Source: Alphaproteobacteria bacterium
GTDB taxonomy: Bacteria > Pseudomonadota > Alphaproteobacteria > Bin95
DNA: 64,000 nt
Direction of reading: 5' to 3'
NCBI GenBank assembly: GCA_964291285.2
Contig: OZ219785.1
Location: 480,001 to 544,000 of the forward strand
Part shown: piece by piece, positions 1 through 64,000 of the stretch
Layout: the number at the start of each line of letters is the position of its first letter
How positions within the stretch are numbered: the stretch's first letter is position 1
Notes under the pieces: generated by a model
Told to the model about the DNA's origin: nothing
What the model saw: only the letters and a program-made list of their open reading frames with translations
Databases searched by the model: none
Position numbers and translations under genes: made by a program

Positions 1-78
1 GCTCGGCAGATACATGTCGATGGAAAGCGGCCCGAACGCCGCCAGCATGGCAAGCACGGGCAGGAAGAAGATGGCCAA
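1..78 (-). CDS. Bcr/CflA-family MFS efflux transporter, N-terminal fragment (runs off window start)
   Basis: Manual translation LAIFFLPVLAMLAAFGPLSIDMYLPS contains the PLSIDMYLP motif of Bcr/CflA TM1; in-frame TAA upstream; start (TTG 78) uncertain. Confidence 0.7.
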   Translation of the reverse strand, partial: MAIFFLPVLAMLAAFGPLSIDMYLPS

Positions 79-219
79 GGCGATCCGGGAGAGCTGCGGA
101 AGACCGGGAAATTAGGCGGTGTGGGCGCGGGGGCAAGCAGCGGCGGCAACATTGGAGGCCGGCCGCTGCAGGCGGTGGGCTGCGGAGATCGGCCGCCCCG
201 CAAGGAGCGGCCGCCGCGC

Positions 220-1596
220 CTACAGTTCGCCGTCGGCTTTCAGCATGTCGAGGGAGCGGGCGAAGGCCGTAACGGTGGCATCGATCTCGGCGTCGCCGTG
301 GGTGGCGGAGATGGTGCCGCCCGGCCAGCCGGTCAGGTCCACGCCGTTCACGTTCATCGCCAGCCTCAGCTTGTGCGCCGCGCCGGGCGCATTGCCCCGG
401 AGCTCCTCATAGCCGCAGGCGAACGGGTCGAAACTGTCCGGCGAGACGTCCGCCCGCCCGGCGGGGTTGGTGAAGATGTGGAACACCGAGAAGGTGCCGT
501 AGGCCGCCCAGGGGACGCCGGCTTCCCGGATGGCGTCGTTCAGGCCCGCGCGCAGCCGCTCGCCCGTCGCGTTGGCGCGCTCGCAGGCGCCTGTCGCCTC
601 CAGCTTGGTCAGCGCCGCAAGGCCCGCGGCCGCGGCCACCGGGTTGGCGTTGTAGGTGCCCTGGTGGCCGACCTTCTCGATGCCCTTCTCGCGGGTGATG
701 TCGAAATCCAGCCGCTCGAAGAAGTCCGCGCGGCCTGCCAGCGCCCCGCCCGGCACGCCGCCCGAGACGATCTTGGCGAACGCGGTCAGGTCCGGGCGGA
801 TGCCGTAATGGCCCTGCGCGCCGCCGGGCGAGACGCGGAAGCCGGTCACCACCTCGTCGAAGATGAGCGCCGTGCCGTTCTCCGCCGTCGCCTCGCGCAG
901 CCCTTCGAGGAAGGCCGGGGAGGTCGGCACCATGCCCGTCGAGGAGCCGGTCGGCTCCAGGATGGCGGCGGCGATGTCGCCCTTGGCCAGCGCCGCCCGC
1001 GCGCCCTCCAGGTCCTCGGGATCGACCAGCACCGTGCTCTCGGCGATGCCGGGCACGAGGCCGATGGCCGAGGAGCCGTCGAAATGCGAGTTCTGGCCGG
1101 ACGCCATATGGTCGTGCCAACCGTGGAAGTGGGTGCGCACCCGCATGATCTTCGTGCGTCCGGTCGCCGTCCGCGCGAGACGGAGCGCGAGCAGCGTCGC
1201 TTCGGTGCCGGACGACGTGAAGCGCACCTTCTCCGCCGAGGGCACAAGGTCCTGGATCTTCTGCGCCCAGCGCAGCTCGCCCGCATGGCTGGCGCCGAAA
1301 TGCGTGCCGCAGGCGAGCGCGTCGGAGATCGCCGCGCCGACATCGGGGTCGTTGTGGCCGAGCAGCAGCGCGCCGTGGCCGCCGAAATAGTCGACATATT
1401 CGTTGCCGTCGACATCCCACTTTCGCGGCCCCTGGGCGCGCTCGACATAGATGCCGTAGGGCTCGATCCGGCGGCTGTCATGGGTGATGCCGGAGGGGAA
1501 GGTGCGGCAGGCCTCTTCGAACAGCTTCGCGCTGGTCGGCGTCTTGTCCCGGTAGGCGGCCAGGATGCCGGAATTGCTGAGCGGGGCTTCGGGCAT
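220..1596 (-). CDS. Class III PLP aminotransferase, glutamate-1-semialdehyde aminomutase-like
   Basis: WDVDGNEYVDY, FTSSGTEA, LIFDEVVTGFR, PDLTAFAKIVSGG (PLP Lys), GTYNANP; start set at MPEAPL, just after the upstream gene's stop. Confidence 0.85.
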   Translation of the reverse strand: MPEAPLSNSGILAAYRDKTPTSAKLFEEACRTFPSGITHDSRRIEPYGIYVERAQGPRKWDVDGNEYVDYFGGHGALLLGHNDPDVGAAISDALACGTHFGASHAGELRWAQKIQDLVPSAEKVRFTSSGTEATLLALRLARTATGRTKIMRVRTHFHGWHDHMASGQNSHFDGSSAIGLVPGIAESTVLVDPEDLEGARAALAKGDIAAAILEPTGSSTGMVPTSPAFLEGLREATAENGTALIFDEVVTGFRVSPGGAQGHYGIRPDLTAFAKIVSGGVPGGALAGRADFFERLDFDITREKGIEKVGHQGTYNANPVAAAAGLAALTKLEATGACERANATGERLRAGLNDAIREAGVPWAAYGTFSVFHIFTNPAGRADVSPDSFDPFACGYEELRGNAPGAAHKLRLAMNVNGVDLTGWPGGTISATHGDAEIDATVTAFARSLDMLKADGEL

Positions 1597-1601
1597 GGAT
1601 G

Positions 1602-2642
1602 TCACACTCCGTCGAGTTTGTAGAAGCGCCGCGCGGTGCCGGCGAACAGGTCGGCTTTCTCGCCGTCCGACGCGCCGGAGGCAAGCTTCTTGAAGGCGTT
1701 CCACATGACAGCATAGCTGCACGACGCCTTGTCCACGGGAAAATTGCTCTCGAACATGCAGCGCGAGGGGCCGAACGCCTCGATGCAGGTCTCGATATAG
1801 GGCCGCCAGACGGCGGCGAGCCTGTCGGAGTCGGGGGCCCGGTCCTGCTTGTGGAAGTCGAACCCGTAAACCTTCATGCCGAGGCCGCCGAGCTTGACAT
1901 ACACGTTCTCGCATTTCGCGATTTCGCGGATGCCGTCGCGCCAGCCGGGAAAAATCTCGTCATGGCGCCCGGCATAGGGGCCGATGCCGAGCGGCCCGCC
2001 GACATGGTCCAGCACGATGCGCGCCTCCGGGAAGGCGCCGGCGAGGCCGACGACGTCCGCGAGCTGCGTGTGGTAGAGCCACGCCTCGAAGGTGAGGTCG
2101 AGCGCGGCCAGCCGGGCGAAGCCCTCGCGGAAGGCCGCGTCGTTGAAGAGGCCCGGCGGCGGGTTGGTGTGGCTGTTGCGCACGTCCGGGCTCGGGTCGT
2201 ATCCGGCGGCGTGGCGGATGCCCCGGAAGCGCCCGTTGCCGGCGGCGATTTCGGCCTGCAGCACGTCTTCGGCCGCCGCGCCCAGGGTGAGGTCCGCGAA
2301 GCCGACAATGCCGGCGCAGGTCTGGGTCTCGCCATAGCGCCCGGATGCGCTCATCGCGGCCGTGCCGTTGACGAACTCGACCTCGCCGACGGGGGCTTCC
2401 GCCTCCGGCCCCGCCGCCCGGTACATCGAGCCGCATTCGACGAACACGGTCGCGCGGACATTGTGGCCGCTGCCGGTGTCTTCCAGCAGCTCATCCAGCA
2501 GGTAGCGGTGGAAGGGGAAGTCCCAGAGATGGTGGTGCGGATCGACGATCGGCAGGTCCGGCTCCAGGATCTCCTCCTCCGTCGTGGCGAGCCAGGCGTC
2601 GTCTATGGCGGTCATCCGCGACTCGACGGAGTTTGCAGTCAT
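1602..2642 (-). CDS. Amidohydrolase family 2 protein
   Basis: IVDPHHHLWD metal motif, RFRGIRH, IVLDHVG, FESNFPVD; ATGA overlap with upstream GST. Confidence 0.85.
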   Translation of the reverse strand: MTANSVESRMTAIDDAWLATTEEEILEPDLPIVDPHHHLWDFPFHRYLLDELLEDTGSGHNVRATVFVECGSMYRAAGPEAEAPVGEVEFVNGTAAMSASGRYGETQTCAGIVGFADLTLGAAAEDVLQAEIAAGNGRFRGIRHAAGYDPSPDVRNSHTNPPPGLFNDAAFREGFARLAALDLTFEAWLYHTQLADVVGLAGAFPEARIVLDHVGGPLGIGPYAGRHDEIFPGWRDGIREIAKCENVYVKLGGLGMKVYGFDFHKQDRAPDSDRLAAVWRPYIETCIEAFGPSRCMFESNFPVDKASCSYAVMWNAFKKLASGASDGEKADLFAGTARRFYKLDGV

Positions 2643-3610
2643 TCCAGTCCGATCTCCTCTCTCACCCCCGGCTCCAGCGCCGCATGGAGCTTGACCAGCC
2701 GATCGTAGCATTTGGCCTGGTAGCGGAAATGCGGCTGACGGAAGCGGTGTCCCGCCAGCATGACATCAACATCGCCCGCCGCATTGGCCTTCAGGAACGG
2801 CCAGTAGATTTCCCGCGCCATTTCCAGCAGCGCGGCGACGGCGGGCCCCGGCTCCTCCCACTCGCCCTCGACGCCGGACAGGTCGTCCGCGCGCCGGACC
2901 CAGGCGTCGGTGCGCGGGGCGCGGGCGCGCATGATGGCCATCGGCGTCGGATCGGTGCCGAGCGTCTTCAGCTGCCCGAACAGCGCGAGGTCGGCGACCG
3001 AGGGGCGCGTGCCGAACAGGAAGCGCTCGTTGGCGACCGTGCTTTCCAGCGCATCGAGAACGCGCAGATAGCTCGCTTCGAGGAGCGGCGCGGCCTCCGG
3101 TGTGGCGCCCACCAGGCTCATGCGCCCCGTCTGGCGCTCCACGAAGGGCGCGACGGCTGCGGCGTATTGCTCCGCGGAGAGGTCCTCCCGCGCGTCGTCC
3201 ATCACCCAGCGCGCCGCGAATTCGCCGTCTTCCGGCGCATTGAAGCGGTAGAAGAACAGGCATTTGGTCAGCCACTCGTCGGCCATGTCCTCGATCAACC
3301 GGGCGAGGAAGCGGTCGCGCGGGCGCTCCGGCAGCAGCGAGCGGCAGGCCCCGTGGCGCCCTTCCAGCTCCTCCAGGATGGGCGTGCTGTCGGTCCGGAG
3401 TTCGCCGTCGGGAAACCGGAGCACCGGCATCAATTGCGGGCGCACATGGGCGAGCGGCTCATACATCCGCACGGAGCGGCAGACCCAGCGGTAGGGCAGC
3501 CGCCGGTAGCGCAGCGCCGCCCGGAGCTTGACCGTATAAGGCGAGGCCTCCACGCCGTAGAGGATGTAGGGGCGCTCCTGCCCGCCCGGCTCGCCGTCGG
3601 CGCGGGTCAA
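2639..3610 (-). CDS. Glutathione S-transferase family protein
   Basis: [18 protein letters not shown] (cis-Pro), [25 protein letters not shown]; TTG start overlaps aapP stop. Confidence 0.8.
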
Positions 3611-4395
3611 TGGAGTATCTGGCTGAGGAACAGTTTCGTGCGCTCCGACTGCGGATTGTTGAAGAAGGCCTCCGGCTCGTTCTGCTCCACGATCTGGCCC
3701 TCGTCCATGAAGATGATGCGGTGGGCGACCTGGCGCGCGAAGCCCATCTCGTGCGACACGACCAGCATGGTCATGCCGCTCTCCGCCAGATCGACCATCA
3801 CGTCCAGCACTTCCTTGATCATTTCCGGGTCGAGGGCCGAGGTCGGCTCGTCGAACAGCATGATGCGCGGCTGCATGCACAGCGAGCGCGCGATCGCGAC
3901 GCGCTGCTGCTGGCCGCCGGAGAGCTGACCCGGATATTTCAGCGCCTGGTCGCCGATCTTCACCCGCTCCAGGAAATAGCGCGCACGGTCCTCCGCTTCC
4001 TTCTTCGGCTCGCGCCGGACCCAGATCGGCGCCAGCGTGCAGTTCTCGATGACCGAGAGATGGGGGAAGAGGTTGAAATGCTGGAAGCACATGCCGACCT
4101 CGGACCGGATCCGGTCGATGTTCTTGATGTCGGAAGACAGCTCCGTGCCTTCGACGACGATCCGGCCGGCCTGGTGGTTCTCCAGCGCGTTGATGCAGCG
4201 GATAAGCGTGGACTTGCCGGACCCGGACGGCCCGCAAACGACGATCCGCTCGCCGCGATAGACGGTCAGGTTTATGTCCCGGAGGACGTGGAATTCCCCG
4301 AACCACTTGTTCATGCCGGCGATGTCGATCGCAACCTCGCCGGAGGCCGTCATGGCGCGGCGTTCTTCGTCCCGTTCGGTAGCGGCGGCGGTCAT
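3607..4395 (-). CDS. aapP: Amino acid ABC transporter ATP-binding protein
   Basis: [36 protein letters not shown]; last gene of AapJQMP/BztABCD order. Confidence 0.9.
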
Positions 4396-4404
4396 GGCGC
4401 CTCC

Positions 4405-5718
4405 CTATCGGTGTCCGACATCGAGGTTGCGTTCCAGATACATGGAATAGCGCGACATGGCGAAACAGAAGATGAAGAAGAACAGCGCGATGAAGCCGTA
4501 GAGTTCCCACACGATGCCGTTCCAGTTCTGGTCGGCGCGGATCGGCTGGAGCAGGCCCACCGGGTCCAGCAGCCCGATGATGATGACCAGGGTCGTGTCC
4601 TTGAACAGGCCGATGAAGGTGTTGACGATTCCCGGAATGGAAATCTTGAGCGCCTGCGGCAGGATTATCAGGCGCATCGACTTCCAGTAGTCCAGCCCGA
4701 GCGAGTCGGCGGCCTCGTACTGCCCTGCCGGCAACCCTGCGAGCCCGCCGCGGATGACCTCCGCCATGTAGGCGGAGGCGAAGGCGGTCACCATGATGAC
4801 CACCCGCAGTATCAGGTCGAACTCCGTGCCGGGCGGCAGGAAGTAGGAGAGCAGCAGCCAGGCGACGAACAGCAGCGTGATGAGCGGCACGCCGCGGATG
4901 AACTCGATGAACCCGACGCAGACCGCCTTGATGAGGATGAGGTTCGACTGCCGCCCGAGCGCGAGCACGATGCCGATGGGCAGCGAGCCGGCAATGCCGG
5001 AGACGCCGATGATGGTGGACAGCAGGAATCCGCCGAGCCTGGCGGACTCCACCGGCTCGAGGCCGATTGCCAGCACGGCGCCCAGCGCGTCCTCGAAGGC
5101 AATGACGCCGAACAGCCACCAGAGCGCCGTCGCGAGAATTCCCGCGCCGACCGCCGCCAGGAAGGCGATCCCCTCATCCAGCCTTCCCCGCGCAAGCGGC
5201 GGCAGGAAGCGGATGCAGGCCCAGCCGATGGCGATACCGACGACGGCGCCCACCGGTCCCCAGAGCGAGCCGCCCCAGATAAGCCAGTAAGCGAGAAGCG
5301 GGTAGAGCGCGCTGAAGATGAGCAGCTTGCGCGGGGCGGAGCTGAAGAGCGCGGGCCAGATTGCGACGAACAGCAGCACGAACGCCAGGATCGGCCGCCA
5401 GCGCAGTTCCTCCGGATAGAACCCGAACACGAACTGCAGGAAGCGTTCGTTGATGACGGCGAGACAGGCGCCGTCGTCCACTTCGCGGCACCCCTGCAGA
5501 GAGGAGGCGTTCCAGACCGAGTCGAGGAACAGCCAGGGCACGACCATGGCGAGGATATAGGCGACGAACGCGAGCGACAGCAGGGTCGCGACGGTGTTGA
5601 AGACGCCGGAGAACAGGTTGTCCCGCGCCCAGCCGAGCGCGCCGCCCGTCCTGACCGGCGGCGGCGACGCCGGGATCTGCCGCTCGGCGACGAATGCGAC
5701 GGGTTTTTCGCCGGCCAC
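4405..5718 (-). CDS. aapM: Amino acid ABC transporter permease
   Basis: FIEFIRGVPLI, AYMAEVIRGGL, GQYEAADSLGL, ILPQAL, FKDTTLV. Confidence 0.88.
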   Translation of the reverse strand: MAGEKPVAFVAERQIPASPPPVRTGGALGWARDNLFSGVFNTVATLLSLAFVAYILAMVVPWLFLDSVWNASSLQGCREVDDGACLAVINERFLQFVFGFYPEELRWRPILAFVLLFVAIWPALFSSAPRKLLIFSALYPLLAYWLIWGGSLWGPVGAVVGIAIGWACIRFLPPLARGRLDEGIAFLAAVGAGILATALWWLFGVIAFEDALGAVLAIGLEPVESARLGGFLLSTIIGVSGIAGSLPIGIVLALGRQSNLILIKAVCVGFIEFIRGVPLITLLFVAWLLLSYFLPPGTEFDLILRVVIMVTAFASAYMAEVIRGGLAGLPAGQYEAADSLGLDYWKSMRLIILPQALKISIPGIVNTFIGLFKDTTLVIIIGLLDPVGLLQPIRADQNWNGIVWELYGFIALFFFIFCFAMSRYSMYLERNLDVGHR

Positions 5719-5719
5719 C

Positions 5720-6934
5720 TCAGCGCTCCTTCAGCCTGACGCTTCTGTTGTAGGCGTTCATGCCTGCGGAGATCGTCAGCGAGGCCGCCAGGTAGAACGC
5801 CATCAGGAGCAGGATGCACTCCATCTCGCGGCCGGTCTGGTTCAGCGTGATGCCGCCGAGCGTGCCGGTGGCGTCCATGTATCCCACGGCAATGGCGAGC
5901 GAGGAGTTCTTGGTGAGATTGAGGAACTGGCTGATGAGCGGCGGCACGATGACGCGAAGCGCCTGGGGCAGCACGACGAGGCTCATGGTGCGCCCGGGCC
6001 GGAGGCCGAGCGCATAGGCGGCTTCCGTCTGGCCCCTGCTGATGGCGAGGATGCCGGCGCGCACGATCTCGGCGATGAAGGCGCCGGTATAGACCGAGAG
6101 CGCCAACCACAGGCCGATCAGGCTGTCGCGCATGTAGATTCCGCCCTTGAAGTTGAAGCCCTTCAAGGCCGGAACTTCCAGCGAGACCGGGGACCCCATG
6201 GCGAAGAACGCAAGCAGGGCCGGAACGATGAGAATTGCGAGCCGCGCCCAGAATACCGGCAATATCCGGCCGGTCGTTGCCTGCCGGGCCCTGGCCCAGC
6301 GGCCGAAATACCAGGCTGCGGCAATCGACAGCAGCAGCACGACCCCGACCGCGGTCGAACCCGCTTCGAAGACGGGCGCCGGGATGTAGAAGCCCCTGTT
6401 GGTGATGAAGACGCTGTCGAAGAAGAGGCCGCTCATCGCATCTTCGCCCCGGAACGACCTCACGCCCGGCAGGACTTCGTTGACGATGGCGACCGTGAAC
6501 AGGATCCAGATAAGGACCGGAATGTTGCGGACCGTCTCGATATAGACCGTCATCAGCCGCGCAACGACCCAGTTCCGGGAAAGCCGCAGCACGCCTGCGA
6601 GGACGCCGATGATCGTGGCCGTGATGCAGCCCATGATCGCGACGAGGATCGTGTTGATAATGCCGACCAAGGCGGCGCGCCCGTGTGTGGACGTCGAATC
6701 GTAATCCAGCAGGTGCTGGTTGATGTCGTAGGCGGAGGTCTCGAAGATGAACCCGAAATCGATGTCCTTGCCGAGCGCCTCCAGGTTTCGGACCGCGTTG
6801 TCTATCGCCCAGGCGAACGCCAGCATGATGACGAACAGGGCAAAGATCTGAATCGTGTAGGAGCGGTATCGGGTGTCGTAGAGAAGCTGGCTGACGCGAA
6901 ACGGTTCCGCGTGTGGCTGCCCTGTCGTGGACAT
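5720..6934 (-). CDS. aapQ: Amino acid ABC transporter permease
   Basis: YIETVRNIP, AFIAEIVRAGI, GQTEAAYALGL, LNLTKNSSLA. Confidence 0.88.
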   Translation of the reverse strand: MSTTGQPHAEPFRVSQLLYDTRYRSYTIQIFALFVIMLAFAWAIDNAVRNLEALGKDIDFGFIFETSAYDINQHLLDYDSTSTHGRAALVGIINTILVAIMGCITATIIGVLAGVLRLSRNWVVARLMTVYIETVRNIPVLIWILFTVAIVNEVLPGVRSFRGEDAMSGLFFDSVFITNRGFYIPAPVFEAGSTAVGVVLLLSIAAAWYFGRWARARQATTGRILPVFWARLAILIVPALLAFFAMGSPVSLEVPALKGFNFKGGIYMRDSLIGLWLALSVYTGAFIAEIVRAGILAISRGQTEAAYALGLRPGRTMSLVVLPQALRVIVPPLISQFLNLTKNSSLAIAVGYMDATGTLGGITLNQTGREMECILLLMAFYLAASLTISAGMNAYNRSVRLKER

Positions 6935-7003
6935 GGCGTCACAGCTCCCCGTCAAAACGGGCCGACGGCTTCGCCGCGCGACGGCCTCCGGCCCGGACAA
7001 AGA

Positions 7004-7031
7004 GAGGGCGCTTCCCTCGGGAAGCGCCCTC
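7004..7031. terminator. Intercistronic stem-loop after aapJ (mRNA stabiliser or partial terminator)
   Basis: Perfect inverted repeat GAGGGCGCTTCCC / GGGAAGCGCCCTC just downstream of the aapJ stop. Confidence 0.6.
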
Positions 7032-7044
7032 GATCACACAGTGC

Positions 7045-8064
7045 TTACCGGAACGGCGGGGCGTAGAGGATGCCGCCCTTGGTCCAGAGCTGGTTCAGGC
7101 CTCGGGCGAGGCCGATGGCGGTGTTCTCGCCGATATGCTTCTCGAAGATCTCGCCGTAGTTGCCGCCGGTCTTGATGGCGTGGACGGCCCAGTCGGCAGA
7201 GAGGCCCAGCATCTCGCCGTAATTGCCCTCGACGCCCAGCAGGCGCTTGATCTCCGGGTCCTTGGTGTCGGCGGACGCCATGCTGTCCACGTTCGCCGCC
7301 GTGATGCCCTTCTCCTCGGCGATGATGAGCGCGTTCAGCACCCAGCGCACGATGTCGCCCCAGGCATTGTCGCCGTGGCGGACCAGCGGTCCGAGCGGCT
7401 CCTTGGAGATGATTTCCGGCAGGATGACGTGGTTTTCGGGATCCTCGAAGGTGGCGCGGGTCGCGGCCAGGCCGGAAGCGTCCGTGGTGTAAACGTCGCA
7501 GGCGTTCGCCAGATATTTCTGCTGCGCCTCGGCGTTGGTCTCGATCGGCACCGGCTCGTAGTTCATGTTGTTGGCGCGGAAGAAGTCGGCCAGGTTGAGC
7601 TCGGTGGTGGTGCCGGTCTGGATGCACACGGTCGCGCCGTCGAGCTCGGAGGCCGACGAAACGCCCATGTCCTTGCGGATCATGAAGCCCTGGCCGTCAT
7701 AGTAGTTGACGCCCAGGAAGGAGAATTTCAGGTCCACGTCCCGGCTCAGCGTCCAGGTCGTGTTCCGGTAGAGCAGGTCGATTTCACCGGAGGCAAGCGC
7801 CGTGAAGCGCGTCTTGCCGGTCGTCGGCGTGAACTTGATCGCATTCGGGTCGCCGAACACGGCCGCCGCCGTCGCGCGGCAGAAGACAACGTCGAAGCCG
7901 TCCCAATTGCCGCCGGAGTCCGTGAACGCGAAACCGGCGAGGCCGGTCGAAACGCCGCACTGGATGAAGCCCTTGGCTTTCACGTCATCCAGCGTCGCTC
8001 CGTGGGCCCCGACGGAGAACGCCGCGGCCGCAGCGGCGGCAACCAATGTGGTTTTGAGTCTCAT
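7045..8064 (-). CDS. aapJ: Amino acid ABC transporter substrate-binding protein
   Basis: Signal peptide, CGVSTGLAGF, RFTALASGEID, ISKEPLGP, GNYGEIFE, C-terminal YAPPFR. Confidence 0.92.
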   Translation of the reverse strand: MRLKTTLVAAAAAAAFSVGAHGATLDDVKAKGFIQCGVSTGLAGFAFTDSGGNWDGFDVVFCRATAAAVFGDPNAIKFTPTTGKTRFTALASGEIDLLYRNTTWTLSRDVDLKFSFLGVNYYDGQGFMIRKDMGVSSASELDGATVCIQTGTTTELNLADFFRANNMNYEPVPIETNAEAQQKYLANACDVYTTDASGLAATRATFEDPENHVILPEIISKEPLGPLVRHGDNAWGDIVRWVLNALIIAEEKGITAANVDSMASADTKDPEIKRLLGVEGNYGEMLGLSADWAVHAIKTGGNYGEIFEKHIGENTAIGLARGLNQLWTKGGILYAPPFR

Positions 8065-8260
8065 GGGCTTTCGCTCTCCCGTTCGAGTGCTTCGCACAGC
8101 CGCGCGGAGTCCTGCTGCGTCCCCGCTCGTCAAGGCCGCCCCTGAACTGCCGACGCGGAATGCGCCCGCATGTTACCGACCGGCGCGCGCGTCGGCAACC
8201 GGATGTCCCCGCCCGGACAGGAGTTTCCGGAGAGTTTCCCTGTGACAGCGCGATCAAATT

Positions 8261-9058
8261 TCAGAGAGCGGCGAATTCCCGGAAGGCCTGCGCGCCCTCC
8301 GCGGCATGGCTGAGCGCAATGCCGTGACGGGCGCCGGGGAAGACCTGGAGCCGCGCATCGGGCAGCACCGTGAGCAGGTCCGCGGCTACGGTCATCGGCA
8401 GGAACGGGCTCGAATCGGGATGCAGCAGCAGCACCGGACAGGCGATTCGCCGGAATGTGTCGGACAGCTCCGCCCCCATCAGCAGGTCTGCGGCATCGAG
8501 CAGCGAGGCGGCGGCCGTCCGGCTCTGGACCTCGTGCATCCACTGCCGTTCGGCGGCCCCCACCTTGCCGTCTGCAAACCGGCGCGGAACCATCTCCTCC
8601 GACCAGCGCTCCATGCCGGCGGCCTCTACCGCCGCCCGCCAGGCGGCCACGTTTTGAATTGCAGGCCCGTAATGCCCGGTGGAGCAAGCGCAGACGCTCG
8701 CGATCCGCTCCGGTTCCCGGGCCGCGGTGAACAGGCAGGCAGTGCCGCCGAGCGACTCGCCGACGAGGTGGAAACGCCCGAAGCCCGCCGCGTCCGCGAC
8801 CGCCATGATGTCGTCCGCGAGCCCGTCGAAGGACCAGCGGTGCTCCGGCCCCGGCAGGGTCGAGCGGCCGAAGCCGCAAAGATCGAAGCGGGCGACGCGG
8901 AACCGGTCGATCAGGCCGGGCAGCCAGCCGGACCAGATGTGGCAATCGACCGCAACGCCGTGGCAGAACAGCACCGCTTCGCCGGGCGCGTTCCATGGCG
9001 GCACGAGGTCCACCGTTTCCATGTGGAGCGCGTAGCCGGGTCGCTGGAGCATGGTCAT
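8261..9058 (-). CDS. Alpha/beta-fold hydrolase
   Basis: FCHG oxyanion motif, DLCGFGRS, GESLGG nucleophile elbow, C-terminal GARH. Confidence 0.85.
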   Translation of the reverse strand: MTMLQRPGYALHMETVDLVPPWNAPGEAVLFCHGVAVDCHIWSGWLPGLIDRFRVARFDLCGFGRSTLPGPEHRWSFDGLADDIMAVADAAGFGRFHLVGESLGGTACLFTAAREPERIASVCACSTGHYGPAIQNVAAWRAAVEAAGMERWSEEMVPRRFADGKVGAAERQWMHEVQSRTAAASLLDAADLLMGAELSDTFRRIACPVLLLHPDSSPFLPMTVAADLLTVLPDARLQVFPGARHGIALSHAAEGAQAFREFAAL

Positions 9059-9064
9059 GGGCGC

Positions 9065-9102
9065 GCATGAAACGCACTTGCCCCCGGCTTGTCAAAACCG
9101 GC
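9065..9102 (+). repeat. 38-bp direct repeat, copy 1 (left of AAA+ ATPase gene)
   Basis: GCATGAAACGCACTTGCCCCCGGCTTGTCAAAACCGGC; 37/38 identical to 10350-10387. Confidence 0.9.
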
Positions 9103-9191
9103 CGCCATCGCCGCGCGGCCGCCCTGCTCAAGAGCAGGCAATCGCTTCATTTAACCTTGCATTTCTGGAATTGCACTCCATAATTGCAAGG

Positions 9192-10355
9192 ATGTTGCCG
9201 CGCCAGAAATCGCAAGTCGTTCGCGCCCGGCTGGACCGGTTCCCGGCTGTGGCGCTGCTCGGTCCGCGCCAGGCGGGCAAAACCACGCTGGCCGAACTTA
9301 TCGCCGAAGAGCGACCGAGCGTCTATCTCGATCTTGAGGACGCGGCCGACCGGGCGAAGCTGGGCGACGCCGCGCTTTACCTTGCCGGGCACGAAGACAA
9401 GCTGGTCGTCCTGGACGAAGTGCAGCGGGCGCCGGAACTGTTCCAGACGCTCCGGGGCCTCATCGACAGGGGCCGCCGCCGCGGCGTCCGGGCGGGCCGC
9501 TTCCTGCTTCTGGGTCCGGCGTCCATCGACCTGCTCAAACAGTCGGGAGAATCCCTTGCCGGCCGCATCTCCTATGTCGAACTGGGGCCGCTCGACCTTC
9601 TCGAAGTCGATGCCGGTGCGCGCGACAGGCTCTGGGTGCGGGGCGGGTTCCCGGACAGTTTCCTCGCCGGCAGCGGGAAAGACAGCGCCGTCTGGCGGGA
9701 GAATTTCATCCGCACCTACCTGGAGCGCGACATTCCGCAACTCGGGCCGCGCGTGCCGGCGGAAACCCTGCGCCGTTTCTGGACCATGCTGGCGCATATG
9801 CAGGGCGCCACGCTCAACGCGGCCCAGCTTGCGCGCGGGCTGGCAGTCGACGGCAAGACGGTCGCCGGCTATCTCGACCTGCTGGTCGACCTCCTGCTCG
9901 TGAGGCGGCTGCCGCCCTTCCGCGCCAATGTCGGCAAGCGCCTGGTGAAATCGCCGAAGGTCTATGTGCGCGACAGCGGCATCGTCCACACGCTGCTCGG
10001 CCTCGACGACCGCGAAGCGGTGCTGGGTCATCCGGTCGTCGGCGGAAGCTGGGAAGGGTTCGTGCTGGAAAACCTGCTCGGCGCGGTGCCCGAAAGGGCG
10101 AAAGCATGGTTCTACCGGACGGCTGCCGGTGCCGAAATCGACCTGGTGCTGGAGATGCCGGGCGGAAGGCTGTGGGCGGTGGAAATCAAGCGCAGCCTCG
10201 CGCCGAAGCTCGACAGGGGATTCCACCACGCGCGGGAAGACCTCGAACCGGAGCGCTCGTTCATCGTCTATTCCGGCGATGACCGTTACCCGAAGAGCGA
10301 AGGGATCGAGGTAATCGGCTTGCGTGAGCTGCTGGGGATGCTGGCGGCGGCATGA
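9192..10355 (+). CDS. AAA+ ATPase (AAA_14) with C-terminal DUF4143 / PD-(D/E)xK-like domain
   Basis: Walker A GPRQAGKTT, Walker B LDEVQ, ESLAGR, RGGFP, KSPKVYVRDSG, EIDLV...VEIK. Confidence 0.88.
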   Translation: MLPRQKSQVVRARLDRFPAVALLGPRQAGKTTLAELIAEERPSVYLDLEDAADRAKLGDAALYLAGHEDKLVVLDEVQRAPELFQTLRGLIDRGRRRGVRAGRFLLLGPASIDLLKQSGESLAGRISYVELGPLDLLEVDAGARDRLWVRGGFPDSFLAGSGKDSAVWRENFIRTYLERDIPQLGPRVPAETLRRFWTMLAHMQGATLNAAQLARGLAVDGKTVAGYLDLLVDLLLVRRLPPFRANVGKRLVKSPKVYVRDSGIVHTLLGLDDREAVLGHPVVGGSWEGFVLENLLGAVPERAKAWFYRTAAGAEIDLVLEMPGGRLWAVEIKRSLAPKLDRGFHHAREDLEPERSFIVYSGDDRYPKSEGIEVIGLRELLGMLAAA

Positions 10356-10387
10356 AACGCGCTTGCCCCCGGCTTGTCAAAACCGGC
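10350..10387 (+). repeat. 38-bp direct repeat, copy 2 (contains ATPase stop codon)
   Basis: GCATGAAACGCGCTTGCCCCCGGCTTGTCAAAACCGGC. Confidence 0.9.
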
Positions 10388-10402
10388 TACGATGGCCCCG
10401 TC

Positions 10403-11122
10403 ATGGCGATGCTCGAAGTCGAAATCTGGCGCGGGGAGGGCGGCGGCGGCGCCTGGCGGCGCTACGCCGTGCCGCACGAGGCCAACCAGACCGTGCTCGA
10501 CGTGGTGACGCATGTGCAGCGCTATCTGGACCCCTCACTCGCCTACCGTTTCGCCTGCCGGGTGGGCATGTGCGGCTCCTGCGCGATGACCGTCAACGGC
10601 CGCCCGCGCTGGACCTGCCGCACCCATGTCTCGCAGGCCGCGCGCAAGGGCCGGGTGCGGATCGGGCCGCTGCGCAACCTGCCGGTCATCAGGGACCTCG
10701 CGGTGGACATGGCGCCCTTCTTCGAGAAATGGCGCGACGCGGAGGCGCGGTTCGTGCCGCCGCCCGCGCCTGCCGAAGAAGCCGTCCGGCCGGACGAGCC
10801 GGGACGCATGGCCGCCGACGCCGGCATCGAGTGCATCAACTGCGCCGTCTGCTACGCCGCCTGCGACAGCGTGGCCTGGAACCCGGACTATCCGGGCCCG
10901 GCCGTGCTGAACCGCCTCTGGACGCTGGTGAACGACCGGCGCGACGGCGACCGCGACGGCCACCTGGACGCAGCCGGGGCGGGCTGCCACCTCTGCCGCA
11001 GCCACCAGGAATGCGCCGACGCCTGCCCGACCGGCCTCAACCCGACGGCCGCCATCGCCGGCCTGAAGCGCGAGGTCTTCCGCCGCGCGCTCGGCGGCGG
11101 CGCGCGGGGTCCGCGCCGATGA
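10403..11122 (+). CDS. Succinate dehydrogenase/fumarate reductase-family iron-sulfur subunit
   Basis: CRVGMCGSC...C (2Fe-2S), CINCAVCYAAC, CRSHQECADACP. Confidence 0.88.
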   Translation: MAMLEVEIWRGEGGGGAWRRYAVPHEANQTVLDVVTHVQRYLDPSLAYRFACRVGMCGSCAMTVNGRPRWTCRTHVSQAARKGRVRIGPLRNLPVIRDLAVDMAPFFEKWRDAEARFVPPPAPAEEAVRPDEPGRMAADAGIECINCAVCYAACDSVAWNPDYPGPAVLNRLWTLVNDRRDGDRDGHLDAAGAGCHLCRSHQECADACPTGLNPTAAIAGLKREVFRRALGGGARGPRR

Positions 11123-11445
11123 ACGAGGCCTGGCTGTTCGCGGCGCAGCGCCTCTCGGCAATGGTGATGGCGCCGCTGGTGCTGCTGCATCTGGGGGTCA
11201 TCCTCTATGCCGTCCGGGACGGGCTTTCCGCCGAGGAAATCCTGGCGCGCACCGAGGGCAGCCTGTTCTGGGGCGCGGTCTACGGGCTGTTCGTGCTGGC
11301 CGCCGCCGTGCATGCGCCCATCGGGCTGCGGGCCGTACTGAGGGAGTGGGGGCGCTGGCGGGGCGCAGGCCTGGACATCGCCATGACGATGTTCGGCCTC
11401 GTGCTGCTCGCGCTCGGCCTGCGCGCCGTGGCGGCCGTGCTGTGA
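11119..11445 (+). CDS. Sdh/Frd small membrane anchor subunit
   Basis: QRLSA...H, VHAPIGLR, three hydrophobic segments; ATGA overlap. Confidence 0.8.
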   Translation: MNEAWLFAAQRLSAMVMAPLVLLHLGVILYAVRDGLSAEEILARTEGSLFWGAVYGLFVLAAAVHAPIGLRAVLREWGRWRGAGLDIAMTMFGLVLLALGLRAVAAVL

Positions 11446-11768
11446 AGCGCGGACCCTGGTGGGCCTTCCTGCTGCACCGGCTTTCGGGCGTGGCGCTGGC
11501 GGTCTTCCTGCCGGTCCACTTCCTCGTGCTCGGCCTCGCGGTGGAGCGCGCGGCGCTTGATCGCGTGCTCGACTGGACGGACAATCCGTGGGTCAAGCTC
11601 GCCGAGGCGGGGCTGGTCGTGTTGCTGGCGCTCCACCTGACGGGGGGCCTGCGCGTGCTGCTGCTCGAGTTCGGGCGCTGGTCCGACCGCCAGCGGTCGC
11701 GGATTGCGGTGGCGGGCGGGCTGGCGCTGCTCGCGGGCTTCGGCTTCCTGGCGGCGGCCTTCGCATGA
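11442..11768 (+). CDS. Sdh/Frd cytochrome b-type membrane subunit
   Basis: LHRLSG, LHLTGGLR heme-ligand motifs; GTGA overlap. Confidence 0.8.
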   Translation: MKRGPWWAFLLHRLSGVALAVFLPVHFLVLGLAVERAALDRVLDWTDNPWVKLAEAGLVVLLALHLTGGLRVLLLEFGRWSDRQRSRIAVAGGLALLAGFGFLAAAFA

Positions 11769-13525
11769 TCGAGCGCCTCGACCGGGACATACTGATCCTC
11801 GGCTCCGGCGGGGCCGGGCTGTTCGCCGCGCTGCACGCCTACCGCGCCGACCCCGCGCTCGACATCGCCGTCGCAGCCAAGGGCCTGCTCGGCAAGAGCG
11901 GCTGCACCCGCATGGTGCAGGGCGGCTACAATGTGGCGCTCGCGCCCGGCGACAGCCTCGAACGCCATTTCATGGACACGATCGAAGGCGGGGCCTGGAT
12001 CAACCACCAGGAGCTGGCCTGGACGCTGATCGAGGGCGCGGTGGCGCGCATCCGCGAACTGGAAGACGAGATCGGCTGCTATTTCGACCGCAATCCCGAC
12101 GGCAGCATCCACCAGAAGGCGTTCGCCGGCCAGACCTTCGACCGCACCGTCCACAAGGGAGACCTCACCGGCATCGAGATCGTCAACCGGCTGATGGAGC
12201 AGGTCTGGGCGCGGGCGGTGACGCGGCTGGAGGAGCACCGGGCGGCGGCGCTGGTCCCCTCGCGCGACGGCTCCAGGCTCGCCGGCGTGCTGCTGATCGA
12301 CATTCGCACGGGCGTCCTGCGCTTCGTGCGGGCGAAGGCCGTGCTGCTCGCCACCGGCGGCGGCCCGACCATGTACCGCTACCACACCCCCTCCGGCGAC
12401 AAGACCTGCGACGGCATGGCGATGGCGCTGGAGGCGGGCCTGGCGCTGCGCGACATGGAGATGGTCCAGTTCCACCCGACGGGGCTCTATGCCGGCCCCG
12501 GCACGAGGATGACCGGCACCGTGCTGGAAGAGGGCTTGCGCGGCGCCGGCGGCCACCTGCTCGGCGGCGACGGCGCGCGCTTCATGGAGCGCTACGACGA
12601 CCGGCTGGAGCGCGCCACCCGCGACATCGTCAGCCGCGCCATGGCGAGCGAGATGCGTGCCGGGAACGTGACCGAAAACGGCGGGCTCTACATCTCGATG
12701 GCCCATCTCGGCCCCGCCTCGGTGGCCGAGCGCTTCAAGGGCATGGTCGAGCGCTGCCGGGACTGCGGCTTCGACCTCGCCGGCGGGCTGGTCGAGGTGG
12801 TGCCGACCGCGCATTACATGATGGGCGGCGTCGCCTTCGAGCCGGACACGACGACCGCCCTGCCCGGCCTCTACGCCGCCGGCGAGGACACGGGCGGCGT
12901 CCACGGCGCGAACCGGCTCGGCGGCAACGGCGTCGCCAACTCCACCGTCTATGGCGGCATTGCCGGCGACCGGATGGCGGCGGACGCGGCCCGCGAGCGC
13001 GCCTTCCCCGACCCGGACGAGGCGGTGCTGGAGGCCGCCGCCGCGCGCTGCCTGAGGGTCTTCGACCGGCCGCCCGGCGACCTCGCCGGCATCCGCGACC
13101 GGCTCGCGGACCTGATGTGGGACGAGGTCGGCATATTGCGCTCGGCCGGGAGCCTCGAGCGCGCCGAAGCCGGGCTCGCCGCGCTCGCGGCGGAGGTGGA
13201 GGCGGCCGGCGCGCCCGGCGGCCCTACCTTCAACCTCGCCTGGCACGACCGGCTGAACCTGGAAAGCCTCGTGACCGTCTCGCGCGCGATCACGGCGGCG
13301 GCCCGCGCCCGCGAGGACTCGCGCGGCGCACACTACCGCGAGGACTTCCCCGAGACCGGAGACCTCGCCGCCACGCGCTATACCGCCGTGCGTCTGGAGG
13401 ACGGCGAATTCGCCTCCGCTTCGGAACCCGTCGCCTTCACCCGCGTCAGGCCCGGCGAGTCGCTGCTGGACCAGGCCCCGGGACAGGCCGCAGGTCCACC
13501 GGCGGAGCATGATCGTTCAGGTTGA
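11765..13525 (+). CDS. Sdh/Frd/NadB-family flavoprotein
   Basis: GSGGAG, LATGG, QFHPT, RDIVSRA, AHYMMGG, HGANRLGGN, SRGAHYREDFP. Confidence 0.88.
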   Translation: MIERLDRDILILGSGGAGLFAALHAYRADPALDIAVAAKGLLGKSGCTRMVQGGYNVALAPGDSLERHFMDTIEGGAWINHQELAWTLIEGAVARIRELEDEIGCYFDRNPDGSIHQKAFAGQTFDRTVHKGDLTGIEIVNRLMEQVWARAVTRLEEHRAAALVPSRDGSRLAGVLLIDIRTGVLRFVRAKAVLLATGGGPTMYRYHTPSGDKTCDGMAMALEAGLALRDMEMVQFHPTGLYAGPGTRMTGTVLEEGLRGAGGHLLGGDGARFMERYDDRLERATRDIVSRAMASEMRAGNVTENGGLYISMAHLGPASVAERFKGMVERCRDCGFDLAGGLVEVVPTAHYMMGGVAFEPDTTTALPGLYAAGEDTGGVHGANRLGGNGVANSTVYGGIAGDRMAADAARERAFPDPDEAVLEAAAARCLRVFDRPPGDLAGIRDRLADLMWDEVGILRSAGSLERAEAGLAALAAEVEAAGAPGGPTFNLAWHDRLNLESLVTVSRAITAAARAREDSRGAHYREDFPETGDLAATRYTAVRLEDGEFASASEPVAFTRVRPGESLLDQAPGQAAGPPAEHDRSG

Positions 13526-13640
13526 AACAGCAGGGGCACGCCCCCGCATCTCCGCCCGGAAGCCCGGACTCGCACCCGGCCGGGACATGACATCGTACGG
13601 CCCGCCCCACGGTCGGTCCTGTCTTGCCGCCTTTCCGGTC

Positions 13641-13669
13641 TTGGGGAAACCGCCCGCCTCTGTCACAAT
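13641..13669 (+). promoter_or_regulatory. Possible sigma70 promoter for a leaderless smt transcript
   Basis: TTGGGG-17 nt-CACAAT, with only 6 nt between it and ATG 13676; no Shine-Dalgarno visible. Confidence 0.3.
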
Positions 13670-13675
13670 GTTCCG

Positions 13676-14707
13676 ATGACCCGTTCTTCCGCCAAGCGGT
13701 CGAGTTCCCGTTCTCTCGCCAATCTCGCTCCGGACGAAGTGAAATCCGTGGTGGACGGTTACACGGCGATTTACGACGCCGGAGAGCAGGGCAGAAGAGA
13801 GCAATACCGCTCGCTCGTAAATCACTATTACGACCTGGTTACCGACTTCTACGAATTCGGCTGGGGCCAGTCCTTTCACTTCGCGCCAAGGCGCCGGGGC
13901 GAGAGCTTCAAGGCTTCGATGGTCAGGCACCAGCATTATCTCGCCGACCGGCTGGTCCTGAAGCCGGGCATGCAGGTGCTCGATGTGGGATGCGGGGTCG
14001 GCGGACCGATGGGCAACCTGGCGCGCTATTCCGGCGCCGGCTTCGTCGGCATCAACAACAACACCTACCAGATCGAACGCGCGAAACATCACACCCGGGA
14101 TGTCGGGTCGCGGTGCCGCTTCATCCACGGCGACTACATGCGGATTCCCGAAGGCGAGGATTGCTACGACGCCGCGTTCGCCATCGAGTCCATGCCCCAC
14201 GCGCCGGACAAGGCAGGCGCGTTCCGCGAAATCCTGCGCGTCCTGCGCCCCGGCGCCTGTTTCGCGGGTTACGAGTGGTGCCTCACCGATGATTTCGACC
14301 CCGAAAACGCGGAGCACCAGCGGATCAAGAACGAGATCATGGTTGGGGATGCGCTGCCGGAAATCGCGTCCATGCCGGAGATTTGCGACGCATTGCGCAC
14401 CGCCGGGTTCGAGCTGCTGGAAGCCAGGGACCGCGCCCCCGAGTCGGATCCGCAAACGCCCTGGTACCGCGCCCTGCAGGGCCGCGACTTCACGCTTTCG
14501 AGCATCCCGCGCACGCCTTTCGGCCGCGCCCTCACCAATCAGACGCTGCGGGTCGGAGAGAGGCTGCGGCTGTTTCCTGAGGGCTCCCGCGCGGTCAGCA
14601 CGCTGCTGAACGCGGCGGCCGACGCGCTGATCGAAGGCGGCAGGTCCGGCATCTTCACGCCGATGTTCTTTTTCCTGGCCCGCAAGCCTCCGCGCTCCGG
14701 CGACTGA
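13676..14707 (+). CDS. smt: Sterol 24-C-methyltransferase (SMT/ERG6-like)
   Basis: Region I YYDLVTDFYEFGWGQSFHFA, region II VLDVGCGVGGP, GINNNTYQ, region III FAIESMPHAP, region IV YEWCLTD, C-terminal GIFTPMFFFLARKP. Confidence 0.93.
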   Translation: MTRSSAKRSSSRSLANLAPDEVKSVVDGYTAIYDAGEQGRREQYRSLVNHYYDLVTDFYEFGWGQSFHFAPRRRGESFKASMVRHQHYLADRLVLKPGMQVLDVGCGVGGPMGNLARYSGAGFVGINNNTYQIERAKHHTRDVGSRCRFIHGDYMRIPEGEDCYDAAFAIESMPHAPDKAGAFREILRVLRPGACFAGYEWCLTDDFDPENAEHQRIKNEIMVGDALPEIASMPEICDALRTAGFELLEARDRAPESDPQTPWYRALQGRDFTLSSIPRTPFGRALTNQTLRVGERLRLFPEGSRAVSTLLNAAADALIEGGRSGIFTPMFFFLARKPPRSGD

Positions 14708-14742
14708 ACGCCGCGCGTCCTCGGCCGCAGGGCCGCCGGCGC

Positions 14743-17700
14743 TCAGGACAGGGAACGGGCGGAAGCCGCTTCCGGCAGGGGCGGCACCGACGCGCCGGCG
14801 CAGGCAGCAGGGGCGGCGAGGTTCAACCGGTCCCGGCGGCGGCGCTCATAGAGGCTGAGCGCATGCAGCGGGAAATACTGCCGGTAGAGCACGTAATCCA
14901 GGAGCGCCGTCCGGAAGAACACGCCGGCCATGTTCTGTTTGGGCCACCCCCCTTCGGCGTCCTGCGTGTCGAGCAGGAACCGGGCGCCGCGCGACACCGC
15001 GGCCCAGTTCGAGTCGCCCGCCTCGAGGAGCGCGATCAGCGCCCACGCGGTCTGGATGACCTGGCTCTCGCCGTGCGGGACATAGCGGCCGGTCAGGCAG
15101 CCGCTGTGGTGCTCGCCCCATCCTCCGTCTTCCCGCTGGCGTTCCAGCAGCCAGCGGCAGGCCGAGCGCAGCGCCGGGTCGCCGGGACGGGACCCGGCGG
15201 CAAGAAGGCCCCTGATGCCGAACAGGGTGCCGTAAATGAACTGGACGCCCCATACGCCGCGCCAGGAGCCGTCCATCGCCTGCGTCCGGCGCAGCCAGGA
15301 TTCGGCCCGGGAGACGGCGCCCGCCGCGCCGTCCGCGATCTCCGGAAACCGCTCCCTGCACGCGGCGAGCGCGGCGAGGCAGGATGCCGTGCATTCCACA
15401 AAGGAATGCTCCGTCATCGAGTCGCCGAACATCTCGGCCGGATTCAGCCACTCCAGGCCGAAAGCCGAACGCCGCGCCTCATAGCTGCCGAAGCCGCCGT
15501 CGCGGTTCTGGCCGCGCAGCATGAAGGCGACCGCATCGCCGAGCGCCGCCCTGTCGGCGTCGCCGCCCCGTGCCGCGATGAGTCCGAGCACCGCCTCCGC
15601 CGTGCAATCGCTCACCGGCCAGCCATGCCACCCGCCCGCAAAGCACCAGCCGCCCCTGGGGTCGGTTCGATAGGCTTCGCGAAACCCTTCGAAGCTCGTA
15701 TCGATCTGCTCGCCCAGCAGGAAACCGGCGCCGCGCGCGAGCGCGTCCCCGACCCCGGCGGGCTCGGGCAGCGCCGCCAGCGCCTGCAGCGCGAACCCCG
15801 TGTCCCAGGAGGCGCTTCTCGCTCCGGTGACGCGCGCGCCCTCTTCCTCGTCTTCCCAGATCCAGCCGTCCAGCTGCGCGAGCGCCTGCCGGCAGTCGGC
15901 GTCGTCCGGATCGTGCAGCCACAGCGCAAGGATGTTGAGAAGGCCGCTGACCGGGGAGATGCTTGTGTGGCTGGTGGTCTGCAGCTCCCACCTGATGCGC
16001 CCGACAATCGCATCCGTGCATCGCGCGCGGAGGCGCCTGCCGTGAACCCGCTCGAACAGCCGCGCCAGCCCGTATCCGGCCCTGAGCCAGAGGCCCGGCC
16101 TCGCATACAGGTCGGCATCCCGCAGGCGACCCCGGGCAGCGGAGAAGTCAACGCCGGCAAAGCCCTGCGGGAACAGCTCCTCCCGCAGCGATTCGATCAG
16201 CGGCGTGACGGGCGCCTGGAACCGGCGCGCGTAAATCGCCGCCATCGCCATGTAGATGAGCCGCGTGTGGCAGTACCAGTTCGAGGGGTGCAGCGGTATC
16301 CGGCGCGGCAGGCTCCACAGTTCCGGCAGAACCGCGTTCACCCCGCGCCAGTCATAGAGGTTGAGGAGCGCCAGCCAGAATTTTCCCCAGCTCGGAATGC
16401 CGAGAACCCCCTCGGCCTGCAGGAACCGCCGGGCCGGCTCGACCAGGGGATCCTCCCGCCCGACGCCCAGCAGCCTCGCCGCGACATAGACGAGTGCGGT
16501 GACGAACAGGTGAGGCGGCGAGTGCTCGTGCAGGCCCCATGCGCCGCCCTCGAGCCGGGTCCGCTCGAAGGAGCGCAGCACACGCCGGCGGCGGCCCGGT
16601 TCCAGCGGCCGTCCGATTAGATGGTGCAGCAGCGCATATTGCGCGGTGAGCATGGGGCACCAGACCATCTCGCCTTCCCACGCGCCGTCCTCTCTCTGGA
16701 GGCTCAACAGGCGCGCGGCCGCGCTCTTCAATGCCGGACCGGCATCGGGCGATTCGACCTCCTTCGAGCGGGCGGGCCTGGAGGCCTCGCCTCCGGAAGG
16801 CATGGAGTACAGGAACGCGCGGGCCAGGCTGTCCCGGGTTTGCCTGCTTTCTTCCCGGCCCTCGCGACTCGCCTGCCGGAGCTGCCGGACACCGCGCTGG
16901 AGCCACCAGAGGCGAACGGCGAGCGCATTGAAGATGGTCCGGGTCCGATGCGAAGCGAACCGGCGGAAGGAGAACGGAATCTCCCGGGTCAGCGCCCGGG
17001 CCACCGTTCCGCAGAATGCGAGGGTCATGCCGGTCGCGGACCGGTCCTCGCAGGCGAGTATCCGCGTGGTCCGGTCCCGGTACGCGGAATTCGCCCGCCA
17101 GCCCCGGTAGATCGCGGATCTGAGGACCACCGCTTCCACGCGATGATCGGCGAAGACCTCGTAGAGCCCCATTGCGAGGAACTCGGGAATGCGGGTCGCC
17201 CGGAAGCGTTCGGCGGCGAAGTCCCGAAAGCGCTCGTTCTCGGCGAGCGTCAGCGCATCGCCGAACCCGAGTGTCATGCCGACCGCCGTCATGGGATGAT
17301 AGTGCCCGGCGGCGTCGCCGATCAGCACCCGGCGCGGGCTCAGCTGATTGGCCGCCGCATGGAATTGGCCCGCCCGCAACGCCTCGACGAAGGCCGGCCC
17401 GAGAGCCCCCGGCAGCAGCCCGGCGCAGGATTCCGACAGGAAGGCAATCCGGTCCCGGGGCGTCCAGCGGTCCAGCGGAAGATCGACGATGACCCGGACG
17501 CAGCCGTCCGCCAGGCCGTATATGAGGATCGGACCCGGCCCGCCCAGCACCACATGCCCGTAGCCTTCGAAGGGCAGGTCCGCCCCGCCTATGGTGACCC
17601 CCAGCATCCGCGAGCAGAGCATCGGGTCCGTGGAGAGACCCAGCGACTGGCGCACGATCGAGGCCCGGCCGTCGGCGCCGACGACGCGCGCGGCGGTTAT

Positions 17701-18144
17701 GGAGCGCTCATCGCCGCCAACGGAAAAGGCGACCCGCCCGTCATCGACCGCATTGACCCGCGCGTGGGAAATGAAATCGACGCCGGCTTCGTCCGCGATG
17801 GCGTCGCGGAGGCTCGAGACGAGCAGCGCATGGTCGCATGCCAGGCCCCGGGACCCGTCCGGATAGGGAAGCAGGATCGGCTCCGAGCCGTCCTCCGGAA
17901 ACACCACGAATCCCTTGCCCGGCGTGGCTCCGGGCAGCCGGTCCGTGTCTATCCCGATGTCGCGCAATATCCTGACGGCCGGCGGATGCAGCCACTCGCC
18001 GGCCAGGCGCGCCGATGCCCTGGGATTGGCTTCGAGCAGGGCCACCCGGGCGCCCTTGCGCGCATGGGCGAGCGCGCAGAGGCTCCCCACCGGGCCCGCG
18101 CCGACAATGGCTGCGTCGTAAGGCCGCCCGGCGGCACCGCTCAT
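14743..18144 (-). CDS. Squalene epoxidase-oxidosqualene cyclase fusion protein (1133 aa)
   Basis: N-terminal FAD monooxygenase: GAGPVG, LAGEWLHP, GADG, IGDAAGHYHPMTAVGMT. C-terminal OSC: WYCHTR, HGWPVSDCTAE, QW repeats, NPAEMFGD, VECTAS, GVWGVQF. One open frame; ATG overlaps the CYP51 stop (ATGA). Confidence 0.92.
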   Translation of the reverse strand: MSGAAGRPYDAAIVGAGPVGSLCALAHARKGARVALLEANPRASARLAGEWLHPPAVRILRDIGIDTDRLPGATPGKGFVVFPEDGSEPILLPYPDGSRGLACDHALLVSSLRDAIADEAGVDFISHARVNAVDDGRVAFSVGGDERSITAARVVGADGRASIVRQSLGLSTDPMLCSRMLGVTIGGADLPFEGYGHVVLGGPGPILIYGLADGCVRVIVDLPLDRWTPRDRIAFLSESCAGLLPGALGPAFVEALRAGQFHAAANQLSPRRVLIGDAAGHYHPMTAVGMTLGFGDALTLAENERFRDFAAERFRATRIPEFLAMGLYEVFADHRVEAVVLRSAIYRGWRANSAYRDRTTRILACEDRSATGMTLAFCGTVARALTREIPFSFRRFASHRTRTIFNALAVRLWWLQRGVRQLRQASREGREESRQTRDSLARAFLYSMPSGGEASRPARSKEVESPDAGPALKSAAARLLSLQREDGAWEGEMVWCPMLTAQYALLHHLIGRPLEPGRRRRVLRSFERTRLEGGAWGLHEHSPPHLFVTALVYVAARLLGVGREDPLVEPARRFLQAEGVLGIPSWGKFWLALLNLYDWRGVNAVLPELWSLPRRIPLHPSNWYCHTRLIYMAMAAIYARRFQAPVTPLIESLREELFPQGFAGVDFSAARGRLRDADLYARPGLWLRAGYGLARLFERVHGRRLRARCTDAIVGRIRWELQTTSHTSISPVSGLLNILALWLHDPDDADCRQALAQLDGWIWEDEEEGARVTGARSASWDTGFALQALAALPEPAGVGDALARGAGFLLGEQIDTSFEGFREAYRTDPRGGWCFAGGWHGWPVSDCTAEAVLGLIAARGGDADRAALGDAVAFMLRGQNRDGGFGSYEARRSAFGLEWLNPAEMFGDSMTEHSFVECTASCLAALAACRERFPEIADGAAGAVSRAESWLRRTQAMDGSWRGVWGVQFIYGTLFGIRGLLAAGSRPGDPALRSACRWLLERQREDGGWGEHHSGCLTGRYVPHGESQVIQTAWALIALLEAGDSNWAAVSRGARFLLDTQDAEGGWPKQNMAGVFFRTALLDYVLYRQYFPLHALSLYERRRRDRLNLAAPAACAGASVPPLPEAASARSLS

Positions 18145-19550
18145 CGGAAAACGCTCGGCTCCACGCGGCGGCGGTAGCGGACCCGGCACGGCGTCTCGGG
18201 CCCCGTCACCCAGCTGCCGTAATTCGGGCGTGGAAACTTCGGCCCGGCGACGAAGTCGAAGCGGTCGAGCAGAACCGTCCAGATCGCCTTGAGCTGCATA
18301 TAGGCGAAATTCTTGCCCATGCACGCATGTTTGCCGCCGCCGAAGCCGATCAGGGCGTAATGATGTTGCCTGTCCTCGCTGGCGGGCGGCGCGAAACGGT
18401 CCGGGAAGAACCGCTCCGGATCGGCGAAAACCCGGGGCAGGCGGTGGGAAACCGCCGGCGACACCATGGCCATGGTGCCGGCGGGCACGACACTGCCCCC
18501 GTAACGGAGCGGTTCGAGCACCTTCCGGATCAGCAATATCAGCGGCGGGTGCAATCGCTCGCATTCGCGCACGGCGTTTTCCATCGCCGGCTGGCGCTGA
18601 AGGCTGTCGAGGCTCATCGACCCCGCTTCGCGGTAAACCTCCCGCGCCTCCTCCCTCAACCGTGCCAGGTAGGAGGGCGTCCTGAAGAGCTCCAGGCCGG
18701 TCCAGGTCGCGAGCACCGCGCTGGTGTGCTGGCCGGCGAACAGCACGGTCAGCAGGATCCCCGTGATCTCGTCGTTGCTGAGCGCACGGCCGTTCTTGTA
18801 GCGCGCATTCATGAGCGTTTGCATGAAGTCGTCGGGACCGGCCCCGGCATTGCGGCGCGCCGCCATGATTCCACCGAAGAGCTCCGCCACCTTCCGGCGG
18901 GCCCGGTCGCGGCTTCGATGCGCCGGGGTGGGAAGTCTGGGAAGGAAGAATCCGAGCGTGTTGATGCCCTTCTGCAGGTCGTGGTAGGCCTCGGCGAAGC
19001 CGGTATCCACCCGGTCGCGAACCTCCTGCCCGATCAGGCAGCGGCTGGCGATCCTGACGGTGAGCTCGTTCATCGCGTGCGGCAGGTCGATTTCGCCCTC
19101 CCCGCCGAGGGCGTCGGCGAAAGCGCTCGCCTCCTCGAACATGATGAGGGCGAATTTCCGCATGGCGGCTTCGCGGAGCGCGGGAAACAGGAACCCCAGC
19201 TGCTCCGCCATGATTTCCGGCGAGGTGTCATAGGCCACGCCGCGCCCGAAGACGGGCACGGTGAAGCGATAGACCGCCTTGGCGTTCAACTGGGTCTCGG
19301 GCGCCCTGAAATAGAAGTCGTGGGCTTCCGGCCCGGTGAAGAGAACGAAGTCGCGAAGTCCCAGCCTGAAGCGGAAAAGGTCGCCATGCCGGCGCCAGCC
19401 GCGGCTCAGCATGGCGACCGGGTCCCGCTGAAATTCCCTGAGATGGCCGATCAGCGGCCAGCTGCCCGCCAGTTCCGGAACGGGCGCCTCCGACGGCGGC
19501 GGGAGGTCCGCGGACTGCAGCGTCGCCATGCTGTGAGACCGGTTCGCCAT
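18141..19550 (-). CDS. cyp51: Sterol 14-alpha-demethylase (cytochrome P450 CYP51)
   Basis: SRS1 YRFTVPVFGRGVAYD, I-helix FAGQHTS, ECER (ExxR), heme motif FGGGKHACMG. Confidence 0.92.
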   Translation of the reverse strand: MANRSHSMATLQSADLPPPSEAPVPELAGSWPLIGHLREFQRDPVAMLSRGWRRHGDLFRFRLGLRDFVLFTGPEAHDFYFRAPETQLNAKAVYRFTVPVFGRGVAYDTSPEIMAEQLGFLFPALREAAMRKFALIMFEEASAFADALGGEGEIDLPHAMNELTVRIASRCLIGQEVRDRVDTGFAEAYHDLQKGINTLGFFLPRLPTPAHRSRDRARRKVAELFGGIMAARRNAGAGPDDFMQTLMNARYKNGRALSNDEITGILLTVLFAGQHTSAVLATWTGLELFRTPSYLARLREEAREVYREAGSMSLDSLQRQPAMENAVRECERLHPPLILLIRKVLEPLRYGGSVVPAGTMAMVSPAVSHRLPRVFADPERFFPDRFAPPASEDRQHHYALIGFGGGKHACMGKNFAYMQLKAIWTVLLDRFDFVAGPKFPRPNYGSWVTGPETPCRVRYRRRVEPSVFR

Positions 19551-19558
19551 CCCCGTCC

Positions 19559-20659
19559 TCAATGGATGAACGGCAGCATCGAGAAGCGCGCCCGCTGCGT
19601 GTAGCGCTCCCACAGCTCGCCATATTTGGCGCGGCAGCGGCGCTCATCGCGTCTCGAGCGGTGCCACAGGAGACCCGCCAGCCACGCGGGCAGCAGGTAG
19701 GGCCCCCAGGATGCGAGCCCGGTGGTCAGCGCGAAAGCGAGATAGATACAGATCTCGCCGGTATAGTTGAGGTGCCGTCCGATACCCCAGAATCCGGAGA
19801 CCAGGAGGCGCCCGTCCAGGGTCCGGGCGGGTTGCCCCCAGATCCTGATATCGGGGTCGCGCTTGAAGCGGTGCTTCTGCTGGTTGGCGCCGCGGAAGAG
19901 CCAGAAGCCGAAGGCGAACAACAGGACGATGGCCGCCGCGGCGGCCGGAGACAACGGGTCCGGCGCGTGAACCAGCCACCAGCCGGGAAGGCAGTAGAAG
20001 AACGGCACCAGCACGTAGTCGCCCCAGACCAGCATCCATCCGAAGCGCTCGCTGATGATGTCCCAAGTGTGGATCATGCCGTGCTCGAACTGGAAGTAGT
20101 TGAGCACGTAGAGGAAGGTGAACGCCTGATAGAGCGCCATCGCCAGGGTAAGCTCGCCATAGGTTTCCCACTGCACGACGGCGAAGGAGGCGTTGACGAG
20201 CGCCAGACCGATGAGCGAGGGGCGGTAGCTGAAGAGCTTCAGGTCGATCCCGAACCAGACCGGGCCGGCATCGACGCCGCCGAAATAGCCCCGCCAGAAT
20301 CCCGGCGCCGCGCCGGGCGCCCGCATCCCCCGCCAATACAGCCAGCCGGCAAGGGCGAAGGCGAAGGCGTTCGCCGCCACGAACAGGGCGGCGAAGTGGG
20401 TGTAGAGCACCGAAAGGGAGAACCAGCCGAGGAACTGGGCGAGGCCCGCCGCGAGCGCGGCGATCAGGAAGAGCGCGAGGCCGTTCAGCTTGTAGATGCG
20501 CTCATTGCCCTCGGCGTCCGGCCCCGCGATGCGGCGGCCGGGAAGGAGCATCGAACCCAGGAACAGCAACGCGACGAACGCCAGCGCCATTGCCGCCGCT
20601 TCGAGCAGCGCTCCGCCCGACAGCGCGGACGACAGGAGGAACGCTTCAGGCGGGGACAC
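19559..20659 (-). CDS. ERG4/ERG24-family sterol reductase (probably Delta14-reductase)
   Basis: Polytopic membrane protein; TWDIISERFGWMLVWGD, ANQQKHRFK, LLVSGFWGIGRHLNYTGE, RDERRCRAKYG. Confidence 0.88.
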   Translation of the reverse strand: MSPPEAFLLSSALSGGALLEAAAMALAFVALLFLGSMLLPGRRIAGPDAEGNERIYKLNGLALFLIAALAAGLAQFLGWFSLSVLYTHFAALFVAANAFAFALAGWLYWRGMRAPGAAPGFWRGYFGGVDAGPVWFGIDLKLFSYRPSLIGLALVNASFAVVQWETYGELTLAMALYQAFTFLYVLNYFQFEHGMIHTWDIISERFGWMLVWGDYVLVPFFYCLPGWWLVHAPDPLSPAAAAAIVLLFAFGFWLFRGANQQKHRFKRDPDIRIWGQPARTLDGRLLVSGFWGIGRHLNYTGEICIYLAFALTTGLASWGPYLLPAWLAGLLWHRSRRDERRCRAKYGELWERYTQRARFSMLPFIH

Positions 20660-21731
20660 CGCCGTCCCCGGACCCGCGGGCCAGAGTTTCCCGCCACTTG
20701 CGCACCGTCACTTCCTGAAAGGCCCTGACCACGGGATTGAACTCGACGGGGCGGGCGTCCCAGTGTTTCTCGTAACCCTCTTGCTCCGCTTCGAGCGCGA
20801 ACCGGTCCTGGTCGAGCAGGGGGGCGATCAGCATACGGTTGGAGATCTTCATGACCGCGGTCATGGCGAAACGCGGAATGCGCACCGGCAGGAACGGAAT
20901 TTTCAGAGACTTGAAATAGAACAGGAAGAACACCCGGGTGGTGCGCTCGTCCATGGGCAGCACGAACAGCCAGTGCTTGATTGCGTCATCGGTGTTCGAC
21001 CACTGGTAGGGATATTCGTAGCAGAGCTCCATGCGGTTGGTGTTGAGCCGCTCGTGGTCCACGAACAGTCCTGAAATGCGCCCGCGCCCGACCCGGGTAT
21101 CGTAAGCGAGATGCACATTGTCCCCGACGGTTTCGCAGGAGGCGAGCGTGGCTCCGTCGAAGGGCCGGTAGCGGCGGTGCAGATGCGCGTGGGTGAAGTC
21201 GCTCACATTGTCGATCACCATCGAGTGGTGCGCCGACCACGTGAAGCGCAGCGGCACGCAGGTCCAGCGCCCGGGCCCCTCCAGTTCGGGAATCTCCGGG
21301 ATCCGGTGCTGTTCCGCCTGCTCCGGGTCGCCGGGGAAGAGCCACACCAGCCCGTAGCGGACCTTTACCGGGTAGGTCTTGAGCGCAAGCCGCGGAAAGC
21401 TCCGCCCGTTGCCGTCATAGGGAACCCCGGCGGGCCGTTCCCTGCCGCCATATTCCCAGCCGTGATAGGCGCACACCAGCCGGCATCCCTCCACATGGCC
21501 GATGGAGAGCTTGAGCTGGCGGTGCGCGCAGCGGTTCTCGATCGCCTGGAACGAGCCGTCCGTTCCCCGGAACAACGCAATCGAATGTTTCCAGAAGACG
21601 ACCTCGACCACCGTCCCCGGCTTGACCCGGCGCACTTCCTCGACCGCATACCAGTAATTCGGGTCCATGCCCGCGGCGCGCGCCTGCTGGCGGAGCGTGC
21701 CGGCCTCCTCGAAGCAGGGCGGCGGCCTCAT
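20646..21731 (-). CDS. Rieske non-heme iron oxygenase, SdmA-like sterol C-4 demethylase component
   Basis: Rieske CAH...CAYHGW, mononuclear Fe motif DNVSDFTHAHLH; SdmA identity inferred from position in the sterol operon next to an SDR. Confidence 0.75.
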   Translation of the reverse strand: MRPPPCFEEAGTLRQQARAAGMDPNYWYAVEEVRRVKPGTVVEVVFWKHSIALFRGTDGSFQAIENRCAHRQLKLSIGHVEGCRLVCAYHGWEYGGRERPAGVPYDGNGRSFPRLALKTYPVKVRYGLVWLFPGDPEQAEQHRIPEIPELEGPGRWTCVPLRFTWSAHHSMVIDNVSDFTHAHLHRRYRPFDGATLASCETVGDNVHLAYDTRVGRGRISGLFVDHERLNTNRMELCYEYPYQWSNTDDAIKHWLFVLPMDERTTRVFFLFYFKSLKIPFLPVRIPRFAMTAVMKISNRMLIAPLLDQDRFALEAEQEGYEKHWDARPVEFNPVVRAFQEVTVRKWRETLARGSGDGGVPA

Positions 21732-22888
21732 GTCGCGCTCCCGCCGGGCACCGCATGCAAGCCCTGGCGCGGCGCGGGAGGTTCCGCCTCTCTCGCCGCG
21801 CGTTGCTCCGGGGCGTCGGCGCGCGGCGGTTTCGCGGACGGATTTACGATCGCGTTGCGGCCGTGGTGGAACGCGTAGGCTTCGTGAACCGCGTCGCGGA
21901 TGCCGGTCGGCCGGTAGCCGAGCTCGCGCTGCGCCTTGCCGGTGTCGGCATGGCGGCGCTTTTTCAGCAGGCGTATGGCGCCGGGGGTGAAACGCTGGGG
22001 AAAGTCCGGGTGGAAGCGGCTCAGGTAGGAGCTCGCCACTTCCGAAAAGGCGAGCATCAGGGGCGCCGGAATCCGCCGGCGCGGCCTCGGGACGCCCGAG
22101 ACCTCCTCATACAGGCCCACGATCTCCGAGATGGTCTTGTACTCGCTGCTGAAGATGTATTTCTCGCCCGAGCGGCCATGATGCATGCACAGCAGGTGCC
22201 CCTCGACAATGTCGCGCGCCGCGACGAACTCGAACCCGCCATCGATATAGGCATGAAGCTTGCCGTTGGTGTAGTCGCACAGGGTCCTTCCCAGCCGCGA
22301 GGGCAGATAGTCGGCGCCTCCCACCACCGCGCAACAGGTCGCGACCACGACATCCTGCCCCGTGGCCGCCGCGCGCCAGCATTCCTGCTCAACCAGCGAC
22401 TTGCTGCGCTCGTAGGGCATCGTGCGCTCCATGGGATAGAACGGCATCGTCTCGTCGCTGGGCGCGGACGGATCGTCCGGATCGTAACCGACCGCGCTGA
22501 AGGAGCCGGTTACGACCACGCGCCCGGCCTCGGCCTCCCGCGCCGCCTGCAGCACGTTGCGGGTGCCGCGAACATTGCACTCGAACAGCTCCCGGCGATG
22601 GGCGCGGTTGCCCCCGACGGTCGAGATCTTGGCCGCGACATGATAGACGCCCTGACATCCGGCGAGCGCCTGCCTGGTGGCATTCAGGTCCCGGATGTCG
22701 CCGAACACGCGCTCCACATCGAGGCCTTCCAGCGCCTCATTATTGTCCTCATGCCTCAGCAACACCCGGACCCGCACGCCGTCGTCGAGCAGCCGGCGCA
22801 CGAGATTGGCGCCGACATGTCCGGCCGAACCGGTAACGAAAACGGGCGGCATCGACGAACCCGCCGGCATGCTCGACCGGGACGTCAT
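21728..22888 (-). CDS. Extended SDR / 3-beta-HSD-like protein, SdmB-like decarboxylase-reductase
   Basis: VTGSAGHVG, NVRGTRNV, TGS, YERSK catalytic motif; ATGA overlap with the Rieske gene; start may be 22870 or later. Confidence 0.75.
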   Translation of the reverse strand: MTSRSSMPAGSSMPPVFVTGSAGHVGANLVRRLLDDGVRVRVLLRHEDNNEALEGLDVERVFGDIRDLNATRQALAGCQGVYHVAAKISTVGGNRAHRRELFECNVRGTRNVLQAAREAEAGRVVVTGSFSAVGYDPDDPSAPSDETMPFYPMERTMPYERSKSLVEQECWRAAATGQDVVVATCCAVVGGADYLPSRLGRTLCDYTNGKLHAYIDGGFEFVAARDIVEGHLLCMHHGRSGEKYIFSSEYKTISEIVGLYEEVSGVPRPRRRIPAPLMLAFSEVASSYLSRFHPDFPQRFTPGAIRLLKKRRHADTGKAQRELGYRPTGIRDAVHEAYAFHHGRNAIVNPSAKPPRADAPEQRAAREAEPPAPRQGLHAVPGGSAT

Positions 22889-23119
22889 CGCAGCCGCGTT
22901 CCGCTAAAGGGAACGGTGAGCCAGTCTAGTTCCGCGAGACGGGGACGGAGTCTTGCCGACAATGCCGCTCACTCACCGGCCGGTATCGCAACGGCAAGCA
23001 TATCGATTCGAATCCGCGCCTGTTTGCACTCTGAAATATCGCGGGTTCTTCATGCCTATACCTCACATCTTCGAGAAGACCACGGTATCGGCCGACCAAT
23101 ATGAAACCAGACGCCACAA

Positions 23120-23147
23120 AGCGTATCGAAATTTACCTGATTGTCAA
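23120..23147 (-). promoter_or_regulatory. Candidate sigma70 promoter of the sterol operon
   Basis: Minus strand TTGACA-16 nt-TACGCT in an AT-richer patch about 230 nt upstream of 22888. Confidence 0.45.
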
Positions 23148-23318
23148 ATGCAACATGCCTATAACGCTCACCATTCGCCCGGAAAGCGAACGCCCGACCC
23201 GGGAAACCCCCTTGCGTCATCCCGGCCTCAGTCCGCCCCGGCGCCCGGAGCGGCCCGGGCGCCATGCCGAGCACATGAAAAAGCCCTCGAAAACTTCAAT
23301 GTTTCCAATGGCTTTCAG

Positions 23319-23363
23319 TAGTTTCGGGGGCAGGATTTGAACCTGCGACCTTCAGGTTATGAG
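23319..23363 (-). mobile_element. 3' half of tRNA-fMet(CAT), att-like remnant (not an intact tRNA)
   Basis: Reverse complement CTCATAACCTGAAGGTCGCAGGTTCAAATCCTGCCCCCGAAACTA = anticodon loop, T arm and degenerate acceptor 3' strand; 5' half absent. Confidence 0.85.
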
Positions 23364-23489
23364 ACCCGTCTTTATCTTGCGGCCACGCGCGGCCACCGAG
23401 TTCTTTTCTCGTGTTGATCGTTGTGTCGACGGATTTTCCGGCGATCTTACAATGGCGGCATGCCAGAAAAACCCGGAAAACGCGTCGCC

Positions 23490-24682
23490 AGGGTGCGCAC
23501 GACGATTACCAGGCGGGCCGTCGAGGCGTTCCAGCCGGGCACAAGCCCTGGATCTCCTAGGACGACAAGCTGACCGGTTTCGGCGTTCGCATCCAGCCAA
23601 CGGGGACCAAGGTCTTCCTCGTCAACTACCGCGCCGGCGACGGTGGGCGGAAGCGCCCAACAAGCGGGTCGCGATCGGTTACTACGGCAAGGTCACCGTC
23701 GAGCAGGCCCGGAAGCTGGCCCAGAACCTGCTCGGCCAGGTCGCCGGCGGCGCCGGTCCCGCCTATGAACGTGCCAAGGCGCGCGCGATGCCCACCCTCG
23801 GCGAGGCCTTCGAAGAGTACATGGCGGTCAATCCCAACCGTTCGAAACGGACCGGCGAGCTCTACCGTTACGAGGCGAACCGCTACCTGGGCGACTGGCT
23901 CACGCGCACTCTCGACTCCATTGCCCGCCGGGATGTCGAGATGAGGTTCAACAGCATCACCGCGGACCATGGATGGTCACCGGCCAACCGGGCAATTTCA
24001 TTGCTGCGCTCCGTCTATCGCCGGCCCTGCGTCGACTACGAAGGGCTGCGTCCCCCTGGAGCTTCCGACCACCCGGCAACTCGCGGTCATTCTCGAGCGC
24101 CGGCAGGCCGAGGCCGGCGACTACCCGGTCGAGGCCCGCGGCTGGGCGTTCCCCTCGCGCACCGCCGCCACCGGCCATGTTCAGGACCCGGATCACCTCT
24201 AATACCAACGGTCGTTGATTGGAACCTATAGCAGAGCCTCCCTCCGCAGCTCGCCCCCTGAGCCGAGGCCTCCTACTGCAAGAGGTAATCTCCGCCGAGA
24301 GAGGCTAATCGGTTCTTATCTGTGGCCGGTGGTATAAGCCCGCATCGGCAAGACCGGCGGCACCAAGTTCTGGTTCCACGGGCTGCGGAACAGTTTCATC
24401 ACCGTGGCCGAGCGCGAGCTGATGCTGCCGCCCTCACTGGCCAAGCGGCTGGTCAACCACGCCCGGCCCAACGATGTCACCGAGGGCTATGCGGCCGACT
24501 GGACCATCGCGCAGCTTCGGGAGCCGGCTCAGAAGATCGCCGACCGGATCGAGGTCTTGACCCGAGAGCCGCAAGCTCCCTGGCCAGTGCCCGCGGCAAC
24601 TCGGCTGAGGCTGTCGGAACTCTCGAACCGTACCGCGAGCCATCGCTGCGGCCGTGCCCCTACCACCGCACCGAGCCCCTGA
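23490..24682 (+). pseudogene. Degraded tyrosine integrase (arm-DNA-binding plus catalytic domains)
   Basis: Fragments in several frames: (TAG)DDKLTGFGVRIQPTGTKVFLVNYR, KRVAIG...VEQARKLA, WAFPS, FHGLRNSF, LVNH...TEGY; premature stop, frameshifts, internal deletion, insertion; 5' boundary approximate. Confidence 0.85.
24203..24334. mobile_element. 132-bp MITE / internally deleted IS (IS630-like ends)
   Basis: Imperfect terminal inverted repeats (TACCAACGGTCGTTGATTGGAACC vs TACCACCGGCCACAGATAAGAACC), TAA on both sides; removal rejoins the integrase frame. Confidence 0.7.
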
Positions 24683-27600
24683 GCGTCGCGCCGTGCTCGG
24701 CCGGATCGGCGGCGCTCTTGCTCCGCGTGCCTTCGAGACCCAGGCTCACATTGGGCGCGAGGTTCCAGCGCGCGCCCGCGCGCCACGTGCGCGCGTCGTC
24801 CCCGGCCAGCCCGAGCGCCGCATAGGGCGTCAACACCCCGAGGCCCGCCGGGCCGCCGAGCCCGTAGCCGACCTCCGCGTCCAGGCGGCTCGACAGCTCC
24901 GCATTGTCGTTCGCGGCCAGCGCGTAAGCGTCCGGCATCGTCCACAGCCGCTCCGAGCCGCCCGCGTCCGCCCCCCAGGACGGCGTGAGCGACAGCGTCA
25001 GGCCGCGCCCCTCGCCGCCCGGCTCGAGCCTGAACGAGCCCGACACGCCCCATTCGCGGTAGCCGTCCCCGGCGTGCCCCGCAAGACCGTGCACGCGAAG
25101 CGCCATGTCCAGGCCCCGCGACGGGTCCGCGTAGCCGACACCGGCGCCGAGCTCCATGCCCCTCCCGGTCTCCGCGTCGCCCCCGTCATGGCGCACACCG
25201 AGCGCCACCGACGGCGTCAGGGTGCCGCCCGCGAGCGCGAACGTCCGCGAGCCGTCGAGCACCGCCCGCACCCGGCTCGCATCGGCACGCGCGCCCGCGA
25301 GGTTCCCCGCGCCCGGCGCAGACACCGCCTCCGACTCCGTGCGCACCCAGAACGCATCCGCCTTCAAGGCCAGCGCGAACCCGCCCGCCTCGGCGGGCGT
25401 CACCAGCTCGCCCCGCACGCCCGCCGCCGCCAGCGTCATCGACAGGTCGGCGGCGTAGCGCTCCGCCGCGCCGCCGTCGAGGTCCAGCGTCAGTTCGCCG
25501 GAGCCCGTGCCCGCCAGACCCCACGCCGACACCCGCTCCGAGAGCGCGAGCCGCGCATAGGGAAGCATCGTCGTGACCGAACTCCCCATCAGGTAGCTCC
25601 GCTCCGCTCCATGCGCCGTGCCCTCGGCGAGGCTGTGCGTCATCGCGAACCCGGTCAGCAGGCGGCCATACTCGTAGTCCATGCCCATCGCCCCGGTCGC
25701 CGACTCGCCGCTCAGACTGAGCCCGGGAACGGCGCCCGAGAACCGCGACACCGACGCGCTCTGGCCCCAGCTCGTGAACTGCGACCCCGCGCCCTGCCCG
25801 AGCACCGCGCGGAACGACGTCCCCATCAGCAACGCGCGCGCGTCCATCGTCCGCGACGTGCCCGCGTCCGGGTCCTCCGACCAGGCCAGCCAGTCCGCGC
25901 TACCCGCCGGCGTCGGCGGCAGTCCGGCGCCGGAGCCGTCCAGCGACAGGCGATGTCCGCCCAGCGTCACGTGCGAGCCCGCCTCGCGCGGCGTCTCCAG
26001 GCGCGCCGTCACCGCCGCGACGGTGTCGGACGCCACCGTGCGCCCGAAGCGCGCGAGCCACGCAGCCGGTATCGGGTCGCTGTTCTGGATCGTGCCCGTC
26101 GCCTGGGCCCGGCCGATGTCGATGGTCTTCGATGCGTCGTTGCACAGCTCCGCGTTGCTGATCTTGACCTTCACCGTCTCCCCGGGGTCGTTGATAGCGT
26201 CATCCAGGATGTATACAAACTCGGTCCACTCGGTCACCCCGGCCTGCTGCCACAGCGTCGACTTCGGGCGCGCCAGGAAGTCCTCCCCCTCGGTCGCCGT
26301 GCCCGTGGTGAGCGTCTCGAAGTCGTAGCAGACATTGTCTTCGAGCGGCCGCGACAGCGTGACGGTGAAGTGCATGAAGCCGTTGCGCTCCCGCATGCTC
26401 GTGTCCTCGATGCGGAGGTTCACGTTCGGCACCGCCGTCGTGCTGGTCGTCGGCGCATCGATCGTCCCCGTCGCTTCGGCCGTGGTGATCGTCAGCGGCC
26501 CGAACGCCGTCCCGCGGTCGGTGACGACCCGCGCATTGCTTATCTCCACCTTCACCGTCTCGCCCGCGTCGCTCGCGGTATCCTCGATCAGCCCTACCGG
26601 GGCCGCCACGGTCGTCTCCCCCGGCCGGATGAACTTCGTCGTATCGACGACCGGGCGGTAATCGGCGTTTGCGGTGGCGGTGCCGCCCGCAATGGTCCTG
26701 TAGTCAAACGCGATGCGCGACTGCGTGGCCCGCGACAGGGTGACGTCGAAATTGAGAACGCTGGTGTCCTCGGTTGCGCTCGCGTTTGCGATCGAGAGGC
26801 TCGGCAGGTTGCTGCCGTCGAACGGGGCCGTATCGGGGGTCAGGGTCAGCACCGGCGGGCTGGTGAGCTGAACCGTCCCGTCGCACAATGCGCCCTGCTC
26901 GCTGCAGGGGCGGTTGCCCCGCAGCGTGACGGTGACGGGCTTCGTCTCGTCGTCGGCGACCGCCGTCATGCGCCAGTGGTTGCTGTAGAGGCGCTGCTGC
27001 CCCCCCTCGGTCCTGCGGTCCTTGTGGATGCGCTTCGCCTCGGCCATGTACCCGTTCGTCACGCTGAAGGCATGATCGCGCATATCCTGGAACGGAATCG
27101 CCACGGCCTCGGACAAGGTGAGCTCGAACCGGTAGAACAGGTTCCGCCCGACGAAGGATTCGGGAGAGGCGAGCGTCGCCGTGAAGTGCGACAGGACGCT
27201 GCCCTTCACGTTCATCCTGATGGAATTAGGGCCGGACCTGTTTCCGCTAAGCCGGTAAGAGTCTTCGATCGACCATCCTTCGGCGCCCGTCTGGGCATCG
27301 CTGCCAAGAATACCTAGTTGCAAATCGGCCCCGTCGTTGCCTGTGCTAACGAAATTCACCAAATACCTGGTATTCGGAAGTAATAAGGCGCCCTGAAGTT
27401 TCTTACTCCATTCCCATTCAGCGGAGACGGAGTGCTCAGCGTGGCCACCAGATCTCCCACTTTGTTGGGAGCGCTGTTGTCGAACCTGTGAATCGACACC
27501 GTAACCGTCTCGCCACTCGAAAAGTAGTTCCGGTGAATGTGGAGCCCAACGGAACTCACCTCGTAGCCCGCGGCGTTCCCGGTGTTGAATCCCTGCGTCA

Positions 27601-27790
27601 GTCTGCCGGACGACAGGACTCCAGCCGTCACAGCGTTGGTGCGAGATTGGCCTGTATTGCTGACGAGCGTCGTCTGCGCATGGGCCTCCTGGGGCAGGGC
27701 CCACAGCGCGGCGAGCAGCACGAGCGCAAGGCCGGCGCCCGCGCGCGGCGCAGCGCCCAAATGCAGCTTCCCGACAGGGATCGCGGCCAT
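24660..27790 (-). pseudogene. Autotransporter/adhesin with two Calx-beta-like domains, frameshifted near 27385
   Basis: Signal peptide (EAHA/QTTLVSN) in ORF 27356-27790 continues in another frame; Calx-beta-like repeats (FDVTLSR...YRT...TATANADY; FTVTLSR...TATEGEDF); WLARFGRTVA linker; beta-barrel ending VRW. Confidence 0.75.
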
Positions 27791-27958
27791 CGATCCACTC
27801 CCCCGCTGCGCCGCGCGGGCCCGGAACCGGCCGGTCCCTGGACCGCGACGGATTCCTGACAGTGGAAGCGTAAACCGCCCCGAACGCCTATAGAATCCTC
27901 CAATAGTGGAGGTAACGGGACCGCGCCCGGAGAGCCAGCGCCGGCTGCCGGCGGCCCC

Positions 27959-29107
27959 TCAGCGCCGCGGCAGGGCGTCCACCGCCAGGACCCGCCGCAC
28001 CAGCTCGACCTGCTGCCCCGATATGCCGAGCTTCCGGTAGACCCGCTTGACCAGCCAGCGCACATACTCCTCCGACCAGCCCTGGTCCGCGGCGATCTCC
28101 TGCACCCGCAGGCCCTCGGCCAGCCGCGCCGCCATCCGGCTCTCGGACGGCGTCAGGCCGAGCGCCGCCGCCACCCGCGCCGGGTCGATGCGCGCGCGCC
28201 GCGCCGGGTCGACCACCAGCACCAGCGCCGCCACCCGGCGCCCGCCGAAGTCCGCTTCCGCGTCGCCCACCGGCATGACGTGCAGCGCCAGCCGCGACTG
28301 GCCCGAGGGGCGCTCGACCGTCATCGAGCCGCCGCCCGGGGGGACGCCCCGCCAGTCCGGCAGCGCGCGTGCCAGCAGTTCGCGCAGGCGGCGGCTGTCC
28401 GCCGGCAGCCGGGCGTCCAGCACGTCGTGGCGGTCCACCAGCCCGTCGCCGCGGCGCAGAATCTCCAGCGCCGGCGCGTTGGCCTCCACAACGCGCCCGC
28501 CGCGGTCGAGCTGCACCGCGCCGATGCGCTCGCTGTCCAGCAGGCCCGCCAGGCCGGCGCCCAGCGCCCCGGCCGCCGCCAGCGCCTGGCGCATGCGGAC
28601 GAACTGACGGACATGCGGCAGCAGGCGCTCGATCAGCCCCATCCGGGCAGGCTCCCAGCCGTCGCCGCCGACGGGATCGGCGAGGCTCCACACGAGGCGC
28701 AGGCCATCCGGGTCGCTGAAATGCGCGTTCAGGCCGTTCTGCGCGCCCAGCCGGCGCCATCCCTCGTTGTATACCGGCGACGTCCTGCGCTCCTCCTCGG
28801 TCCAGAGGTCGGGGAGATGCACCAGCCGGCCTTCGGGACGGCCCATGAGGCGGTGCATGCCCGCGTCGTGGGGGTAGTAGGCCTCGAAATACTCGCGCGC
28901 CAGCTCCTGCCGGCACTCGCCACGGTAGAGCAGGCGGGCGAAATGGATGCGGTCCCCGCCGCCGGTCCCTTCGCCGACGGTCAGGGCGTTGCCCGCGGCG
29001 CCGCAGGCCTCGTCGATCACGGCCGAGGCGGCGGGCCAGCGGGCGTCGTCGAGGGTGGCCTCGTGCAACGACGCGAGGATGCGCTCGAAGGCATCGTCCG
29101 GGTTCAT
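27959..29107 (-). CDS. LuxR-type HTH transcriptional regulator with PAS-like region
   Basis: LDRGGRVVEAN; C-terminal LGLTPSESRMAARLAEG...EIA...VKRVYRKLG. Confidence 0.85.
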   Translation of the reverse strand: MNPDDAFERILASLHEATLDDARWPAASAVIDEACGAAGNALTVGEGTGGGDRIHFARLLYRGECRQELAREYFEAYYPHDAGMHRLMGRPEGRLVHLPDLWTEEERRTSPVYNEGWRRLGAQNGLNAHFSDPDGLRLVWSLADPVGGDGWEPARMGLIERLLPHVRQFVRMRQALAAAGALGAGLAGLLDSERIGAVQLDRGGRVVEANAPALEILRRGDGLVDRHDVLDARLPADSRRLRELLARALPDWRGVPPGGGSMTVERPSGQSRLALHVMPVGDAEADFGGRRVAALVLVVDPARRARIDPARVAAALGLTPSESRMAARLAEGLRVQEIAADQGWSEEYVRWLVKRVYRKLGISGQQVELVRRVLAVDALPRR

Positions 29108-30133
29108 GGCGCGTCGTTCCCTTGCCCGGCGCTCCGATCCAAGCGAATCGCAAACCGGGCCCGGCGCAGCCGGCCGGGGAAGGGGGCACGCTGGCGCGTC
29201 CCGCGGCCAAGATTGCGTCTGGCTGTCCGGCTGTCGTCGCTTCGCGCGGTCATCGCCCGGTTCCCGCGTATCCCGGCAAGGGCACGGCCGAAGGGGTCGC
29301 GCCACGGAGTCAGGTGGGAGCGCGGGCCTGCCGCCGCTAATTGGATTTGCCGATCGACACGATTTGAAATCCTTATCTCGTGCCGCAAGCCGCCACTGCG
29401 CCGGCCCGTCCGGCCTGCCTCCTCGCCTTTCCGATTCTCCCCGTTAGCCGCCCAGCGCGGAAAATGAAAATGCCGATTCGTTCAGGCTTCATGCCCACGA
29501 GGTATAGGGTGGGGCGCCGGTGATTTCGCCGACCGACCCTTTCCCGTTCCGCCGCCGCGCATTCCGGGCAGTTCCGAACCGGCCCGGCTCCACACGCTCG
29601 GACAGGCCGCCTCGTCAAGATCGGTTACGGCCTGTATGCCCGCACCGCCATTTCGCTCATAGCGCTCGAGTTTCAGGAGCGCGCAACGAGCTCGGCATGG
29701 GCGCGCAAATTGGTGAATATTTCCGCGCAGAGCGCGGGCATTTCGACACGGTGTCCCATTTACTGCCGCTGCGAGCTGCAGCTTCACGAAGACCCCCGTA
29801 AGGACGATCACACCGAATGGGGCCCCGACCGATCAGCGCCCATTTCACGCGGCCGAACGGCTCTGACCTTTAGGTTCTTCCCCTGACGGTGTTGATCCCT
29901 GCGAGGCGCTTCACGCGTGACGGTTTGCTCGGGGAGCGGAGCGGCCATACACTGCCAACCGGGGTCACATGTATGAAAATACAACGTTATTTCAACACGG
30001 TACGATATTTCGACCTGTGCCCGCTGCTCTGCTGAAGCACTCCCTGGCGGAGCCAGGCGCGGCCATTTGTGGACAAAAGATGTATCCCGCGAGCTGCCTC
30101 GTGTGTTGATACAAAGCCGATGCTCGACGGAGC

Positions 30134-30196
30134 AGCACATGAGAAACCCCCGAAAACATCAATGTTTTCAGGGGTCTAAGTGGTTGCGGGGGCAGG
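30134..30196 (+). repeat. Second att-like copy (tRNA-fMet 3' end plus flank), imperfect direct repeat of 23270-23334
   Basis: TGGTTGCGGGGGCAGG (30181-30196) is the reverse complement of CCTGCCCCCGCAACCA; shared upstream AGCACATGA...CGAAAAC.TCAATGTTT. Confidence 0.8.
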
Positions 30197-30474
30197 CAAC
30201 CACCGAGACCGACATTTGATCGAAGTCCTAGTCTGATCCGCCGCAACCCTTTGATCCACAAGAGGTATATATCCTAAATCCGGCAGTTGAGGATGCGGCG
30301 ACGGCGGCGCCTGCGCGACTGCAGGCAGCGGTAAGAGACCGTTTGAGAATGCCTTCAACGGATGACTACAGTCCGATCGAGAAGCCCAAAGTGCTGGAAA
30401 TCGTGGCTTTGGGGATGCAGCGGCGAGAAAAATGGGCAACGCGCCGAACCTCGATTCTATTCTCAAACGGACTG

Positions 30475-33114
30475 TCAGAATTCCATTCGCATATGCGTCG
30501 AGATTGCGCGGTCATCGCTTTCGTCCTCATATTCCAGGCCGAAGGCGAGAGCTGCGTTTTCCCCGAGCGGCATGGCGTAGCCAAGGCTGTAATTCCTGGT
30601 CGCCGGGGCGCTCAGCCGGACTGTCGCCGGCTGCCGTTCCAGCACCTGGGGCTCACCGCGGTAGAACGCATCGGCGAAACCCGCCCCGGTCGCCACGACC
30701 CGGTCGATCCGCGCCTGTCCGCCGCGCACCCGCGTTTTCTGGCGAACGGCAAGCCGGAGCACACCGCCGTCCGCGAATATGTCGCGACCCCGCAGTCCGG
30801 CCGACCACCCCTCCGCCCGAAGCCCCGATATCCCGGACAGCATGCCGCCGGCAACGGAGACGTCTGCGGAATTGCGCTCGTAATCGGCGAAACCCCGCCA
30901 TTTCGCGTCCAGCCGGGCGGAAAGGAACAGCCGGTTCCGCCAGGTCCCGGTCCGGGTCTTTGCAAAAGAACCGAAGTCGGATCCCCAGACATTGCGATGC
31001 TCGTCGATACGCGACAACTCGGCTGCCAGCTCGAAACCCTCGGCCGTGCGCCGCCACTGCAGCCCGTACTGGCTCCAGGGCGCATGCCGGGTCTCATGAC
31101 CGCTGTCCCCGAACGCCGCGAACGGGAGTACGCCCTCCCCCTGCATCTGCGCCGTGAGGGTGCCCCCGGACCGGTCGAAGAACGGGGCTGCGACGGTGTC
31201 CGGCGCGGACCGTTCGCTGCCGCCGCGAACGTCGTAGCGCAGCTGCAGGAGGCCGAATGCGCCCGCAGGTATGCTCAACCCGGCGCCCTCGAGCGCGCCG
31301 GTATTCGGGTCGATTTCGGCCGACGGGCCCATGGTGCTGAGGCGGTAGCCGTTCGCAGGCTCGAGCATGTCCCTGGCAAGATACCCGAGCGGCGGGCGGT
31401 CTTCGGCCTCGGCGCGGACGATATCCGACAGCGCCATGTTGTAGTATGCGTCGCCGACCCCCGCGACGGCCGTTTGTACCCGTTGCAAACGCGGAACCGC
31501 ATGGGTGAAGGCGGAAGACATGGTTGCGCGCATCCGGCTCAGCGGAACGGACCGCGTGGTCGTGACGGTCGAGAACGGCAGCGACACCGTGCCCTGCATC
31601 GCGATCGCGCCTGCAAGGTTCAGGCGTCCCCACCCGTAAACCGGGTCCGGTACCCGCAGATTTTTCTCCCGCTCACCCACCGGGGTCGCCGACCAGAGCA
31701 GCACCGCCTGGACGACGTCCATCGGCATGGAAGGCAACCGGCTCTTGAGCACCGCCAGGGACCCGCTCACCATCGGCGCGGCGAAGGATGTGCCGCCCAT
31801 CCCCGACCCGTCGGCCAGAATGCGGAAATCTCCGCCGGGCGCCGTCAGGCACCAGTTTCTCGCCACGCCGCATCCGTTGGACCACGGGGCGATCCGGCCG
31901 TCCGGCAGCGTCGCCGAGACCGTCAGCCATTTTCCGAGCAGTTCCGGCTCGAACAGGGGAGCGAGTTTCCATCCGCCCGGGTCGTTGTAGTCGACACAGT
32001 TCGCGGCGCCGCAGTCCGTTCCCCACAGTTCCTTGAACGGGACAAGGTCGCCGTTGTCCATCCGCCAGCTGAAGTTCTCCGCGAACTCCGTCATGGAAAT
32101 CCTCAGTTCTCCCATGCGGCAGCCGTCCTCGCTCCGATCGTTCTTCCCGCACAGGCTGATCTCGTTGGCCTCCGCATTCCAGCCATCGTTGCCCCCTGCC
32201 CACACCGCGACGATGTCCTTGCCGGCAAGAGCCCCGGCAAGCCACTCGAACTCGCTCAGCAAGGCGCCGTCGCGTTCCATAGCCGGCCTGAACCATGGTT
32301 TGGGAGGGGTCAACCAGACTCCCGGCCGCCCCTTGTAGGTTCCGAAATAATCTCGGCCTATTCCGATGCTCAGATTGACGACCCGCGCATCGTTTCGGGC
32401 GGCGTATGCGACCGCGTCTTCGGGCCGCCCGCTGTCCGAGGTCTGTATCGGCATGATCGAGGCATCGGGCGCGACGCCATGCATGTTCTTCGTCGCCTTC
32501 CTGCCGGGGCTTCCGTTGCTTTGCCGGTAGGTGACCTCGAAAGGCCCCAGGCTGTTCCCTCTGGTTCCGGCCGCGATCATCGCCACATAGGTGCCGTGGA
32601 CGTTCTCGTCGGACTCTGAGACCCGATTGTCCGCATTCCGCAGATGTACCGGCGACACCGCACGGTCCGCCAGGTCGGGATGGGTGAGGTCGAAGCCGTG
32701 GTCGGCCACCGCAAGCCTGACGCCCGCGCCGAAATAGCCGCGCCGATACGCCTCCTCCGCGCCGATGTCGTCCAGTCCCCAGTTCACCAGATATTCGGCC
32801 GTCCGGTAATTCCGGTTGTCGCGCGCGTTGGGGGTGCCGAGGTCGTGGCCCCGGAATTGAAGCGCGACGGGATTTGCCGAGCCGGGCGCCCGGGGTCCAG
32901 GCGGGACGTTGCCCGGGGCCCCTCCGGGAGGGGGGCCGGCCGGGGAAAAGGAGCTGCCGCCACCGCCACAGCCCGCCGCCAGCAGGGTGCAAGACAAGGC
33001 GGCGAGCGACAGGACCAGCCCGAAGCGGCGTTGGACCTCGGCTGTTGCGCCCCTGCCCGGGTCCACGCCAGCCGGATTTCCTGCTGCAACATGGCGCCTC
33101 AAGGGAATGAACAT
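30475..33114 (-). CDS. S8 subtilisin-like serine protease with lipobox-like signal and probable C-terminal beta-barrel
   Basis: VADHG (Asp), HGTYVA (His), GGNDG (oxyanion Asn), GTSFAAP (Ser), YGWGRLN; LAAGC-GGGG; ends MRMEF; start uncertain. Confidence 0.85.
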   Translation of the reverse strand: MFIPLRRHVAAGNPAGVDPGRGATAEVQRRFGLVLSLAALSCTLLAAGCGGGGSSFSPAGPPPGGAPGNVPPGPRAPGSANPVALQFRGHDLGTPNARDNRNYRTAEYLVNWGLDDIGAEEAYRRGYFGAGVRLAVADHGFDLTHPDLADRAVSPVHLRNADNRVSESDENVHGTYVAMIAAGTRGNSLGPFEVTYRQSNGSPGRKATKNMHGVAPDASIMPIQTSDSGRPEDAVAYAARNDARVVNLSIGIGRDYFGTYKGRPGVWLTPPKPWFRPAMERDGALLSEFEWLAGALAGKDIVAVWAGGNDGWNAEANEISLCGKNDRSEDGCRMGELRISMTEFAENFSWRMDNGDLVPFKELWGTDCGAANCVDYNDPGGWKLAPLFEPELLGKWLTVSATLPDGRIAPWSNGCGVARNWCLTAPGGDFRILADGSGMGGTSFAAPMVSGSLAVLKSRLPSMPMDVVQAVLLWSATPVGEREKNLRVPDPVYGWGRLNLAGAIAMQGTVSLPFSTVTTTRSVPLSRMRATMSSAFTHAVPRLQRVQTAVAGVGDAYYNMALSDIVRAEAEDRPPLGYLARDMLEPANGYRLSTMGPSAEIDPNTGALEGAGLSIPAGAFGLLQLRYDVRGGSERSAPDTVAAPFFDRSGGTLTAQMQGEGVLPFAAFGDSGHETRHAPWSQYGLQWRRTAEGFELAAELSRIDEHRNVWGSDFGSFAKTRTGTWRNRLFLSARLDAKWRGFADYERNSADVSVAGGMLSGISGLRAEGWSAGLRGRDIFADGGVLRLAVRQKTRVRGGQARIDRVVATGAGFADAFYRGEPQVLERQPATVRLSAPATRNYSLGYAMPLGENAALAFGLEYEDESDDRAISTHMRMEF

Positions 33115-33312
33115 GCTCTCGCTCCCATGCCGTGCCGGCAGCCCTGACATGACCGTGACATCGAGTGGTGCAACCGTCTGCCTTTCGGGAAAGAATGCAC
33201 CCCGAGGGGGAGGAACGGAACCCCCCAGGGCGAATTAATTGTCTGCCTTTGGGCCATGTTGAGGTGGGGTCCGGGGTGGCTATTTTTTTCTTGATATGGC
33301 AGTGTGCCGGTC

Positions 33313-35100
33313 ATGGCGAGGTTTCTGTTTGCGGGTGTTTGGGTTGATCTTCGCGCGGTCACGGTGCGCCCGACCTGGGGGGCACGGGAGCACCGGCGCT
33401 GGGACGATTTGGTAGCGGCGCACCACTATCTGCGGTTCCACGGCATCATCGGCAAGGGTCTGCGCCATGTCGCGGTTCATGGCGAGGCCTGGCTTGCCCT
33501 GGTTGGCTGGCAGCCTGGAGCGTTCAAGGTGGGAGCGCGGGACCGCTGGATCGGGTGGTCGGCGGAGCAGCAGTTCCGTCGCCTGCATCTGGTTGCCAAC
33601 AACTCGCGCTTTGTCATCCTGACGCCTGAGCGGGTTCCCAACCTTGCCTCGCGGGTGCTGGGGCTGAGCGTGCGGCGGCTGTCGCAGGACCTGCGGGCGG
33701 CGCATGGCTATCCGGCTGTTGTGGCGGAGACGTTTGTGGACGTCTCGCGCTTCGCCGGCACCTGCTACCGCGCGGCCAACTGGCGCTCTTTGGGTCTGAC
33801 GCGCGGCTTTGCCCGCGAGCCCGGAGGGGTGGCGCGCTGGCGTCACCACGGCCAGCCCAAGGAGGTCTTCGTGTTCGAACTGACACACGGCGCCCCCGAG
33901 GCGCTGAGCCATCCCGAGATACCGGCAGACTGGAACGCTGAGCAGCACACCGAGCCGATGGCGGCGCCCCGGCTGCGCAGCCTGTTCGAGTGTTTGGGCG
34001 AGGTGCCCGAATACCGCCATGCCCGGGGCAAGCGCTATGCGCTCACCACCATTCTGACGCTGGCCGTTGCCGCCCGGCTTGCCGGATACCGGGGTGTGAA
34101 CGCCTTCGCCCAGTTCGCCGCCCTGCTCTCCCAGAAGCAACTCAAGGCGGTGGGCGCCTTCTGGAGCCCATCCAGGCAGTGCTACACGCCGCCGGCGGTC
34201 ACCACCTTCCACAACATCCTCGCCGCCCTGCCGCCACAGACCCTGGACAATGCCATCGGCCAGTGGGCCGGACAGCACAGCAGTGCGCACGCGCCTGTGG
34301 CCATGGACGGAAAGGATTTGCGCGGTGCCTCGAAGCAGAGCGAAGACCGGCGCAGGAGGATGGTCGCTGCGGTGGCGCATGACACCGGCGTGGTCCTCGG
34401 GCAGGTCGAAGTCAGCTCCAAAAGCAACGAAATCCCGGCCGTGCGCGAACTCTCCAGCGGTCTCGACCTCACAGGCCGGATCGTCACCATCGATGCGATG
34501 CACGCCCAGCACGAGACCGCGCGTTGCCTGCTCGAACGCCGTGCCGACTACGTGGTCAGCGCGGTGAAGGGCAACCAGCAGACCATCCTCGAAGACCTCA
34601 AGGCGATCGACTTCAGCGATGCGCCCTGGCACGAAACCGTCGACAAGGGCCATGGTCGCATTGAGCGCCGACGCTGCGCCGTCGTCGACCTCTGCGCTGC
34701 CGAGTGGGACGGCTACGCCCACCTTCACGGGCGCCGCCAGGCAATGCGCATGGAACGCGAGCGCAAGATGCTCAAAACCGGCAAGCGCAGCATCGAGGTC
34801 ACCTGGAGCCTGACGTCGCTTGGCGCAGAGCGAGCCGGCCCCAAGGAGCTTCTCGATCTGGTGCGCAACCACTGGCACATTGAGAACCGTGTGCACTATG
34901 TGCGTGACTTCACCTATGACGAAGACCGTTGCCGGGCATATGTGCGCCACCTGCCCGGAAATCTGGCCTGCTTGAGCAACGCGGCCATCGCTATCGTGCG
35001 CTGCGACGGACGCTTCCGATATGTACCCGAGGCCAACCGGCACTACGCCGCCCGCGCCCAAGAGGCCCTCGACGCGATTATGATCGCGCCCAGAGGCTGA
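33313..35100 (+). CDS. ISAs1 DDE transposase with N-terminal DUF4338-like domain
   Basis: N-terminus HHYL, RDRWIGW, NNSRFVIL, NLASRVL, ETFVD...GTCYRAANW; C-terminus AMDGK, KSNEIPA, TIDAMH, VKGNQ, RNHWHIENRVHYVRD. Confidence 0.9.
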   Translation: MARFLFAGVWVDLRAVTVRPTWGAREHRRWDDLVAAHHYLRFHGIIGKGLRHVAVHGEAWLALVGWQPGAFKVGARDRWIGWSAEQQFRRLHLVANNSRFVILTPERVPNLASRVLGLSVRRLSQDLRAAHGYPAVVAETFVDVSRFAGTCYRAANWRSLGLTRGFAREPGGVARWRHHGQPKEVFVFELTHGAPEALSHPEIPADWNAEQHTEPMAAPRLRSLFECLGEVPEYRHARGKRYALTTILTLAVAARLAGYRGVNAFAQFAALLSQKQLKAVGAFWSPSRQCYTPPAVTTFHNILAALPPQTLDNAIGQWAGQHSSAHAPVAMDGKDLRGASKQSEDRRRRMVAAVAHDTGVVLGQVEVSSKSNEIPAVRELSSGLDLTGRIVTIDAMHAQHETARCLLERRADYVVSAVKGNQQTILEDLKAIDFSDAPWHETVDKGHGRIERRRCAVVDLCAAEWDGYAHLHGRRQAMRMERERKMLKTGKRSIEVTWSLTSLGAERAGPKELLDLVRNHWHIENRVHYVRDFTYDEDRCRAYVRHLPGNLACLSNAAIAIVRCDGRFRYVPEANRHYAARAQEALDAIMIAPRG

Positions 35101-35237
35101 TACCCCACCCCCCACCGCAATACAGGCTCGGGCCGAAGAACGGCGCAGCAAAACAACTGCGCCCGTCGAGGACGAAAACACTGGACCGCGGCATCAAGAA
35201 ACCACCATGACGGCGGCCAGAAACGTCTGGGGTTCCC

Positions 35238-35649
35238 CAAAACCTTCATTGTCGGGCGGGTCGGCCACCCCGTATCATGAAAACAGGTGCCGGCCGCGCG
35301 GGCGGGACTTCGGGCTTTTACGGGGTTGCCTACCGGTCAGGGTCCGCAAGACGGGCGCCGCAGATGGCGAGTATCGGACGCCTCGGGAGCAGTGCTTTGG
35401 CGGGGAGGTTTTTTTTGCGCCCGATCCCCAACAATTTTCACGGCAAAACCTTCATTGTCGGGCGGGTCGGCCACCCCGTATCATGAAAACAGGTGCCGGC
35501 CGCGCGGGCGGGACTTCGGGCTTTTACGGGGTTGCCTACCGGTCAGGGTCCGCAAGACGGGCGCCGCAGATGGCGAGTATCGGACGCCTCGGGAGCAGTG
35601 CTTTGGCGGGGAGGTTTTTTTTGCGCCCGATCCCCAACAATTTTCACGG
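35238..35649. repeat. 206-bp tandem duplication (two copies)
   Basis: 35238-35443 and 35444-35649 read identically; ORFs at 35287 and 35493 share identical starts. Confidence 0.92.
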
Positions 35650-35726
35650 CAAACACCGGCAGCCAGACCGACATCACTCAGACAAAGCCCGCGGTTCGAC
35701 TAAAAATTTTCCCTGGCGGCAGGGGC

Positions 35727-35770
35727 TTGCGCGAAGAATTTTGTTTAGCTAAATAGAGTGGACTAAATAG
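35727..35770 (+). promoter_or_regulatory. Toxin-antitoxin promoter/operator
   Basis: TTGCGC -35-like box, TTTAGCTAAA palindrome and repeated CTAAATAG upstream of the antitoxin. Confidence 0.45.
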
Positions 35771-35785
35771 CGGGAAGGCTGTTCC

Positions 35786-36025
35786 ATGCTCACCGTCAAC
35801 ATGCACGAAGCCAAGACGCATCTGTCGCGCCTCGTCAAGGCCGCCGCTGAAGGCGAACCCTTCATCATTGCGCGCGCGGGCAAGCCGGTGGTCAAGGTCG
35901 TCGCTCTGGACGCGCCGGAACCGGGCTCCCGGATCGGGTTCATGGCCGGTGAGATATCCGTGCCCGACGACTTCGACAGCATGGGCGCCAGCGAGATCGA
36001 GTCCATGTTCCAGGACGATGCGTGA
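35786..36025 (+). CDS. Phd/YefM-family antitoxin
   Basis: VNMHEAKTHLSRLV...IIARAGKPV. Confidence 0.9.
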   Translation: MLTVNMHEAKTHLSRLVKAAAEGEPFIIARAGKPVVKVVALDAPEPGSRIGFMAGEISVPDDFDSMGASEIESMFQDDA

Positions 36026-36408
36026 AATATCTTCTAGATACGCATCTGCTCCTCTGGGCGGCAACCGGGTCGGCGCGGTTGCCGGCGGAGGCGCGCAGGA
36101 TTATCGATCTCCCGGAGACCGAACCGGCCGTCAGCGCCGCTTCGCTCTGGGAAATAGCGATAAAAAGCGGGCTGGGGCGAACCGATTTCCACATCGATCT
36201 GCGCTTGCTTCGGCGCAGGTTGTCGGTTCACGGCTACACCGAATTGCGGGTAACCGGAGCCCATGCGGCGGAGATATGTCTTTTGCCGCCGATTCATCGC
36301 GATCCCTTCGACCGCATGCTGGTTGCGCAAGCCCGGGTTGAAGGTATCACGCTCCTGACGGCCGACAGCATCGTCGCGCGCTATCCGGGTCCCATCCGCG
36401 CGCTATGA
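36022..36408 (+). CDS. vapC: VapC PIN-domain toxin
   Basis: LLDTHLLLW, SAASLWEIAIK, HRDPFDRMLVAQA, LLTAD; GTGA overlap. Confidence 0.9.
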   Translation: MKYLLDTHLLLWAATGSARLPAEARRIIDLPETEPAVSAASLWEIAIKSGLGRTDFHIDLRLLRRRLSVHGYTELRVTGAHAAEICLLPPIHRDPFDRMLVAQARVEGITLLTADSIVARYPGPIRAL

Positions 36409-36437
36409 TGGCCGCGAACGCCGCCGGAGGTCCCGCG

Positions 36438-37559
36438 ATGAGCATCCGCCCGCCCGAAGACGCAGACCGCGCCGCGCTTGCCGGCCGGGTCTGGCGGGAC
36501 GATGCCGGGGGGCCGTCCGTCGTCGCGCTGAGGGACGGTGCGCTGGTCGATGTGACCCGGAGCTTCCCGACGATGACCGACCTCTTGTCGGCCGACGACC
36601 CGGCGGCGGCGCTGCGTGCGGCGCCCGGCGAGGCGCTGGGGCCGCTCGGGGCGCGGGACTCGCTGCTGGCGCCGGTCGATCTCCAGGCGGTCAAGGCCTG
36701 CGGCGTCACCTTCGCGGCCAGCATGCTGGAGCGGGTGATCGAGGAGCAGGCGCGCGGCGACCCGGCCGCGGCGGAGGGCGTCAGGACCATGCTCGCGAAG
36801 GAGATCGGCGCGGATTTGGCGGGCATCGCGCCCGGCTCGGCGGAGGCGGCGCGGCTCAAGCAGGCGCTGGTCGCGCGCGGGCTCTGGTCGGCCTATCTGG
36901 AGGTCGGCATCGGGCCGGACGCCGAGGTCTTCACCAAGGCGCAGCCCATGTCGGCGGTCGGTCCCGGCATGGAGATCGGCATCCGCTCCGACTCGGTCTG
37001 GAACAATCCCGAGCCGGAACTGGTGCTGGTCATCGCGCCCTCGGGCCGGATCGTCGGCGCGACGCTCGGCAACGACGTGAACCTCCGCGACATCGAGGGC
37101 CGCAGCGCCCTGCTGCTGGGGCAGGCGAAGGACAACAACGCCTCGACCGCGCTCGGCCCCTTCATTCGCTTCACGGACGACGGTTTCGGCCTGGACGACA
37201 TGCGCAGTGCGGAGATCGCGCTGCATGTGGCGGGCCGGGACGGCTTCGTGCTGGAGGGCAGAAGCTCGATGGCGGAGATCAGCCGCGACATCGAGGACCT
37301 GGCGGCCCAGACCATCGGCGCCGCGCACGACTATCCGGACGGCCTCGCGCTCTTCACTGGCACCCTGTTCGCGCCCGTCCAGGACCGCGACGCGCCGGGC
37401 CAGGGCTTCACCCACAAGCCGGGCGACCTTGTGACGATCTCAAGCCCCCGCCTCGGCGCGCTCGCCAACCGCGTCACCACCAGCGAAAACGCCCCCCGCT
37501 GGACCTTCGGCGCCCGCGCGCTGATGGCGAACCTGGCGCGCCGGGGGCTGCTGGGGTGA
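36438..37559 (+). CDS. Fumarylacetoacetate-hydrolase family protein (2-keto-3-deoxy-pentonate dehydratase-like)
   Basis: KACGVTF, AEVFTKA, WNNPEPE, LGNDVNLRDIEGRSALLL, FTGT; GGAGG RBS. Confidence 0.82.
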   Translation: MSIRPPEDADRAALAGRVWRDDAGGPSVVALRDGALVDVTRSFPTMTDLLSADDPAAALRAAPGEALGPLGARDSLLAPVDLQAVKACGVTFAASMLERVIEEQARGDPAAAEGVRTMLAKEIGADLAGIAPGSAEAARLKQALVARGLWSAYLEVGIGPDAEVFTKAQPMSAVGPGMEIGIRSDSVWNNPEPELVLVIAPSGRIVGATLGNDVNLRDIEGRSALLLGQAKDNNASTALGPFIRFTDDGFGLDDMRSAEIALHVAGRDGFVLEGRSSMAEISRDIEDLAAQTIGAAHDYPDGLALFTGTLFAPVQDRDAPGQGFTHKPGDLVTISSPRLGALANRVTTSENAPRWTFGARALMANLARRGLLG

Positions 37560-37604
37560 CGGAGCGGTCGGGCCGGCGCAAGCATCCTTTGTATCGTTGC
37601 GTCA

Positions 37605-37652
37605 GACCGGGATGACGGACCTGCCAATGTGGAACTGACGGATTACCATTGA
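37605..37652 (+). pseudogene. 3' remnant of a HigB/RelE-family toxin gene
   Basis: Translates ...DDGPANVELTDYH-stop (HigB C-terminal xVExxDYH); TGA overlaps higA ATG; 5' part missing. Confidence 0.6.
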
Positions 37653-37951
37653 TGATCGGACCCATTCATCCCGGGGTGACGCTCCGCGAAGACTTCATGG
37701 AGCCGCACGGGCTGAGCGCCGCCGGGCTGGCTGAGGCGCTGGGCGTTTCCCGGAACCGGATCGCGGGTATTTTGCGCGGGCGGTGCGGCATCACCGCCGA
37801 TACGGCGCTTCGGCTGGAAACCGCATTCGGCGTGTCGGCCGCGTTCTGGCTGAATCTGCAATCTCACTACGAGTTGGAACTGGCGAGCCGAATAGCAGGT
37901 CCGGCGATTGACGAGACCGTAAAAAGGTTCCCCTCGCCGGCCGCGGCCTGA
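37652..37951 (+). CDS. higA: HigA-family antitoxin (HTH-XRE)
   Basis: PIHPGVTLREDF, ITADTALRL, FWLNLQSHYEL. Confidence 0.9.
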   Translation: MIGPIHPGVTLREDFMEPHGLSAAGLAEALGVSRNRIAGILRGRCGITADTALRLETAFGVSAAFWLNLQSHYELELASRIAGPAIDETVKRFPSPAAA

Positions 37952-38299
37952 TTGGCAGGACGGTGGACCGGATAGGGGAGCCGGGCCGTTCGCGGGCCGG
38001 CAGAGTTGGAACAATCTGTTTGTTCGAAATTTATTTCTAATATTTCCTAAAAATACTTGACTTATGGAAAGGCCATGGCCATATTGAGCCGGACGGGCGG
38101 CCATCCGGAGGCCGCCTCGCCGTTCGCGCCGGCGCCGGCGCGAAAAAAAACCCGAGAAACGGACGGGAAAGGTGCGCCCTGATTTCGGGGTCGCGCGCGC
38201 GGGCAATCAGGCGCGCGAACCGCGCCGGCGGCGACGCGCGCGGACAGGCGGGCGCGATACGCGCGAAACAGGGTCCCACCGCACCGGGCGAGCCGGCGG

Positions 38300-38450
38300 C
38301 GGGAGGAACGGAACGGAGCGGAACGGAACGCGATGGAGGAACGGCATGCGAGATACGGACAGGTAGCAACGGCACCGGAGGCGCGGCTGACCATGACAAA
38401 ACATGACATTTCCGGAGGGCCTCATGACAAAACATGACATTCCATGACAT
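38300..38450. repeat. Short-repeat array: GGAAC/GGAGC tandem repeats and five CATGACA boxes
   Basis: CATGACA at 38392, 38402, 38423, 38433, 38443; GGAACGGAACGGAGCGGAACGGAAC near 38304-38330. Confidence 0.8.
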
Positions 38451-38478
38451 GCCGGGGGTCCCTGGCGTGCCGCGCCGG

Positions 38479-38898
38479 CTATTCCCCGTCCGCCCGTCCG
38501 GTCACCGTCGCATGGCGGGGCAGGTCGTCGGCGATTTCGAGCCAGCCTATCCGTTCCTCGTAGAAGACGTGGAAGGCGGGCGGCAGGGACTGCGGGTCGT
38601 CGAGGGTGCTGATGTAGAAGTGGGTCTCGCCGGGGAAGCGGTCCGACTCGTAGGTGAGCGGGGTGCCGCAGGCCGCGCAGAAGCCGCGCTCCACGCCGGG
38701 CGAGGAGGCGAACAGGGCGCGTTCGCCCCTGGTGAATGTCACCGACTTCGTGGCGGCGCCGACGAACATGGTGACCGGGGCGCCGGTGCTGCGCCGGCAG
38801 GTCGCGCAGTGGCAATAGCCGGTCCAGAGCGGCGCGGCATCGATACGGTAGCGCACCCTGCCGCAGAGGCAGCCGCCTTCGAGGGGCAGGTCTGCCAT
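38479..38898 (-). CDS. GFA / CENP-V family Zn protein
   Basis: GGCLCG, CHCATCRR, RGFCAACGT. Confidence 0.88.
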   Translation of the reverse strand: MADLPLEGGCLCGRVRYRIDAAPLWTGYCHCATCRRSTGAPVTMFVGAATKSVTFTRGERALFASSPGVERGFCAACGTPLTYESDRFPGETHFYISTLDDPQSLPPAFHVFYEERIGWLEIADDLPRHATVTGRADGE

Positions 38899-38904
38899 CG
38901 CCGC

Positions 38905-39777
38905 TCAGGCCGCCGCCGCGTGGACCGCGGGCAGGCCGCGCACGCTGATGCGCCAGAGCAGGCGCGAGTCCTGCTTCGAGGTCGCGACGCCGATGGGGGT
39001 GGCGGCGTGCATGGTCTGCAGCGTGTCCCACACCACCAGGTCGCCCGCGGCGTATTTGTGGCGGTAGATGTGCCGCTCCTCCAGCGCGTGGTCCTTCAGC
39101 TCGTCGAGCAGCGCTTCCGCGTCGGCGTCCGCCATGCCCTCGATGGCGTAGGCGCCGTGGCCGAGCGCGTAGAGCGCCTTTCGGCCCGTCACCGGATGGG
39201 GCATGACCAGCGGGTGCCAGACCGGCGGCACGCGGCTGTCCTGCTCGTCATTGGCGATCGGGTTCGCTGGCGGCTCGTCCGCGCGCCGCTTGCCGCGCCC
39301 GTATTTGTGCGCGACCCGGATGCCGTCGATCCGCCGCTTCACCGCCTCTTCCAGATTGTCCCAGGCCGCGGCCATGTCGCAGAACTGCGTCTCGCCGCCC
39401 TCGGCGGGCGCGACGATGGAGTAGAGCATGGTCGCGCTCGCCGGCACCTCCTCGTAGGACTGGTCGGTGTGCCAGAGCGCGGCGCCGTTGCGGATCTTCG
39501 GGTCCTCGTCGCGCTTCTCGGTGTTGCCGACGGTCATGAGCTCCGGATAGCCGGCCATGCGCATATGGTCGAGCACATGGGGGATCGGCGCGCCCCACTG
39601 CCGCCCGAAGCCGAGATAGCCCTCCTCGTCGAGCTTCTGGTCCCGGATGACGATGACGCGGTGGTCGTAGAGCGCGCCGGTCAACAGCCGCATGAGCGCA
39701 TCGTCGGCGCCGGCGCCCAGGTCGACGCCGCGTACTTCCGCGCCGAAGGCGGCGTCGAGCGGGGTAATCGCGGTCAT
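38905..39777 (-). CDS. TauD/TfdA-family Fe(II)/2-oxoglutarate dioxygenase
   Basis: WHTD, GGETQFCD, HPLV..HPVTGRKALY, GDLVVWD..TMH, LWR. Confidence 0.9.
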   Translation of the reverse strand: MTAITPLDAAFGAEVRGVDLGAGADDALMRLLTGALYDHRVIVIRDQKLDEEGYLGFGRQWGAPIPHVLDHMRMAGYPELMTVGNTEKRDEDPKIRNGAALWHTDQSYEEVPASATMLYSIVAPAEGGETQFCDMAAAWDNLEEAVKRRIDGIRVAHKYGRGKRRADEPPANPIANDEQDSRVPPVWHPLVMPHPVTGRKALYALGHGAYAIEGMADADAEALLDELKDHALEERHIYRHKYAAGDLVVWDTLQTMHAATPIGVATSKQDSRLLWRISVRGLPAVHAAAA

Positions 39778-39789
39778 GGGCGGTTCCTC

Positions 39790-41079
39790 CTATTCGGCGG
39801 CCTGGACCAGGTAGTCGTCCATGGGCGCCGTGCCGAGGCGCGGGTCCTTGTAGAGCGCGCCGTCCTTCATGATCATCGCGAGGTTGTCCCGGTCCTGAAC
39901 CAGCGAGACATCCTCGGTCGGGTCGCCGCGCACCAGCAGCAGGTCGGCGAGGTAGCCTTCCTTCACCCTGCCGAGCTCGCCCGCCATGCCCATCAGTTCC
40001 GCGCCGACGACCGTAGCGCATTTGAGCGCGTCCGCCGGCGAATAGCCGAACCAGCGCACGAAATGCTCGATGTCCCGCGCGTTCTGGCCCATCGGCGTCA
40101 TGGCGAAGCCGTAATCGCCGCCGACCACCACCCGGATGCCGCGCTTGCGGATCTCGTGATAGGTCTCGCAGGTCAGGTCGAACATGCGCAGGAGGCCGAG
40201 CGATTCCACGGTCGCGCGGTCCAGCCTGTATTTTTCGCCCTCGCGGGTGGAATTGTGCACGAGCCCGAAGGCCGGGCCGACAAAGGCCGTGTCCCTGACG
40301 CTCTCCAGCGCGTCGAGCGCCTCCTCGTCGGCATAGTCGCAGTGGTAGATGCACTCGATGCCGTGCCGGACCGCCATCATCACGCTCTTCGAGGAGCGGG
40401 CGTGGCAGGCCACCATCTTGCCGAAATCGCGCGCGACCCCGACAAGCGCCGCCACTTCGTCGTCATTGGTCGGCGTGACCTCGCCCCCGGCGAACGGCAC
40501 GAAATCGTCGCCGGAGAGGTTGATCTTGAGCTGGTCCACGCGGTCGCGGACGCATTCCCGCGCCACCTTGCGCATCTCCTCCGGGCCGTCGGCGACGAGC
40601 CCGAAGCTCTCCTGGTGGAGATGGCGCTGGCGCTCGTCGCCGAGCCCGGCCGTGGTCGTGATCTCCGGCGAGCCGGCGCGCATGCGGGGGCCGGCCAGCA
40701 TCCCCTCCTCGATGGCGTCGCGCGCATTGACGCCCAGCAGCGGCTTGGCCGAGGCCGCCTCGAAGATCGAGGTGAAGCCGTGCTCCAGAAGCAGCCGCAG
40801 GTTCTGCGCCGTCAGCAGCATGTGGCGTTCGGGGCCGATCCGGCCGAGGTCCGGCGGCGCCATGATGCCGGTGAAGCTCGGGTGGCAGTGGCCTTCTACC
40901 ATGCCCGGCATCAGCGTCATGCCGGCGCCGTCGATCCGCTCTTCCGGCAGGTCGCCGACCGGCTCTCCTGCGGGCGCCACCGCGGCGATACGGTTGCCCT
41001 CCACCACGACGGTTGCGGGGACGGGCGCGTCCGTCTCGCCGTCCCACACCTGCGCATCGGTTATCGCTATTCTCGACAT
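39790..41079 (-). CDS. Metal-dependent amidohydrolase (prolidase/imidazolonepropionase-like)
   Basis: MPGMVEGHCH, carbamylatable K (DQLKI), ACHA, IYH, GGDYG, GYLADLLLV. Confidence 0.85.
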   Translation of the reverse strand: MSRIAITDAQVWDGETDAPVPATVVVEGNRIAAVAPAGEPVGDLPEERIDGAGMTLMPGMVEGHCHPSFTGIMAPPDLGRIGPERHMLLTAQNLRLLLEHGFTSIFEAASAKPLLGVNARDAIEEGMLAGPRMRAGSPEITTTAGLGDERQRHLHQESFGLVADGPEEMRKVARECVRDRVDQLKINLSGDDFVPFAGGEVTPTNDDEVAALVGVARDFGKMVACHARSSKSVMMAVRHGIECIYHCDYADEEALDALESVRDTAFVGPAFGLVHNSTREGEKYRLDRATVESLGLLRMFDLTCETYHEIRKRGIRVVVGGDYGFAMTPMGQNARDIEHFVRWFGYSPADALKCATVVGAELMGMAGELGRVKEGYLADLLLVRGDPTEDVSLVQDRDNLAMIMKDGALYKDPRLGTAPMDDYLVQAAE

Positions 41080-41197
41080 TGCCTCCTCCCTGCCTTGCCT
41101 GCCGGCCGCCCGCGCGGCGGCCGCACGACCCGACTCTGCCGGCCGCGCGCGGAGACCGCAATGCGCCGCCGGCCCGCAAAGGAGGGCGGTAGGCCGG

Positions 41198-41476
41198 CTA
41201 TCCGTCCGGCGCCATGCCGAGGGCGCTCTTGTAGAGGTCCAGCAGCGCCTCCTGTTCGGCGCGGTCGGCGCTGTCCATCTTCCGGAGCCGCACGATCTGG
41301 CGCATGGTCTTCACATCGAAGCCGTGCGCCTTCGCCTCGGCATAGACTTCGCGGATATCGGCCATGAGCGCGGCCTTCTCGTCCTCCAGCCGCTCGACGC
41401 GCTCGACGAAGGCGCGCAACTGTCCGGCGGTCACCCCGCCGGCCTCGCGTTGCGGCGCCCCTGCTCCGCCGGCCAT
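41198..41476 (-). CDS. gapR: DUF2312 / GapR nucleoid-associated protein
   Basis: QLRAFVERVERLEDEK...EAKAHGFDVKTMRQIVRLRK...EQEALLDLY. Confidence 0.88.
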   Translation of the reverse strand: MAGGAGAPQREAGGVTAGQLRAFVERVERLEDEKAALMADIREVYAEAKAHGFDVKTMRQIVRLRKMDSADRAEQEALLDLYKSALGMAPDG

Positions 41477-41488
41477 GTCCTGCACGGC

Positions 41489-41779
41489 TCAGTGCGCTTT
41501 CGACTGGAAGGCGGCCATCTGCTCCGGCGTCGCCTCCTTCTGGTGTTTCGCCTTGTAGTCGGCATAGGGCATGCCATAGACGATCTCGCGCGCCGCCTCG
41601 TAGTCCATGTCGAGGCCGCGCTCCTCGGCCGCCGCCCGGTACCATTTGGACAGGCAGTTGCGGCAGAAGCCGGCGAGGTTCATCAGGTCGATATTCTGAA
41701 CATCCGGGTTGTCGCGCAGATGCTGAACCAGGGTGCGGAAGGCGGCAGCCTCCAACTCGGTCGTTGTCTTGTCGGTCAT
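41489..41779 (-). CDS. DUF1244 family protein
   Basis: EAAAFR, VQNIDLMNLAGFCRNCLSKWY, YGMPY. Confidence 0.88.
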   Translation of the reverse strand: MTDKTTTELEAAAFRTLVQHLRDNPDVQNIDLMNLAGFCRNCLSKWYRAAAEERGLDMDYEAAREIVYGMPYADYKAKHQKEATPEQMAAFQSKAH

Positions 41780-41832
41780 CGGTCTCGCTACTCAATCGCC
41801 AGGAAACGGGGTCGCGGCTAAACTAGCCGATC

Positions 41833-43044
41833 ATGCAGCCGGAATCGATCCTCCGCCGGGCGTTCGAACGCGCGGTCGCGCGCGCCGACCCGGCGCTGTC
41901 GCTCGCCCCGCACCTCCCCGAACCGCCGGCGGGGCGCACGTTCGTGGCAGCGGCCGGTAAGGCGGCGGCGTCGATGGCGGCCGCGTTCGAGGCGGCGTGG
42001 CCGGGCCCGCTGGAGGGCGTCGCCGTCACCCGGTATGGCCATGGCGCCCCCTGCGAGCGGGTCGAGGTTGTAGAGGCCGGACACCCGATGCCGGACGCCG
42101 CCGGACGCAGGGCCGCGATGCGGATTCTGGAAGCGGCACGCAGTCTCGGGCCGGACGACCTGTTCGTGTTCCTCGCCTCCGGCGGCGGTTCGGCGCTGCT
42201 GGCATTGCCGCTGCCGGGCATCCCCTTCGAGACCAAGCAGGCGATGACGGCCCGGCTGCTCGCATCGGGCGCCTCGATCCGCGAGATCAACACGGTGCGC
42301 AAGCATATGTCGGCGGTGAAAGGCGGGCGGCTGGCCGCGGCCGCCTTTCCGGCCCGGACCGTGACACTCGCCATATCCGACGTGCCGGGGGACAATCCCG
42401 CCACCATCGTGTCGGGCCCGACCGTGCCCGACCCGACGACGCTCGCCGATGCCGGGCGCGTGCTGGCGGCTTACGGGATCGAGCCGGTGGCCGGGCTCGA
42501 GGAAACGCCGAAGCGGCTGGAGCGGTCCGAATTCCGCCTGGTCGCCACGCCCAGGGAGTGCCTGCTGGACGCCGCGCCGGACGGGCCGCCCGCCTGGCTG
42601 CTCTCGGACCGCATCGAGGGCGAGGCGCGCGAGGCGGGCAAGGTCATGGCCGGCATCGCGCTCCACGCCCGCGCCTTCGCCGCCCCGTTCCCGCCGCCCT
42701 GCCTGCTGCTTTCCGGCGGCGAGACGACCGTGACCGTGCGCGGCACGGGCAAGGGCGGGCGCAATCTGGAGTTCCTGCTGGGGCTCGCGCTCGCGCTCGA
42801 CGGCGCGCCCGGCATCCACGCCATCGCCTGCGACACGGACGGAATCGACGGCGCAAGCGACTGCGCGGGCGCGCTGCTCCGCCCGGACAGCCTCGCGCGG
42901 GCGCGGGCGCTCGGCCTCGATCCGGCGGAGCGCCTGCGCGAAAATGACGCCCATGCCATGTTCGCCGCGCTGGGAGACCTTATCGTCACGGGGCCGACAC
43001 GAACCAATGTCAACGATTTCCGCGCTATTCTGATCGAGCCATAG
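41833..43044 (+). CDS. Glycerate kinase type II (TtuD/MOFRL family)
   Basis: GKAAASMA, SGGGSAL, ISDVPGD, SGGETTV, GGRNLE, DTDGIDG, GPTRTNVND. Confidence 0.9.
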   Translation: MQPESILRRAFERAVARADPALSLAPHLPEPPAGRTFVAAAGKAAASMAAAFEAAWPGPLEGVAVTRYGHGAPCERVEVVEAGHPMPDAAGRRAAMRILEAARSLGPDDLFVFLASGGGSALLALPLPGIPFETKQAMTARLLASGASIREINTVRKHMSAVKGGRLAAAAFPARTVTLAISDVPGDNPATIVSGPTVPDPTTLADAGRVLAAYGIEPVAGLEETPKRLERSEFRLVATPRECLLDAAPDGPPAWLLSDRIEGEAREAGKVMAGIALHARAFAAPFPPPCLLLSGGETTVTVRGTGKGGRNLEFLLGLALALDGAPGIHAIACDTDGIDGASDCAGALLRPDSLARARALGLDPAERLRENDAHAMFAALGDLIVTGPTRTNVNDFRAILIEP

Positions 43045-43055
43045 GGGAGAGGGCG

Positions 43056-44477
43056 ATGCGCCGCAAGCGGAGGGCCAAGATCGTCGCCACGCTCGGACCG
43101 GCGACCTCGAGCGCGGAGGCCATCGAGGAGCTGTTCGAGGCGGGGGTCGATGTGTTCCGCTTCAATTTCAGCCACGGGCAGCCCGAGGACCATGCGAGGC
43201 GACACCGTATCCTGCGCGAGCTGGAGCGCCATGCATTGCGGCCGATAGGCATCATGGCCGACATGCAGGGCCCGAAGCTCCGGGTCGGCGCCTTCGAGGG
43301 CGGGGGCGTCGAGCTGGAGGCGGGCCGGCGCTTCATGCTGGACCGTTCGGAGCGTCCCGGCACGGCCGCCCGCGCCTCCGTGCCCCACCCGGAGATCTTC
43401 TCGGCCGTGCGCGCGGGCGACGACATGCTGCTGGACGACGGGCGGCTCCGGCTGAAGGTGCTGTCCAAGTCCGAGGCGGCGCTGGAGACGCAGGTGGTGG
43501 ACGGCGGGCGCCTCAGCGACCGCAAGGGCATCAACCTGCCAGGCGTCGTGCTGCCGATCTCGCCGCTCACCGAAAAGGACCGCACGGACCTGCGCTTCGC
43601 GCTCGGGCTCGGCGTGGAATGGATCGCGCTCTCCTTCGTGCAGCGCCCGGAGGATGTCGCGGAGGCGCGCCGGTTGATCGGCAGCCGGGCTCATGTTCTC
43701 GTCAAGGTGGAGAAGCCCGCCGCGCTCGGTTGCATCGAGGAACTCGTCGCCGCCGCCGACGCGGTGATGGTGGCGCGCGGCGACCTCGGCGTCGAAATGC
43801 CGGCCGAAGAGGTGCCGATCGCGCAGAAGACGATCATCCGCACCTGCCGCGATGCGGGCAAGCCGGTGATCGTGGCGACACAGATGCTGGAATCGATGGT
43901 GCACGCGCCGGCGCCCACCCGCGCGGAGGTCTCGGATGTGGCGACGGCGGTCTATGACGGCGCCGACGCGGTGATGCTGTCGGCGGAGACCGCGGCCGGC
44001 GCCCATCCGGTGGCGGCGGTCGAGATCATGGGCCGGGTGATCGACCGGGTGGAGCGCGACCCGTCGCACCGGCGCATCGCGGCGGCCGAACAGCGCCCGC
44101 CAATGGCGACCTCGGCGGACGCCATCTCGGCCGCCGCCCACCAGGTGGCCGACACGATCGGCGCGGCCGCGATCGTGACCTACACCACGTCGGGCTCGAC
44201 GACGCTTCGCGCCGCCCGCGAGCGCCCGGAGCAGCCGATTCTGGGTGTGACTTCGGAGCTTGCCACCGCGCGGCGCCTCTCGCTCACCTGCGGCGTTCAC
44301 AGCGTGCATACGGCCGATGTGCGGGATTTCGACGAAATGGTGCGCAAGGCCGTCGCCGCCGCCGCGCTCGAAGATGTCGCCGGGCCGGGAGACACGGTGA
44401 TCATCACCGCGGGCGTGCCCTTCGGCACCCCCGGCGCCACAAATGTGCTGCGCATCGCCCGCATTCCGGCGGAATGA
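43056..44477 (+). CDS. pyk: Pyruvate kinase
   Basis: KIVATLGPA, RFNFSHG, MVARGDLGVE, ATQMLESM, PTRAEVSDVA, MLSAETA. Confidence 0.95.
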   Translation: MRRKRRAKIVATLGPATSSAEAIEELFEAGVDVFRFNFSHGQPEDHARRHRILRELERHALRPIGIMADMQGPKLRVGAFEGGGVELEAGRRFMLDRSERPGTAARASVPHPEIFSAVRAGDDMLLDDGRLRLKVLSKSEAALETQVVDGGRLSDRKGINLPGVVLPISPLTEKDRTDLRFALGLGVEWIALSFVQRPEDVAEARRLIGSRAHVLVKVEKPAALGCIEELVAAADAVMVARGDLGVEMPAEEVPIAQKTIIRTCRDAGKPVIVATQMLESMVHAPAPTRAEVSDVATAVYDGADAVMLSAETAAGAHPVAAVEIMGRVIDRVERDPSHRRIAAAEQRPPMATSADAISAAAHQVADTIGAAAIVTYTTSGSTTLRAARERPEQPILGVTSELATARRLSLTCGVHSVHTADVRDFDEMVRKAVAAAALEDVAGPGDTVIITAGVPFGTPGATNVLRIARIPAE

Positions 44478-44538
44478 CGATCCGGACCCGAGCCGCCGCC
44501 GGCGTGTATCCTGCACTCCGGGACCGGAGGAGCATGCC

Positions 44539-45825
44539 ATGTCCATGACGGAAACCGAGCACGTCTTCCGCTACACGCACGAGTTCTCGGACACGATCAT
44601 CGCCAGCGCCGGCGGGGCGGTAATCCGCGACCGCGAGGGGCGCGAGATCCTCGATTTCACCTCCGGGCAGATGAGCTCGATTCTCGGGCACGCGCATCCG
44701 GAGATCGTCGCGACGGTCAGGGACGGGATCGAGTGCCTGGACCATGTCCACAGCAGCTTTCTTTCCGACCCGGTCATCGGGCTCGCGAACGCGCTGAGCG
44801 GCCTGTTGCCCGACAAGCTCTCCAAGGTGCTGCCGCTCAGCACGGGCGGCGAGTCCAACGAGGCGGCGCTCAAGATGGCGAAGCTCGCGACGGGCCGCTA
44901 CGAAGTCGTCGCCTTCGACCGGTCCTGGCACGGGATCACCGGCGGCGCCGGATCGGCGACCTTCAACGGGGCGCGGCGGGGTTACGGGGCGCCGATGCCC
45001 GGCGTGCTGGCGTTGCCGACGCCTTATGCCTATCGCTCGCCCTTCGCGTCCAACGGGGACTATGACTGGCGCGCGGAGCTCGACTGGGGCTTCGGGATGG
45101 TGGACCGGCAGACGACCGGCAGCCTCGCCGCCATGATCCTGGAGCCGGTGCTGAGTTCGGGCGGCGTCATCGAGCTTCCGGAAGGCTATCCGGCCGCGCT
45201 CGCCGAACACTGCCGGGCGCGCGGCATGCTGCTCATCTACGACGAGGCGCAGACCGGCCTCGGACGCACCGGCGCCCGGTTCGCCTTCGAGCATGAGGGC
45301 GTGGTTCCCGACATCCTGACGCTCTCCAAGACGCTGGGCGCGGGCCTGCCGCTTTCCGCGACGGTCGCTTCGGCCGAGCTGGAAGAGGCGTGCTATGAGA
45401 ATGATTTCCTCTTCTACACCACTCACACCGCCGACCCGCTGCCGGCGGCGGTTGGAGCCAAGGTGGTGGAAATCCTGGTCCGCGACCGGCTCGAGGAGCG
45501 CGCCCGCGACCTCGGAGCCTACATGAAGGCCATCCTGCTCGACCTCCAGCAGCGCCATGAGTGCATCGGCGATGTGCGCGGCCGGGGCCTGCTGCTCGGC
45601 GTGGAACTGGTCGAGGACCGGCACAGCAAGACGCCTGCGAACAGTTTGGGCCACGAGGTCGGGCGGCGCTGCATCGAACTCGGCGCAAGCCTCAATATCG
45701 CCCGGCAGGCGAGCGCGCACATCTTCCGGATCGCGCCGCCGCTGACCGTGACCCGCGGCCAGATCGACACCGCCATGGACATCCTCGACCGGGCACTGAC
45801 GGAGTGCGCCGGACACGCTCCATAG
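44539..45825 (+). CDS. Class III PLP enzyme, 2,2-dialkylglycine decarboxylase-like
   Basis: ILDFTSGQMS, STGGESNEAA, DEAQTGLGRTG, TLSKTLG, FYTTH. Confidence 0.8.
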   Translation: MSMTETEHVFRYTHEFSDTIIASAGGAVIRDREGREILDFTSGQMSSILGHAHPEIVATVRDGIECLDHVHSSFLSDPVIGLANALSGLLPDKLSKVLPLSTGGESNEAALKMAKLATGRYEVVAFDRSWHGITGGAGSATFNGARRGYGAPMPGVLALPTPYAYRSPFASNGDYDWRAELDWGFGMVDRQTTGSLAAMILEPVLSSGGVIELPEGYPAALAEHCRARGMLLIYDEAQTGLGRTGARFAFEHEGVVPDILTLSKTLGAGLPLSATVASAELEEACYENDFLFYTTHTADPLPAAVGAKVVEILVRDRLEERARDLGAYMKAILLDLQQRHECIGDVRGRGLLLGVELVEDRHSKTPANSLGHEVGRRCIELGASLNIARQASAHIFRIAPPLTVTRGQIDTAMDILDRALTECAGHAP

Positions 45826-45836
45826 GTATTTTTCAC

Positions 45837-45864
45837 TTGACATAATCCCTTTTTGTTCTATATT
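45837..45864 (+). promoter_or_regulatory. Near-consensus sigma70 promoter
   Basis: TTGACA-16 nt-TATATT in an AT-rich patch. Confidence 0.6.
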
Positions 45865-46116
45865 CCCCTCGACTCCCGAACGGAGCGAAGGGGCCATGAC
45901 CTGGAGCTGACAAGGCTGCCGCACGCCGCGCCAGCCGTATTTTCCCGCCTCTCCGCCGCGAACCGCACGCCCGGCGGCGACAGGGGGACGCTGCGCCCGG
46001 CGGCCGGTTTGCGTCGTTCGGATCGGTTCGACGGACGGTGGCGCGGCGATGCCGGGACGGCGCCCGGGCGGATCGTTCGGATTGGGTCGAATGGGCAAGG
46101 GCAGGAAGGACGGACG

Positions 46117-46560
46117 ATGGGGAAGGAATCGACGAACGGGCCGGCGCGCGCATGGCCGGTGCGAAAGCCGGGCGCCCCGGTCGGCGAGCACCTGCGGGGC
46201 GCGGCGGTGGCGGCCGTGCTGCAGGAGGGCATGAGCATCGCCGCGGCGGCGCGGCGGTTCGGGCTGGCGAAAAGCAGCCTCGGCCATTGGGTGAAGCGCT
46301 TTCGCGAACGCGGTCATGTGCGGGCCGACCCGATGGGCGGCCGCCCATCGCGGATCGAGCCGGAGCGCGAGCGCATTTTCCGCATCCTGGAGGCGCGGCC
46401 GGCGATTTCCAGCCGCGGGCTTCGCGATGCGCTGGCCGCCGAGGGGCTGGAGTTCGGCGCGGCCACGGTGCAGCGTTTCCTGAAGCGCCACGGCCTGCAG
46501 CGCGAAATCCGCCTCGCCCGCCTCCGCCGCAGGCGCAGGGGCGTGATCCGCTCGGGTTGA
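46117..46560 (+). CDS. IS630-transposase-like HTH protein (OrfA only, no DDE domain)
   Basis: EGMSIAAAARRFG...WVKRFRERG...PMGG, TVQRFLKRHG; no catalytic ORF follows. Confidence 0.65.
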   Translation: MGKESTNGPARAWPVRKPGAPVGEHLRGAAVAAVLQEGMSIAAAARRFGLAKSSLGHWVKRFRERGHVRADPMGGRPSRIEPERERIFRILEARPAISSRGLRDALAAEGLEFGAATVQRFLKRHGLQREIRLARLRRRRRGVIRSG

Positions 46561-46691
46561 AACAGCCTCGTTCTCAAGGCTCCAATCCCCGCCTGCCTCT
46601 CAGCGCGACGGGCGTTTGCCGGGCGCCGCCCGCCAGCGGGGGAGGGGCTTCCAGACGGCCGGCGCCGCCATGTGCGTCCGGCGGGGGCGGC

Positions 46692-47546
46692 TCAGGCGCC
46701 GGGGTAGAGGCTTGCGATTTCCCGTTTCACGATTCCGGCCGCCTCAGACAGCGGCTCGGGCGCTTCCAGAAGCTGGATGACGGCGCGGCCCGGCGTTGCC
46801 AGCGCCGGAGAATGGGAAATGACCTTCATGTCCGCCGGGATGGTGCCTTCCGCCATGACCGCGACCGCGGCCCCGCAGGCGATGGCGCACCGGATGGCCT
46901 GTTCGTCGGCTCCGGTCAGAACCTCCCGAAAGGCCGTATTCCGGGACTTGAGCGCTGCAACCGCCGCCTCGCGCAACGGATAGCCCTCGGGATAGCCGGC
47001 AACCGGCACGACCGGCCAGTCGGCGACCGCAAACTCGGGCGCGGCCACCCAGTAAAGACGCGGCCGGGACAGTTTCGCCGCCAGAGGCAGCTCGTCAAGC
47101 GTCATTACCACAGCGAGGTCGAGACGGCCCGCCTGGAGGTCCTGGCGAAGCGCCGCGCTCCCGCCGCAGTGAATGTTGACCTCCAGCGCGCTGTAATCGC
47201 CCCTCATCCGCCTGATGAACTCCGGAAGCAGGGACGAGCAGCAGTCTTCGGCGACGCCAAGCCGAACGGTGCCCGCAATGAGCTTCGAACTCGCCCGCTC
47301 GAGCAGCCTGTCATGGAGGCCCACCATCGCCTCGGCGCCGGGCAGCAGGTCCCGCCCGGCGTCCGTAAGCCGGACATCGGCGCGGTTCCGCTCGAAAAGG
47401 CGCATGCCGACCTGCTCTTCGAGAGTCCGGATGCGCAGCGACATCGTTCCCTGAGAGCAACCGAGCAGTTCCGCCGCAATAGAGAAGCTGCGCTCGGCGG
47501 CGACGGTCAGGAACGACCTCAGGAGCCTTGTGTCGATATCGGCCAT
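46692..47546 (-). CDS. LysR-family transcriptional regulator
   Basis: LLRSFLTVA..SFSIAA...SQGTMSLRIRTLEEQVG..LFER. Confidence 0.9.
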   Translation of the reverse strand: MADIDTRLLRSFLTVAAERSFSIAAELLGCSQGTMSLRIRTLEEQVGMRLFERNRADVRLTDAGRDLLPGAEAMVGLHDRLLERASSKLIAGTVRLGVAEDCCSSLLPEFIRRMRGDYSALEVNIHCGGSAALRQDLQAGRLDLAVVMTLDELPLAAKLSRPRLYWVAAPEFAVADWPVVPVAGYPEGYPLREAAVAALKSRNTAFREVLTGADEQAIRCAIACGAAVAVMAEGTIPADMKVISHSPALATPGRAVIQLLEAPEPLSEAAGIVKREIASLYPGA

Positions 47547-47734
47547 GAATTTCCATATTACTAATATACAATATTAGTCAATCTGGTCCTTATGTCGCGC
47601 CCCCCTGCCGTTGGCTCCTTTTGCGCCTCGCGCTGCAATCGAACGCGCGCCAGCGCCTGCAGGCGTGTATCGACCTGCGGGAACAGCCCGCTCAACCGGA
47701 GAATTTCAAGTGGCGCCTTGCGCTGACGGCGGCG

Positions 47735-48622
47735 CTACACCGCCTCTGCCATCGGGGAAACCCGGCTGTCCCACTCCCGGTAGATGTCGATAATCTTCCG
47801 TTTGACCATTTCGATCGCTTCGGAGTGCGGCGCCGGTCTCTCCAGCAACTGGATGAAGGCCTTGCCGAGCGGCGGAAGGGTTGCGCGCGGGAGAAGCACC
47901 TTGAACGTGTCCGGAATGGTTCCCTCCGCCATGACGGTGATGGCTATTCCGGCTGCGACGGCGACCTTCACGGCCTGCTCGTCGGAATTCCGAAAAATTT
48001 CCCGGCTGGCGATCCCGTGACGACTCAGTTCGGCGATTCCCGCGGCCCGGAAGAGGCTGCCCTTCTCGCCCCAGGCCACCGGAACCGGCGCCTCGCTGTC
48101 AAGCCGGAAATCGGGAGATGCGACCCAGTGCAGTTGCGGGCGCTGCAGAACCAGCGCCGAGGGCTCCTCGCGCGGCAGGGAGACGATGGCGAGGTCCAGC
48201 AAGCGCGCCTCGACCATATGCCCAAGGCGCTCGCTTGGTTCGCACCGGACATCCAGATCCATCGACGGGTGCTTCTCGGCCGCGTATTTCAGAAGCTCGG
48301 GGAGAAGCGAGACGGCGCAGGCCTCTTCGATTCCAAGACGAACCTGGCCATAAACGGGTCCCGACTGCAGACGCCCGACCATCCGGTCGTGCATGTCCAC
48401 CAACGCCCGGATTTCCGGCAGCAGCCGGTGTCCCTCGGCCGTCAGAGTCACATTATGGGGGCTTCGGTGAAGTAAACGGACGCCGAGTTTTTCTTCCAGC
48501 GCGCGTATGTGCAGCGACATGGTCGCCTGGGAGTATTCCAGCCGTCGGGCGGCTGTCGAGAAGCTCTGCTCCGCGGCGACGCAGAGGAAAGAGCGGAAGA
48601 GCTTGGTATCAATATCGATCAT
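47735..48622 (-). CDS. LysR-family transcriptional regulator
   Basis: LFRSFLCVA..SFSTAA...SQATMSLHIRALEEKLG; paralog of the adjacent gene. Confidence 0.9.
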   Translation of the reverse strand: MIDIDTKLFRSFLCVAAEQSFSTAARRLEYSQATMSLHIRALEEKLGVRLLHRSPHNVTLTAEGHRLLPEIRALVDMHDRMVGRLQSGPVYGQVRLGIEEACAVSLLPELLKYAAEKHPSMDLDVRCEPSERLGHMVEARLLDLAIVSLPREEPSALVLQRPQLHWVASPDFRLDSEAPVPVAWGEKGSLFRAAGIAELSRHGIASREIFRNSDEQAVKVAVAAGIAITVMAEGTIPDTFKVLLPRATLPPLGKAFIQLLERPAPHSEAIEMVKRKIIDIYREWDSRVSPMAEAV

Positions 48623-48886
48623 GTCGTGACCTGCATCCCGTCCGCGCTCGACACGCGCCGGGTAACCGTAACGCATCTTATGCAGGATAAGTGTAAAATA
48701 AGCGTGTGGATGCCAGAATTTCGGTATTATTTCCGTAAAGATCAGCCCGCGACAGAGGCACGGCCCCCGCTCCGCACCACCCCGGACCCCGGCGGTAGAG
48801 CTTGTTCTCCACCGGCTGCGGCGGACGCGGATGCCGGGAGATGGACCCCGGAGGATCGGAGGGCGCGGCGTTTGCGATCCTCCATT

Positions 48887-48986
48887 CCCTCAGCCCGAGC
48901 AGCCGCGAAGCGGCGTATCGAGGGGCCGGACGTGGCGGCGCGATCCTTCGATATGCCCGCCGGAGGCGGGCTACTCAGGATGAGGG
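48887..48986. repeat. Composite palindromic REP/RIME-like element
   Basis: CCCTCAGCCCGAGCAGCC...TATCGAGGGG ... TCCTTCGATATG...CTACTCAGGATGAGGG: outer inverted repeat with two internal hairpins, resembling alphaproteobacterial intergenic repeats. Confidence 0.6.
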
Positions 48987-48993
48987 GACAGAA

Positions 48994-49074
48994 GGTCGGG
49001 ACGCCCGGCGTCGAACCGGGCCTCGCTTCCACCAACCCCTCCGGAACCCGGTTGAATCCGGGTCGTGCGCCCCG
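48994..49074 (-). other. tRNA-like structure (acceptor stem and T arm, non-canonical core)
   Basis: CGGGGCG/CGTCCCG 7-bp stem followed by ACC; T arm CCCGG-TTCGACG-CCGGG; no canonical D or anticodon arm. Confidence 0.45.
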
Positions 49075-49080
49075 CCGGGC

Positions 49081-50394
49081 TCAGCGCTGCAGCGTGCTGG
49101 TGGACCGTCCCGCCGCCGCGCTGAGGCCGGCGAGCGGCGGGGCGGCCGCGTGGACGGGGCGGCGGAGGACCAGGAGGCGGCGGGCCTCTTCCGTGCGGGC
49201 GCTGCGAAGCAGCGCGCCCAGCAGCGCGAACTCCAGCAGGTCACGCTGGGCGCGGCTGCCGCCGATCCGCTCGTGCCCGGCCATCCAGGGCGCCAGCAGC
49301 GCGACCGCCTCTTCCCAGTCGCTCCGGGCATAGGCGCCGAGGGCGTCCGCCAGCCCCGACACCATGTCGCCTGCGGGGCCGGCGGCAGCCCCGGCAATGC
49401 GGGCAAGGGCGTCACCGCGCCCGGCCATCGCATGCGCCAGCGCCGCGTGAACGTCGGCGAAGGCGATGCCGGGATTGGGGAAGAACTCGGCGGCATAATC
49501 GCTGAGCCGCTCCCAGGTGCGGTCGGGCACGGCCGCGCCCGCGAGCTCCGCGCGCAGCACGAAAGCGGCGCTGTCGGTCAGCACGTTGATCGGCGGCCCC
49601 CAGGCGCCGCCCGGCGCGACATCGGCTTCGAACACGCGCCAGGCCTCGTCCATGTCGCCGGCCTCGGCCCGCCAGATCGCGACATGCCAGGCGATATGGC
49701 AGGAAAGCTGCGCCTCGCGGTCATAGTCCCGCCGCCAGGCGTCCAGACGCGCAAGGCCGGCGTTCCGCTCTCCGGCTTCGTAATGGACATGGGCGCGGAT
49801 ATGCGCGGCGTTGGCGTTGCGCGGATTGCCCTCGAGCGCGCGCTCGAGCAGGCATTCGGCTTCCGCCACCTGGCCGGCCTCGACCTGGGAGAAGCCGTGC
49901 TGGGCAAGGAACCACCAGTCGTCGCCGTAATGGGGCGCCAGCCGGTCGGTGAAGGCCAGCTGCTCCGCCTCGCGCCCCGGCCGCCCGCTGAAGCCGATGA
50001 GCCCGAACACGCCGCAGCAGGGCTGGGCGATCATCGCGTCGAGCGGCCAGTCCCTGAGATGCGCGAGGATCGCGGCGTAGGCTCCCGGCCCGTTGCCGTC
50101 GATCAGGAGGCCGAGCGCGTTCAGGTGCCCCGTCTCCCTGGCCGAGCATCCGTTCGCGGCGGCGCGCGCCTCCGCCATCGCATCGGCCGCCTCGCGCCCG
50201 CGGCCCCGCATCTGCAGGGCCCGCGCCCTGCCGGCATGGGCGAGCGCGAAGGACGGGTCCTCGAGGGCGGCGCGGGCGAAGGCCTGCTCGGCGCCGGCAT
50301 TGGCGCCGAGGAACAGGTCCATCCCCTCGACATAGGCGTCGTGCGCCGCCGCGCTGCCCGTCGAGAGGGGGAGGCCGTAGCGGTCGCGGAACAT
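49081..50394 (-). CDS. TPR protein (TTC38-like)
   Basis: Helical repeats; NANAAHIRAHVHYE, CHIAWH, RIGGSRAQRD; start overlaps acs stop. Confidence 0.8.
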   Translation of the reverse strand: MFRDRYGLPLSTGSAAAHDAYVEGMDLFLGANAGAEQAFARAALEDPSFALAHAGRARALQMRGRGREAADAMAEARAAANGCSARETGHLNALGLLIDGNGPGAYAAILAHLRDWPLDAMIAQPCCGVFGLIGFSGRPGREAEQLAFTDRLAPHYGDDWWFLAQHGFSQVEAGQVAEAECLLERALEGNPRNANAAHIRAHVHYEAGERNAGLARLDAWRRDYDREAQLSCHIAWHVAIWRAEAGDMDEAWRVFEADVAPGGAWGPPINVLTDSAAFVLRAELAGAAVPDRTWERLSDYAAEFFPNPGIAFADVHAALAHAMAGRGDALARIAGAAAGPAGDMVSGLADALGAYARSDWEEAVALLAPWMAGHERIGGSRAQRDLLEFALLGALLRSARTEEARRLLVLRRPVHAAAPPLAGLSAAAGRSTSTLQR

Positions 50395-52340
50395 CAGTCG
50401 CGGCGGTTGCGCCGGTTCTCGATCAGGTCGTCCACCACGGCGGGTTCGGCGAGCGTCGAGGTGTCGCCCAGATTGCCGAAATCGTCCTCGGCGATCTTGC
50501 GCAGGATGCGGCGCATGATCTTGCCGGAGCGCGTCTTGGGCAGGCCCGGCGCCCACTGGATGAGGTCCGGCGTGGCGATCGGGCCGATCTCAGAGCGCAC
50601 CCAGCGGACCAGTTCGGCATTGAGGTCGTCGGATGGCTCCTCGCCGAGATTGAGCGTCACATAGGCGTAGATGCCCTGGCCCTTGATGTCGTGCGGATAG
50701 CCGACGACCGCGGCCTCGGCGACCTTGGCGTGGGCCACCAGTGCACTCTCCACCTCCGCCGTGCCCATGCGGTGGCCGGAGACGTTGATGACGTCGTCCA
50801 CCCGCCCGGTGATCCAGAAATAGCCGTCCTCGTCCCGGATCGCGCCGTCGCCGGTGAAATACATGCCCTCATAGGTGGAGAAATAGGTGTCGATGAAGCG
50901 CTGGTGGTCGCCATAGACGGTGCGCATCTGCCCCGGCCAGCTGTCGAGGATGACGAGGTTGCCGGAGGTGGCGCCCTCCAGCAGCGCGCCCTCATTGTCC
51001 ACCAGCGCGGGCCTGACGCCGAAGAAAGGCCTGGTGGCGGAGCCGGGCTTGAGGTCGGTGGCGCCCGGCAGCGGCGTGATCAGGTGACCGCCGGTCTCCG
51101 TCTGCCACCAGGTGTCCACGATGGGGCAACGCCCGTCGCCCACCACGTCGTAATACCAGAGCCAGGCTTCCGGATTGATCGGCTCGCCGACCGTGCCGAG
51201 GATGCGCAGGCTCTTGCGCGAGGTCGCCCTGACCGGCCCGTCGCCCTCGCGCATCAGCGCGCGGATGGCCGTCGGCGCGGTGTAGAAGATCGAGACATTG
51301 TGCTTGTCGCAGACCTGCCAGAAGCGCGAGCTGTCCGGATAGTTCGGCACGCCCTCGAACATCAGCGTGACCGCGCCGTTGGCGAGCGGCCCGTAAAGAA
51401 TGTAGCTGTGGCCCGTCACCCAGCCGACATCGGCGGTGCACCAGAACACCTCGCCGTCGCGGTAGTCGAAGGTGAGCCGGTGCGTCATCGAGGCGAAGGT
51501 GAGATAGCCGCCGGTGGTGTGCAGCACGCCTTTCGGCTGCCCGGTAGAGCCCGAGGTGTAGAGGATGAAGAGCGGGTCCTCGGCGCCCATCTCCTCCGGC
51601 GGGCAGTCAGCGGAGGCGCCCGCCATCTCCTCCTCGTACCAATGGTCGCGGCCGTCCACCCAGCCGATCTCGCCGCCGGTGCGGCGCACGACAATGCAGG
51701 TGGTGCAGTCCGGGCAGGAGGCCAGCGCGGCGTCGGTACTGGCCTTCAGCGGAACCGTGCGCCCGCCGCGCAGGCCTTCATCCGCCGTTATGACCACGGT
51801 CGAGGCGCAATCGATGATGCGACCGGCGAGAGCGTCCGGCGAGAAGCCGCCGAAGACGACGGAGTGGATCGCGCCGATGCGCGCGCAGGCAAGCACGGCG
51901 ACGGCGATTTCCGGGATCATCGGCAGGTAGATCGTCACCCTGTCGCCGCGCTTCACGCCCCGCGCCTTCAGCACATTGGCGAATTTGCACACCCGCTCAT
52001 GCAGGTCGCGATAGGTGATGTGCTCCGAGAGCGCCGGATCGTCGCCTTCCCAGATGATCGCCGTCTGCTCGCCGCGCGCGGCGAGATGGCGGTCGAGGCA
52101 GTTGGCCGAAGCGTTGAGCGTGCCGTCCTCGAACCAGCGGATATGCAGGTCGTCCTTCGCCCAGGAAACGTCCTTCACCTTCGTGAACGGCGTGATCCAG
52201 TCGAGCCTCCCGGCCTGCTCGGCCCAGAAGCCTTCCGGGTCCTCCACCGACCGGCGGTACATCGCTTCATAGGCCGCCGCATCTATGTGCGCGCCCTTCG
52301 CCGTCTCGGCCGTGACCGGAAAAATCGTCCGCTCGCTCAT
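50394..52340 (-). CDS. acs: Acetyl-CoA synthetase
   Basis: [45 protein letters not shown]. Confidence 0.96.
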
Positions 52341-52408
52341 CGCCGTCGCCTCCCGTTCGTTCCCGAACCCGCCCGATAGTCGCGCCGCCGGGCGGTTTTT
52401 TCCAGACC

Positions 52409-53491
52409 TTATCCGCCGCCGCCCGGCTCCCGGAACTGCTTGCCGAGGCGCAGGCCCTGCGCCTGGTAGGTGGAGCCGATGCCGCCGCCGTAAATCTTGT
52501 CCGGGGCCGCCAGCATCGGCTCATAGATCAACCGGCCGACCGGCTGGCCATCCTCGACCACGAAAGGCACATCGTGGGCGCGCACCTCCAGCACCGCCCG
52601 GCTGCCGGCGCCGTAGCCGAAACCCGGATCGAAGAAGCCGGCATAGTGGACCCTGAACTCGCCGACGCGGGTGTCGTAGGGCCGCATTTCGGCCGCATGG
52701 TCGGGCGGGATCGCGACGGTCTCCTTGGACGAGAGGATGTAGAAGTCGTCGGGATTGAGCACGATGCCGCGGCCGGGACGGGCGGCGACCGGCTCCCAGA
52801 ACTCGTCCGGGTCGTAATGGCCGATCCGCTCGACATCGATGAGGCCCGCATGGGCGCGCGCCTTCCAGGCGATGACGCCGCCCGTTCCCCGCGCGTCCAC
52901 CGTGAGCACCAGCCCGTCGTCGATGACCGCTTCCCGGTCCACCAGCGCGTCGCGCGCGTGCAGGTCGCGCAGCGCCGGATCGTCGCCGCCCTGCGCGCCC
53001 CGCCTGAGCCGCAGCTGCACGAGGCGCGCGCCTTCCCGGACCAGGATGGAGAAGGTGCGCGGCGCCAGCTCCACATAGAGCCGGCCCTCGTAGCCGGCCG
53101 GCAGCCGGTCGAATTCCGGCACGCGGTCGGCGATCAGGCGCGCGAAGACATCGAGCCGTCCGGTCGAGCTCTTGGGATTGGCGATGGCCGCCGTGCCGGC
53201 ATCGAGCGCGACCCGCTCCATGAGTTCGGCGATATAGACGCAGCCGCGCTCCAGCACCGCGCCGCGGCCCAGGTCGATCTCGTGCATGGCGTGGCGCTCG
53301 ATGCGCTCCGCGACGGCGCCGTCCGGGTCCGGCAGGAAGCTCGCCCGGACCCGCCAGGCGCGGCGCCCGAGCCGGAGGTCGAGGCTCGCCGGCTGTATCT
53401 GGTCTTCCTCGACGGGGCGGCAGGCCGAGAGCGCACCGGCCTCGACAGCCTCCCGCAGAAGCTGCGACGGCAGGATGCCGGCGGGCTTCAC
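52409..53491 (-). CDS. dcd: dCTP deaminase (long alphaproteobacterial form)
   Basis: [46 protein letters not shown]; GTG overlaps upstream stop. Confidence 0.88.
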
Positions 53492-53991
53492 TCGATGAAG
53501 GTGAGCGCGTGCGTGAAGCCGCGCAGCGAGATCGGGAGGGCCACCTGCCTGCCATCCACCATGGTGAAGGACAGCACAGCGGTCACCCGCTGCTTGAATG
53601 CGGTCAGCATCACCTCGTCCATGCGCATGTTCGCCTCGCAGCCGGCGCGCACGCAGAACAGCAGAGGCGGGCGCCGGACGGCCTTCTCGTCGCCCTCCAC
53701 CCAGACCGTCATGCCGGCGGGCAGGTTGACGCCGAGCGGCACCGTCAGCGAAGCCAGCAACGGCTTGCCGGGTCCGGGCCGCCCGACCGCGACCGTAGCC
53801 GCAGCCTGCTCGGAGCCCTCCGGGACCAGCCGCTGGAAGATAAAGCACTGCTCCGCAGCATCGGGCCTGTCCCTGGGCGCCTGGAGGCAGCCCTTGGTCC
53901 AGTCGCCGGACTTTTCGCCCTGGACGACCTGGGCGGCCGCCGGCAGCGCGGCCGCGGCCAGAATAAGCAGGAACAGGGTTCTGAGAAGCAT
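53488..53991 (-). CDS. Invasion-associated locus B (IalB) family protein
   Basis: Signal peptide, GDW...C, VPLGVNLPAG, C...GC, ISLRGF. Confidence 0.82.
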   Translation of the reverse strand: MLLRTLFLLILAAAALPAAAQVVQGEKSGDWTKGCLQAPRDRPDAAEQCFIFQRLVPEGSEQAAATVAVGRPGPGKPLLASLTVPLGVNLPAGMTVWVEGDEKAVRRPPLLFCVRAGCEANMRMDEVMLTAFKQRVTAVLSFTMVDGRQVALPISLRGFTHALTFIE

Positions 53992-54145
53992 GGGGCAGGG
54001 ACTCTGGACAGACGGGTCGGAGCGGGCGGCTGTTTAGCACTGCCGGGGCGGGTTTGGCGAGAGCCGCAGGCAGGCCCCCTCGTTGCCGTGCCCCGGCAGA
54101 ATGGGTATAGCAGCGGCGATGCGAAAGGCGGAGAGGGGCGGCGCC

Positions 54146-55315
54146 ATGCAGTTCGGGTGGAGCGAGCAACACGAGCAGATGCGCGAGGCGGTGGAACGCC
54201 TCTGCGCGGGATTCGACCTCGACTACTGGCGCGAGCGCGACGGGGAAGGGGAGTTCCCGCACGATTTCCACCGCGCCATGGCGGAAGGCGGATGGCTCGG
54301 CATCGCCATGCCGGAGGAGTTCGGCGGCTCGGGGCTCGGCATTGTCGAGGCGACGATCCTGATGCAGGCGGTGGCCCAGTCGGGCGCCGGAATGAGCGGC
54401 TGCTCCGCGATCCATCTCAACATTTTCGGACCCCATCCCATCGTCAGGCACGGCACGGACGAGCAGCGCCGGCGCATGCTGCCGGAGCTGATCGCCGGCG
54501 AGAAGAAAGCCTGTTTCGCGGTCACCGAGCCGGACTCCGGCCTCAACACCTCCAGCCTGAAGACGCGGGCCGAGCCGGACGGCAGGGGCGGCTACGTCGT
54601 CCACGGGCAGAAGCTCTGGACCTCGACGGCGCAGGTGGCCGACAAGATGCTGCTGATCGCGCGCACCACGCCGCAGGAGCAATGCAAGCGGGCCTTCGAC
54701 GGGCTGACGCTCTTCTATACGGACTTCGACCGGCGCTATCTCACGCCGACGGAAATTCCGAAGATGGGCCGGTCGGCGGTCGATTCGAATTCGCTGTTCC
54801 TGGACGGTCTGCCGGTGCCGGCCGAGGATCGCATCGGCGAGGAGGGCAGGGGCTTCTACTACCTGCTGGACGGCCTCAACCCGGAGCGCATCCTCGTCGC
54901 TGCCGAGGCGGTCGGAATCGGGCGCTGCGCCTTGCAGCGGGCGGCGGACTATGCGCGCGAGCGCCGGGTGTTCAACCGCCCCATCGGGCAGAACCAGTCG
55001 ATCCAGCACCCGCTGGCGGAGAGCTGGGCGAAACTGGAGGCCGCCGAACTGCTCGTCTACAAGGCGGCGTGGATGTACGACCGGGGCGAGGCGTGCGGGC
55101 CGCAGGCCAATGCCGCGAAATACCTGGCGGCGGAAGTGGGCCACGAAGCCTGCGAGCGCGCCATCCTGACCCATGGCGGCATGGGCTACGCCAAGGAGTA
55201 CCATGTCGAGCGCTGGCTCCGGGAGATCTGGATCGCCCGGATCGCGCCGGTGAGCTGGCAGCTCGCGCTCTCCTTCATCGCCGAGAAGGAACTCGACCTG
55301 CCGAAGAGCTACTGA
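54146..55315 (+). CDS. Acyl-CoA dehydrogenase
   Basis: [44 protein letters not shown]. Confidence 0.92.
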
Positions 55316-55317
55316 GG

Positions 55318-55339
55318 CGGTCCCCCCACGGGGGGACCG
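55318..55339. terminator. Hairpin between convergent acyl-CoA dehydrogenase and rpoD genes
   Basis: CGGTCCCCCC / GGGGGGACCG inverted repeat; no U-tract. Confidence 0.5.
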
Positions 55340-57274
<1,935 letters not shown>

Positions 57275-57304
57275 GCTTCAACCGTCCCCGATTTTTTGCT
57301 TCTT

Positions 57305-59098
57305 CTAAGTCCTGTCCTGGGCGCGCGACCTGCGGGCCTCCATCACCAGCGCCGGCATGCGTTCCAGCGAATCCTCGGCGTCGGTTTCGGCCACTGCCGC
57401 CACCTCACGCTCAATGGCCGCGGAGCGGTATGCCGCGAAGACCTGCTCCATCCCCTTGCGCGCCTCCGTCACCGGAGCGTTCGGACGGGCAAAATGCGCA
57501 AGGGCGTAAACGGCCTCGCACAACACGCTGCCGACCGCGCCGGTAAGGCCGACCTTCCCGAAATGGGTCCGCCAGTCGCCTGCGTCAATCCCCTCTCCGT
57601 CCGCTGCAAGCCTTAGAATCTCTTGCCGAAGCCTGTCAAGCGACCCTGCGCAATCGAGCTCGGCGATTTCCCGGTCGAACTCGACTGCCAGCTCGGGGTG
57701 ATTGATCGCCGCCGCCAGAACGCCTTTCGCCTGGCGTTCACGCAATCCCGCAATCCGGGCCTCGCCGCGTTCCCGTCCCCCGCCCGGAGCGGAGGGCGGG
57801 GGACGGCGCCGGCCGGGCTGCGGCTGCAGGCTGACCCCGAACTGCTCCCGAAGGCGGGACAGAATCTCGGCTTCGTAATAGCGCCGCACAGTCTCGTCCC
57901 GGATCCCGGAGGCCAGCGCCAGCAGGTTGCGGCTGAACCGGGCGCGGCGGTCGGGCGAATCCGGGCGCACCGCCTCCGCCTCGCTCGACCACAGGAGGTC
58001 CACCGGCGACTGCGCCCGTTCCACCACCGCCCGCAGCGCCGCCGCGCCATCCTGGCGGACCAGGTCGTCCGGGTCGCGCTCGTCCGGCAGGCGGGCGAAG
58101 CGCAGCGACTTGCCGGGAGCAAGCAACGGCAGTGCCCGTTCGGCGGCGCGTCGGGCTGCGCGCTGGCCCGCGTCGTCGCCGTCGAAGCAGAGCACCGGCT
58201 CGTCGACGAGCCTCCAGAGCGCCCTCAGCTGGTTTTCCCCGAAGGCCGTGCCGAGCGAGGCCACGGTATGCGCGAAGCCCGCCTGGGAAAGAGCGATGGC
58301 GTCCATATAGCCCTCGACGACGATCACCTCCTTCGCGCGCCAGGCCGCGTCGCGCGCCTGGGCGAGGCCGTAGAGCACCTCCCCCTTCCGGAAGACCGGG
58401 GTTTCGGGTGTGTTGAGGTATTTCGGCTGCGCATCGCCGAGTGTGCGGCCGCCGAAAGCTATCGGGTGTCCCCGCCGGTCGGTGATGGGGAACACGACCC
58501 GGTTGCGGAGCGAGGCGCCCGGCTCTCCCTCATGCTCGCGCTGGCGGAAAAGCCCGGCCCCGACGAGGGTCTCTGCCTCGAAACCGCCGCGCTTCAGCGC
58601 CTGCATGAGCGCCGCCGAGTCGCCGGGCGCATAGCCGAGCCGGAAGCCGGCGATCGTGTTGTCGTCGAGCCCGCGGCCGCGCAGATAGTCCATCGCCCGC
58701 CGGCCCGCCGGCAGGCGCAACTGGCGCTCATAGAAAGCTGCCGCGGCCTCGACGGCCTCGAGAAGGCCCCGCCGCCGGCGGGCCTGGGCCGCCGCTTCGG
58801 GGCTGTCGCGCGGCACCTCCAGCCCGGCCGCCTGGGCGAGCTTCTCCACCGCCTCGGGAAAGGAAAGCCCCTCCATGCGCATCAGGAAGCCGATGACATC
58901 GCCGTGTTCGCCGCTGGAGAAGCAGTGGAAGAAGCCTTTGTCGGGCACGACGGTAAAGGACGGCGTGCGCTCCTGCTTGAAGGGCGAAAGGCCGACAAAC
59001 TCCCGCCCGCGCCGCTGCAATTTCACGTGGTGCGAGACGATATCGACCAGGGAAATGCGTTCGCGAAGCTGTTCCAGGAACTCGGGCGGGAACGCCAT
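57305..59098 (-). CDS. dnaG: DNA primase
   Basis: SPFKQERTPSF, FFHCFSS, FGGR, KYLNTPET, VEGYMD, CFDGDDAG, DPDD. Confidence 0.95.
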   Translation of the reverse strand: MAFPPEFLEQLRERISLVDIVSHHVKLQRRGREFVGLSPFKQERTPSFTVVPDKGFFHCFSSGEHGDVIGFLMRMEGLSFPEAVEKLAQAAGLEVPRDSPEAAAQARRRRGLLEAVEAAAAFYERQLRLPAGRRAMDYLRGRGLDDNTIAGFRLGYAPGDSAALMQALKRGGFEAETLVGAGLFRQREHEGEPGASLRNRVVFPITDRRGHPIAFGGRTLGDAQPKYLNTPETPVFRKGEVLYGLAQARDAAWRAKEVIVVEGYMDAIALSQAGFAHTVASLGTAFGENQLRALWRLVDEPVLCFDGDDAGQRAARRAAERALPLLAPGKSLRFARLPDERDPDDLVRQDGAAALRAVVERAQSPVDLLWSSEAEAVRPDSPDRRARFSRNLLALASGIRDETVRRYYEAEILSRLREQFGVSLQPQPGRRRPPPSAPGGGRERGEARIAGLRERQAKGVLAAAINHPELAVEFDREIAELDCAGSLDRLRQEILRLAADGEGIDAGDWRTHFGKVGLTGAVGSVLCEAVYALAHFARPNAPVTEARKGMEQVFAAYRSAAIEREVAAVAETDAEDSLERMPALVMEARRSRAQDRT

Positions 59099-59118
59099 CC
59101 GGTGCGCCGGGCCTGCCG

Positions 59119-59574
59119 TCAGGCCGCCAGCGCGGCCTTGACCGTCCGGCTGATCTCGCCGAAGTCCATCTGGCCTGCATAGCGCCGCTTGAGCTCGGCC
59201 ATGACGCGCCCCATGTCGCGCATGCCCGAGGCGCCGAGGTCGCCGACCACGGCGTTCACCGCGGCAATCTGGGCATCCGGGTCGAGCTTGGCCGGCAGGA
59301 ACCTCTGGATGACGATGATTTCGCGTCTTTCCTCATCCACGGAGTCGAGCCGGCCGGCCTCTTCGTAGTAGCGGGAGGACTCCTCCCGCTGACGGACCAT
59401 CTTTTGCAGCAGTTCCCGGATTTCGGCATCGCCGATGCCGTCCGCATTGCCCTGTCCGCGCGCCGCGATGTCACGGTCCTTGATCGCGGCCAGAATCAGC
59501 CTGACCGTTCGCAAGGTCATGACATCCTTGGCCCGCAAGGATTCCTTCAATGCCTCGTTCAGTTGCGCCCGCAT
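59119..59574 (-). CDS. GatB/YqeY domain protein
   Basis: VRLILAAIK, KMVRQREES..YEEAGR, FLP, DMGRVM. Confidence 0.9.
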   Translation of the reverse strand: MRAQLNEALKESLRAKDVMTLRTVRLILAAIKDRDIAARGQGNADGIGDAEIRELLQKMVRQREESSRYYEEAGRLDSVDEERREIIVIQRFLPAKLDPDAQIAAVNAVVGDLGASGMRDMGRVMAELKRRYAGQMDFGEISRTVKAALAA

Positions 59575-59831
59575 GGAAGTCTCCCGCTCTTCCAGGTCGC
59601 GGCCGGTGCCCCGCCGCGAGTTCTGACAGGTTCACGACAAAACGCCGCATACACGGCGTAACGTGTTGAAATAGAAGTTTTCTCCTGCTGGTGCATGCCT
59701 TGACACAGGCTGCCCGCCCGCTTATCCCCTTGGCGGTTGGAACATGCCCCGGACAGCGGAAATTATGTATTCCCGACTTCTGTCGTCAAGGGTCTCCGAC
59801 CGTTGCCCGGCGCAAACGAGCTAGTAATCCA

Positions 59832-60984
59832 ATGGTTATCCAAGTCCCCAGACCGGACGGCGCCACGGCCGCCCTGGCGCTTGCAGACGGCGCCGTGTTC
59901 TGGGGCCGGGGATTCGGTGCGGAGGGCACGGCGGTCGGAGAGGTCTGTTTCAACACCTCGCCGACCGGCTACCAGGAAATCCTGACCGACCCGTCCTATG
60001 CCGGGCAGATCGTCACCTTCACCTTCCCGCATATCGGCAATGTGGGCGCCAATGGCGAGGATGTGGAGTCGGACGCGCCGGCCGCGCGCGGGCTCGTATT
60101 GCGCATGGACCCGACCGAGCCGTCCAATTTCCGCGCGACGCGGCGGCTGGAGGACTGGCTCTCGGGCAGCGGCCTTGTCGGTGTCGCCGGTATCGACACA
60201 CGCGCGCTGACCCGGCGCATCCGCGACGCCGGCGCGCCCAACGGCGTCGTCGTCCACGCCCCGGACGGCCGCATCGACATCGACGGCGCAATCGCCCGCG
60301 CCGCGGCCTGGCCGGGCCTGGAGGGCATGGACCTCGCGCGGGAGGTTACCTGCCGGCAGACCTATCGCTGGGACCGGACTCGCTGGGCGCTCGGCAACAG
60401 CTATGGCCGGCTGGAGCGCCCGTCGCGCCATGTCGTCGCCGTAGATTACGGCGTCAAGCACAATATCCTGCGTTGTCTGGCGGAGCTCGGCTCGGCGGTG
60501 ACGGTCGTGCCTGCCGAAACGGAGGCGGAGGCCATTCTGGCGCTCGAGCCCGACGGCATCTTCCTCGCCAATGGCCCGGGCGACCCGGCGGCCACCGGCG
60601 CTTATGCGACCGGAACCGTCCGCACCTTGATCGCCAGCGGCAAGCCGATCTTCGGCATCTGCCTCGGCCACCAGATACTGGCGCTGGCGCTCGGCGCAAG
60701 CACCGCGAAGATGGCCATCGGCCATCGTGGCGCGAACCATCCGGTCAAGGACCTGGAGACCGGCAAGGTCGAAATCACCAGCCAGAACCACGGCTTTGCC
60801 GTGCTGCGGGAAAGCCTGCCGCCGGGCGTGGTCGAGACGCACCGCTCGCTCTTCGACGGCTCGGTGGAAGGGTTGCGGGCAGAAGGCAGGCCGGTCTTCT
60901 CGGTGCAGTACCATCCGGAAGCCTCCCCCGGTCCCAGGGACGCCCATTATCTCTTCCGGCGCTTCACCGACATGATGGACGCCC

Positions 60985-60992
<8 letters not shown>
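59832..60992 (+). CDS. carA: Carbamoyl-phosphate synthase small subunit
   Basis: [47 protein letters not shown]. Confidence 0.96.

Positions 60993-64000
<3,008 letters not shown>

Follow-up and report, generated by a model that had tools for sequence, protein, structure and literature searches.

Clusters of steroid genes (CSGs) have been described in the symbionts of Ircinia sponges by Kelly et al. (2022, Microbiome; PMC9531527), who found them in 115 of 537 sponge MAGs representing 10 phyla and 11 classes, including Alphaproteobacteria, and reported gene transfer. In these CSGs, one strand carries the genes for DFR, a hypothetical protein, ERG24, CYP51 and LSS in that order, and SMT1/ERG6 or FDFT1 lies at the 3' end in the opposite orientation. 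Clusters in which sterol 24-C-methyltransferase (SMT) genes are accompanied by sdmA/sdmB and further sterol genes were also recovered from sponge and environmental metagenomes by Brown et al. (2023, Nat Commun; PMC10070321), whose Methods mention fused SMO/OSC homologues and who reported associated OSCs in bacterial groups. Eight of their ten sponge-symbiont SMTs methylated desmosterol in vitro. SdmAB-type C-4 demethylation is also known from other bacteria. Calothrix and Enhygromyxa combine it with eukaryote-like enzymes and make cholesterol-type sterols through further desaturase, isomerase and reductase steps; methanotroph SdmAB homologues strip a single methyl, those of Calothrix strip both, and those of Enhygromyxa need a third enzyme (Lee et al., 2023; PMC10202945).

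Within the window, the 64,000-nucleotide stretch of DNA analyzed here, positions 13676-22888 hold a locus in which one plus-strand SMT gene faces a convergent minus-strand operon of sdmB, sdmA, an ERG24-type reductase, CYP51 and a fused squalene monooxygenase-oxidosqualene cyclase gene (SQMO-OSC; Table 1). The DFR/hypothetical/ERG24-CYP51-LSS genes on a single strand and the SMT on the other, by which a CSG is recognized, are all present in the same order and orientation, the DFR of Kelly et al. being SdmB here and their hypothetical protein SdmA. Nothing essential distinguishes the CSGs, as their paper presents them, from the window. Brown et al. likewise report SMT clusters with sdmAB and mention a fused SMO/OSC, and a contig (L100) whose prefix denotes Aplysina aerophoba (PMC10070321) carries an SMT 92% identical to ours, adjoining the same fusion gene. 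The joining of bacterial C-4 demethylation to side-chain alkylation in one locus, put forward in a preliminary description of this DNA, is real and already in print (PMC9531527, PMC10070321); the cluster is a further example of the published sponge-symbiont cluster, not a discovery. In the main text of Kelly et al. (2022), SdmA/SdmB and the SQMO domain are unannotated ("squalene" appears only in the reference list), and neither cassette borders nor an unlinked second reductase are described. As readings, the borders and the second reductase go beyond the main texts of the CSG and SMT-cluster literature cited here.

Table 1. Features of the sterol locus (positions in the window).
Feature	Position	Strand	Length or basis
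SMT/ERG6 family sterol 24-C-methyltransferase	13676..14707	+	343 aa
SQMO-OSC fusion, likely gene	14743-18144	-	1133 aa
Oxidosqualene cyclase (OSC) domain, fusion C-terminal part	14743..16728	-	Pfam, NCBIfam, PDB
Squalene monooxygenase (SQMO) domain, fusion N-terminal part	17110..18144	-	Pfam + PDB
CYP51 sterol 14-alpha-demethylase	18141..19550	-	469 aa from ATG 19550; ORF 18141-19613
Delta14-sterol reductase, ERG24 type	19559..20659	-	366 aa
SdmA-like Rieske oxygenase, sterol C-4 methyl oxidation	20646..21731	-	361 aa
SdmB-like SDR, C-4 decarboxylation + 3-keto reduction	21728..22888	-	386 aa
Non-coding leader upstream of sdmB, travels with cluster	22889..23320	.	GC + flank comparison

All six genes lie at these coordinates with every frame intact, as in the preliminary description, and Pfam, NCBIfam and PDB searches gave family assignments for all six proteins. 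The gene identities, pathway order and alphaproteobacterial host proposed there are supported; the congeners of the 6.1 Mb assembly (G000, 5 contigs) are labelled Alphaproteobacteria. Two runs labelled sponge metagenome gave matches of at least 99% identity for contig pieces (155 of 721 and 69 of 329, respectively). Consistent with the earlier count, three of the four operon junctions overlap: sdmB/sdmA and CYP51/fusion by 4 nt each, and sdmA/ERG24 by 14 nt, provided that translation starts at GTG 20659. The ERG24/CYP51 junction is probably a short gap, as the likely CYP51 start (ATG 19550) lies 8 nt past the ERG24 stop. The convergent SMT and fusion stops are 35 nt apart. Since the FAD domain begins only at residue 150 of the fusion ORF (14743-18564, minus strand) and an ATG at 18144 forms an ATGA overlap with the CYP51 stop, the shorter gene of Table 1 is the likely one.

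The CYP51 scored 193 bits with Pfam p450, and its best 56 PDB sequences were all CYP51 (first non-CYP51 P450 at 3.7e-40), headed by that of Methylococcus capsulatus (6MCW, E = 3.5e-105). Its translation contains FGGGKHACMG and the helix-I stretch GQHTS, which we take to be CYP51 signatures, the former heme-binding. The ERG24-type reductase (Pfam ERG4_ERG24, 233.4 bits) matched a bacterial (methanotroph) Delta(14)-sterol reductase (4QUV, E = 4.5e-64), and we infer its Delta14 regiospecificity from its position beside CYP51. With Pfam Rieske and VanA_C domains, the SdmA-like protein has NF052579 (4beta-methylsterol monooxygenase SdmA) as its best NCBIfam match, at 402.2 bits over profile positions 5-342 of 351, and a runner-up family at only 34.9 bits; it falls short of the 600-bit equivalog cut-off and counts, by the curated standard, as a clear SdmA homologue encoded in a conserved sterol operon but not as an equivalog. 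The SDR (Pfam Epimerase and 3Beta_HSD; GxxGxxG and YxxxK in the translation) scored 294.3 bits with NF052578 (SdmB), again below a 600-bit cut-off, and 238.2 bits with the next family, HpnA; it is assigned as SdmB-like from its context beside SdmA. The resemblance to Methylococcus capsulatus thus lies in CYP51, the 4QUV match and the best NCBIfam matches of SdmA and SdmB. The window differs in its SQMO fused to OSC, its SMT, the Sdm scores below equivalog cut-offs and its CYP51, to which no ferredoxin domain is fused, whereas the sterol pathway of Methylococcus capsulatus comprises OSC, a CYP51-ferredoxin fusion and SdmAB. The cluster holds no electron-transfer partner for CYP51 or SdmA. We know of no methanotroph that alkylates C-24.

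The SMT meets Pfam Sterol_MT_C at 76.9 bits (cut-off 21.7) and Methyltransf_11 at 61.6 bits, so both domains are present. Functional SMTs conserve 25 residues, including Region I GWGxxFHF and Region II DxGxGxxGP, although some SMTs with all of them are inactive in vitro (Brown and Welander, 2025, preprint). All 25 are present in the window SMT, whose Region I reads YEFGWGQSFHF, when mapped through anchors (offsets of 22, 24, 23 and 30 from ERG6 numbering). Bacterial SMTs that propylate, forming 24-isopropyl sterols, need Gly at ERG6 position 249, although this residue does not suffice. The window SMT lacks this Gly and has Asp225 instead, flanked by the anchors G217 and G268, both at offset 24. 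This Asp argues against 24-isopropyl products, which are unlikely for this enzyme; transfer of one, possibly two, carbons to C-24 of a Delta24 sterol is predicted. In 80 related loci, D is the commonest residue at ERG6 position 249 (55 loci), followed by N (21), T (2) and G (1, L035).

The region is likely to be a working sterol biosynthesis cassette that has spread horizontally, of the type described in sponge-associated bacteria. In the route we propose, of which the chemical steps, substrate order and products are all predictions, squalene would probably be made elsewhere in the genome, where a contig other than that of the cluster carries a divergent squalene-synthase-like gene. Its epoxidation would fall to the N-terminal FAD monooxygenase domain of the fusion, and cyclization of the epoxide to lanosterol to the C-terminal domain. 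CYP51 would then remove the 14-alpha methyl, the ERG24-type reductase would saturate the resulting Delta14 bond, SdmA (Rieske oxygenase) and SdmB (SDR) would remove one or both C-4 methyls, and the convergently transcribed SMT would add one, possibly two, carbons at C-24. Expected products would be Delta8 sterols with a 24-methylene or 24-methyl, possibly 24-ethyl, side chain. The number of C-4 methyls lost is not predictable, given how SdmAB homologues vary among methanotrophs, Calothrix and Enhygromyxa (PMC10202945), and the loss of a single one, as earlier proposed, could not be upheld. Unlike Calothrix and Enhygromyxa, the window has an SMT and no EBP-type isomerase was found: an EBP search of the genome gave no match and no C-8 isomerase was detected, while the ERG2 search matched none of the control genomes and carries no weight either way.

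The pathway had been described as de novo. That would need a squalene synthase, which is absent from the cluster, and the only candidate elsewhere (C2:1270945-1272081) is divergent, its best NCBIfam family (TIGR01559) scoring 118 bits against a cut-off of 287. Host squalene or sterol intermediates could instead be taken up and merely modified, as when host sterols are methylated at C-24. Besides the state of this candidate, such uptake would fit two congeners in which no OSC was found, G012 with three SMT paralogues (45-51% identity) and G001 with a window-type SMT, as well as the finding of Brown et al. (2023; PMC10070321) that, of 24 tested SMTs, only 13 could be paired with an OSC. However, the full SQMO-OSC, CYP51, ERG24 and SdmAB set carried by this genome is needed only when starting from squalene, and the best PDB matches of the candidate are eukaryotic squalene synthases, which makes uptake unlikely.

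The cyclase of the fusion is the sole one in the genome, where no squalene-hopene cyclase was found. The SQMO domain (Pfam FAD_binding_3, 70.9 bits; SE, 66 bits against a cut-off of 20.1) matched human squalene monooxygenase (6C6N, E = 3e-24). The cyclase domain (SQHop_cyclase_N, 162 bits; SQHop_cyclase_C, 184 bits) is closer to OSC than to SHC, with 439 bits to human lanosterol synthase (1W6K) versus 193 bits to SHC, and 735.5 bits to TIGR03463 osq_cycl, below its 851-bit cut-off, versus 264.6 to hopene cyclase. Its catalytic motif VSDCTAE aligns to human D455, and human positions 381/449/453 are A/H/V. In the bacteria examined by Wei et al. (2016; PMC4919349), V453 goes with lanosterol in every case and I453 with cycloartenol; from V453, the cyclase reads as lanosterol-type. 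Ala381 and His449 differ from the classical lanosterol-synthase triad, and being atypical they make side products possible. Were the product cycloartenol, parkeol or an arborane-type triterpenol, the end products would differ. Ala and His where Thr and Cys/Gln would be expected, His449 as the cycloartenol-synthase state and the few bacteria behind the single-residue rule all leave room for this. Still, Val453 occurs in 57 of 57 related loci, the correlation of Wei et al. has no exception, and CYP51, ERG24 and SdmAB are the enzymes expected after lanosterol-type products; a cyclase product other than lanosterol is quite improbable.

To what extent is the cassette conserved? SMT relatives numbered 201 in public genome contigs, the best 80 at 71-96% identity. 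Among the loci of these best 80 of 201, all seven parts were present in 54, from eight named phyla, at 59-98% identity. The window gene order was found in 36 of the 54 complete loci and other orders in the remaining 18, so the arrangement is no chance ORF pattern. SQMO and OSC share one open frame in 56 of the 57 loci having both, and the A/H/V/D signature is retained in 56 of 57; the OSC of L068 carries D455G. Decay does occur among relatives: single cluster genes have in-frame stops in 6 loci, an IS element sits in the SQMO part of L012, G008 has kept the operon and lost the SMT, and OSC was detected in only 9 of 17 genomes of the genus. Together with D455G, these cases would suit a cluster that is silent or decaying cargo in the present genome as well. 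Against this stand its six intact frames with motifs, the purifying selection reported by Kelly et al. (2022; PMC9531527) for three genes of the cluster (omega 0.13-0.26) and, more weakly, RNA-library contigs that are 90-99% alike and cover all cluster genes, which is not proof of transcription. Silent or decaying cargo is very improbable.

The borders suggest a discrete unit. GC is 0.576 over 22889-23400 and 0.68 in the cluster, and the first 340-464 nt past sdmB adjoin the cluster in G006, G007 and G008 too (76-79% identity), while the remaining right flank is not syntenic. A simple scan of the leader found no promoter-like site. The six genes and about 430 nt of leader behave as a relocating unit of roughly 9.7 kb, whose chromosomal site differs in each of the close relatives examined; no mobility genes or terminal repeats were found in it. 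Although sterol genes are typically eukaryotic and the site differs in every congener examined, a chimeric assembly and contamination by eukaryotic DNA (sponge or alga) are practically excluded, as the contig that contains the window is 1.24 Mb long, the cluster matches the five contigs of the genome in GC (0.68 against 0.678-0.686), the left flank is genus backbone (89-93% identity in 5 of 5 congeners tested), the genes overlap, lack introns and include bacterial SdmAB, and other bacteria carry the cluster on multi-megabase contigs and chromosomes; the border chimerism that the preliminary description said would refute it is thus contradicted.

A second ERG4/ERG24-family reductase, unlinked to the cassette (C4:575557-576756), shares 33% identity with the cluster ERG24. 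Orthologues (81-96% identity) were present in 5 of 6 congeners carrying a window-type SMT and absent from G008, the genome that lost its SMT, and in two Gemmatimonadota loci another (71-72% identity) is encoded at a distance of 5-9 kb from the SMT. This enzyme may reduce the side chain at C-24(28) or act as a Delta7 reductase. That the pathway continues past the six genes through this reductase and that the roughly 9.7 kb cassette is a discrete relocating unit are, taken jointly, a tentative proposal that we rate as possible though rather doubtful.

The biomarker question has already been pursued with exactly this cluster type (Kelly et al., 2022, PMC9531527; Brown et al., 2023, PMC10070321; Brown and Welander, 2025). 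To it, the window contributes a fully intact copy in an alphaproteobacterial genome of high contiguity, a cassette with clear borders, a candidate extra reductase and a residue-based prediction that the SMT makes no 24-isopropyl sterols. The concept is not new, but the locus is useful material for heterologous reconstitution. If the second reductase is a C-24(28) or Delta7 reductase, the products would be saturated 24-methyl sterols, direct precursors of ergostane-type steranes. Side-chain-alkylated steranes serve as fossils of eukaryotes and early sponges, and bacterial routes to them weaken that inference, which supports the relevance to sterane biomarkers first proposed for this locus.

The preliminary description placed six sterol genes at window positions 13676-22888, and ORF listing together with Pfam, NCBIfam and PDB sequence searches confirmed all six at these coordinates. 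A sterol 24-C-methyltransferase gene (SMT) converges on sdmB, sdmA, ERG24, CYP51 and a fusion gene, the last joining a monooxygenase (SQMO) to an oxidosqualene cyclase (OSC). In the fusion ORF the FAD domain begins only at residue 150, and the CYP51 stop codon shares the sequence ATGA with an ATG at 18144, so the gene most likely extends from 14743 to 18144 (predicted 1133 aa). The OSC part scored 439 bits against human lanosterol synthase versus 193 bits against squalene-hopene cyclase, and its VSDCTAE motif aligned with the human catalytic D455. All 56 best PDB matches of the P450 were CYP51 enzymes, led by that of Methylococcus capsulatus (E 3.5e-105), although the window CYP51 has no fused ferredoxin domain. 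The ERG24-type reductase matched the bacterial Delta14-sterol reductase 4QUV (4.5e-64, PDB sequence search). The top NCBIfam matches of the Rieske protein and the SDR were SdmA (402 bits) and SdmB (294 bits). Since both scores are under the 600-bit equivalog cut-offs, the two proteins are considered SdmA and SdmB homologues assigned by context and not certified equivalogs. Overlaps were found at the sdmB/sdmA (4 nt), sdmA/ERG24 (14 nt) and CYP51/fusion (4 nt) junctions, while ERG24 and CYP51 are probably separated by a short gap. Scans for promoters (1 versus 0.8 expected) and terminators (9 versus 6.5 expected) were at chance level.

Features located in the window at the sterol cluster and to its right
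Feature	Position	Strand	Content
SMT	13676-14707	+	methyltransferase domain and diagnostic Sterol_MT_C, 76.9 bits (cut-off 21.7)
Fusion gene	ORF 14743-18564	-	squalene-epoxidase-type FAD monooxygenase, then oxidosqualene cyclase
tRNA-like fragment	23321-23363	-	about 43 nt like a tRNA 3' half
Integrase-like remnants	23359-24700	+	broken frames; Arm-DNA-bind_3, 27.2 bits (cut-off 27)
DruA-like ORF	33304-35100	+	598 aa; DruA-like N-terminal part (Druantia defence protein family, 70 bits) and DDE transposase domains

Chimerism at the cluster borders, named in the preliminary description as a refuting outcome, and eukaryotic contamination were both ruled out. In the host assembly the window corresponds to C1:480001-544000. 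The host assembly (6.13 Mb in 5 contigs, 100% complete, 4.77% contamination) has a GC content of 0.678-0.686 across all contigs and 0.68 in the cluster, and the window's contig is 1.24 Mb long. The left flank, coding for an AAA protein and the fumarate-reductase/succinate-dehydrogenase-like FrdB and FrdA, belongs to the genus backbone, because its DNA is 89-93% identical to that of all five same-genus genomes (congeners) tested. The alphaproteobacterial host was also supported, as congeners coincided with public records titled Alphaproteobacteria bacterium (for example, G006:C59:8616-9635 matches public locus L009 and G007:C3 matches L012). Records of somewhat more remote relatives carry the titles Defluviicoccus sp., Rhodospirillales or Rhodospirillaceae.

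A scan for SMT relatives, with one genome per prokaryotic species, returned 201 relatives, of which the best 80 (71-96% identity) were examined further. By record title, these best 80 of 201 belong to Alphaproteobacteria (31), Gammaproteobacteria (18), Nitrospirota (10), Gemmatimonadota (5), Acidobacteriota (4), Binatota (2), Rhodothermota (2), and Nitrospinota, Thermodesulfobacteriota and Verrucomicrobiota (1 each), the remaining 5 being unplaced or placed only to phylum. Many of these loci sit on chromosomes or on contigs of megabase size. In 54 of the 80, all seven parts (SMT, SQMO, OSC, CYP51, ERG24, SdmA, SdmB) lie within 10 kb, with 59-98% amino-acid identity per part. Of the 57 loci having both SQMO and OSC, 56 encode them in a single open frame. 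Gene order in the 54 complete loci was convergent as in the window (36), an operon followed by a co-directional SMT (11) or other (7). In a FastTree phylogeny of the six operon parts (SMT left out; 55 rows, 2682 columns), the window fell inside a starred clade whose 22 rows all carry alphaproteobacterial titles. One clade each was formed by Nitrospirota, Acidobacteriota and Rhodothermota, and the seven phylum labels needed only the minimum of 6 changes. This minimum, together with approximately 80% identity between phyla, implies a few old inter-phylum transfers followed by descent within symbiont lineages.

Clusters of this kind have been described in sponge symbionts. Among 537 sponge MAGs, Kelly et al. 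2022 (PMC9531527) identified 115 with "clusters of steroid genes", which span 11 classes and 10 phyla and include Alphaproteobacteria. The core, ERG24-CYP51-LSS, has a "dihydroflavonol-4-reductase" and a hypothetical protein ahead of it on the same strand, and SMT1/ERG6 or FDFT1 after it on the opposite strand. Their gene trees conflict with the genome tree and omega values are low. According to Brown et al. 2023 (PMC10070321), SMTs from sponge-symbiont metagenomes cluster with sdmA and sdmB, 8 of 10 symbiont SMTs methylated desmosterol, and three bacterial SMTs made the 24-isopropyl side chain. We found cluster pieces of at least 99% identity in two runs labelled sponge metagenome (155 of 721 and 69 of 329 contigs examined); runs X19-X21, with small word shares, are left out of the evidence on habitat. 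Logan contigs of two RNA libraries, matching at 90% identity or above and for the most part in the 90-95% class, covered all 30 bins in one library and 25 of 30 in the other. They represent related clusters present in those libraries, not transcription of the window operon. A metagenome scan also revealed a JGI contig (L100) whose SMT is 92% identical to that of the window and lies beside the same fusion gene; its contig prefix corresponds to Aplysina aerophoba in Brown et al. 2023 (PMC10070321). This contig is not listed in the main texts of the papers, and no functional link to an assayed SMT is claimed. The contigs found include JGIcombinedJ30088_10005958 and LXNI01 contigs.

Literature searches gave no relevant match for Defluviicoccus with sponge and sterol (an unrelated survey only), and Brown et al. 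2023 was the only result since 2023 for sdmA/sdmB with SMT and MAGs. No paper had the SQMO-OSC fusion as its subject by title or abstract, and the only mention found, of "fused SMO/OSC homologs", is in the Methods of Brown et al. 2023 (PMC10070321). The sterol cluster itself is confirmed, but the combination of SdmAB and SMT in one locus, stressed in the preliminary description, was already in print (PMC9531527, PMC10070321). The same holds for the cluster type and its architecture, for its presence in Alphaproteobacteria and its horizontal spread, and for the SMO/OSC fusion. The residue-level predictions, the cassette borders and a second reductase are modest and provisional additions.

The proposed pathway is largely right. 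The number of C-4 methyls lost, given as one in the preliminary description, is not predictable from sequence, because SdmAB acts in three ways in Lee et al. 2023 (PMC10202945): methanotrophs lose a single methyl through it, Calothrix loses both, and in Enhygromyxa it needs SdmC. At human positions 381/449/453, the OSC carries Ala/His/Val, which were kept in 57 of 57 related loci with an OSC match. In all bacteria tested by Wei et al. 2016 (PMC4919349), V453 tracks with lanosterol and I453 with cycloartenol. Lanosterol is therefore our best guess for the cyclase product, with some doubt because of His449. No second cyclase was found in the host genome, which therefore has no hopanoid route. 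Two SQS_PSY-family genes were present, one of which (C2:1270945-1272081) best matches squalene synthase, with 118 bits for TIGR01559 (cut-off 287) and eukaryotic squalene synthases as top PDB matches (~1e-17 to 1e-18). No counterpart of this candidate was detected within 10 kb of the SMT in the best 80 of 201 loci (E ≤1e-15). Two FA_hydroxylase genes were found. A search for a C-8 isomerase of the EBP type had no match in the host genome, so Delta8 sterols are the expected end products; the ERG2 search matched no control genome and was uninformative.

For the SMT, a 2025 preprint by Brown & Welander (10.64898/2025.12.19.695621) indicates that G249D abolishes C30 products and that Phe at position 81 or 83 favours sequential methylation. 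The top PDB sequence match of the window SMT was MitM (3.3e-21) and the PDB sequence set holds no ERG6 or other true SMT; ERG6 position 249 was mapped using the conserved residues of the preprint as anchors. All 25 conserved residues are present, and the anchors G217 and G268, both mapping with an offset of 24, flank D225. With Y59, F61 and D225 at positions 81, 83 and 249, respectively, the enzyme is predicted to form C28, perhaps C29, but not 24-isopropyl products. Among the best 80 of 201 loci, position 249 holds D (55 loci), N (21), T (2) or G (1). The only Gly-249 (L035, titled Nitrospira sp. bin75; SMT at 10001-11020) occurs with F81/F83 in a complete cluster, the pattern tied by the preprint (10.64898/2025.12.19.695621) to 24-isopropyl sterol formation.

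A second ERG4/ERG24-family gene lies outside the cluster at C4:575557-576756 of the host genome (L094:9558-10757, minus strand). Its product is 33% identical to the cluster reductase and scored 131 bits against 4QUV; the family is represented in the PDB only by Delta14 reductases. The protein atlas returned only ERG4/ERG24 clusters, one named 7-dehydrocholesterol-reductase-like. Orthologues (81-96% identity) were found in five of the six congeners with a window-type SMT (G006, G007, G002, G016 and G010; not G001), with fragments in G014 and none found in the other 10 congeners, including G008. As these genomes are kin, the co-occurrence counts only as a hint, with no statistical weight. Two Gemmatimonadota loci (L053 and L054) carry orthologues (71-72%) 5-9 kb from the SMT. 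We consider this gene a candidate side-chain (C-24(28)) or Delta7 sterol reductase, possibly providing an extra pathway step. It is not mentioned in the main texts of Kelly et al. (PMC9531527) and Brown et al. (PMC10070321).

The cluster appears to be a relocating cassette. When the loci of eight close relatives were compared with the host genome (BLASTN), homology was confined at most to C1:493610-503363 (window 13610-23363) and for most of them stopped at 502915 (window 22915), while their flanks mapped elsewhere in the genome with up to 97% identity. On the left, the match to congeners ends at window 13471-13593, around the FrdA stop at 13525, and these congeners carry the flank sequence a long way from their cluster or on a different contig. 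On the right, just the 340-464 nt directly past sdmB travel with the cluster (G006, G007, G008), and the sequence beyond is patchy and repeat-rich. Searches for flanking direct or inverted repeats gave only short, low-identity candidates, none convincing, and no mobility genes belonging to the cluster block were found. ARAGORN and Rfam found no complete tRNA in the window. The tRNA-like fragment comprises, by reading, the acceptor end, T-arm and CAT anticodon loop, and is 94-98% identical to tRNA genes in congeners. Together with the adjacent integrase-like remnants, it resembles a decayed integration site at the edge of the sterol cassette. A complete tRNA-Met upstream of the SMT in two gammaproteobacterial loci (L058 9862-9935, immediately upstream; L051 826-902) echoes this tRNA-Met-like fragment. 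Farther right, the 24.6-35 kb region, poorly conserved in congeners, codes for a Calx-beta repeat protein, a LuxR-type regulator and a subtilase.

Several public loci carry lesions. In L068, Gly replaces the catalytic Asp (D455 equivalent) of the OSC (6921-8849), and in each of L006, L017, L032, L033, L038 and L044 one cluster gene is interrupted by a single in-frame stop (SMT in two loci; ERG24, OSC, CYP51 and SdmB in one each). These are either pseudogenes or assembly errors. In L012, the SQMO part of the fusion gene contains an inserted IS-like element of about 1.9 kb (13984-15902) that has copies in the host genome at C1:803194 and C4:513563, and the open frame of the cyclase gene is cut to 987 aa. 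Within the genus, OSC was found in 9 of 17 genomes and a window-type SMT in G006, G016, G007, G002, G010 (one in-frame TAA; G010:C2:2882017-2883033) and G001 (two pieces). In G008 (C1:2350575-2350751 and 2348530-2350530) the OSC operon is retained (91% identity) but the SMT is reduced to a 59-residue remnant. In G012, which carries three divergent paralogues of the SMT (45-51%), no OSC was found. Gain, loss and decay of cluster parts are ongoing within a single genus.

Follow-up and report, generated by a model that had tools for sequence, protein, structure and literature searches.

The window analysed here, by which we mean the whole stretch of 64,000 nucleotides, has a G+C content of about 69% and carries the ordinary chromosomal genes rpoD, dnaG and carAB and a pyruvate kinase gene. 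At 13676..14707 on its plus strand lies a coding sequence for a protein of 343 amino acids (P0001), closed by a stop codon at 14705-14707, in which a class I methyltransferase domain is joined to the Sterol_MT_C domain of sterol methyltransferases (SMTs). An sdhC-like gene and a gene for a flavoprotein of the succinate dehydrogenase/fumarate reductase type lie upstream on the same strand, and the flavoprotein gene ends 150 nt before the SMT gene. On its other side, the SMT gene stands at the cyclase end of a linked set of sterol genes on the minus strand. As a preliminary description of the locus had stated, it faces this operon tail-to-tail: its last nucleotide, 14707, and the first nucleotide of the neighbouring gene, 14743, are separated by a 35-nt spacer between convergent stop codons (14708..14742) that holds no convincing terminator.

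The gene across the spacer (P0272; 14743..18144, minus strand) encodes a fused squalene epoxidase-oxidosqualene cyclase of 1133 residues in one open frame; its ATG overlaps the stop codon of the next gene. That gene (18141..19613, minus strand), assigned to the CYP51 sterol 14-demethylase by its p450 domain (E = 8.6e-57) and by synteny, and the following one for an ERG24-type sterol C14-reductase (19559..20659, minus strand; ERG4_ERG24, E = 5.6e-69), both have uncertain start codons. The set is completed on the minus strand by SdmA, a Rieske C-4 methylsterol monooxygenase (20646..21731) with Rieske and VanA_C domains that matched NF052579 at E = 1.7e-120 and 402 bits, below the 600-bit cut-off of that model, and by SdmB, its NAD-dependent partner in C-4 demethylation (21728..22888), with Epimerase/3Beta_HSD domains and a match to NF052578 (E = 1.7e-87) that was likewise below cut-off.

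A genome scan recovered 80 SMT loci at 64-96% identity, all in MAG records, from Alphaproteobacteria, Defluviicoccus, Rhodospirillales, Nitrospirales, Nitrospinaceae, several gammaproteobacterial groups, Binatia, Gemmatimonadota, Rhodothermales, Acidobacteriota and Thermodesulfobacteriota; the closest to the window SMT were alphaproteobacterial. When these loci were searched by tblastn with the window proteins, exactly the same layout was found in 41 of the 80. The SMT gene followed the cyclase on the same strand in 12, came first, ahead of SdmB, in five, and stood after SdmA in at least four; in nine, the DNA searched contained no further gene of the island, and the remaining loci had partial or singleton layouts. 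In 64 of 66 loci, epoxidase and cyclase were joined in a single open frame.

Homology at the DNA level delimits the shared region to 13610..22915, with a left edge at about 13610-13640 depending on the relative. One relative (L001) matched the window from 13610 to 23363 at 94% and a second (L002) from 13624 to 22915 at 89%; a Nitrospirota locus (L019) matched from 13659 to 22850 at 78%, with Nitrospirota MAGs at 77-78%. The flanks outside the island were not shared with these relatives, and the synonymous divergence of the window SMT from Nitrospirales copies was only 0.67-0.74. To judge by these sequence comparisons, the genes form a transferable island, about 9.3 kb long, whose left end is the SMT gene with the 40-60 nt upstream of it. 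A search of a plasmid collection in protein mode returned only two distant methyltransferase matches (33-35% identity) and no plasmid carrier of the island.

An island of this kind has been described before. In the accessible text of Mohanty et al. 2020 (PMC7074536), the same six genes constitute the msb locus of a gammaproteobacterial symbiont of Melophlus sarasinorum. Kelly et al. 2022 (PMC9531527), in the portion available, report "clusters of steroid genes" in 115 of 537 Ircinia MAGs from 10 phyla, note at the cyclase end a gene on the opposite strand, either an SMT or FDFT1, argue for horizontal transfer of the clusters, and give the msb locus as their best BLASTn match. The window shares with these loci six genes identical in kind, including the bifunctional epoxidase/cyclase, and the opposite-strand SMT at the cyclase end; it is the SMT motifs and the promoter that the accessible parts of both papers do not analyse. 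Systems of this type, with their convergent SMT and their horizontal transfer, have thus already been published.

The protein itself carries the marks of an SMT throughout. In Pfam, Sterol_MT_C (PF08498) matched residues 279-338 with 76.9 bits against a cut-off of 21.7, and Methyltransf_11 (PF08241) scored 61.6 bits. Region I, YEFGWGQSFHF (residues 59-69; 13850..13882, plus strand), begins with the tyrosine and phenylalanine that correspond to yeast positions 81 and 83 and contains the motif GWGxxFHF as G62, W63, G64, F67, H68 and F69. The SAM-binding region II, LDVGCGVGGP (residues 102-111; 13979..14008, plus strand), supplies D103, G105, G107, G110 and P111 of DxGxGxxGP. Region III, AIESMPHAP (residues 169-177; 14180..14206, plus strand), covers the end of a strand (164-170) and the loop after it in an AlphaFold2 model, and region IV reads RPGACFAGYEW (residues 191-201; 14246..14278, plus strand). 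The preliminary description had called regions I, II and IV canonical. This holds for their conserved cores, although region I has phenylalanine in place of yeast Tyr83 and region IV has Ala-Cys at the sites where yeast presumably has G218-T219.

All 25 residues listed for functional SMTs by Brown and Welander in a 2025 preprint are present in the window protein, the aromatics of region I that stabilise the cation included, when yeast numbering is set by motif register (piecewise constant offsets of 22, 24, 23 and 30) rather than by alignment to yeast Erg6. The accessible text of that preprint gives E195 as the only one of the 25 that lies in region III; its equivalent here, E171, was invariant in a 101-sequence alignment in which eight columns were invariant and 27 nearly so. 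The AlphaFold2 model built from this alignment (pLDDT 91.7, pTM 0.90) adopts a class I methyltransferase fold, and a fold search returned TleD, AtmM, SpnF, MitM, RebM and geranyl diphosphate (GPP) C-methyltransferase as the closest solved folds. Two of these, TleD and the GPP C-methyltransferase, are olefin C-methyltransferases. Neither the sequence search nor the fold search turned up a solved true SMT among PDB entries; 6f5z, titled "24-sterol C-methyltransferase", matched the methyltransferase core only (E = 4.5e-8). An NCBIfam scan gave only generic methyltransferase matches far under their cut-offs, which we do not count against the assignment because NCBIfam holds no SMT model. With regard to the start of the protein, a GTG at codon 22, where three homologues of 322 residues begin (P0016, P0042 and P0089), was considered and judged less likely than the ATG, since most orthologues of 343-344 residues keep the first 21 codons in frame and are similar over them.

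A protein search found 120 cluster representatives at 76-95% identity to the window SMT. The preliminary description had named a phylogeny as a check, and two trees were built, in both of which the representatives were limited to those of 300-430 residues with GWGxxFHF. In a 162-row FastTree, the window SMT fell within a clade of 80 rows with local support of 96. In a 67-row IQ-TREE that included 32 of the 79 orthologues, it fell within a clade of 35 rows, with an SH-aLRT of 100 and a branch length of 0.38, together with loci that match assayed bacterial SMTs. Judged by its domain, its conserved residues and its place in the trees, the gene is a genuine bacterial sterol side-chain (C-24) methyltransferase and not, as the preliminary description had allowed for, a tocopherol or other methyltransferase.

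The usual region III of eukaryotic SMTs reads IEATCHAP. The window protein departs from this consensus at three of the eight positions, with serine for alanine, methionine for threonine and proline for cysteine (S172-M173-P174). The departure, to which the preliminary description had drawn attention, is real and not due to chance: the same S-M-P occurs in most close relatives. The 121 closest cluster representatives, a number that includes the query, had ESMPHAP in 101 cases. Among full-length genomic orthologues 68 of 79 carried S-M-P, in contrast to none of 82 other SMT rows (13 paralogues within the loci and the representatives of 69 clusters at 50% identity), where A-T-C was found in 32 and S-T-C in 16. 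The 11 orthologues without S-M-P had ATP (five), ATV (two), STA, AHA, SLP or SIV (one each). Pro174 replaces a residue rather than being inserted, and both it and the serine are conserved with synonymous codon variation among orthologues (TCC or TCG for serine; CCC, CCG or CCT for proline). By these patterns S-M-P is an inherited, selected signature of one SMT clade and nothing special to the window gene. A full-text literature search for the string ESMPHAP found no paper, and a search for mutagenesis of region III found nothing beyond the 2025 preprint.

The relation of the window gene to yeast Erg6 and to plant SMT1 and SMT2 can be put in the same terms. Regions I-IV and Sterol_MT_C are common to all, as presumably is the chemistry, whereas the window protein is about 22 residues shorter at its N-terminus by motif register, has S-M-P instead of A-T-C, and is encoded by a bacterial, clustered and apparently leaderless gene. 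For members of its clade, the published identity to yeast ERG6 is about 39-42% (PMC10070321).

Enzymes of this clade have been assayed. As far as the available text goes, Brown, Olagunju, Giner and Welander 2023 (PMC10070321), whose methods mention fused SMO/OSC homologues, found C-24 alkylation of desmosterol with eight of 10 SMTs from sponge symbionts and with 12 of 14 from the environment, and report that relatives accepted both desmosterol and 24-methylenecholesterol in lysates, and that three SMTs yielded 24-isopropyl sterols. Two of our loci could be matched to SMTs in their set. The first, L030, has the gene order SMT, sdmB, sdmA, ERG24, ERG11, SMO/OSC of "Nitrospira sp., coral reef 1 of 2" (genes 2682229274-279), the SMT of which converted desmosterol to (epi)codisterol according to the legend of supplementary figure 3 of that paper; region III of its SMT (L030_a) reads ALESMPHAP. 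The second, L060_a, has AIESMPHAP, as in the window. Both belong to the same clade as the window SMT, share its ESMPHAP and its neighbour genes, and are 78% and 69% identical to it in amino acids; they differ from it in having asparagine at the equivalent of yeast position 249, where the window SMT has aspartate. That these two enzymes carry S-M-P and one of them is active speaks against S-M-P as a sign of an altered product or of lost function. The altered product spectrum that the preliminary description had read from region III is not borne out: S-M-P is the norm of the clade, and is best explained as compatible with ordinary C-24 methylation.

The same data bear on whether the odd region III might mark a decaying or inactive copy. 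Two of the 10 sponge-symbiont and two of the 14 environmental SMTs were inactive in the assays of Brown et al. (PMC10070321, in its accessible part). The window gene, however, has an intact frame and a whole-gene dN/dS of 0.11-0.29 against 19 orthologues, and these, with the full complement of 25 conserved residues, count against decay, as do the conserved substitution at Pro174 and the activity of a copy that carries S-M-P. We consider a decayed copy extremely improbable; from its kept residues, its clade and the selection acting on it, the window SMT is predicted to be catalytically working.

A different role in vivo would be the tailoring of a triterpenoid natural product rather than C-24 methylation. 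Mohanty et al. (PMC7074536, in the text available) suggested this for msbF, the SMT gene of the Melophlus symbiont locus, in connection with methoxylated sarasinosides, and it is this msb locus that the Ircinia clusters match best (PMC9531527). The suggestion, as it stands in the accessible text, is a proposal only. We regard such tailoring as very improbable for the window gene, given that clade members performed C-24 alkylation in vitro (PMC10070321), that the residues specific to SMTs are all kept, and that no glycosyltransferase genes were found in the 64-kb window.

If the window SMT is an ordinary C-24 methyltransferase, its product size may be read from a few positions. According to the accessible part of the 2025 preprint, product size depends on residues 249, 81 and 83: Gly249 is necessary, not sufficient, for C30 (24-isopropyl) products, and phenylalanine at 81 or 83 raises the C30 yield and is neither necessary nor sufficient. 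The rule for position 249 rests on two mutated enzymes, in both of which G249D removed C30, with C29 lost in one and kept in the other; the one that kept C28 and C29 was the SMT of an Aplysina symbiont. In the window SMT, the corresponding residues are Y59 (81), F61 (83) and D225 (249; codon GAT at 14348..14350, plus strand), with F168, just before region III, at yeast position 192 by motif register. The protein has phenylalanine at 83 and not at 81, and with Asp225 instead of glycine it falls short of the published requirement for C30. Its predicted products are C28 and perhaps C29 sterols, not C30; we say perhaps because the effect of G249D on C29 differed between the two enzymes.

Glycine at this position was found in only one of the 79 orthologues, the others having aspartate (43), asparagine (33) or threonine (2), so the genomic capacity for the 24-isopropyl biomarker looks rare within the clade. 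The exception, L024_a, is a protein of 343 residues with G225 and phenylalanine at both 81 and 83, 79% identical to the window SMT, and by these features is likely the equivalent of the propylating Aplysina symbiont SMT ("Aplysina aerophoba JGIcombinedJ30088_10000835 1 of 2", Ap_sym_SMT), whose locus has the same order as the window: SMT, SMO/OSC, ERG11, ERG24, sdmA, sdmB. Compared with that enzyme by way of L024_a, the window SMT has D225 and not glycine, Y59 and not phenylalanine, and ESMPHAP and not ESTAHAP. The glycine of L024_a at residue 225 agrees with the designation "G249 (G225)" given to the Aplysina symbiont SMT in the preprint.

These observations also allow us to weigh the idea that S-M-P reshapes the sterol pocket and leads to unusual products, up to 24-isopropyl sterols or new olefin isomers, perhaps with host or dietary sterols as substrate. 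The preprint assigns region III a role in sterol binding and reports that yeast Y192F permits a second methylation, and the window SMT has phenylalanine at just that position. The clade also includes L024_a with the residue layout of a propylating enzyme, relatives accept desmosterol as well as 24-methylenecholesterol, and the one S-M-P enzyme with a legible product gave a delta-25(27) sterol, (epi)codisterol (PMC10070321, available text). Against this, S-M-P is present in orthologues irrespective of their residue 249, and therefore cannot alone set product size, while L024_a, the likely propylating copy, lacks it. The window SMT has aspartate at 249, a change by which the two mutated enzymes each lost C30, and in the preprint E195 is the only invariant residue of region III. 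As to the host or dietary sterols on which the enzyme may act, its gene stands beside the genes of an entire de novo pathway, with this layout in 41 of the 80 loci and with other layouts in most of the rest. A reshaped pocket is thus unlikely in our view, and ordinary C-24 methylation is the better account of S-M-P.

The preliminary description had further proposed that the SMT gene is transcribed separately from a leaderless promoter of its own. Convergent orientation precludes its co-transcription with the sterol operon, and from this arrangement it is probably transcribed on its own. Upstream of the gene, a -35-like hexamer TTGGGG (13641..13646, plus strand) is followed after a 17-nt spacer by a putative TG-extended -10-like element (13661..13669, plus strand), in which TG at 13661-13662, one base and CACAAT at 13664-13669 end 6 nt before the ATG at 13676. 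A leaderless mRNA made from a sigma-70 promoter requires its -10 element at positions -12 to -7 from the start codon, which is where CACAAT lies, and no Shine-Dalgarno-like tetramer precedes the window gene. The window promoter matches seven of 12 consensus positions, and a consensus promoter scan of 13300-15000 returned no promoter at the threshold of the tool; taken by itself, the window sequence therefore lacks significance as promoter evidence.

We therefore turn to the relatives, for which 80 upstream sequences (the window and 79 loci) were anchored on their start codons and a -10-like hexamer was defined by A at its second and T at its sixth position and at least four of six matches. Such a hexamer ended exactly 6 nt before the start (-12 to -7) in 38 of the 80 sequences, in contrast to at most five at any other offset except -4, where AATAAT runs gave 17. 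Position-exact hexamers were accompanied by an ATG start in 34 of the 38, by a -35-like element at 16-18 nt spacing in 31 (shifted control positions gave 0-4) and by TG in 24; TG preceded the -10-like position in 36 of all 80. Information content peaked at A in position -11, A in -8 and T in -7 and was near zero beyond -45, and the motif persisted where the SMT gene follows the cyclase on the same strand, as in L039, L048 and L052. Shine-Dalgarno-like tetramers occurred in 11 of the 80 upstream sequences and before several other genes of the window. The remaining 42 sequences, many of them near misses and some without any motif, had no qualifying hexamer at the exact offset, and part of the upstream conservation is inheritance because all 80 sequences are homologous. 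Several gammaproteobacterial copies have GGAG 9-10 nt before the ATG, a stretch that could serve as a ribosome-binding site.

A terminator scan of 13300-15000 found none in the convergent spacer and none between the flavoprotein gene and the SMT gene; the two terminator-like sites that it reported both lay inside the SMT gene and were no more than shuffled sequences give. The spacer showed no notable hairpin (fold z-score 0.59), and an Rfam scan of 13300-14900 at E <= 1 found no riboswitch or other RNA family. With the flavoprotein gene ending 150 nt upstream on the same strand and no terminator between, read-through into the SMT gene may occur. Nevertheless, the convergent orientation together with a conserved, position-fixed, promoter-like motif speaks for the separate transcription proposed earlier, and the SMT mRNA is probably leaderless, with a predicted start at the ATG.

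Taken together, the evidence makes it probable that the product of the window gene is a functional, SAM-dependent sterol C-24 methyltransferase, that it belongs to a clade whose genes move with a six-gene island for sterol biosynthesis between bacteria of many phyla associated with sponges and corals, that its S-M-P is ordinary, that it makes C28 and possibly C29 but not C30 products, and that its gene is expressed from its own leaderless promoter. In the pathway that we envisage, the fused epoxidase-cyclase would convert squalene to a sterol of the lanosterol or cycloartenol type, CYP51 and the C14-reductase would remove the 14-methyl group, and SdmA and SdmB would demethylate C-4. The SMT would move a methyl group from SAM onto the delta-24 double bond, and the cation so formed would lose a proton to give 24-methylene or delta-25(27) 24-methyl sterols. 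With aspartate at 249, Tyr81 and Phe83, these would be C28, possibly C29, and not 24-isopropyl (C30) sterols. The gene would be read from an extended -10, sigma-70-type promoter inside the island, with transcription starting at the A of the ATG.

A bolder version of this account is decidedly unlikely. Here S-M-P, with proline in the place of the eukaryotic Cys198, may steer the clade to proton loss from C-27, and so to such delta-25(27) sterols as codisterol and clerosterol, and perhaps pre-adapts the pocket for repeated methylation, with position 249 alone toggling between methyl or ethyl and isopropyl side chains. The window SMT would then be a natural "G249D" that stops early, and the conserved leaderless promoter would allow separate control of the side-chain step and the core pathway in each host that the island enters.

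In conclusion, the window gene is an ordinary further member of a clade that is known and has been sampled by experiment, and it lies on a transferable island that is known as well. It adds one intact member, in a long chromosomal context, to a clade shown to be active by Brown et al., and leaves the current picture of bacterial SMTs unchanged. The additions are modest: S-M-P, which could act as a quick sequence tag for the island-linked SMT clade; the rarity of Gly249, seen in one of 79 genome-derived orthologues; and the conserved, position-fixed promoter of leaderless type, which concerns the expression of the island once it has been transferred. Bacterial SMTs matter for the question of whether 24-alkylated steranes from old rocks can stand as evidence of eukaryotes or sponges.

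The six-gene sterol island shares DNA homology with its relatives from 13610 to 22915 (to 23363 against L001, a close relative by DNA), and at both ends this homology is abruptly lost. The flanks are unlike those of L001, although the L001 island is 94% identical. When compared with Nitrospirota MAGs, the island showed 77-78% DNA identity across 9.2 kb, and dS between the window SMT and the Nitrospirales copies was only 0.67-0.74. Together, the sharp ends of homology, the differing flanks, the identity maintained over this length and the dS values point to a fairly recent movement of the island between phyla, as read from sequence comparison. No mobility gene was present at either border in the window, and a protein search of a plasmid collection found no plasmid carrier of the island. 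Elsewhere in the window lies an ISAs1-family transposase ORF (33304-35100, plus strand); in its N-terminal part there is, in addition, a hit to Pfam DruA (Druantia; E = 2e-19).

Directly upstream of SMT, an sdhC-like membrane subunit and a succinate dehydrogenase/fumarate reductase-type flavoprotein are encoded (10324-13525, plus strand); in the window, no iron-sulfur subunit gene is found between this pair and SMT. The flavoprotein scored under every NCBIfam cut-off, its top match being TfrA (481 bits versus a cut-off of 718). In none of the 80 related loci does such a pair adjoin SMT. Near the island, the window also carries an AAA_14/DUF4143 ATPase gene (9051-10355, plus strand), of which a 57% identical homologue directly follows SMT in two Gemmatimonadota loci (L079, 11094-12248; L080, 11139-12293), in both of which the remaining island genes are displaced.

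While the window contains a single SMT copy, many relatives (L010, L061, L019, L020, L024, L030, L065, L077, L078) possess extra paralogues beside the island, 44-52% identical except for one at 71%. Three stand consecutively in L010 (1162-4336) and in L061 (8735-12162). One paralogue group combines a deviant region I (MVYGWGESLHF) with a canonical region III (IESTCHAP).

Squalene epoxidase and oxidosqualene cyclase occupy one frame of 1133 aa (14743-18144, minus strand), uninterrupted in 64 of 66 related loci. Such a fusion is already in print, as msbE of the msb locus (Mohanty et al. 2020, PMC7074536) and as a 'fused SMO/OSC' (Brown et al. 2023, PMC10070321). In the window, the ATG of the fused frame shares bases with the stop codon of CYP51 (ATGA, 18141-18144). 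Also on the minus strand, SdmB and SdmA overlap by 4 nt by ORF coordinates (21728-21731), and SdmA and ERG24 by 14 nt if the longest ORFs are taken (20646-20659). Because neighbouring genes overlap by so few bases, their arrangement suggests translational coupling within the sterol operon. Such a coupled operon would contrast with SMT, which appears to be under a separate, predicted promoter.

Follow-up and report, generated by a model that had tools for sequence, protein, structure and literature searches.

One reading frame for two enzymes

Does this alphaproteobacterial locus encode squalene epoxidase (SE) and oxidosqualene cyclase (OSC) as a single polypeptide and, if so, is the arrangement genuine, new and active? 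The window analysed here, a stretch of 64,000 nucleotides from contig OZ219785.1, carries on its minus strand a gene (14743..18144) whose stop-free frame of 1133 amino acids plus a stop codon encodes the epoxidase followed by the cyclase. A sequence-only reading had proposed that the two enzymes are fused, and the uninterrupted translation, together with Pfam matches to both halves, bears this out. The motifs it cited are present: GEWLHP at residues 49-54, GDA...HPMTAVGMT at residues 276-291, the stretch ASREGREESRQ...PSGGEASRPARSKEVESP at residues ~425-465 and the OSC-type DCTAE at residues 846-850. The Pfam domains SE, FAD_binding_3, SQHop_cyclase_N and SQHop_cyclase_C all lie on the one frame, with scores of 66.4 (residues 154-345; cut-off for SE, PF08491, 20.1), 71.4, 163.1 and 184.4 bits, respectively, far beyond chance.

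The ATG of the fused gene overlaps the TGA of an upstream cytochrome P450 gene in an ATGA, so position 18144 is the likely start. A longer frame of 1273 amino acids from 18564 was rejected, because it runs into the P450 gene and because relatives begin at the residue encoded at 18144.

A single frame of this kind could also be an assembly or polishing artefact that masks two adjacent genes, since adjacent SE and OSC genes that share a frame and are separated by a single stop do exist. In Fischerella sp. CENA71 (locus L100), the same two genes stand in the same order, strand and frame as in the window (431 and 675 amino acids), but one in-frame stop codon and 6 nucleotides separate them, and two sponge-clade loci (L119 and L136) likewise have one stop between the halves. 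Against this reading, both halves fall within one uninterrupted tblastn match in 78 of the 80 best related genome loci, in short-read and complete long-read assemblies alike; one of the two exceptions is a contig end and the other a transposase insertion that splits the gene. The best 120 protein clusters are all 1098-1184 amino acids long. A Logan contig from sequencing run X1, possibly the source of the window itself, covers 14600-18300 with 0 differences, and the junction is also crossed by contigs of runs X4, X22 and X23. Contigs from RNA libraries that span the junction derive from relatives, and DNA can be present in libraries of this type, so these contigs speak for presence across the junction and not for transcription of the window gene. 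Furthermore, every part of the fusion is under purifying selection, the linker included, with dN/dS of 0.22 in the SE core, 0.37 in the SE helices, 0.41 in the linker and 0.17 in the OSC half (78 pairs among 13 close sequences). The junction did not arise by accident in assembly, and a masked pair of genes is scarcely credible.

The fusion in a sterol operon

The fused gene is the last in an operon with the order SdmB-like, SdmA-like, ERG24, CYP51 and fusion, with a sterol methyltransferase convergent on the other strand. The cytochrome P450 in the CYP51 position (18141..19613, minus strand; Pfam p450, 193.3 bits) lies directly upstream and overlaps the start of the fusion; in 63 of the 80 loci a P450 gene precedes the fusion on its strand, and in 62 of these the two abut, 0-33 nt apart. 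It is preceded by a gene of the sterol C-14 reductase family (19559..20659, minus strand; Pfam ERG4_ERG24, 233.4 bits), present upstream on the same strand in 63/80 loci. Next come an SdmA-like Rieske oxygenase of the type associated with bacterial sterol C-4 demethylation (20646..21731, minus strand; Pfam Rieske and VanA_C) and an SdmB-like NAD(P)-dependent reductase (21728..22888, minus strand; Pfam Epimerase and 3Beta_HSD), found in 62 and 61 of the 80 loci. Their best NCBIfam models are the 4beta-methylsterol monooxygenase SdmA, at 402.2 bits, and SdmB, at 294.3 bits, each under a cut-off of 600. The sterol methyltransferase (13676..14707, plus strand; Pfam Sterol_MT_C, 76.9 bits, and methyltransferase domains) has counterparts in 53/80 loci, 35 of them downstream on the opposite strand as in the window. 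Elsewhere in the 6.1-Mb genome lies a squalene-synthase-like gene, and the fusion is the genome's sole SE match and sole cyclase match. From its architecture and setting, we consider it likely that the locus holds a genuine single-polypeptide SE/OSC with both predicted activities, encoded at the end of a bacterial sterol operon.

A mobile-element context was considered for an integrase-arm fragment at 23359-24231 and dropped, as the fragment is not conserved beside the operon in the 80 loci. No tRNA genes were found within the window.

The operon matches the 'clusters of steroid genes' reported from Ircinia sponge symbionts, as far as the accessible text describes them (Kelly et al. 2022, Microbiome 10:164, PMC9531527). 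ERG24, CYP51 and LSS/ERG7 share order and strand with the window genes, and a sterol methyltransferase (SMT) stands at the 3' end on the opposite strand, in line with that paper's definition of a cluster, whose downstream gene of opposite strand may be SMT or FDFT1. The two preceding genes, there called DFR and hypothetical, are SdmB-like and SdmA-like in the window. The window has this order, as do most of the related loci (80 compared), and the same paper describes spread over many phyla with horizontal transfer. Purifying selection is common to both, with an omega of 0.17 for their LSS and 0.17 for the OSC half of the window family. The accessible text, however, presents the third gene of the cluster as a lanosterol synthase only, and squalene monooxygenase is not among its five enriched genes. 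The SE half of the fusion is predicted from sequence to supply the epoxidase step of these operons, which would explain where that step resides in sponge-symbiont operons annotated only with lanosterol synthase.

The epoxidase half

The SE half (residues 1-443; 16816..18144, minus strand) is delimited by the Pfam SE match, the matches to human SQLE and the AlphaFold2 (AF2) model, and comprises an FAD-binding core and a C-terminal region, residues 300-443, that is helical in the model. Of 35 sequences, all keep G15/G17/G20, G159 and G276/D277, and nearly all keep D158; we take these residues to be the FAD-binding motifs named GxGxxG, DG and GD.

The N-terminal flavoprotein might instead be another FAD monooxygenase that acts later on the sterol. 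No NCBIfam model exceeds its cut-off for this half, the best being the Ubi-OHases subfamily at 72.7 bits, and human Y195, presumably an important residue of SQLE, aligns to F79. On the other hand, the Pfam SE score is above its cut-off and human SQLE (PDB 6c6n) is the only PDB sequence match for this half (E 3e-24, 22% identity) as well as its best structural match, above PHBH-type flavoprotein monooxygenases (Foldseek TMt 0.80, 440/450 target residues). Moreover, an OSC requires oxidosqualene, yet there is no second SE in the genome, and relatives hold the same two genes as an adjacent SE-OSC pair. A different monooxygenase is therefore highly improbable, and the half is best read as a squalene epoxidase that would convert squalene to 2,3-oxidosqualene.

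A deletion private to the window copy

An in-frame deletion of 21 nt (7 amino acids) distinguishes the window copy after residue 268, just before the GD motif (17331..17341, minus strand). It is an observation that the sequence-only reading did not make. All 78 other aligned fusions keep R-x-R-x-x-Y-G here, as do distant clusters at 45-50% identity, and human SQLE has the same spacing from N266 to the GD motif as the intact fusions. Among the fusions that keep the segment is an allele 96% identical to the window's. A direct repeat, AG.CCGCGC, flanks the deletion; the 21 nt are present in the X4, X22 and X23 contigs and absent from the X1 contig.

The loss of seven conserved residues before the FAD-binding GD motif makes the epoxidase activity of the window copy uncertain, and its epoxidase half may be impaired. 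The protein could then be a cyclase only, in an organism that makes no sterol of its own or obtains oxidosqualene from elsewhere. In favour of this are the uniqueness of the deletion among 79 aligned fusions, the removal of the nearly invariant R, Y and G, the break in a spacing shared with human SQLE, and the want of a second SE in the genome. The AF2 pLDDT at residues 268-285 is <50 in the window protein versus 63-83 in an intact relative, whose model has a strand before GD, and in a species of the same genus a transposase insertion splits the SE half. Against it, the deletion is in frame and within a predicted loop, the remainder of the SE half is intact, and AF2 confidence is no measure of activity. 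The dN/dS of 0.26 between the window copy and its nearest relative rests on too few substitutions to be informative, and relaxed selection on the SE half was set aside as a candidate on the same count. We regard inactivation as a real possibility, albeit one that we lean against.

The cyclase half and its predicted product

The OSC half (residues 471-1133; 14743..16734, minus strand) is assigned on its matches to TIGR03463, TIGR01787 and human lanosterol synthase. TIGR03463 (osq_cycl) is its best NCBIfam model at 735.9 bits, under a cut-off of 851, while the broader squalene/oxidosqualene cyclase model TIGR01787 passes its cut-off of 322.7 with 494.6 bits and the hopene cyclase model trails far behind (265.1). 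Human lanosterol synthase (1w6k) matches with E 3.6e-130, 36% identity and a Foldseek TMt of 0.82.

Alignment to human OSC places the catalytic motif DCTAE at D846-E850 (15595..15609, minus strand) and equates D846 with D455, C847 with C456, C918 with C533, H626 with H232 and Y888 with Y503. We take human D455 to be the catalytic acid residue, C456/C533 its cysteine partners and H232/Y503 an accompanying pair. The 35 sequences show no variation at D846, C847, T848, A849, C918 and H626 and almost none at Y888. As a class II cyclase, this half would use D846 to protonate the epoxide and would then cyclise the substrate.

The positions that bear on product specificity are A775, H840 and V844, equivalent to human 381, C449 and V453. 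Lanosterol synthases carry T, C or Q, and V at 381, 449 and 453, versus Y, H and I in cycloartenol synthases; in bacteria V453 alone is predictive, and correlated completely with lanosterol production in those tested, according to the accessible part of Wei et al. (2016). Since the fusion, too, has a valine at the position of human V453, lanosterol is the probable product. A775 and H840 fit neither set cleanly, so that the call depends on one residue. Cycloartenol or another triterpenol would suit H840, the cycloartenol synthase residue in the same account, and the score under the osq_cycl cut-off, and A775 suits neither class; against this stands V844, given the complete correlation of its human equivalent with lanosterol in the bacteria tested. 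We consider a product other than lanosterol somewhat unlikely.

Linker, predicted membrane surface and possible channelling

The sequence-only reading had described a charged linker between the two enzymes. The part at residues ~444-470 is indeed linker-like, but most of the stretch belongs to the C-terminal helices of the epoxidase, in keeping with the helical model of residues 300-443 and the alignment of 440/450 residues of SQLE. The true inter-domain linker, residues 444-470 (16735..16815, minus strand; ~25 residues), is marked by low AF2 confidence and low conservation: between the halves pLDDT is lowest here, <50 at 451-457, and conservation across 79 sequences is also lowest (0.58-0.73), while the length is essentially fixed. 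The SE C-terminal helical region, too, shows almost no length variation among the 79 sequences.

The folds of human SQLE (6c6n) and human OSC (1w6k) are both matched almost end to end, with catalytic residues kept; the human enzymes, however, are two proteins, and here a join of ~25 residues makes them one chain. Foldseek found no PDB chain that matches both halves. The AF2 pTM of the window protein is 0.81 and that of the intact relative 0.85, and a pTM this high, with the larger domain comprising only ~56% of residues, suggests a defined inter-domain arrangement in the models. Docking of residues 8-391 against 485-1100 of the intact relative, with 35-row alignments and the SE C-terminal helices left out, gave a score of 0.00 and was uninformative.

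Known homologues of both halves are seated on one membrane face. In the window protein a transmembrane scan found no 19-residue segment that was hydrophobic enough, except one strand region, and helix 395-427 is amphipathic with a net charge of +8. Amphipathic SE helices, notably 395-427, followed by a linker of fixed length and no predicted transmembrane helix, would keep the two active sites together on a single membrane surface in a 1:1 ratio. The putative channelling of oxidosqualene, which the sequence-only reading had suggested, is plausible. A bolder scenario would have a rigid two-site machine at the membrane surface pass 2,3-oxidosqualene from epoxidase to cyclase, with a compactness that lets the operon spread across sponge-bacterial phyla; the epoxidase half would be decaying in the window genus (the 7-residue deletion here, the transposase insertion in a sister species), suggestive of a shift to oxidosqualene from the host or a neighbour. 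As a whole, we hold this scenario to be improbable.

Distribution of fused and split forms

The best 120 database protein clusters are all full-length fusions. Fusion loci span at least seven named phyla, many in records with sponge-symbiont names, and also occur in Sandaracinaceae (Myxococcota) and Nostocales-type cyanobacteria; one-ORF examples include Calothrix rhizosoleniae (1115 aa) and a Sandaracinus MAG (1161 aa). In other cyanobacteria SE and OSC are adjacent but separate genes. On an OSC tree of named loci, the fused state changes at least six times; a single origin of the fusion, with which a tree of cluster representatives is compatible, was dropped on this evidence. Members of the family probably pass horizontally between bacteria of many phyla, many of them in sponge-associated records, and the fused form interconverts with adjacent SE and OSC genes.

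Relation to known systems

The window gene belongs to a known fusion family, within which it is unexceptional, and the architecture is not new. The novelty that the sequence-only reading had allowed for was overstated, given the same architecture in the best 120 clusters and in 78 of the 80 best loci, its recurrence in Myxococcota and cyanobacteria, and a Methods sentence in Brown et al. (2023, Nat Commun 14:1859, PMC10070321) that names 'fused SMO/OSC homologs'. As in the window, the accessible text of that paper has one polypeptide with squalene monooxygenase at the N-terminus and OSC at the C-terminus, from metagenomic sterol gene clusters in which sterol methyltransferases and sdmAB homologues also occur. 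There the N-termini were trimmed for a tree; the window copy differs by its 7-residue deletion. In the accessible literature, the fusion is described nowhere beyond this sentence and we found no biochemical study of it; supplementary cluster tables may show it.

Bacterial sterol synthesis bears on the reading of sterane fossils and of the "sponge biomarker". A natural one-chain SE-OSC would be a convenient object for work on oxidosqualene channelling, on the electron supply of bacterial SE and on a minimal squalene-to-lanosterol module. Natural fusions in bacterial sterol pathways extend to the CYP51-ferredoxin of Methylococcus capsulatus, which, in the accessible text of Lamb et al. (2021, PMC7947880), links an enzyme with its own redox partner, unlike the window protein with its two consecutive pathway enzymes.

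Domain architecture and continuity of the fusion

The gene at 14743–18144 on the minus strand encodes a single open frame of 1133 aa that joins a squalene epoxidase (SE) to an oxidosqualene cyclase (OSC), as a sequence-only reading had claimed, and every motif quoted in that reading is found in the translated protein. Four Pfam domains follow one another along the uninterrupted frame: FAD_binding_3 (residues 10–301), SE (154–345), SQHop_cyclase_N (473–766) and SQHop_cyclase_C (777–1100). The top NCBIfam model is the 2,3-oxidosqualene cyclase TIGR03463, at 735.9 bits and below its cut-off of 851; the cut-off of the broader cyclase model TIGR01787 is exceeded, with the hopene cyclase model far behind. 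A longer frame reaching back to 18564 was rejected: relatives start at the residue encoded at 18144, where the ATG forms an ATGA overlap with the TGA that ends the P450 gene upstream.

Assembled contigs that cross the junction bear the fusion out. A contig from sequencing run X1, possibly the window's source, spans 14600–18300 with no differences, and contigs of relatives from three further runs cross the linker region (X4, DNA, 16663–17065; X22, a metatranscriptome library, 16625–16957; X23, a polyA library, 16884–17290 and 16685–16845). These contigs show continuity across the junction, not proof of transcription. The fused gene is real and conserved, and its product is a predicted bifunctional enzyme.

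Predicted fold and active sites

The SE half aligns by sequence with human squalene epoxidase (SQLE, 6c6n; E = 3e-24). The whole protein was modelled with AlphaFold2 (mean pLDDT 80.9, pTM 0.81), and Foldseek matches the model to 1w6k, human lanosterol synthase (TMt 0.82), and to 6c6n (TMt 0.80 across 440/450 residues); no PDB chain spanning both halves was found in this search. Residues 300–443 are modelled as helices equivalent to those at the C terminus of SQLE, including an amphipathic helix at 395–427 with a net charge of +8, and no segment of transmembrane-grade hydrophobicity occurs in the protein. The charged linker described earlier is retained only at about residues 444–470, which behave as the linker proper, the preceding stretch being predicted SQLE-type helices. 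Given a linker of fixed length, a high pTM and a predicted shared membrane surface, channelling between the halves may reasonably be inferred.

The OSC half aligns with 1w6k (E = 3.6e-130), which pairs D846, C847, C918, H626 and Y888 with human D455, C456, C533, H232 and Y503. Four of these residues (D846, C847, C918 and H626) do not vary across a 35-sequence alignment, and Y888 is nearly invariant; their catalytic roles we take to be those given in the human OSC structure paper. The OSC half has valine at human position 453, and the available text of Wei et al. 2016 describes a complete correlation of this valine with lanosterol production among the bacteria tested. Lanosterol is accordingly only a tentative predicted product, because the residues at human positions 381 and 449 (A and H) match neither the lanosterol nor the cycloartenol class.

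A deletion in the epoxidase half of the window copy

An in-frame 21-nt deletion at 17331–17341 (minus strand) removes seven conserved residues lying shortly ahead of the FAD GD motif. The window protein lacks them after residue 268, where its nearest relatives have R-P-R-V-T-Y-G; they are kept in 78/78 other aligned fusions, making the loss unique among 79. The R, Y and G of the segment are nearly invariant among fusions, the pattern R-x-R-x-x-[FY]-G recurs in distant clusters, and the distance to the GD motif in human SQLE equals that in the intact fusions. At the DNA level, an AG.CCGCGC direct repeat flanks the 21 nt, which are present in the X4, X22 and X23 contigs and absent from the identical X1 contig. 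Model confidence for residues 268–285 is below 50, with no strand predicted before GD; the same region of a 96%-identical intact relative reaches 63–83, with the strand present. Impairment of the epoxidase half in the window copy is a possibility that we hold tentatively, these features being a hint, not proof.

Distribution and selection

The sequence-only reading left open how many such fusions had been described, and database searches found the architecture to be abundant in public data. All of the best 120 clusters in a 90%-identity protein collection (71–100% identity) carry both domain sets in 1098–1184 aa. Contigs from one genome per species yielded 396 stretches encoding a relative, and 78 of the best 80 loci match without interruption over both halves; one of the others is ended by a contig end. 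In the second, L017 (also G007; 6088–8001) from the window's genus, a DDE transposase gene (ORF 6242–7897) splits the SE half, leaving a frame of 965 aa that includes the cyclase. By title, these 80 loci fall into seven named phyla (Pseudomonadota 58, Nitrospirota 5, Binatota 4, Thermodesulfobacteriota 2, Actinomycetota 2, Acidobacteriota 2 and Verrucomicrobiota 1, with 6 unplaced). Many bear sponge-symbiont names, and sequencing runs with partial matches are mostly labelled sponge metagenome. In the window's own genus and family the pattern is patchy and accessory: 9/16 other species of its genus have a match, intact in 6 of the 9, and other genera of its family have 0/8.

Across 79 aligned fusions (L017 and a further locus, L061, excluded), length is nearly constant over residues 21–1100, the sole exceptions being the window's deletion and, in some sequences, short insertions following residues 796 and 940. 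The least conserved stretch, residues 361–470 (0.58–0.73), still shows clear conservation. For 78 pairs among 13 close sequences, median dN/dS is 0.22 for the SE core, 0.37 for the SE helices, 0.41 for the linker and 0.17 for the OSC half; by these ratios, purifying selection acts on all parts of the fusion.

Fused and split states

Scanning the 50%-identity representatives in full with HMMER recovered additional SE–OSC fusion clusters (P0121–P0126, 45–52% identity). Among 77 loci retrieved around an unfused Myxococcota OSC, SE and OSC are fused in frame in 35 (7 of these contigs being already in the first 80 loci), adjacent on one strand with stops between in 12, and apart within the locus in 9, with no SE within the locus in 21. 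Direct checks gave one ORF of 1115 aa in Calothrix rhizosoleniae SC01, one of 1161 aa in a Sandaracinus MAG and, in Fischerella sp. CENA71, two ORFs (431 and 675 aa) that share a frame and are separated by one stop. At least six changes of the fused state are needed on an 83-row tree of the OSC domain, where a strongly supported multi-phylum sponge-type clade is fused in 33/35 rows; on the cluster-representative tree 15/15 fused rows lie in one well-supported clade of 19. From the state changes and this single clade, fusion and fission look easy and recurrent inside one bacterial OSC lineage.

Within the otherwise fused sponge-type clade, L119 (Longimicrobiales MAG) and L136 (Bryobacterales MAG) have one same-frame stop separating the SE part from the OSC part, which may reflect genuine fission, a pseudogene or an error in sequencing. 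P0133 and P0137 are SE–cyclase fusions with a decayed cyclase half, in which DCTAE has become AKTTAE and DCAAE, respectively, and the sequence surrounding the equivalents of H232 and C533 is changed or missing. A different family (P0211, P0220, P0236 and P0263; 1137–1200 aa) pairs an SE domain with a C-terminal squalene/phytoene synthase domain and looks like an epoxidase–synthase fusion; P0220 and P0236 have a short cyclase-like stretch between the two.

Sterol operon and genomic context

Upstream of the fusion and on its strand lie, in order, genes for an SdmB-like reductase (21728–22888), an SdmA-like Rieske oxygenase (20646–21731), an ERG4/ERG24 reductase (19559–20659) and the P450 (18141–19613); a sterol methyltransferase (SMT) gene (13676–14707) is convergent on the opposite strand. 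For the Rieske and reductase genes, SdmA and SdmB are the top-scoring models, yet both scores fall under the curated cut-offs. Over the best 80 loci, where some absences are contig ends, the P450 is upstream on the same strand in 63 (abutting the fusion at 0–33 nt in 62), as is ERG24 in 63; SdmA-like genes occur in 62, SdmB-like in 61 and SMT in 53 (downstream on the opposite strand in 35). In the 6.1-Mb genome no SE or cyclase match lies outside the fusion, and a squalene-synthase-like gene is on a different contig.

The available text of Kelly et al. 2022 (PMC9531527) describes, from Ircinia symbionts, "clusters of steroid genes" with ERG24, CYP51 and LSS/ERG7 in order, two genes upstream and either SMT or FDFT1 encoded on the other strand. 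They were found in 115/537 MAGs from 10 phyla, and show horizontal transfer and a low omega. As described there, such a cluster is what the window operon represents. That text names the third gene lanosterol synthase, and squalene monooxygenase is not in its enriched list; this step is accounted for by the fusion's SE half. Apart from Brown et al. 2023 (PMC10070321), whose Methods mention "fused SMO/OSC homologs", the literature searched, supplements excluded, gave no other mention of the fusion and no assay. The architecture is already noticed, not characterised, and the window gene is one more member.

Just upstream of the operon, an ORF at 23359–24231 (plus strand) carries a phage-integrase Arm DNA-binding domain in a stretch with a G+C of 0.63 versus about 0.69, and is not conserved beside the operon in related loci. 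Beyond it, a 1014-aa ORF with a Calx-beta domain (24660–27704, minus strand) has an 887-aa ORF without a Pfam match on the opposite strand. On the other side, a plus-strand ORF at 9051–10355 encodes an uncharacterised ATPase with AAA_14 and DUF4143 domains; downstream of it is a pair of genes resembling succinate dehydrogenase/fumarate reductase (10324–13525).
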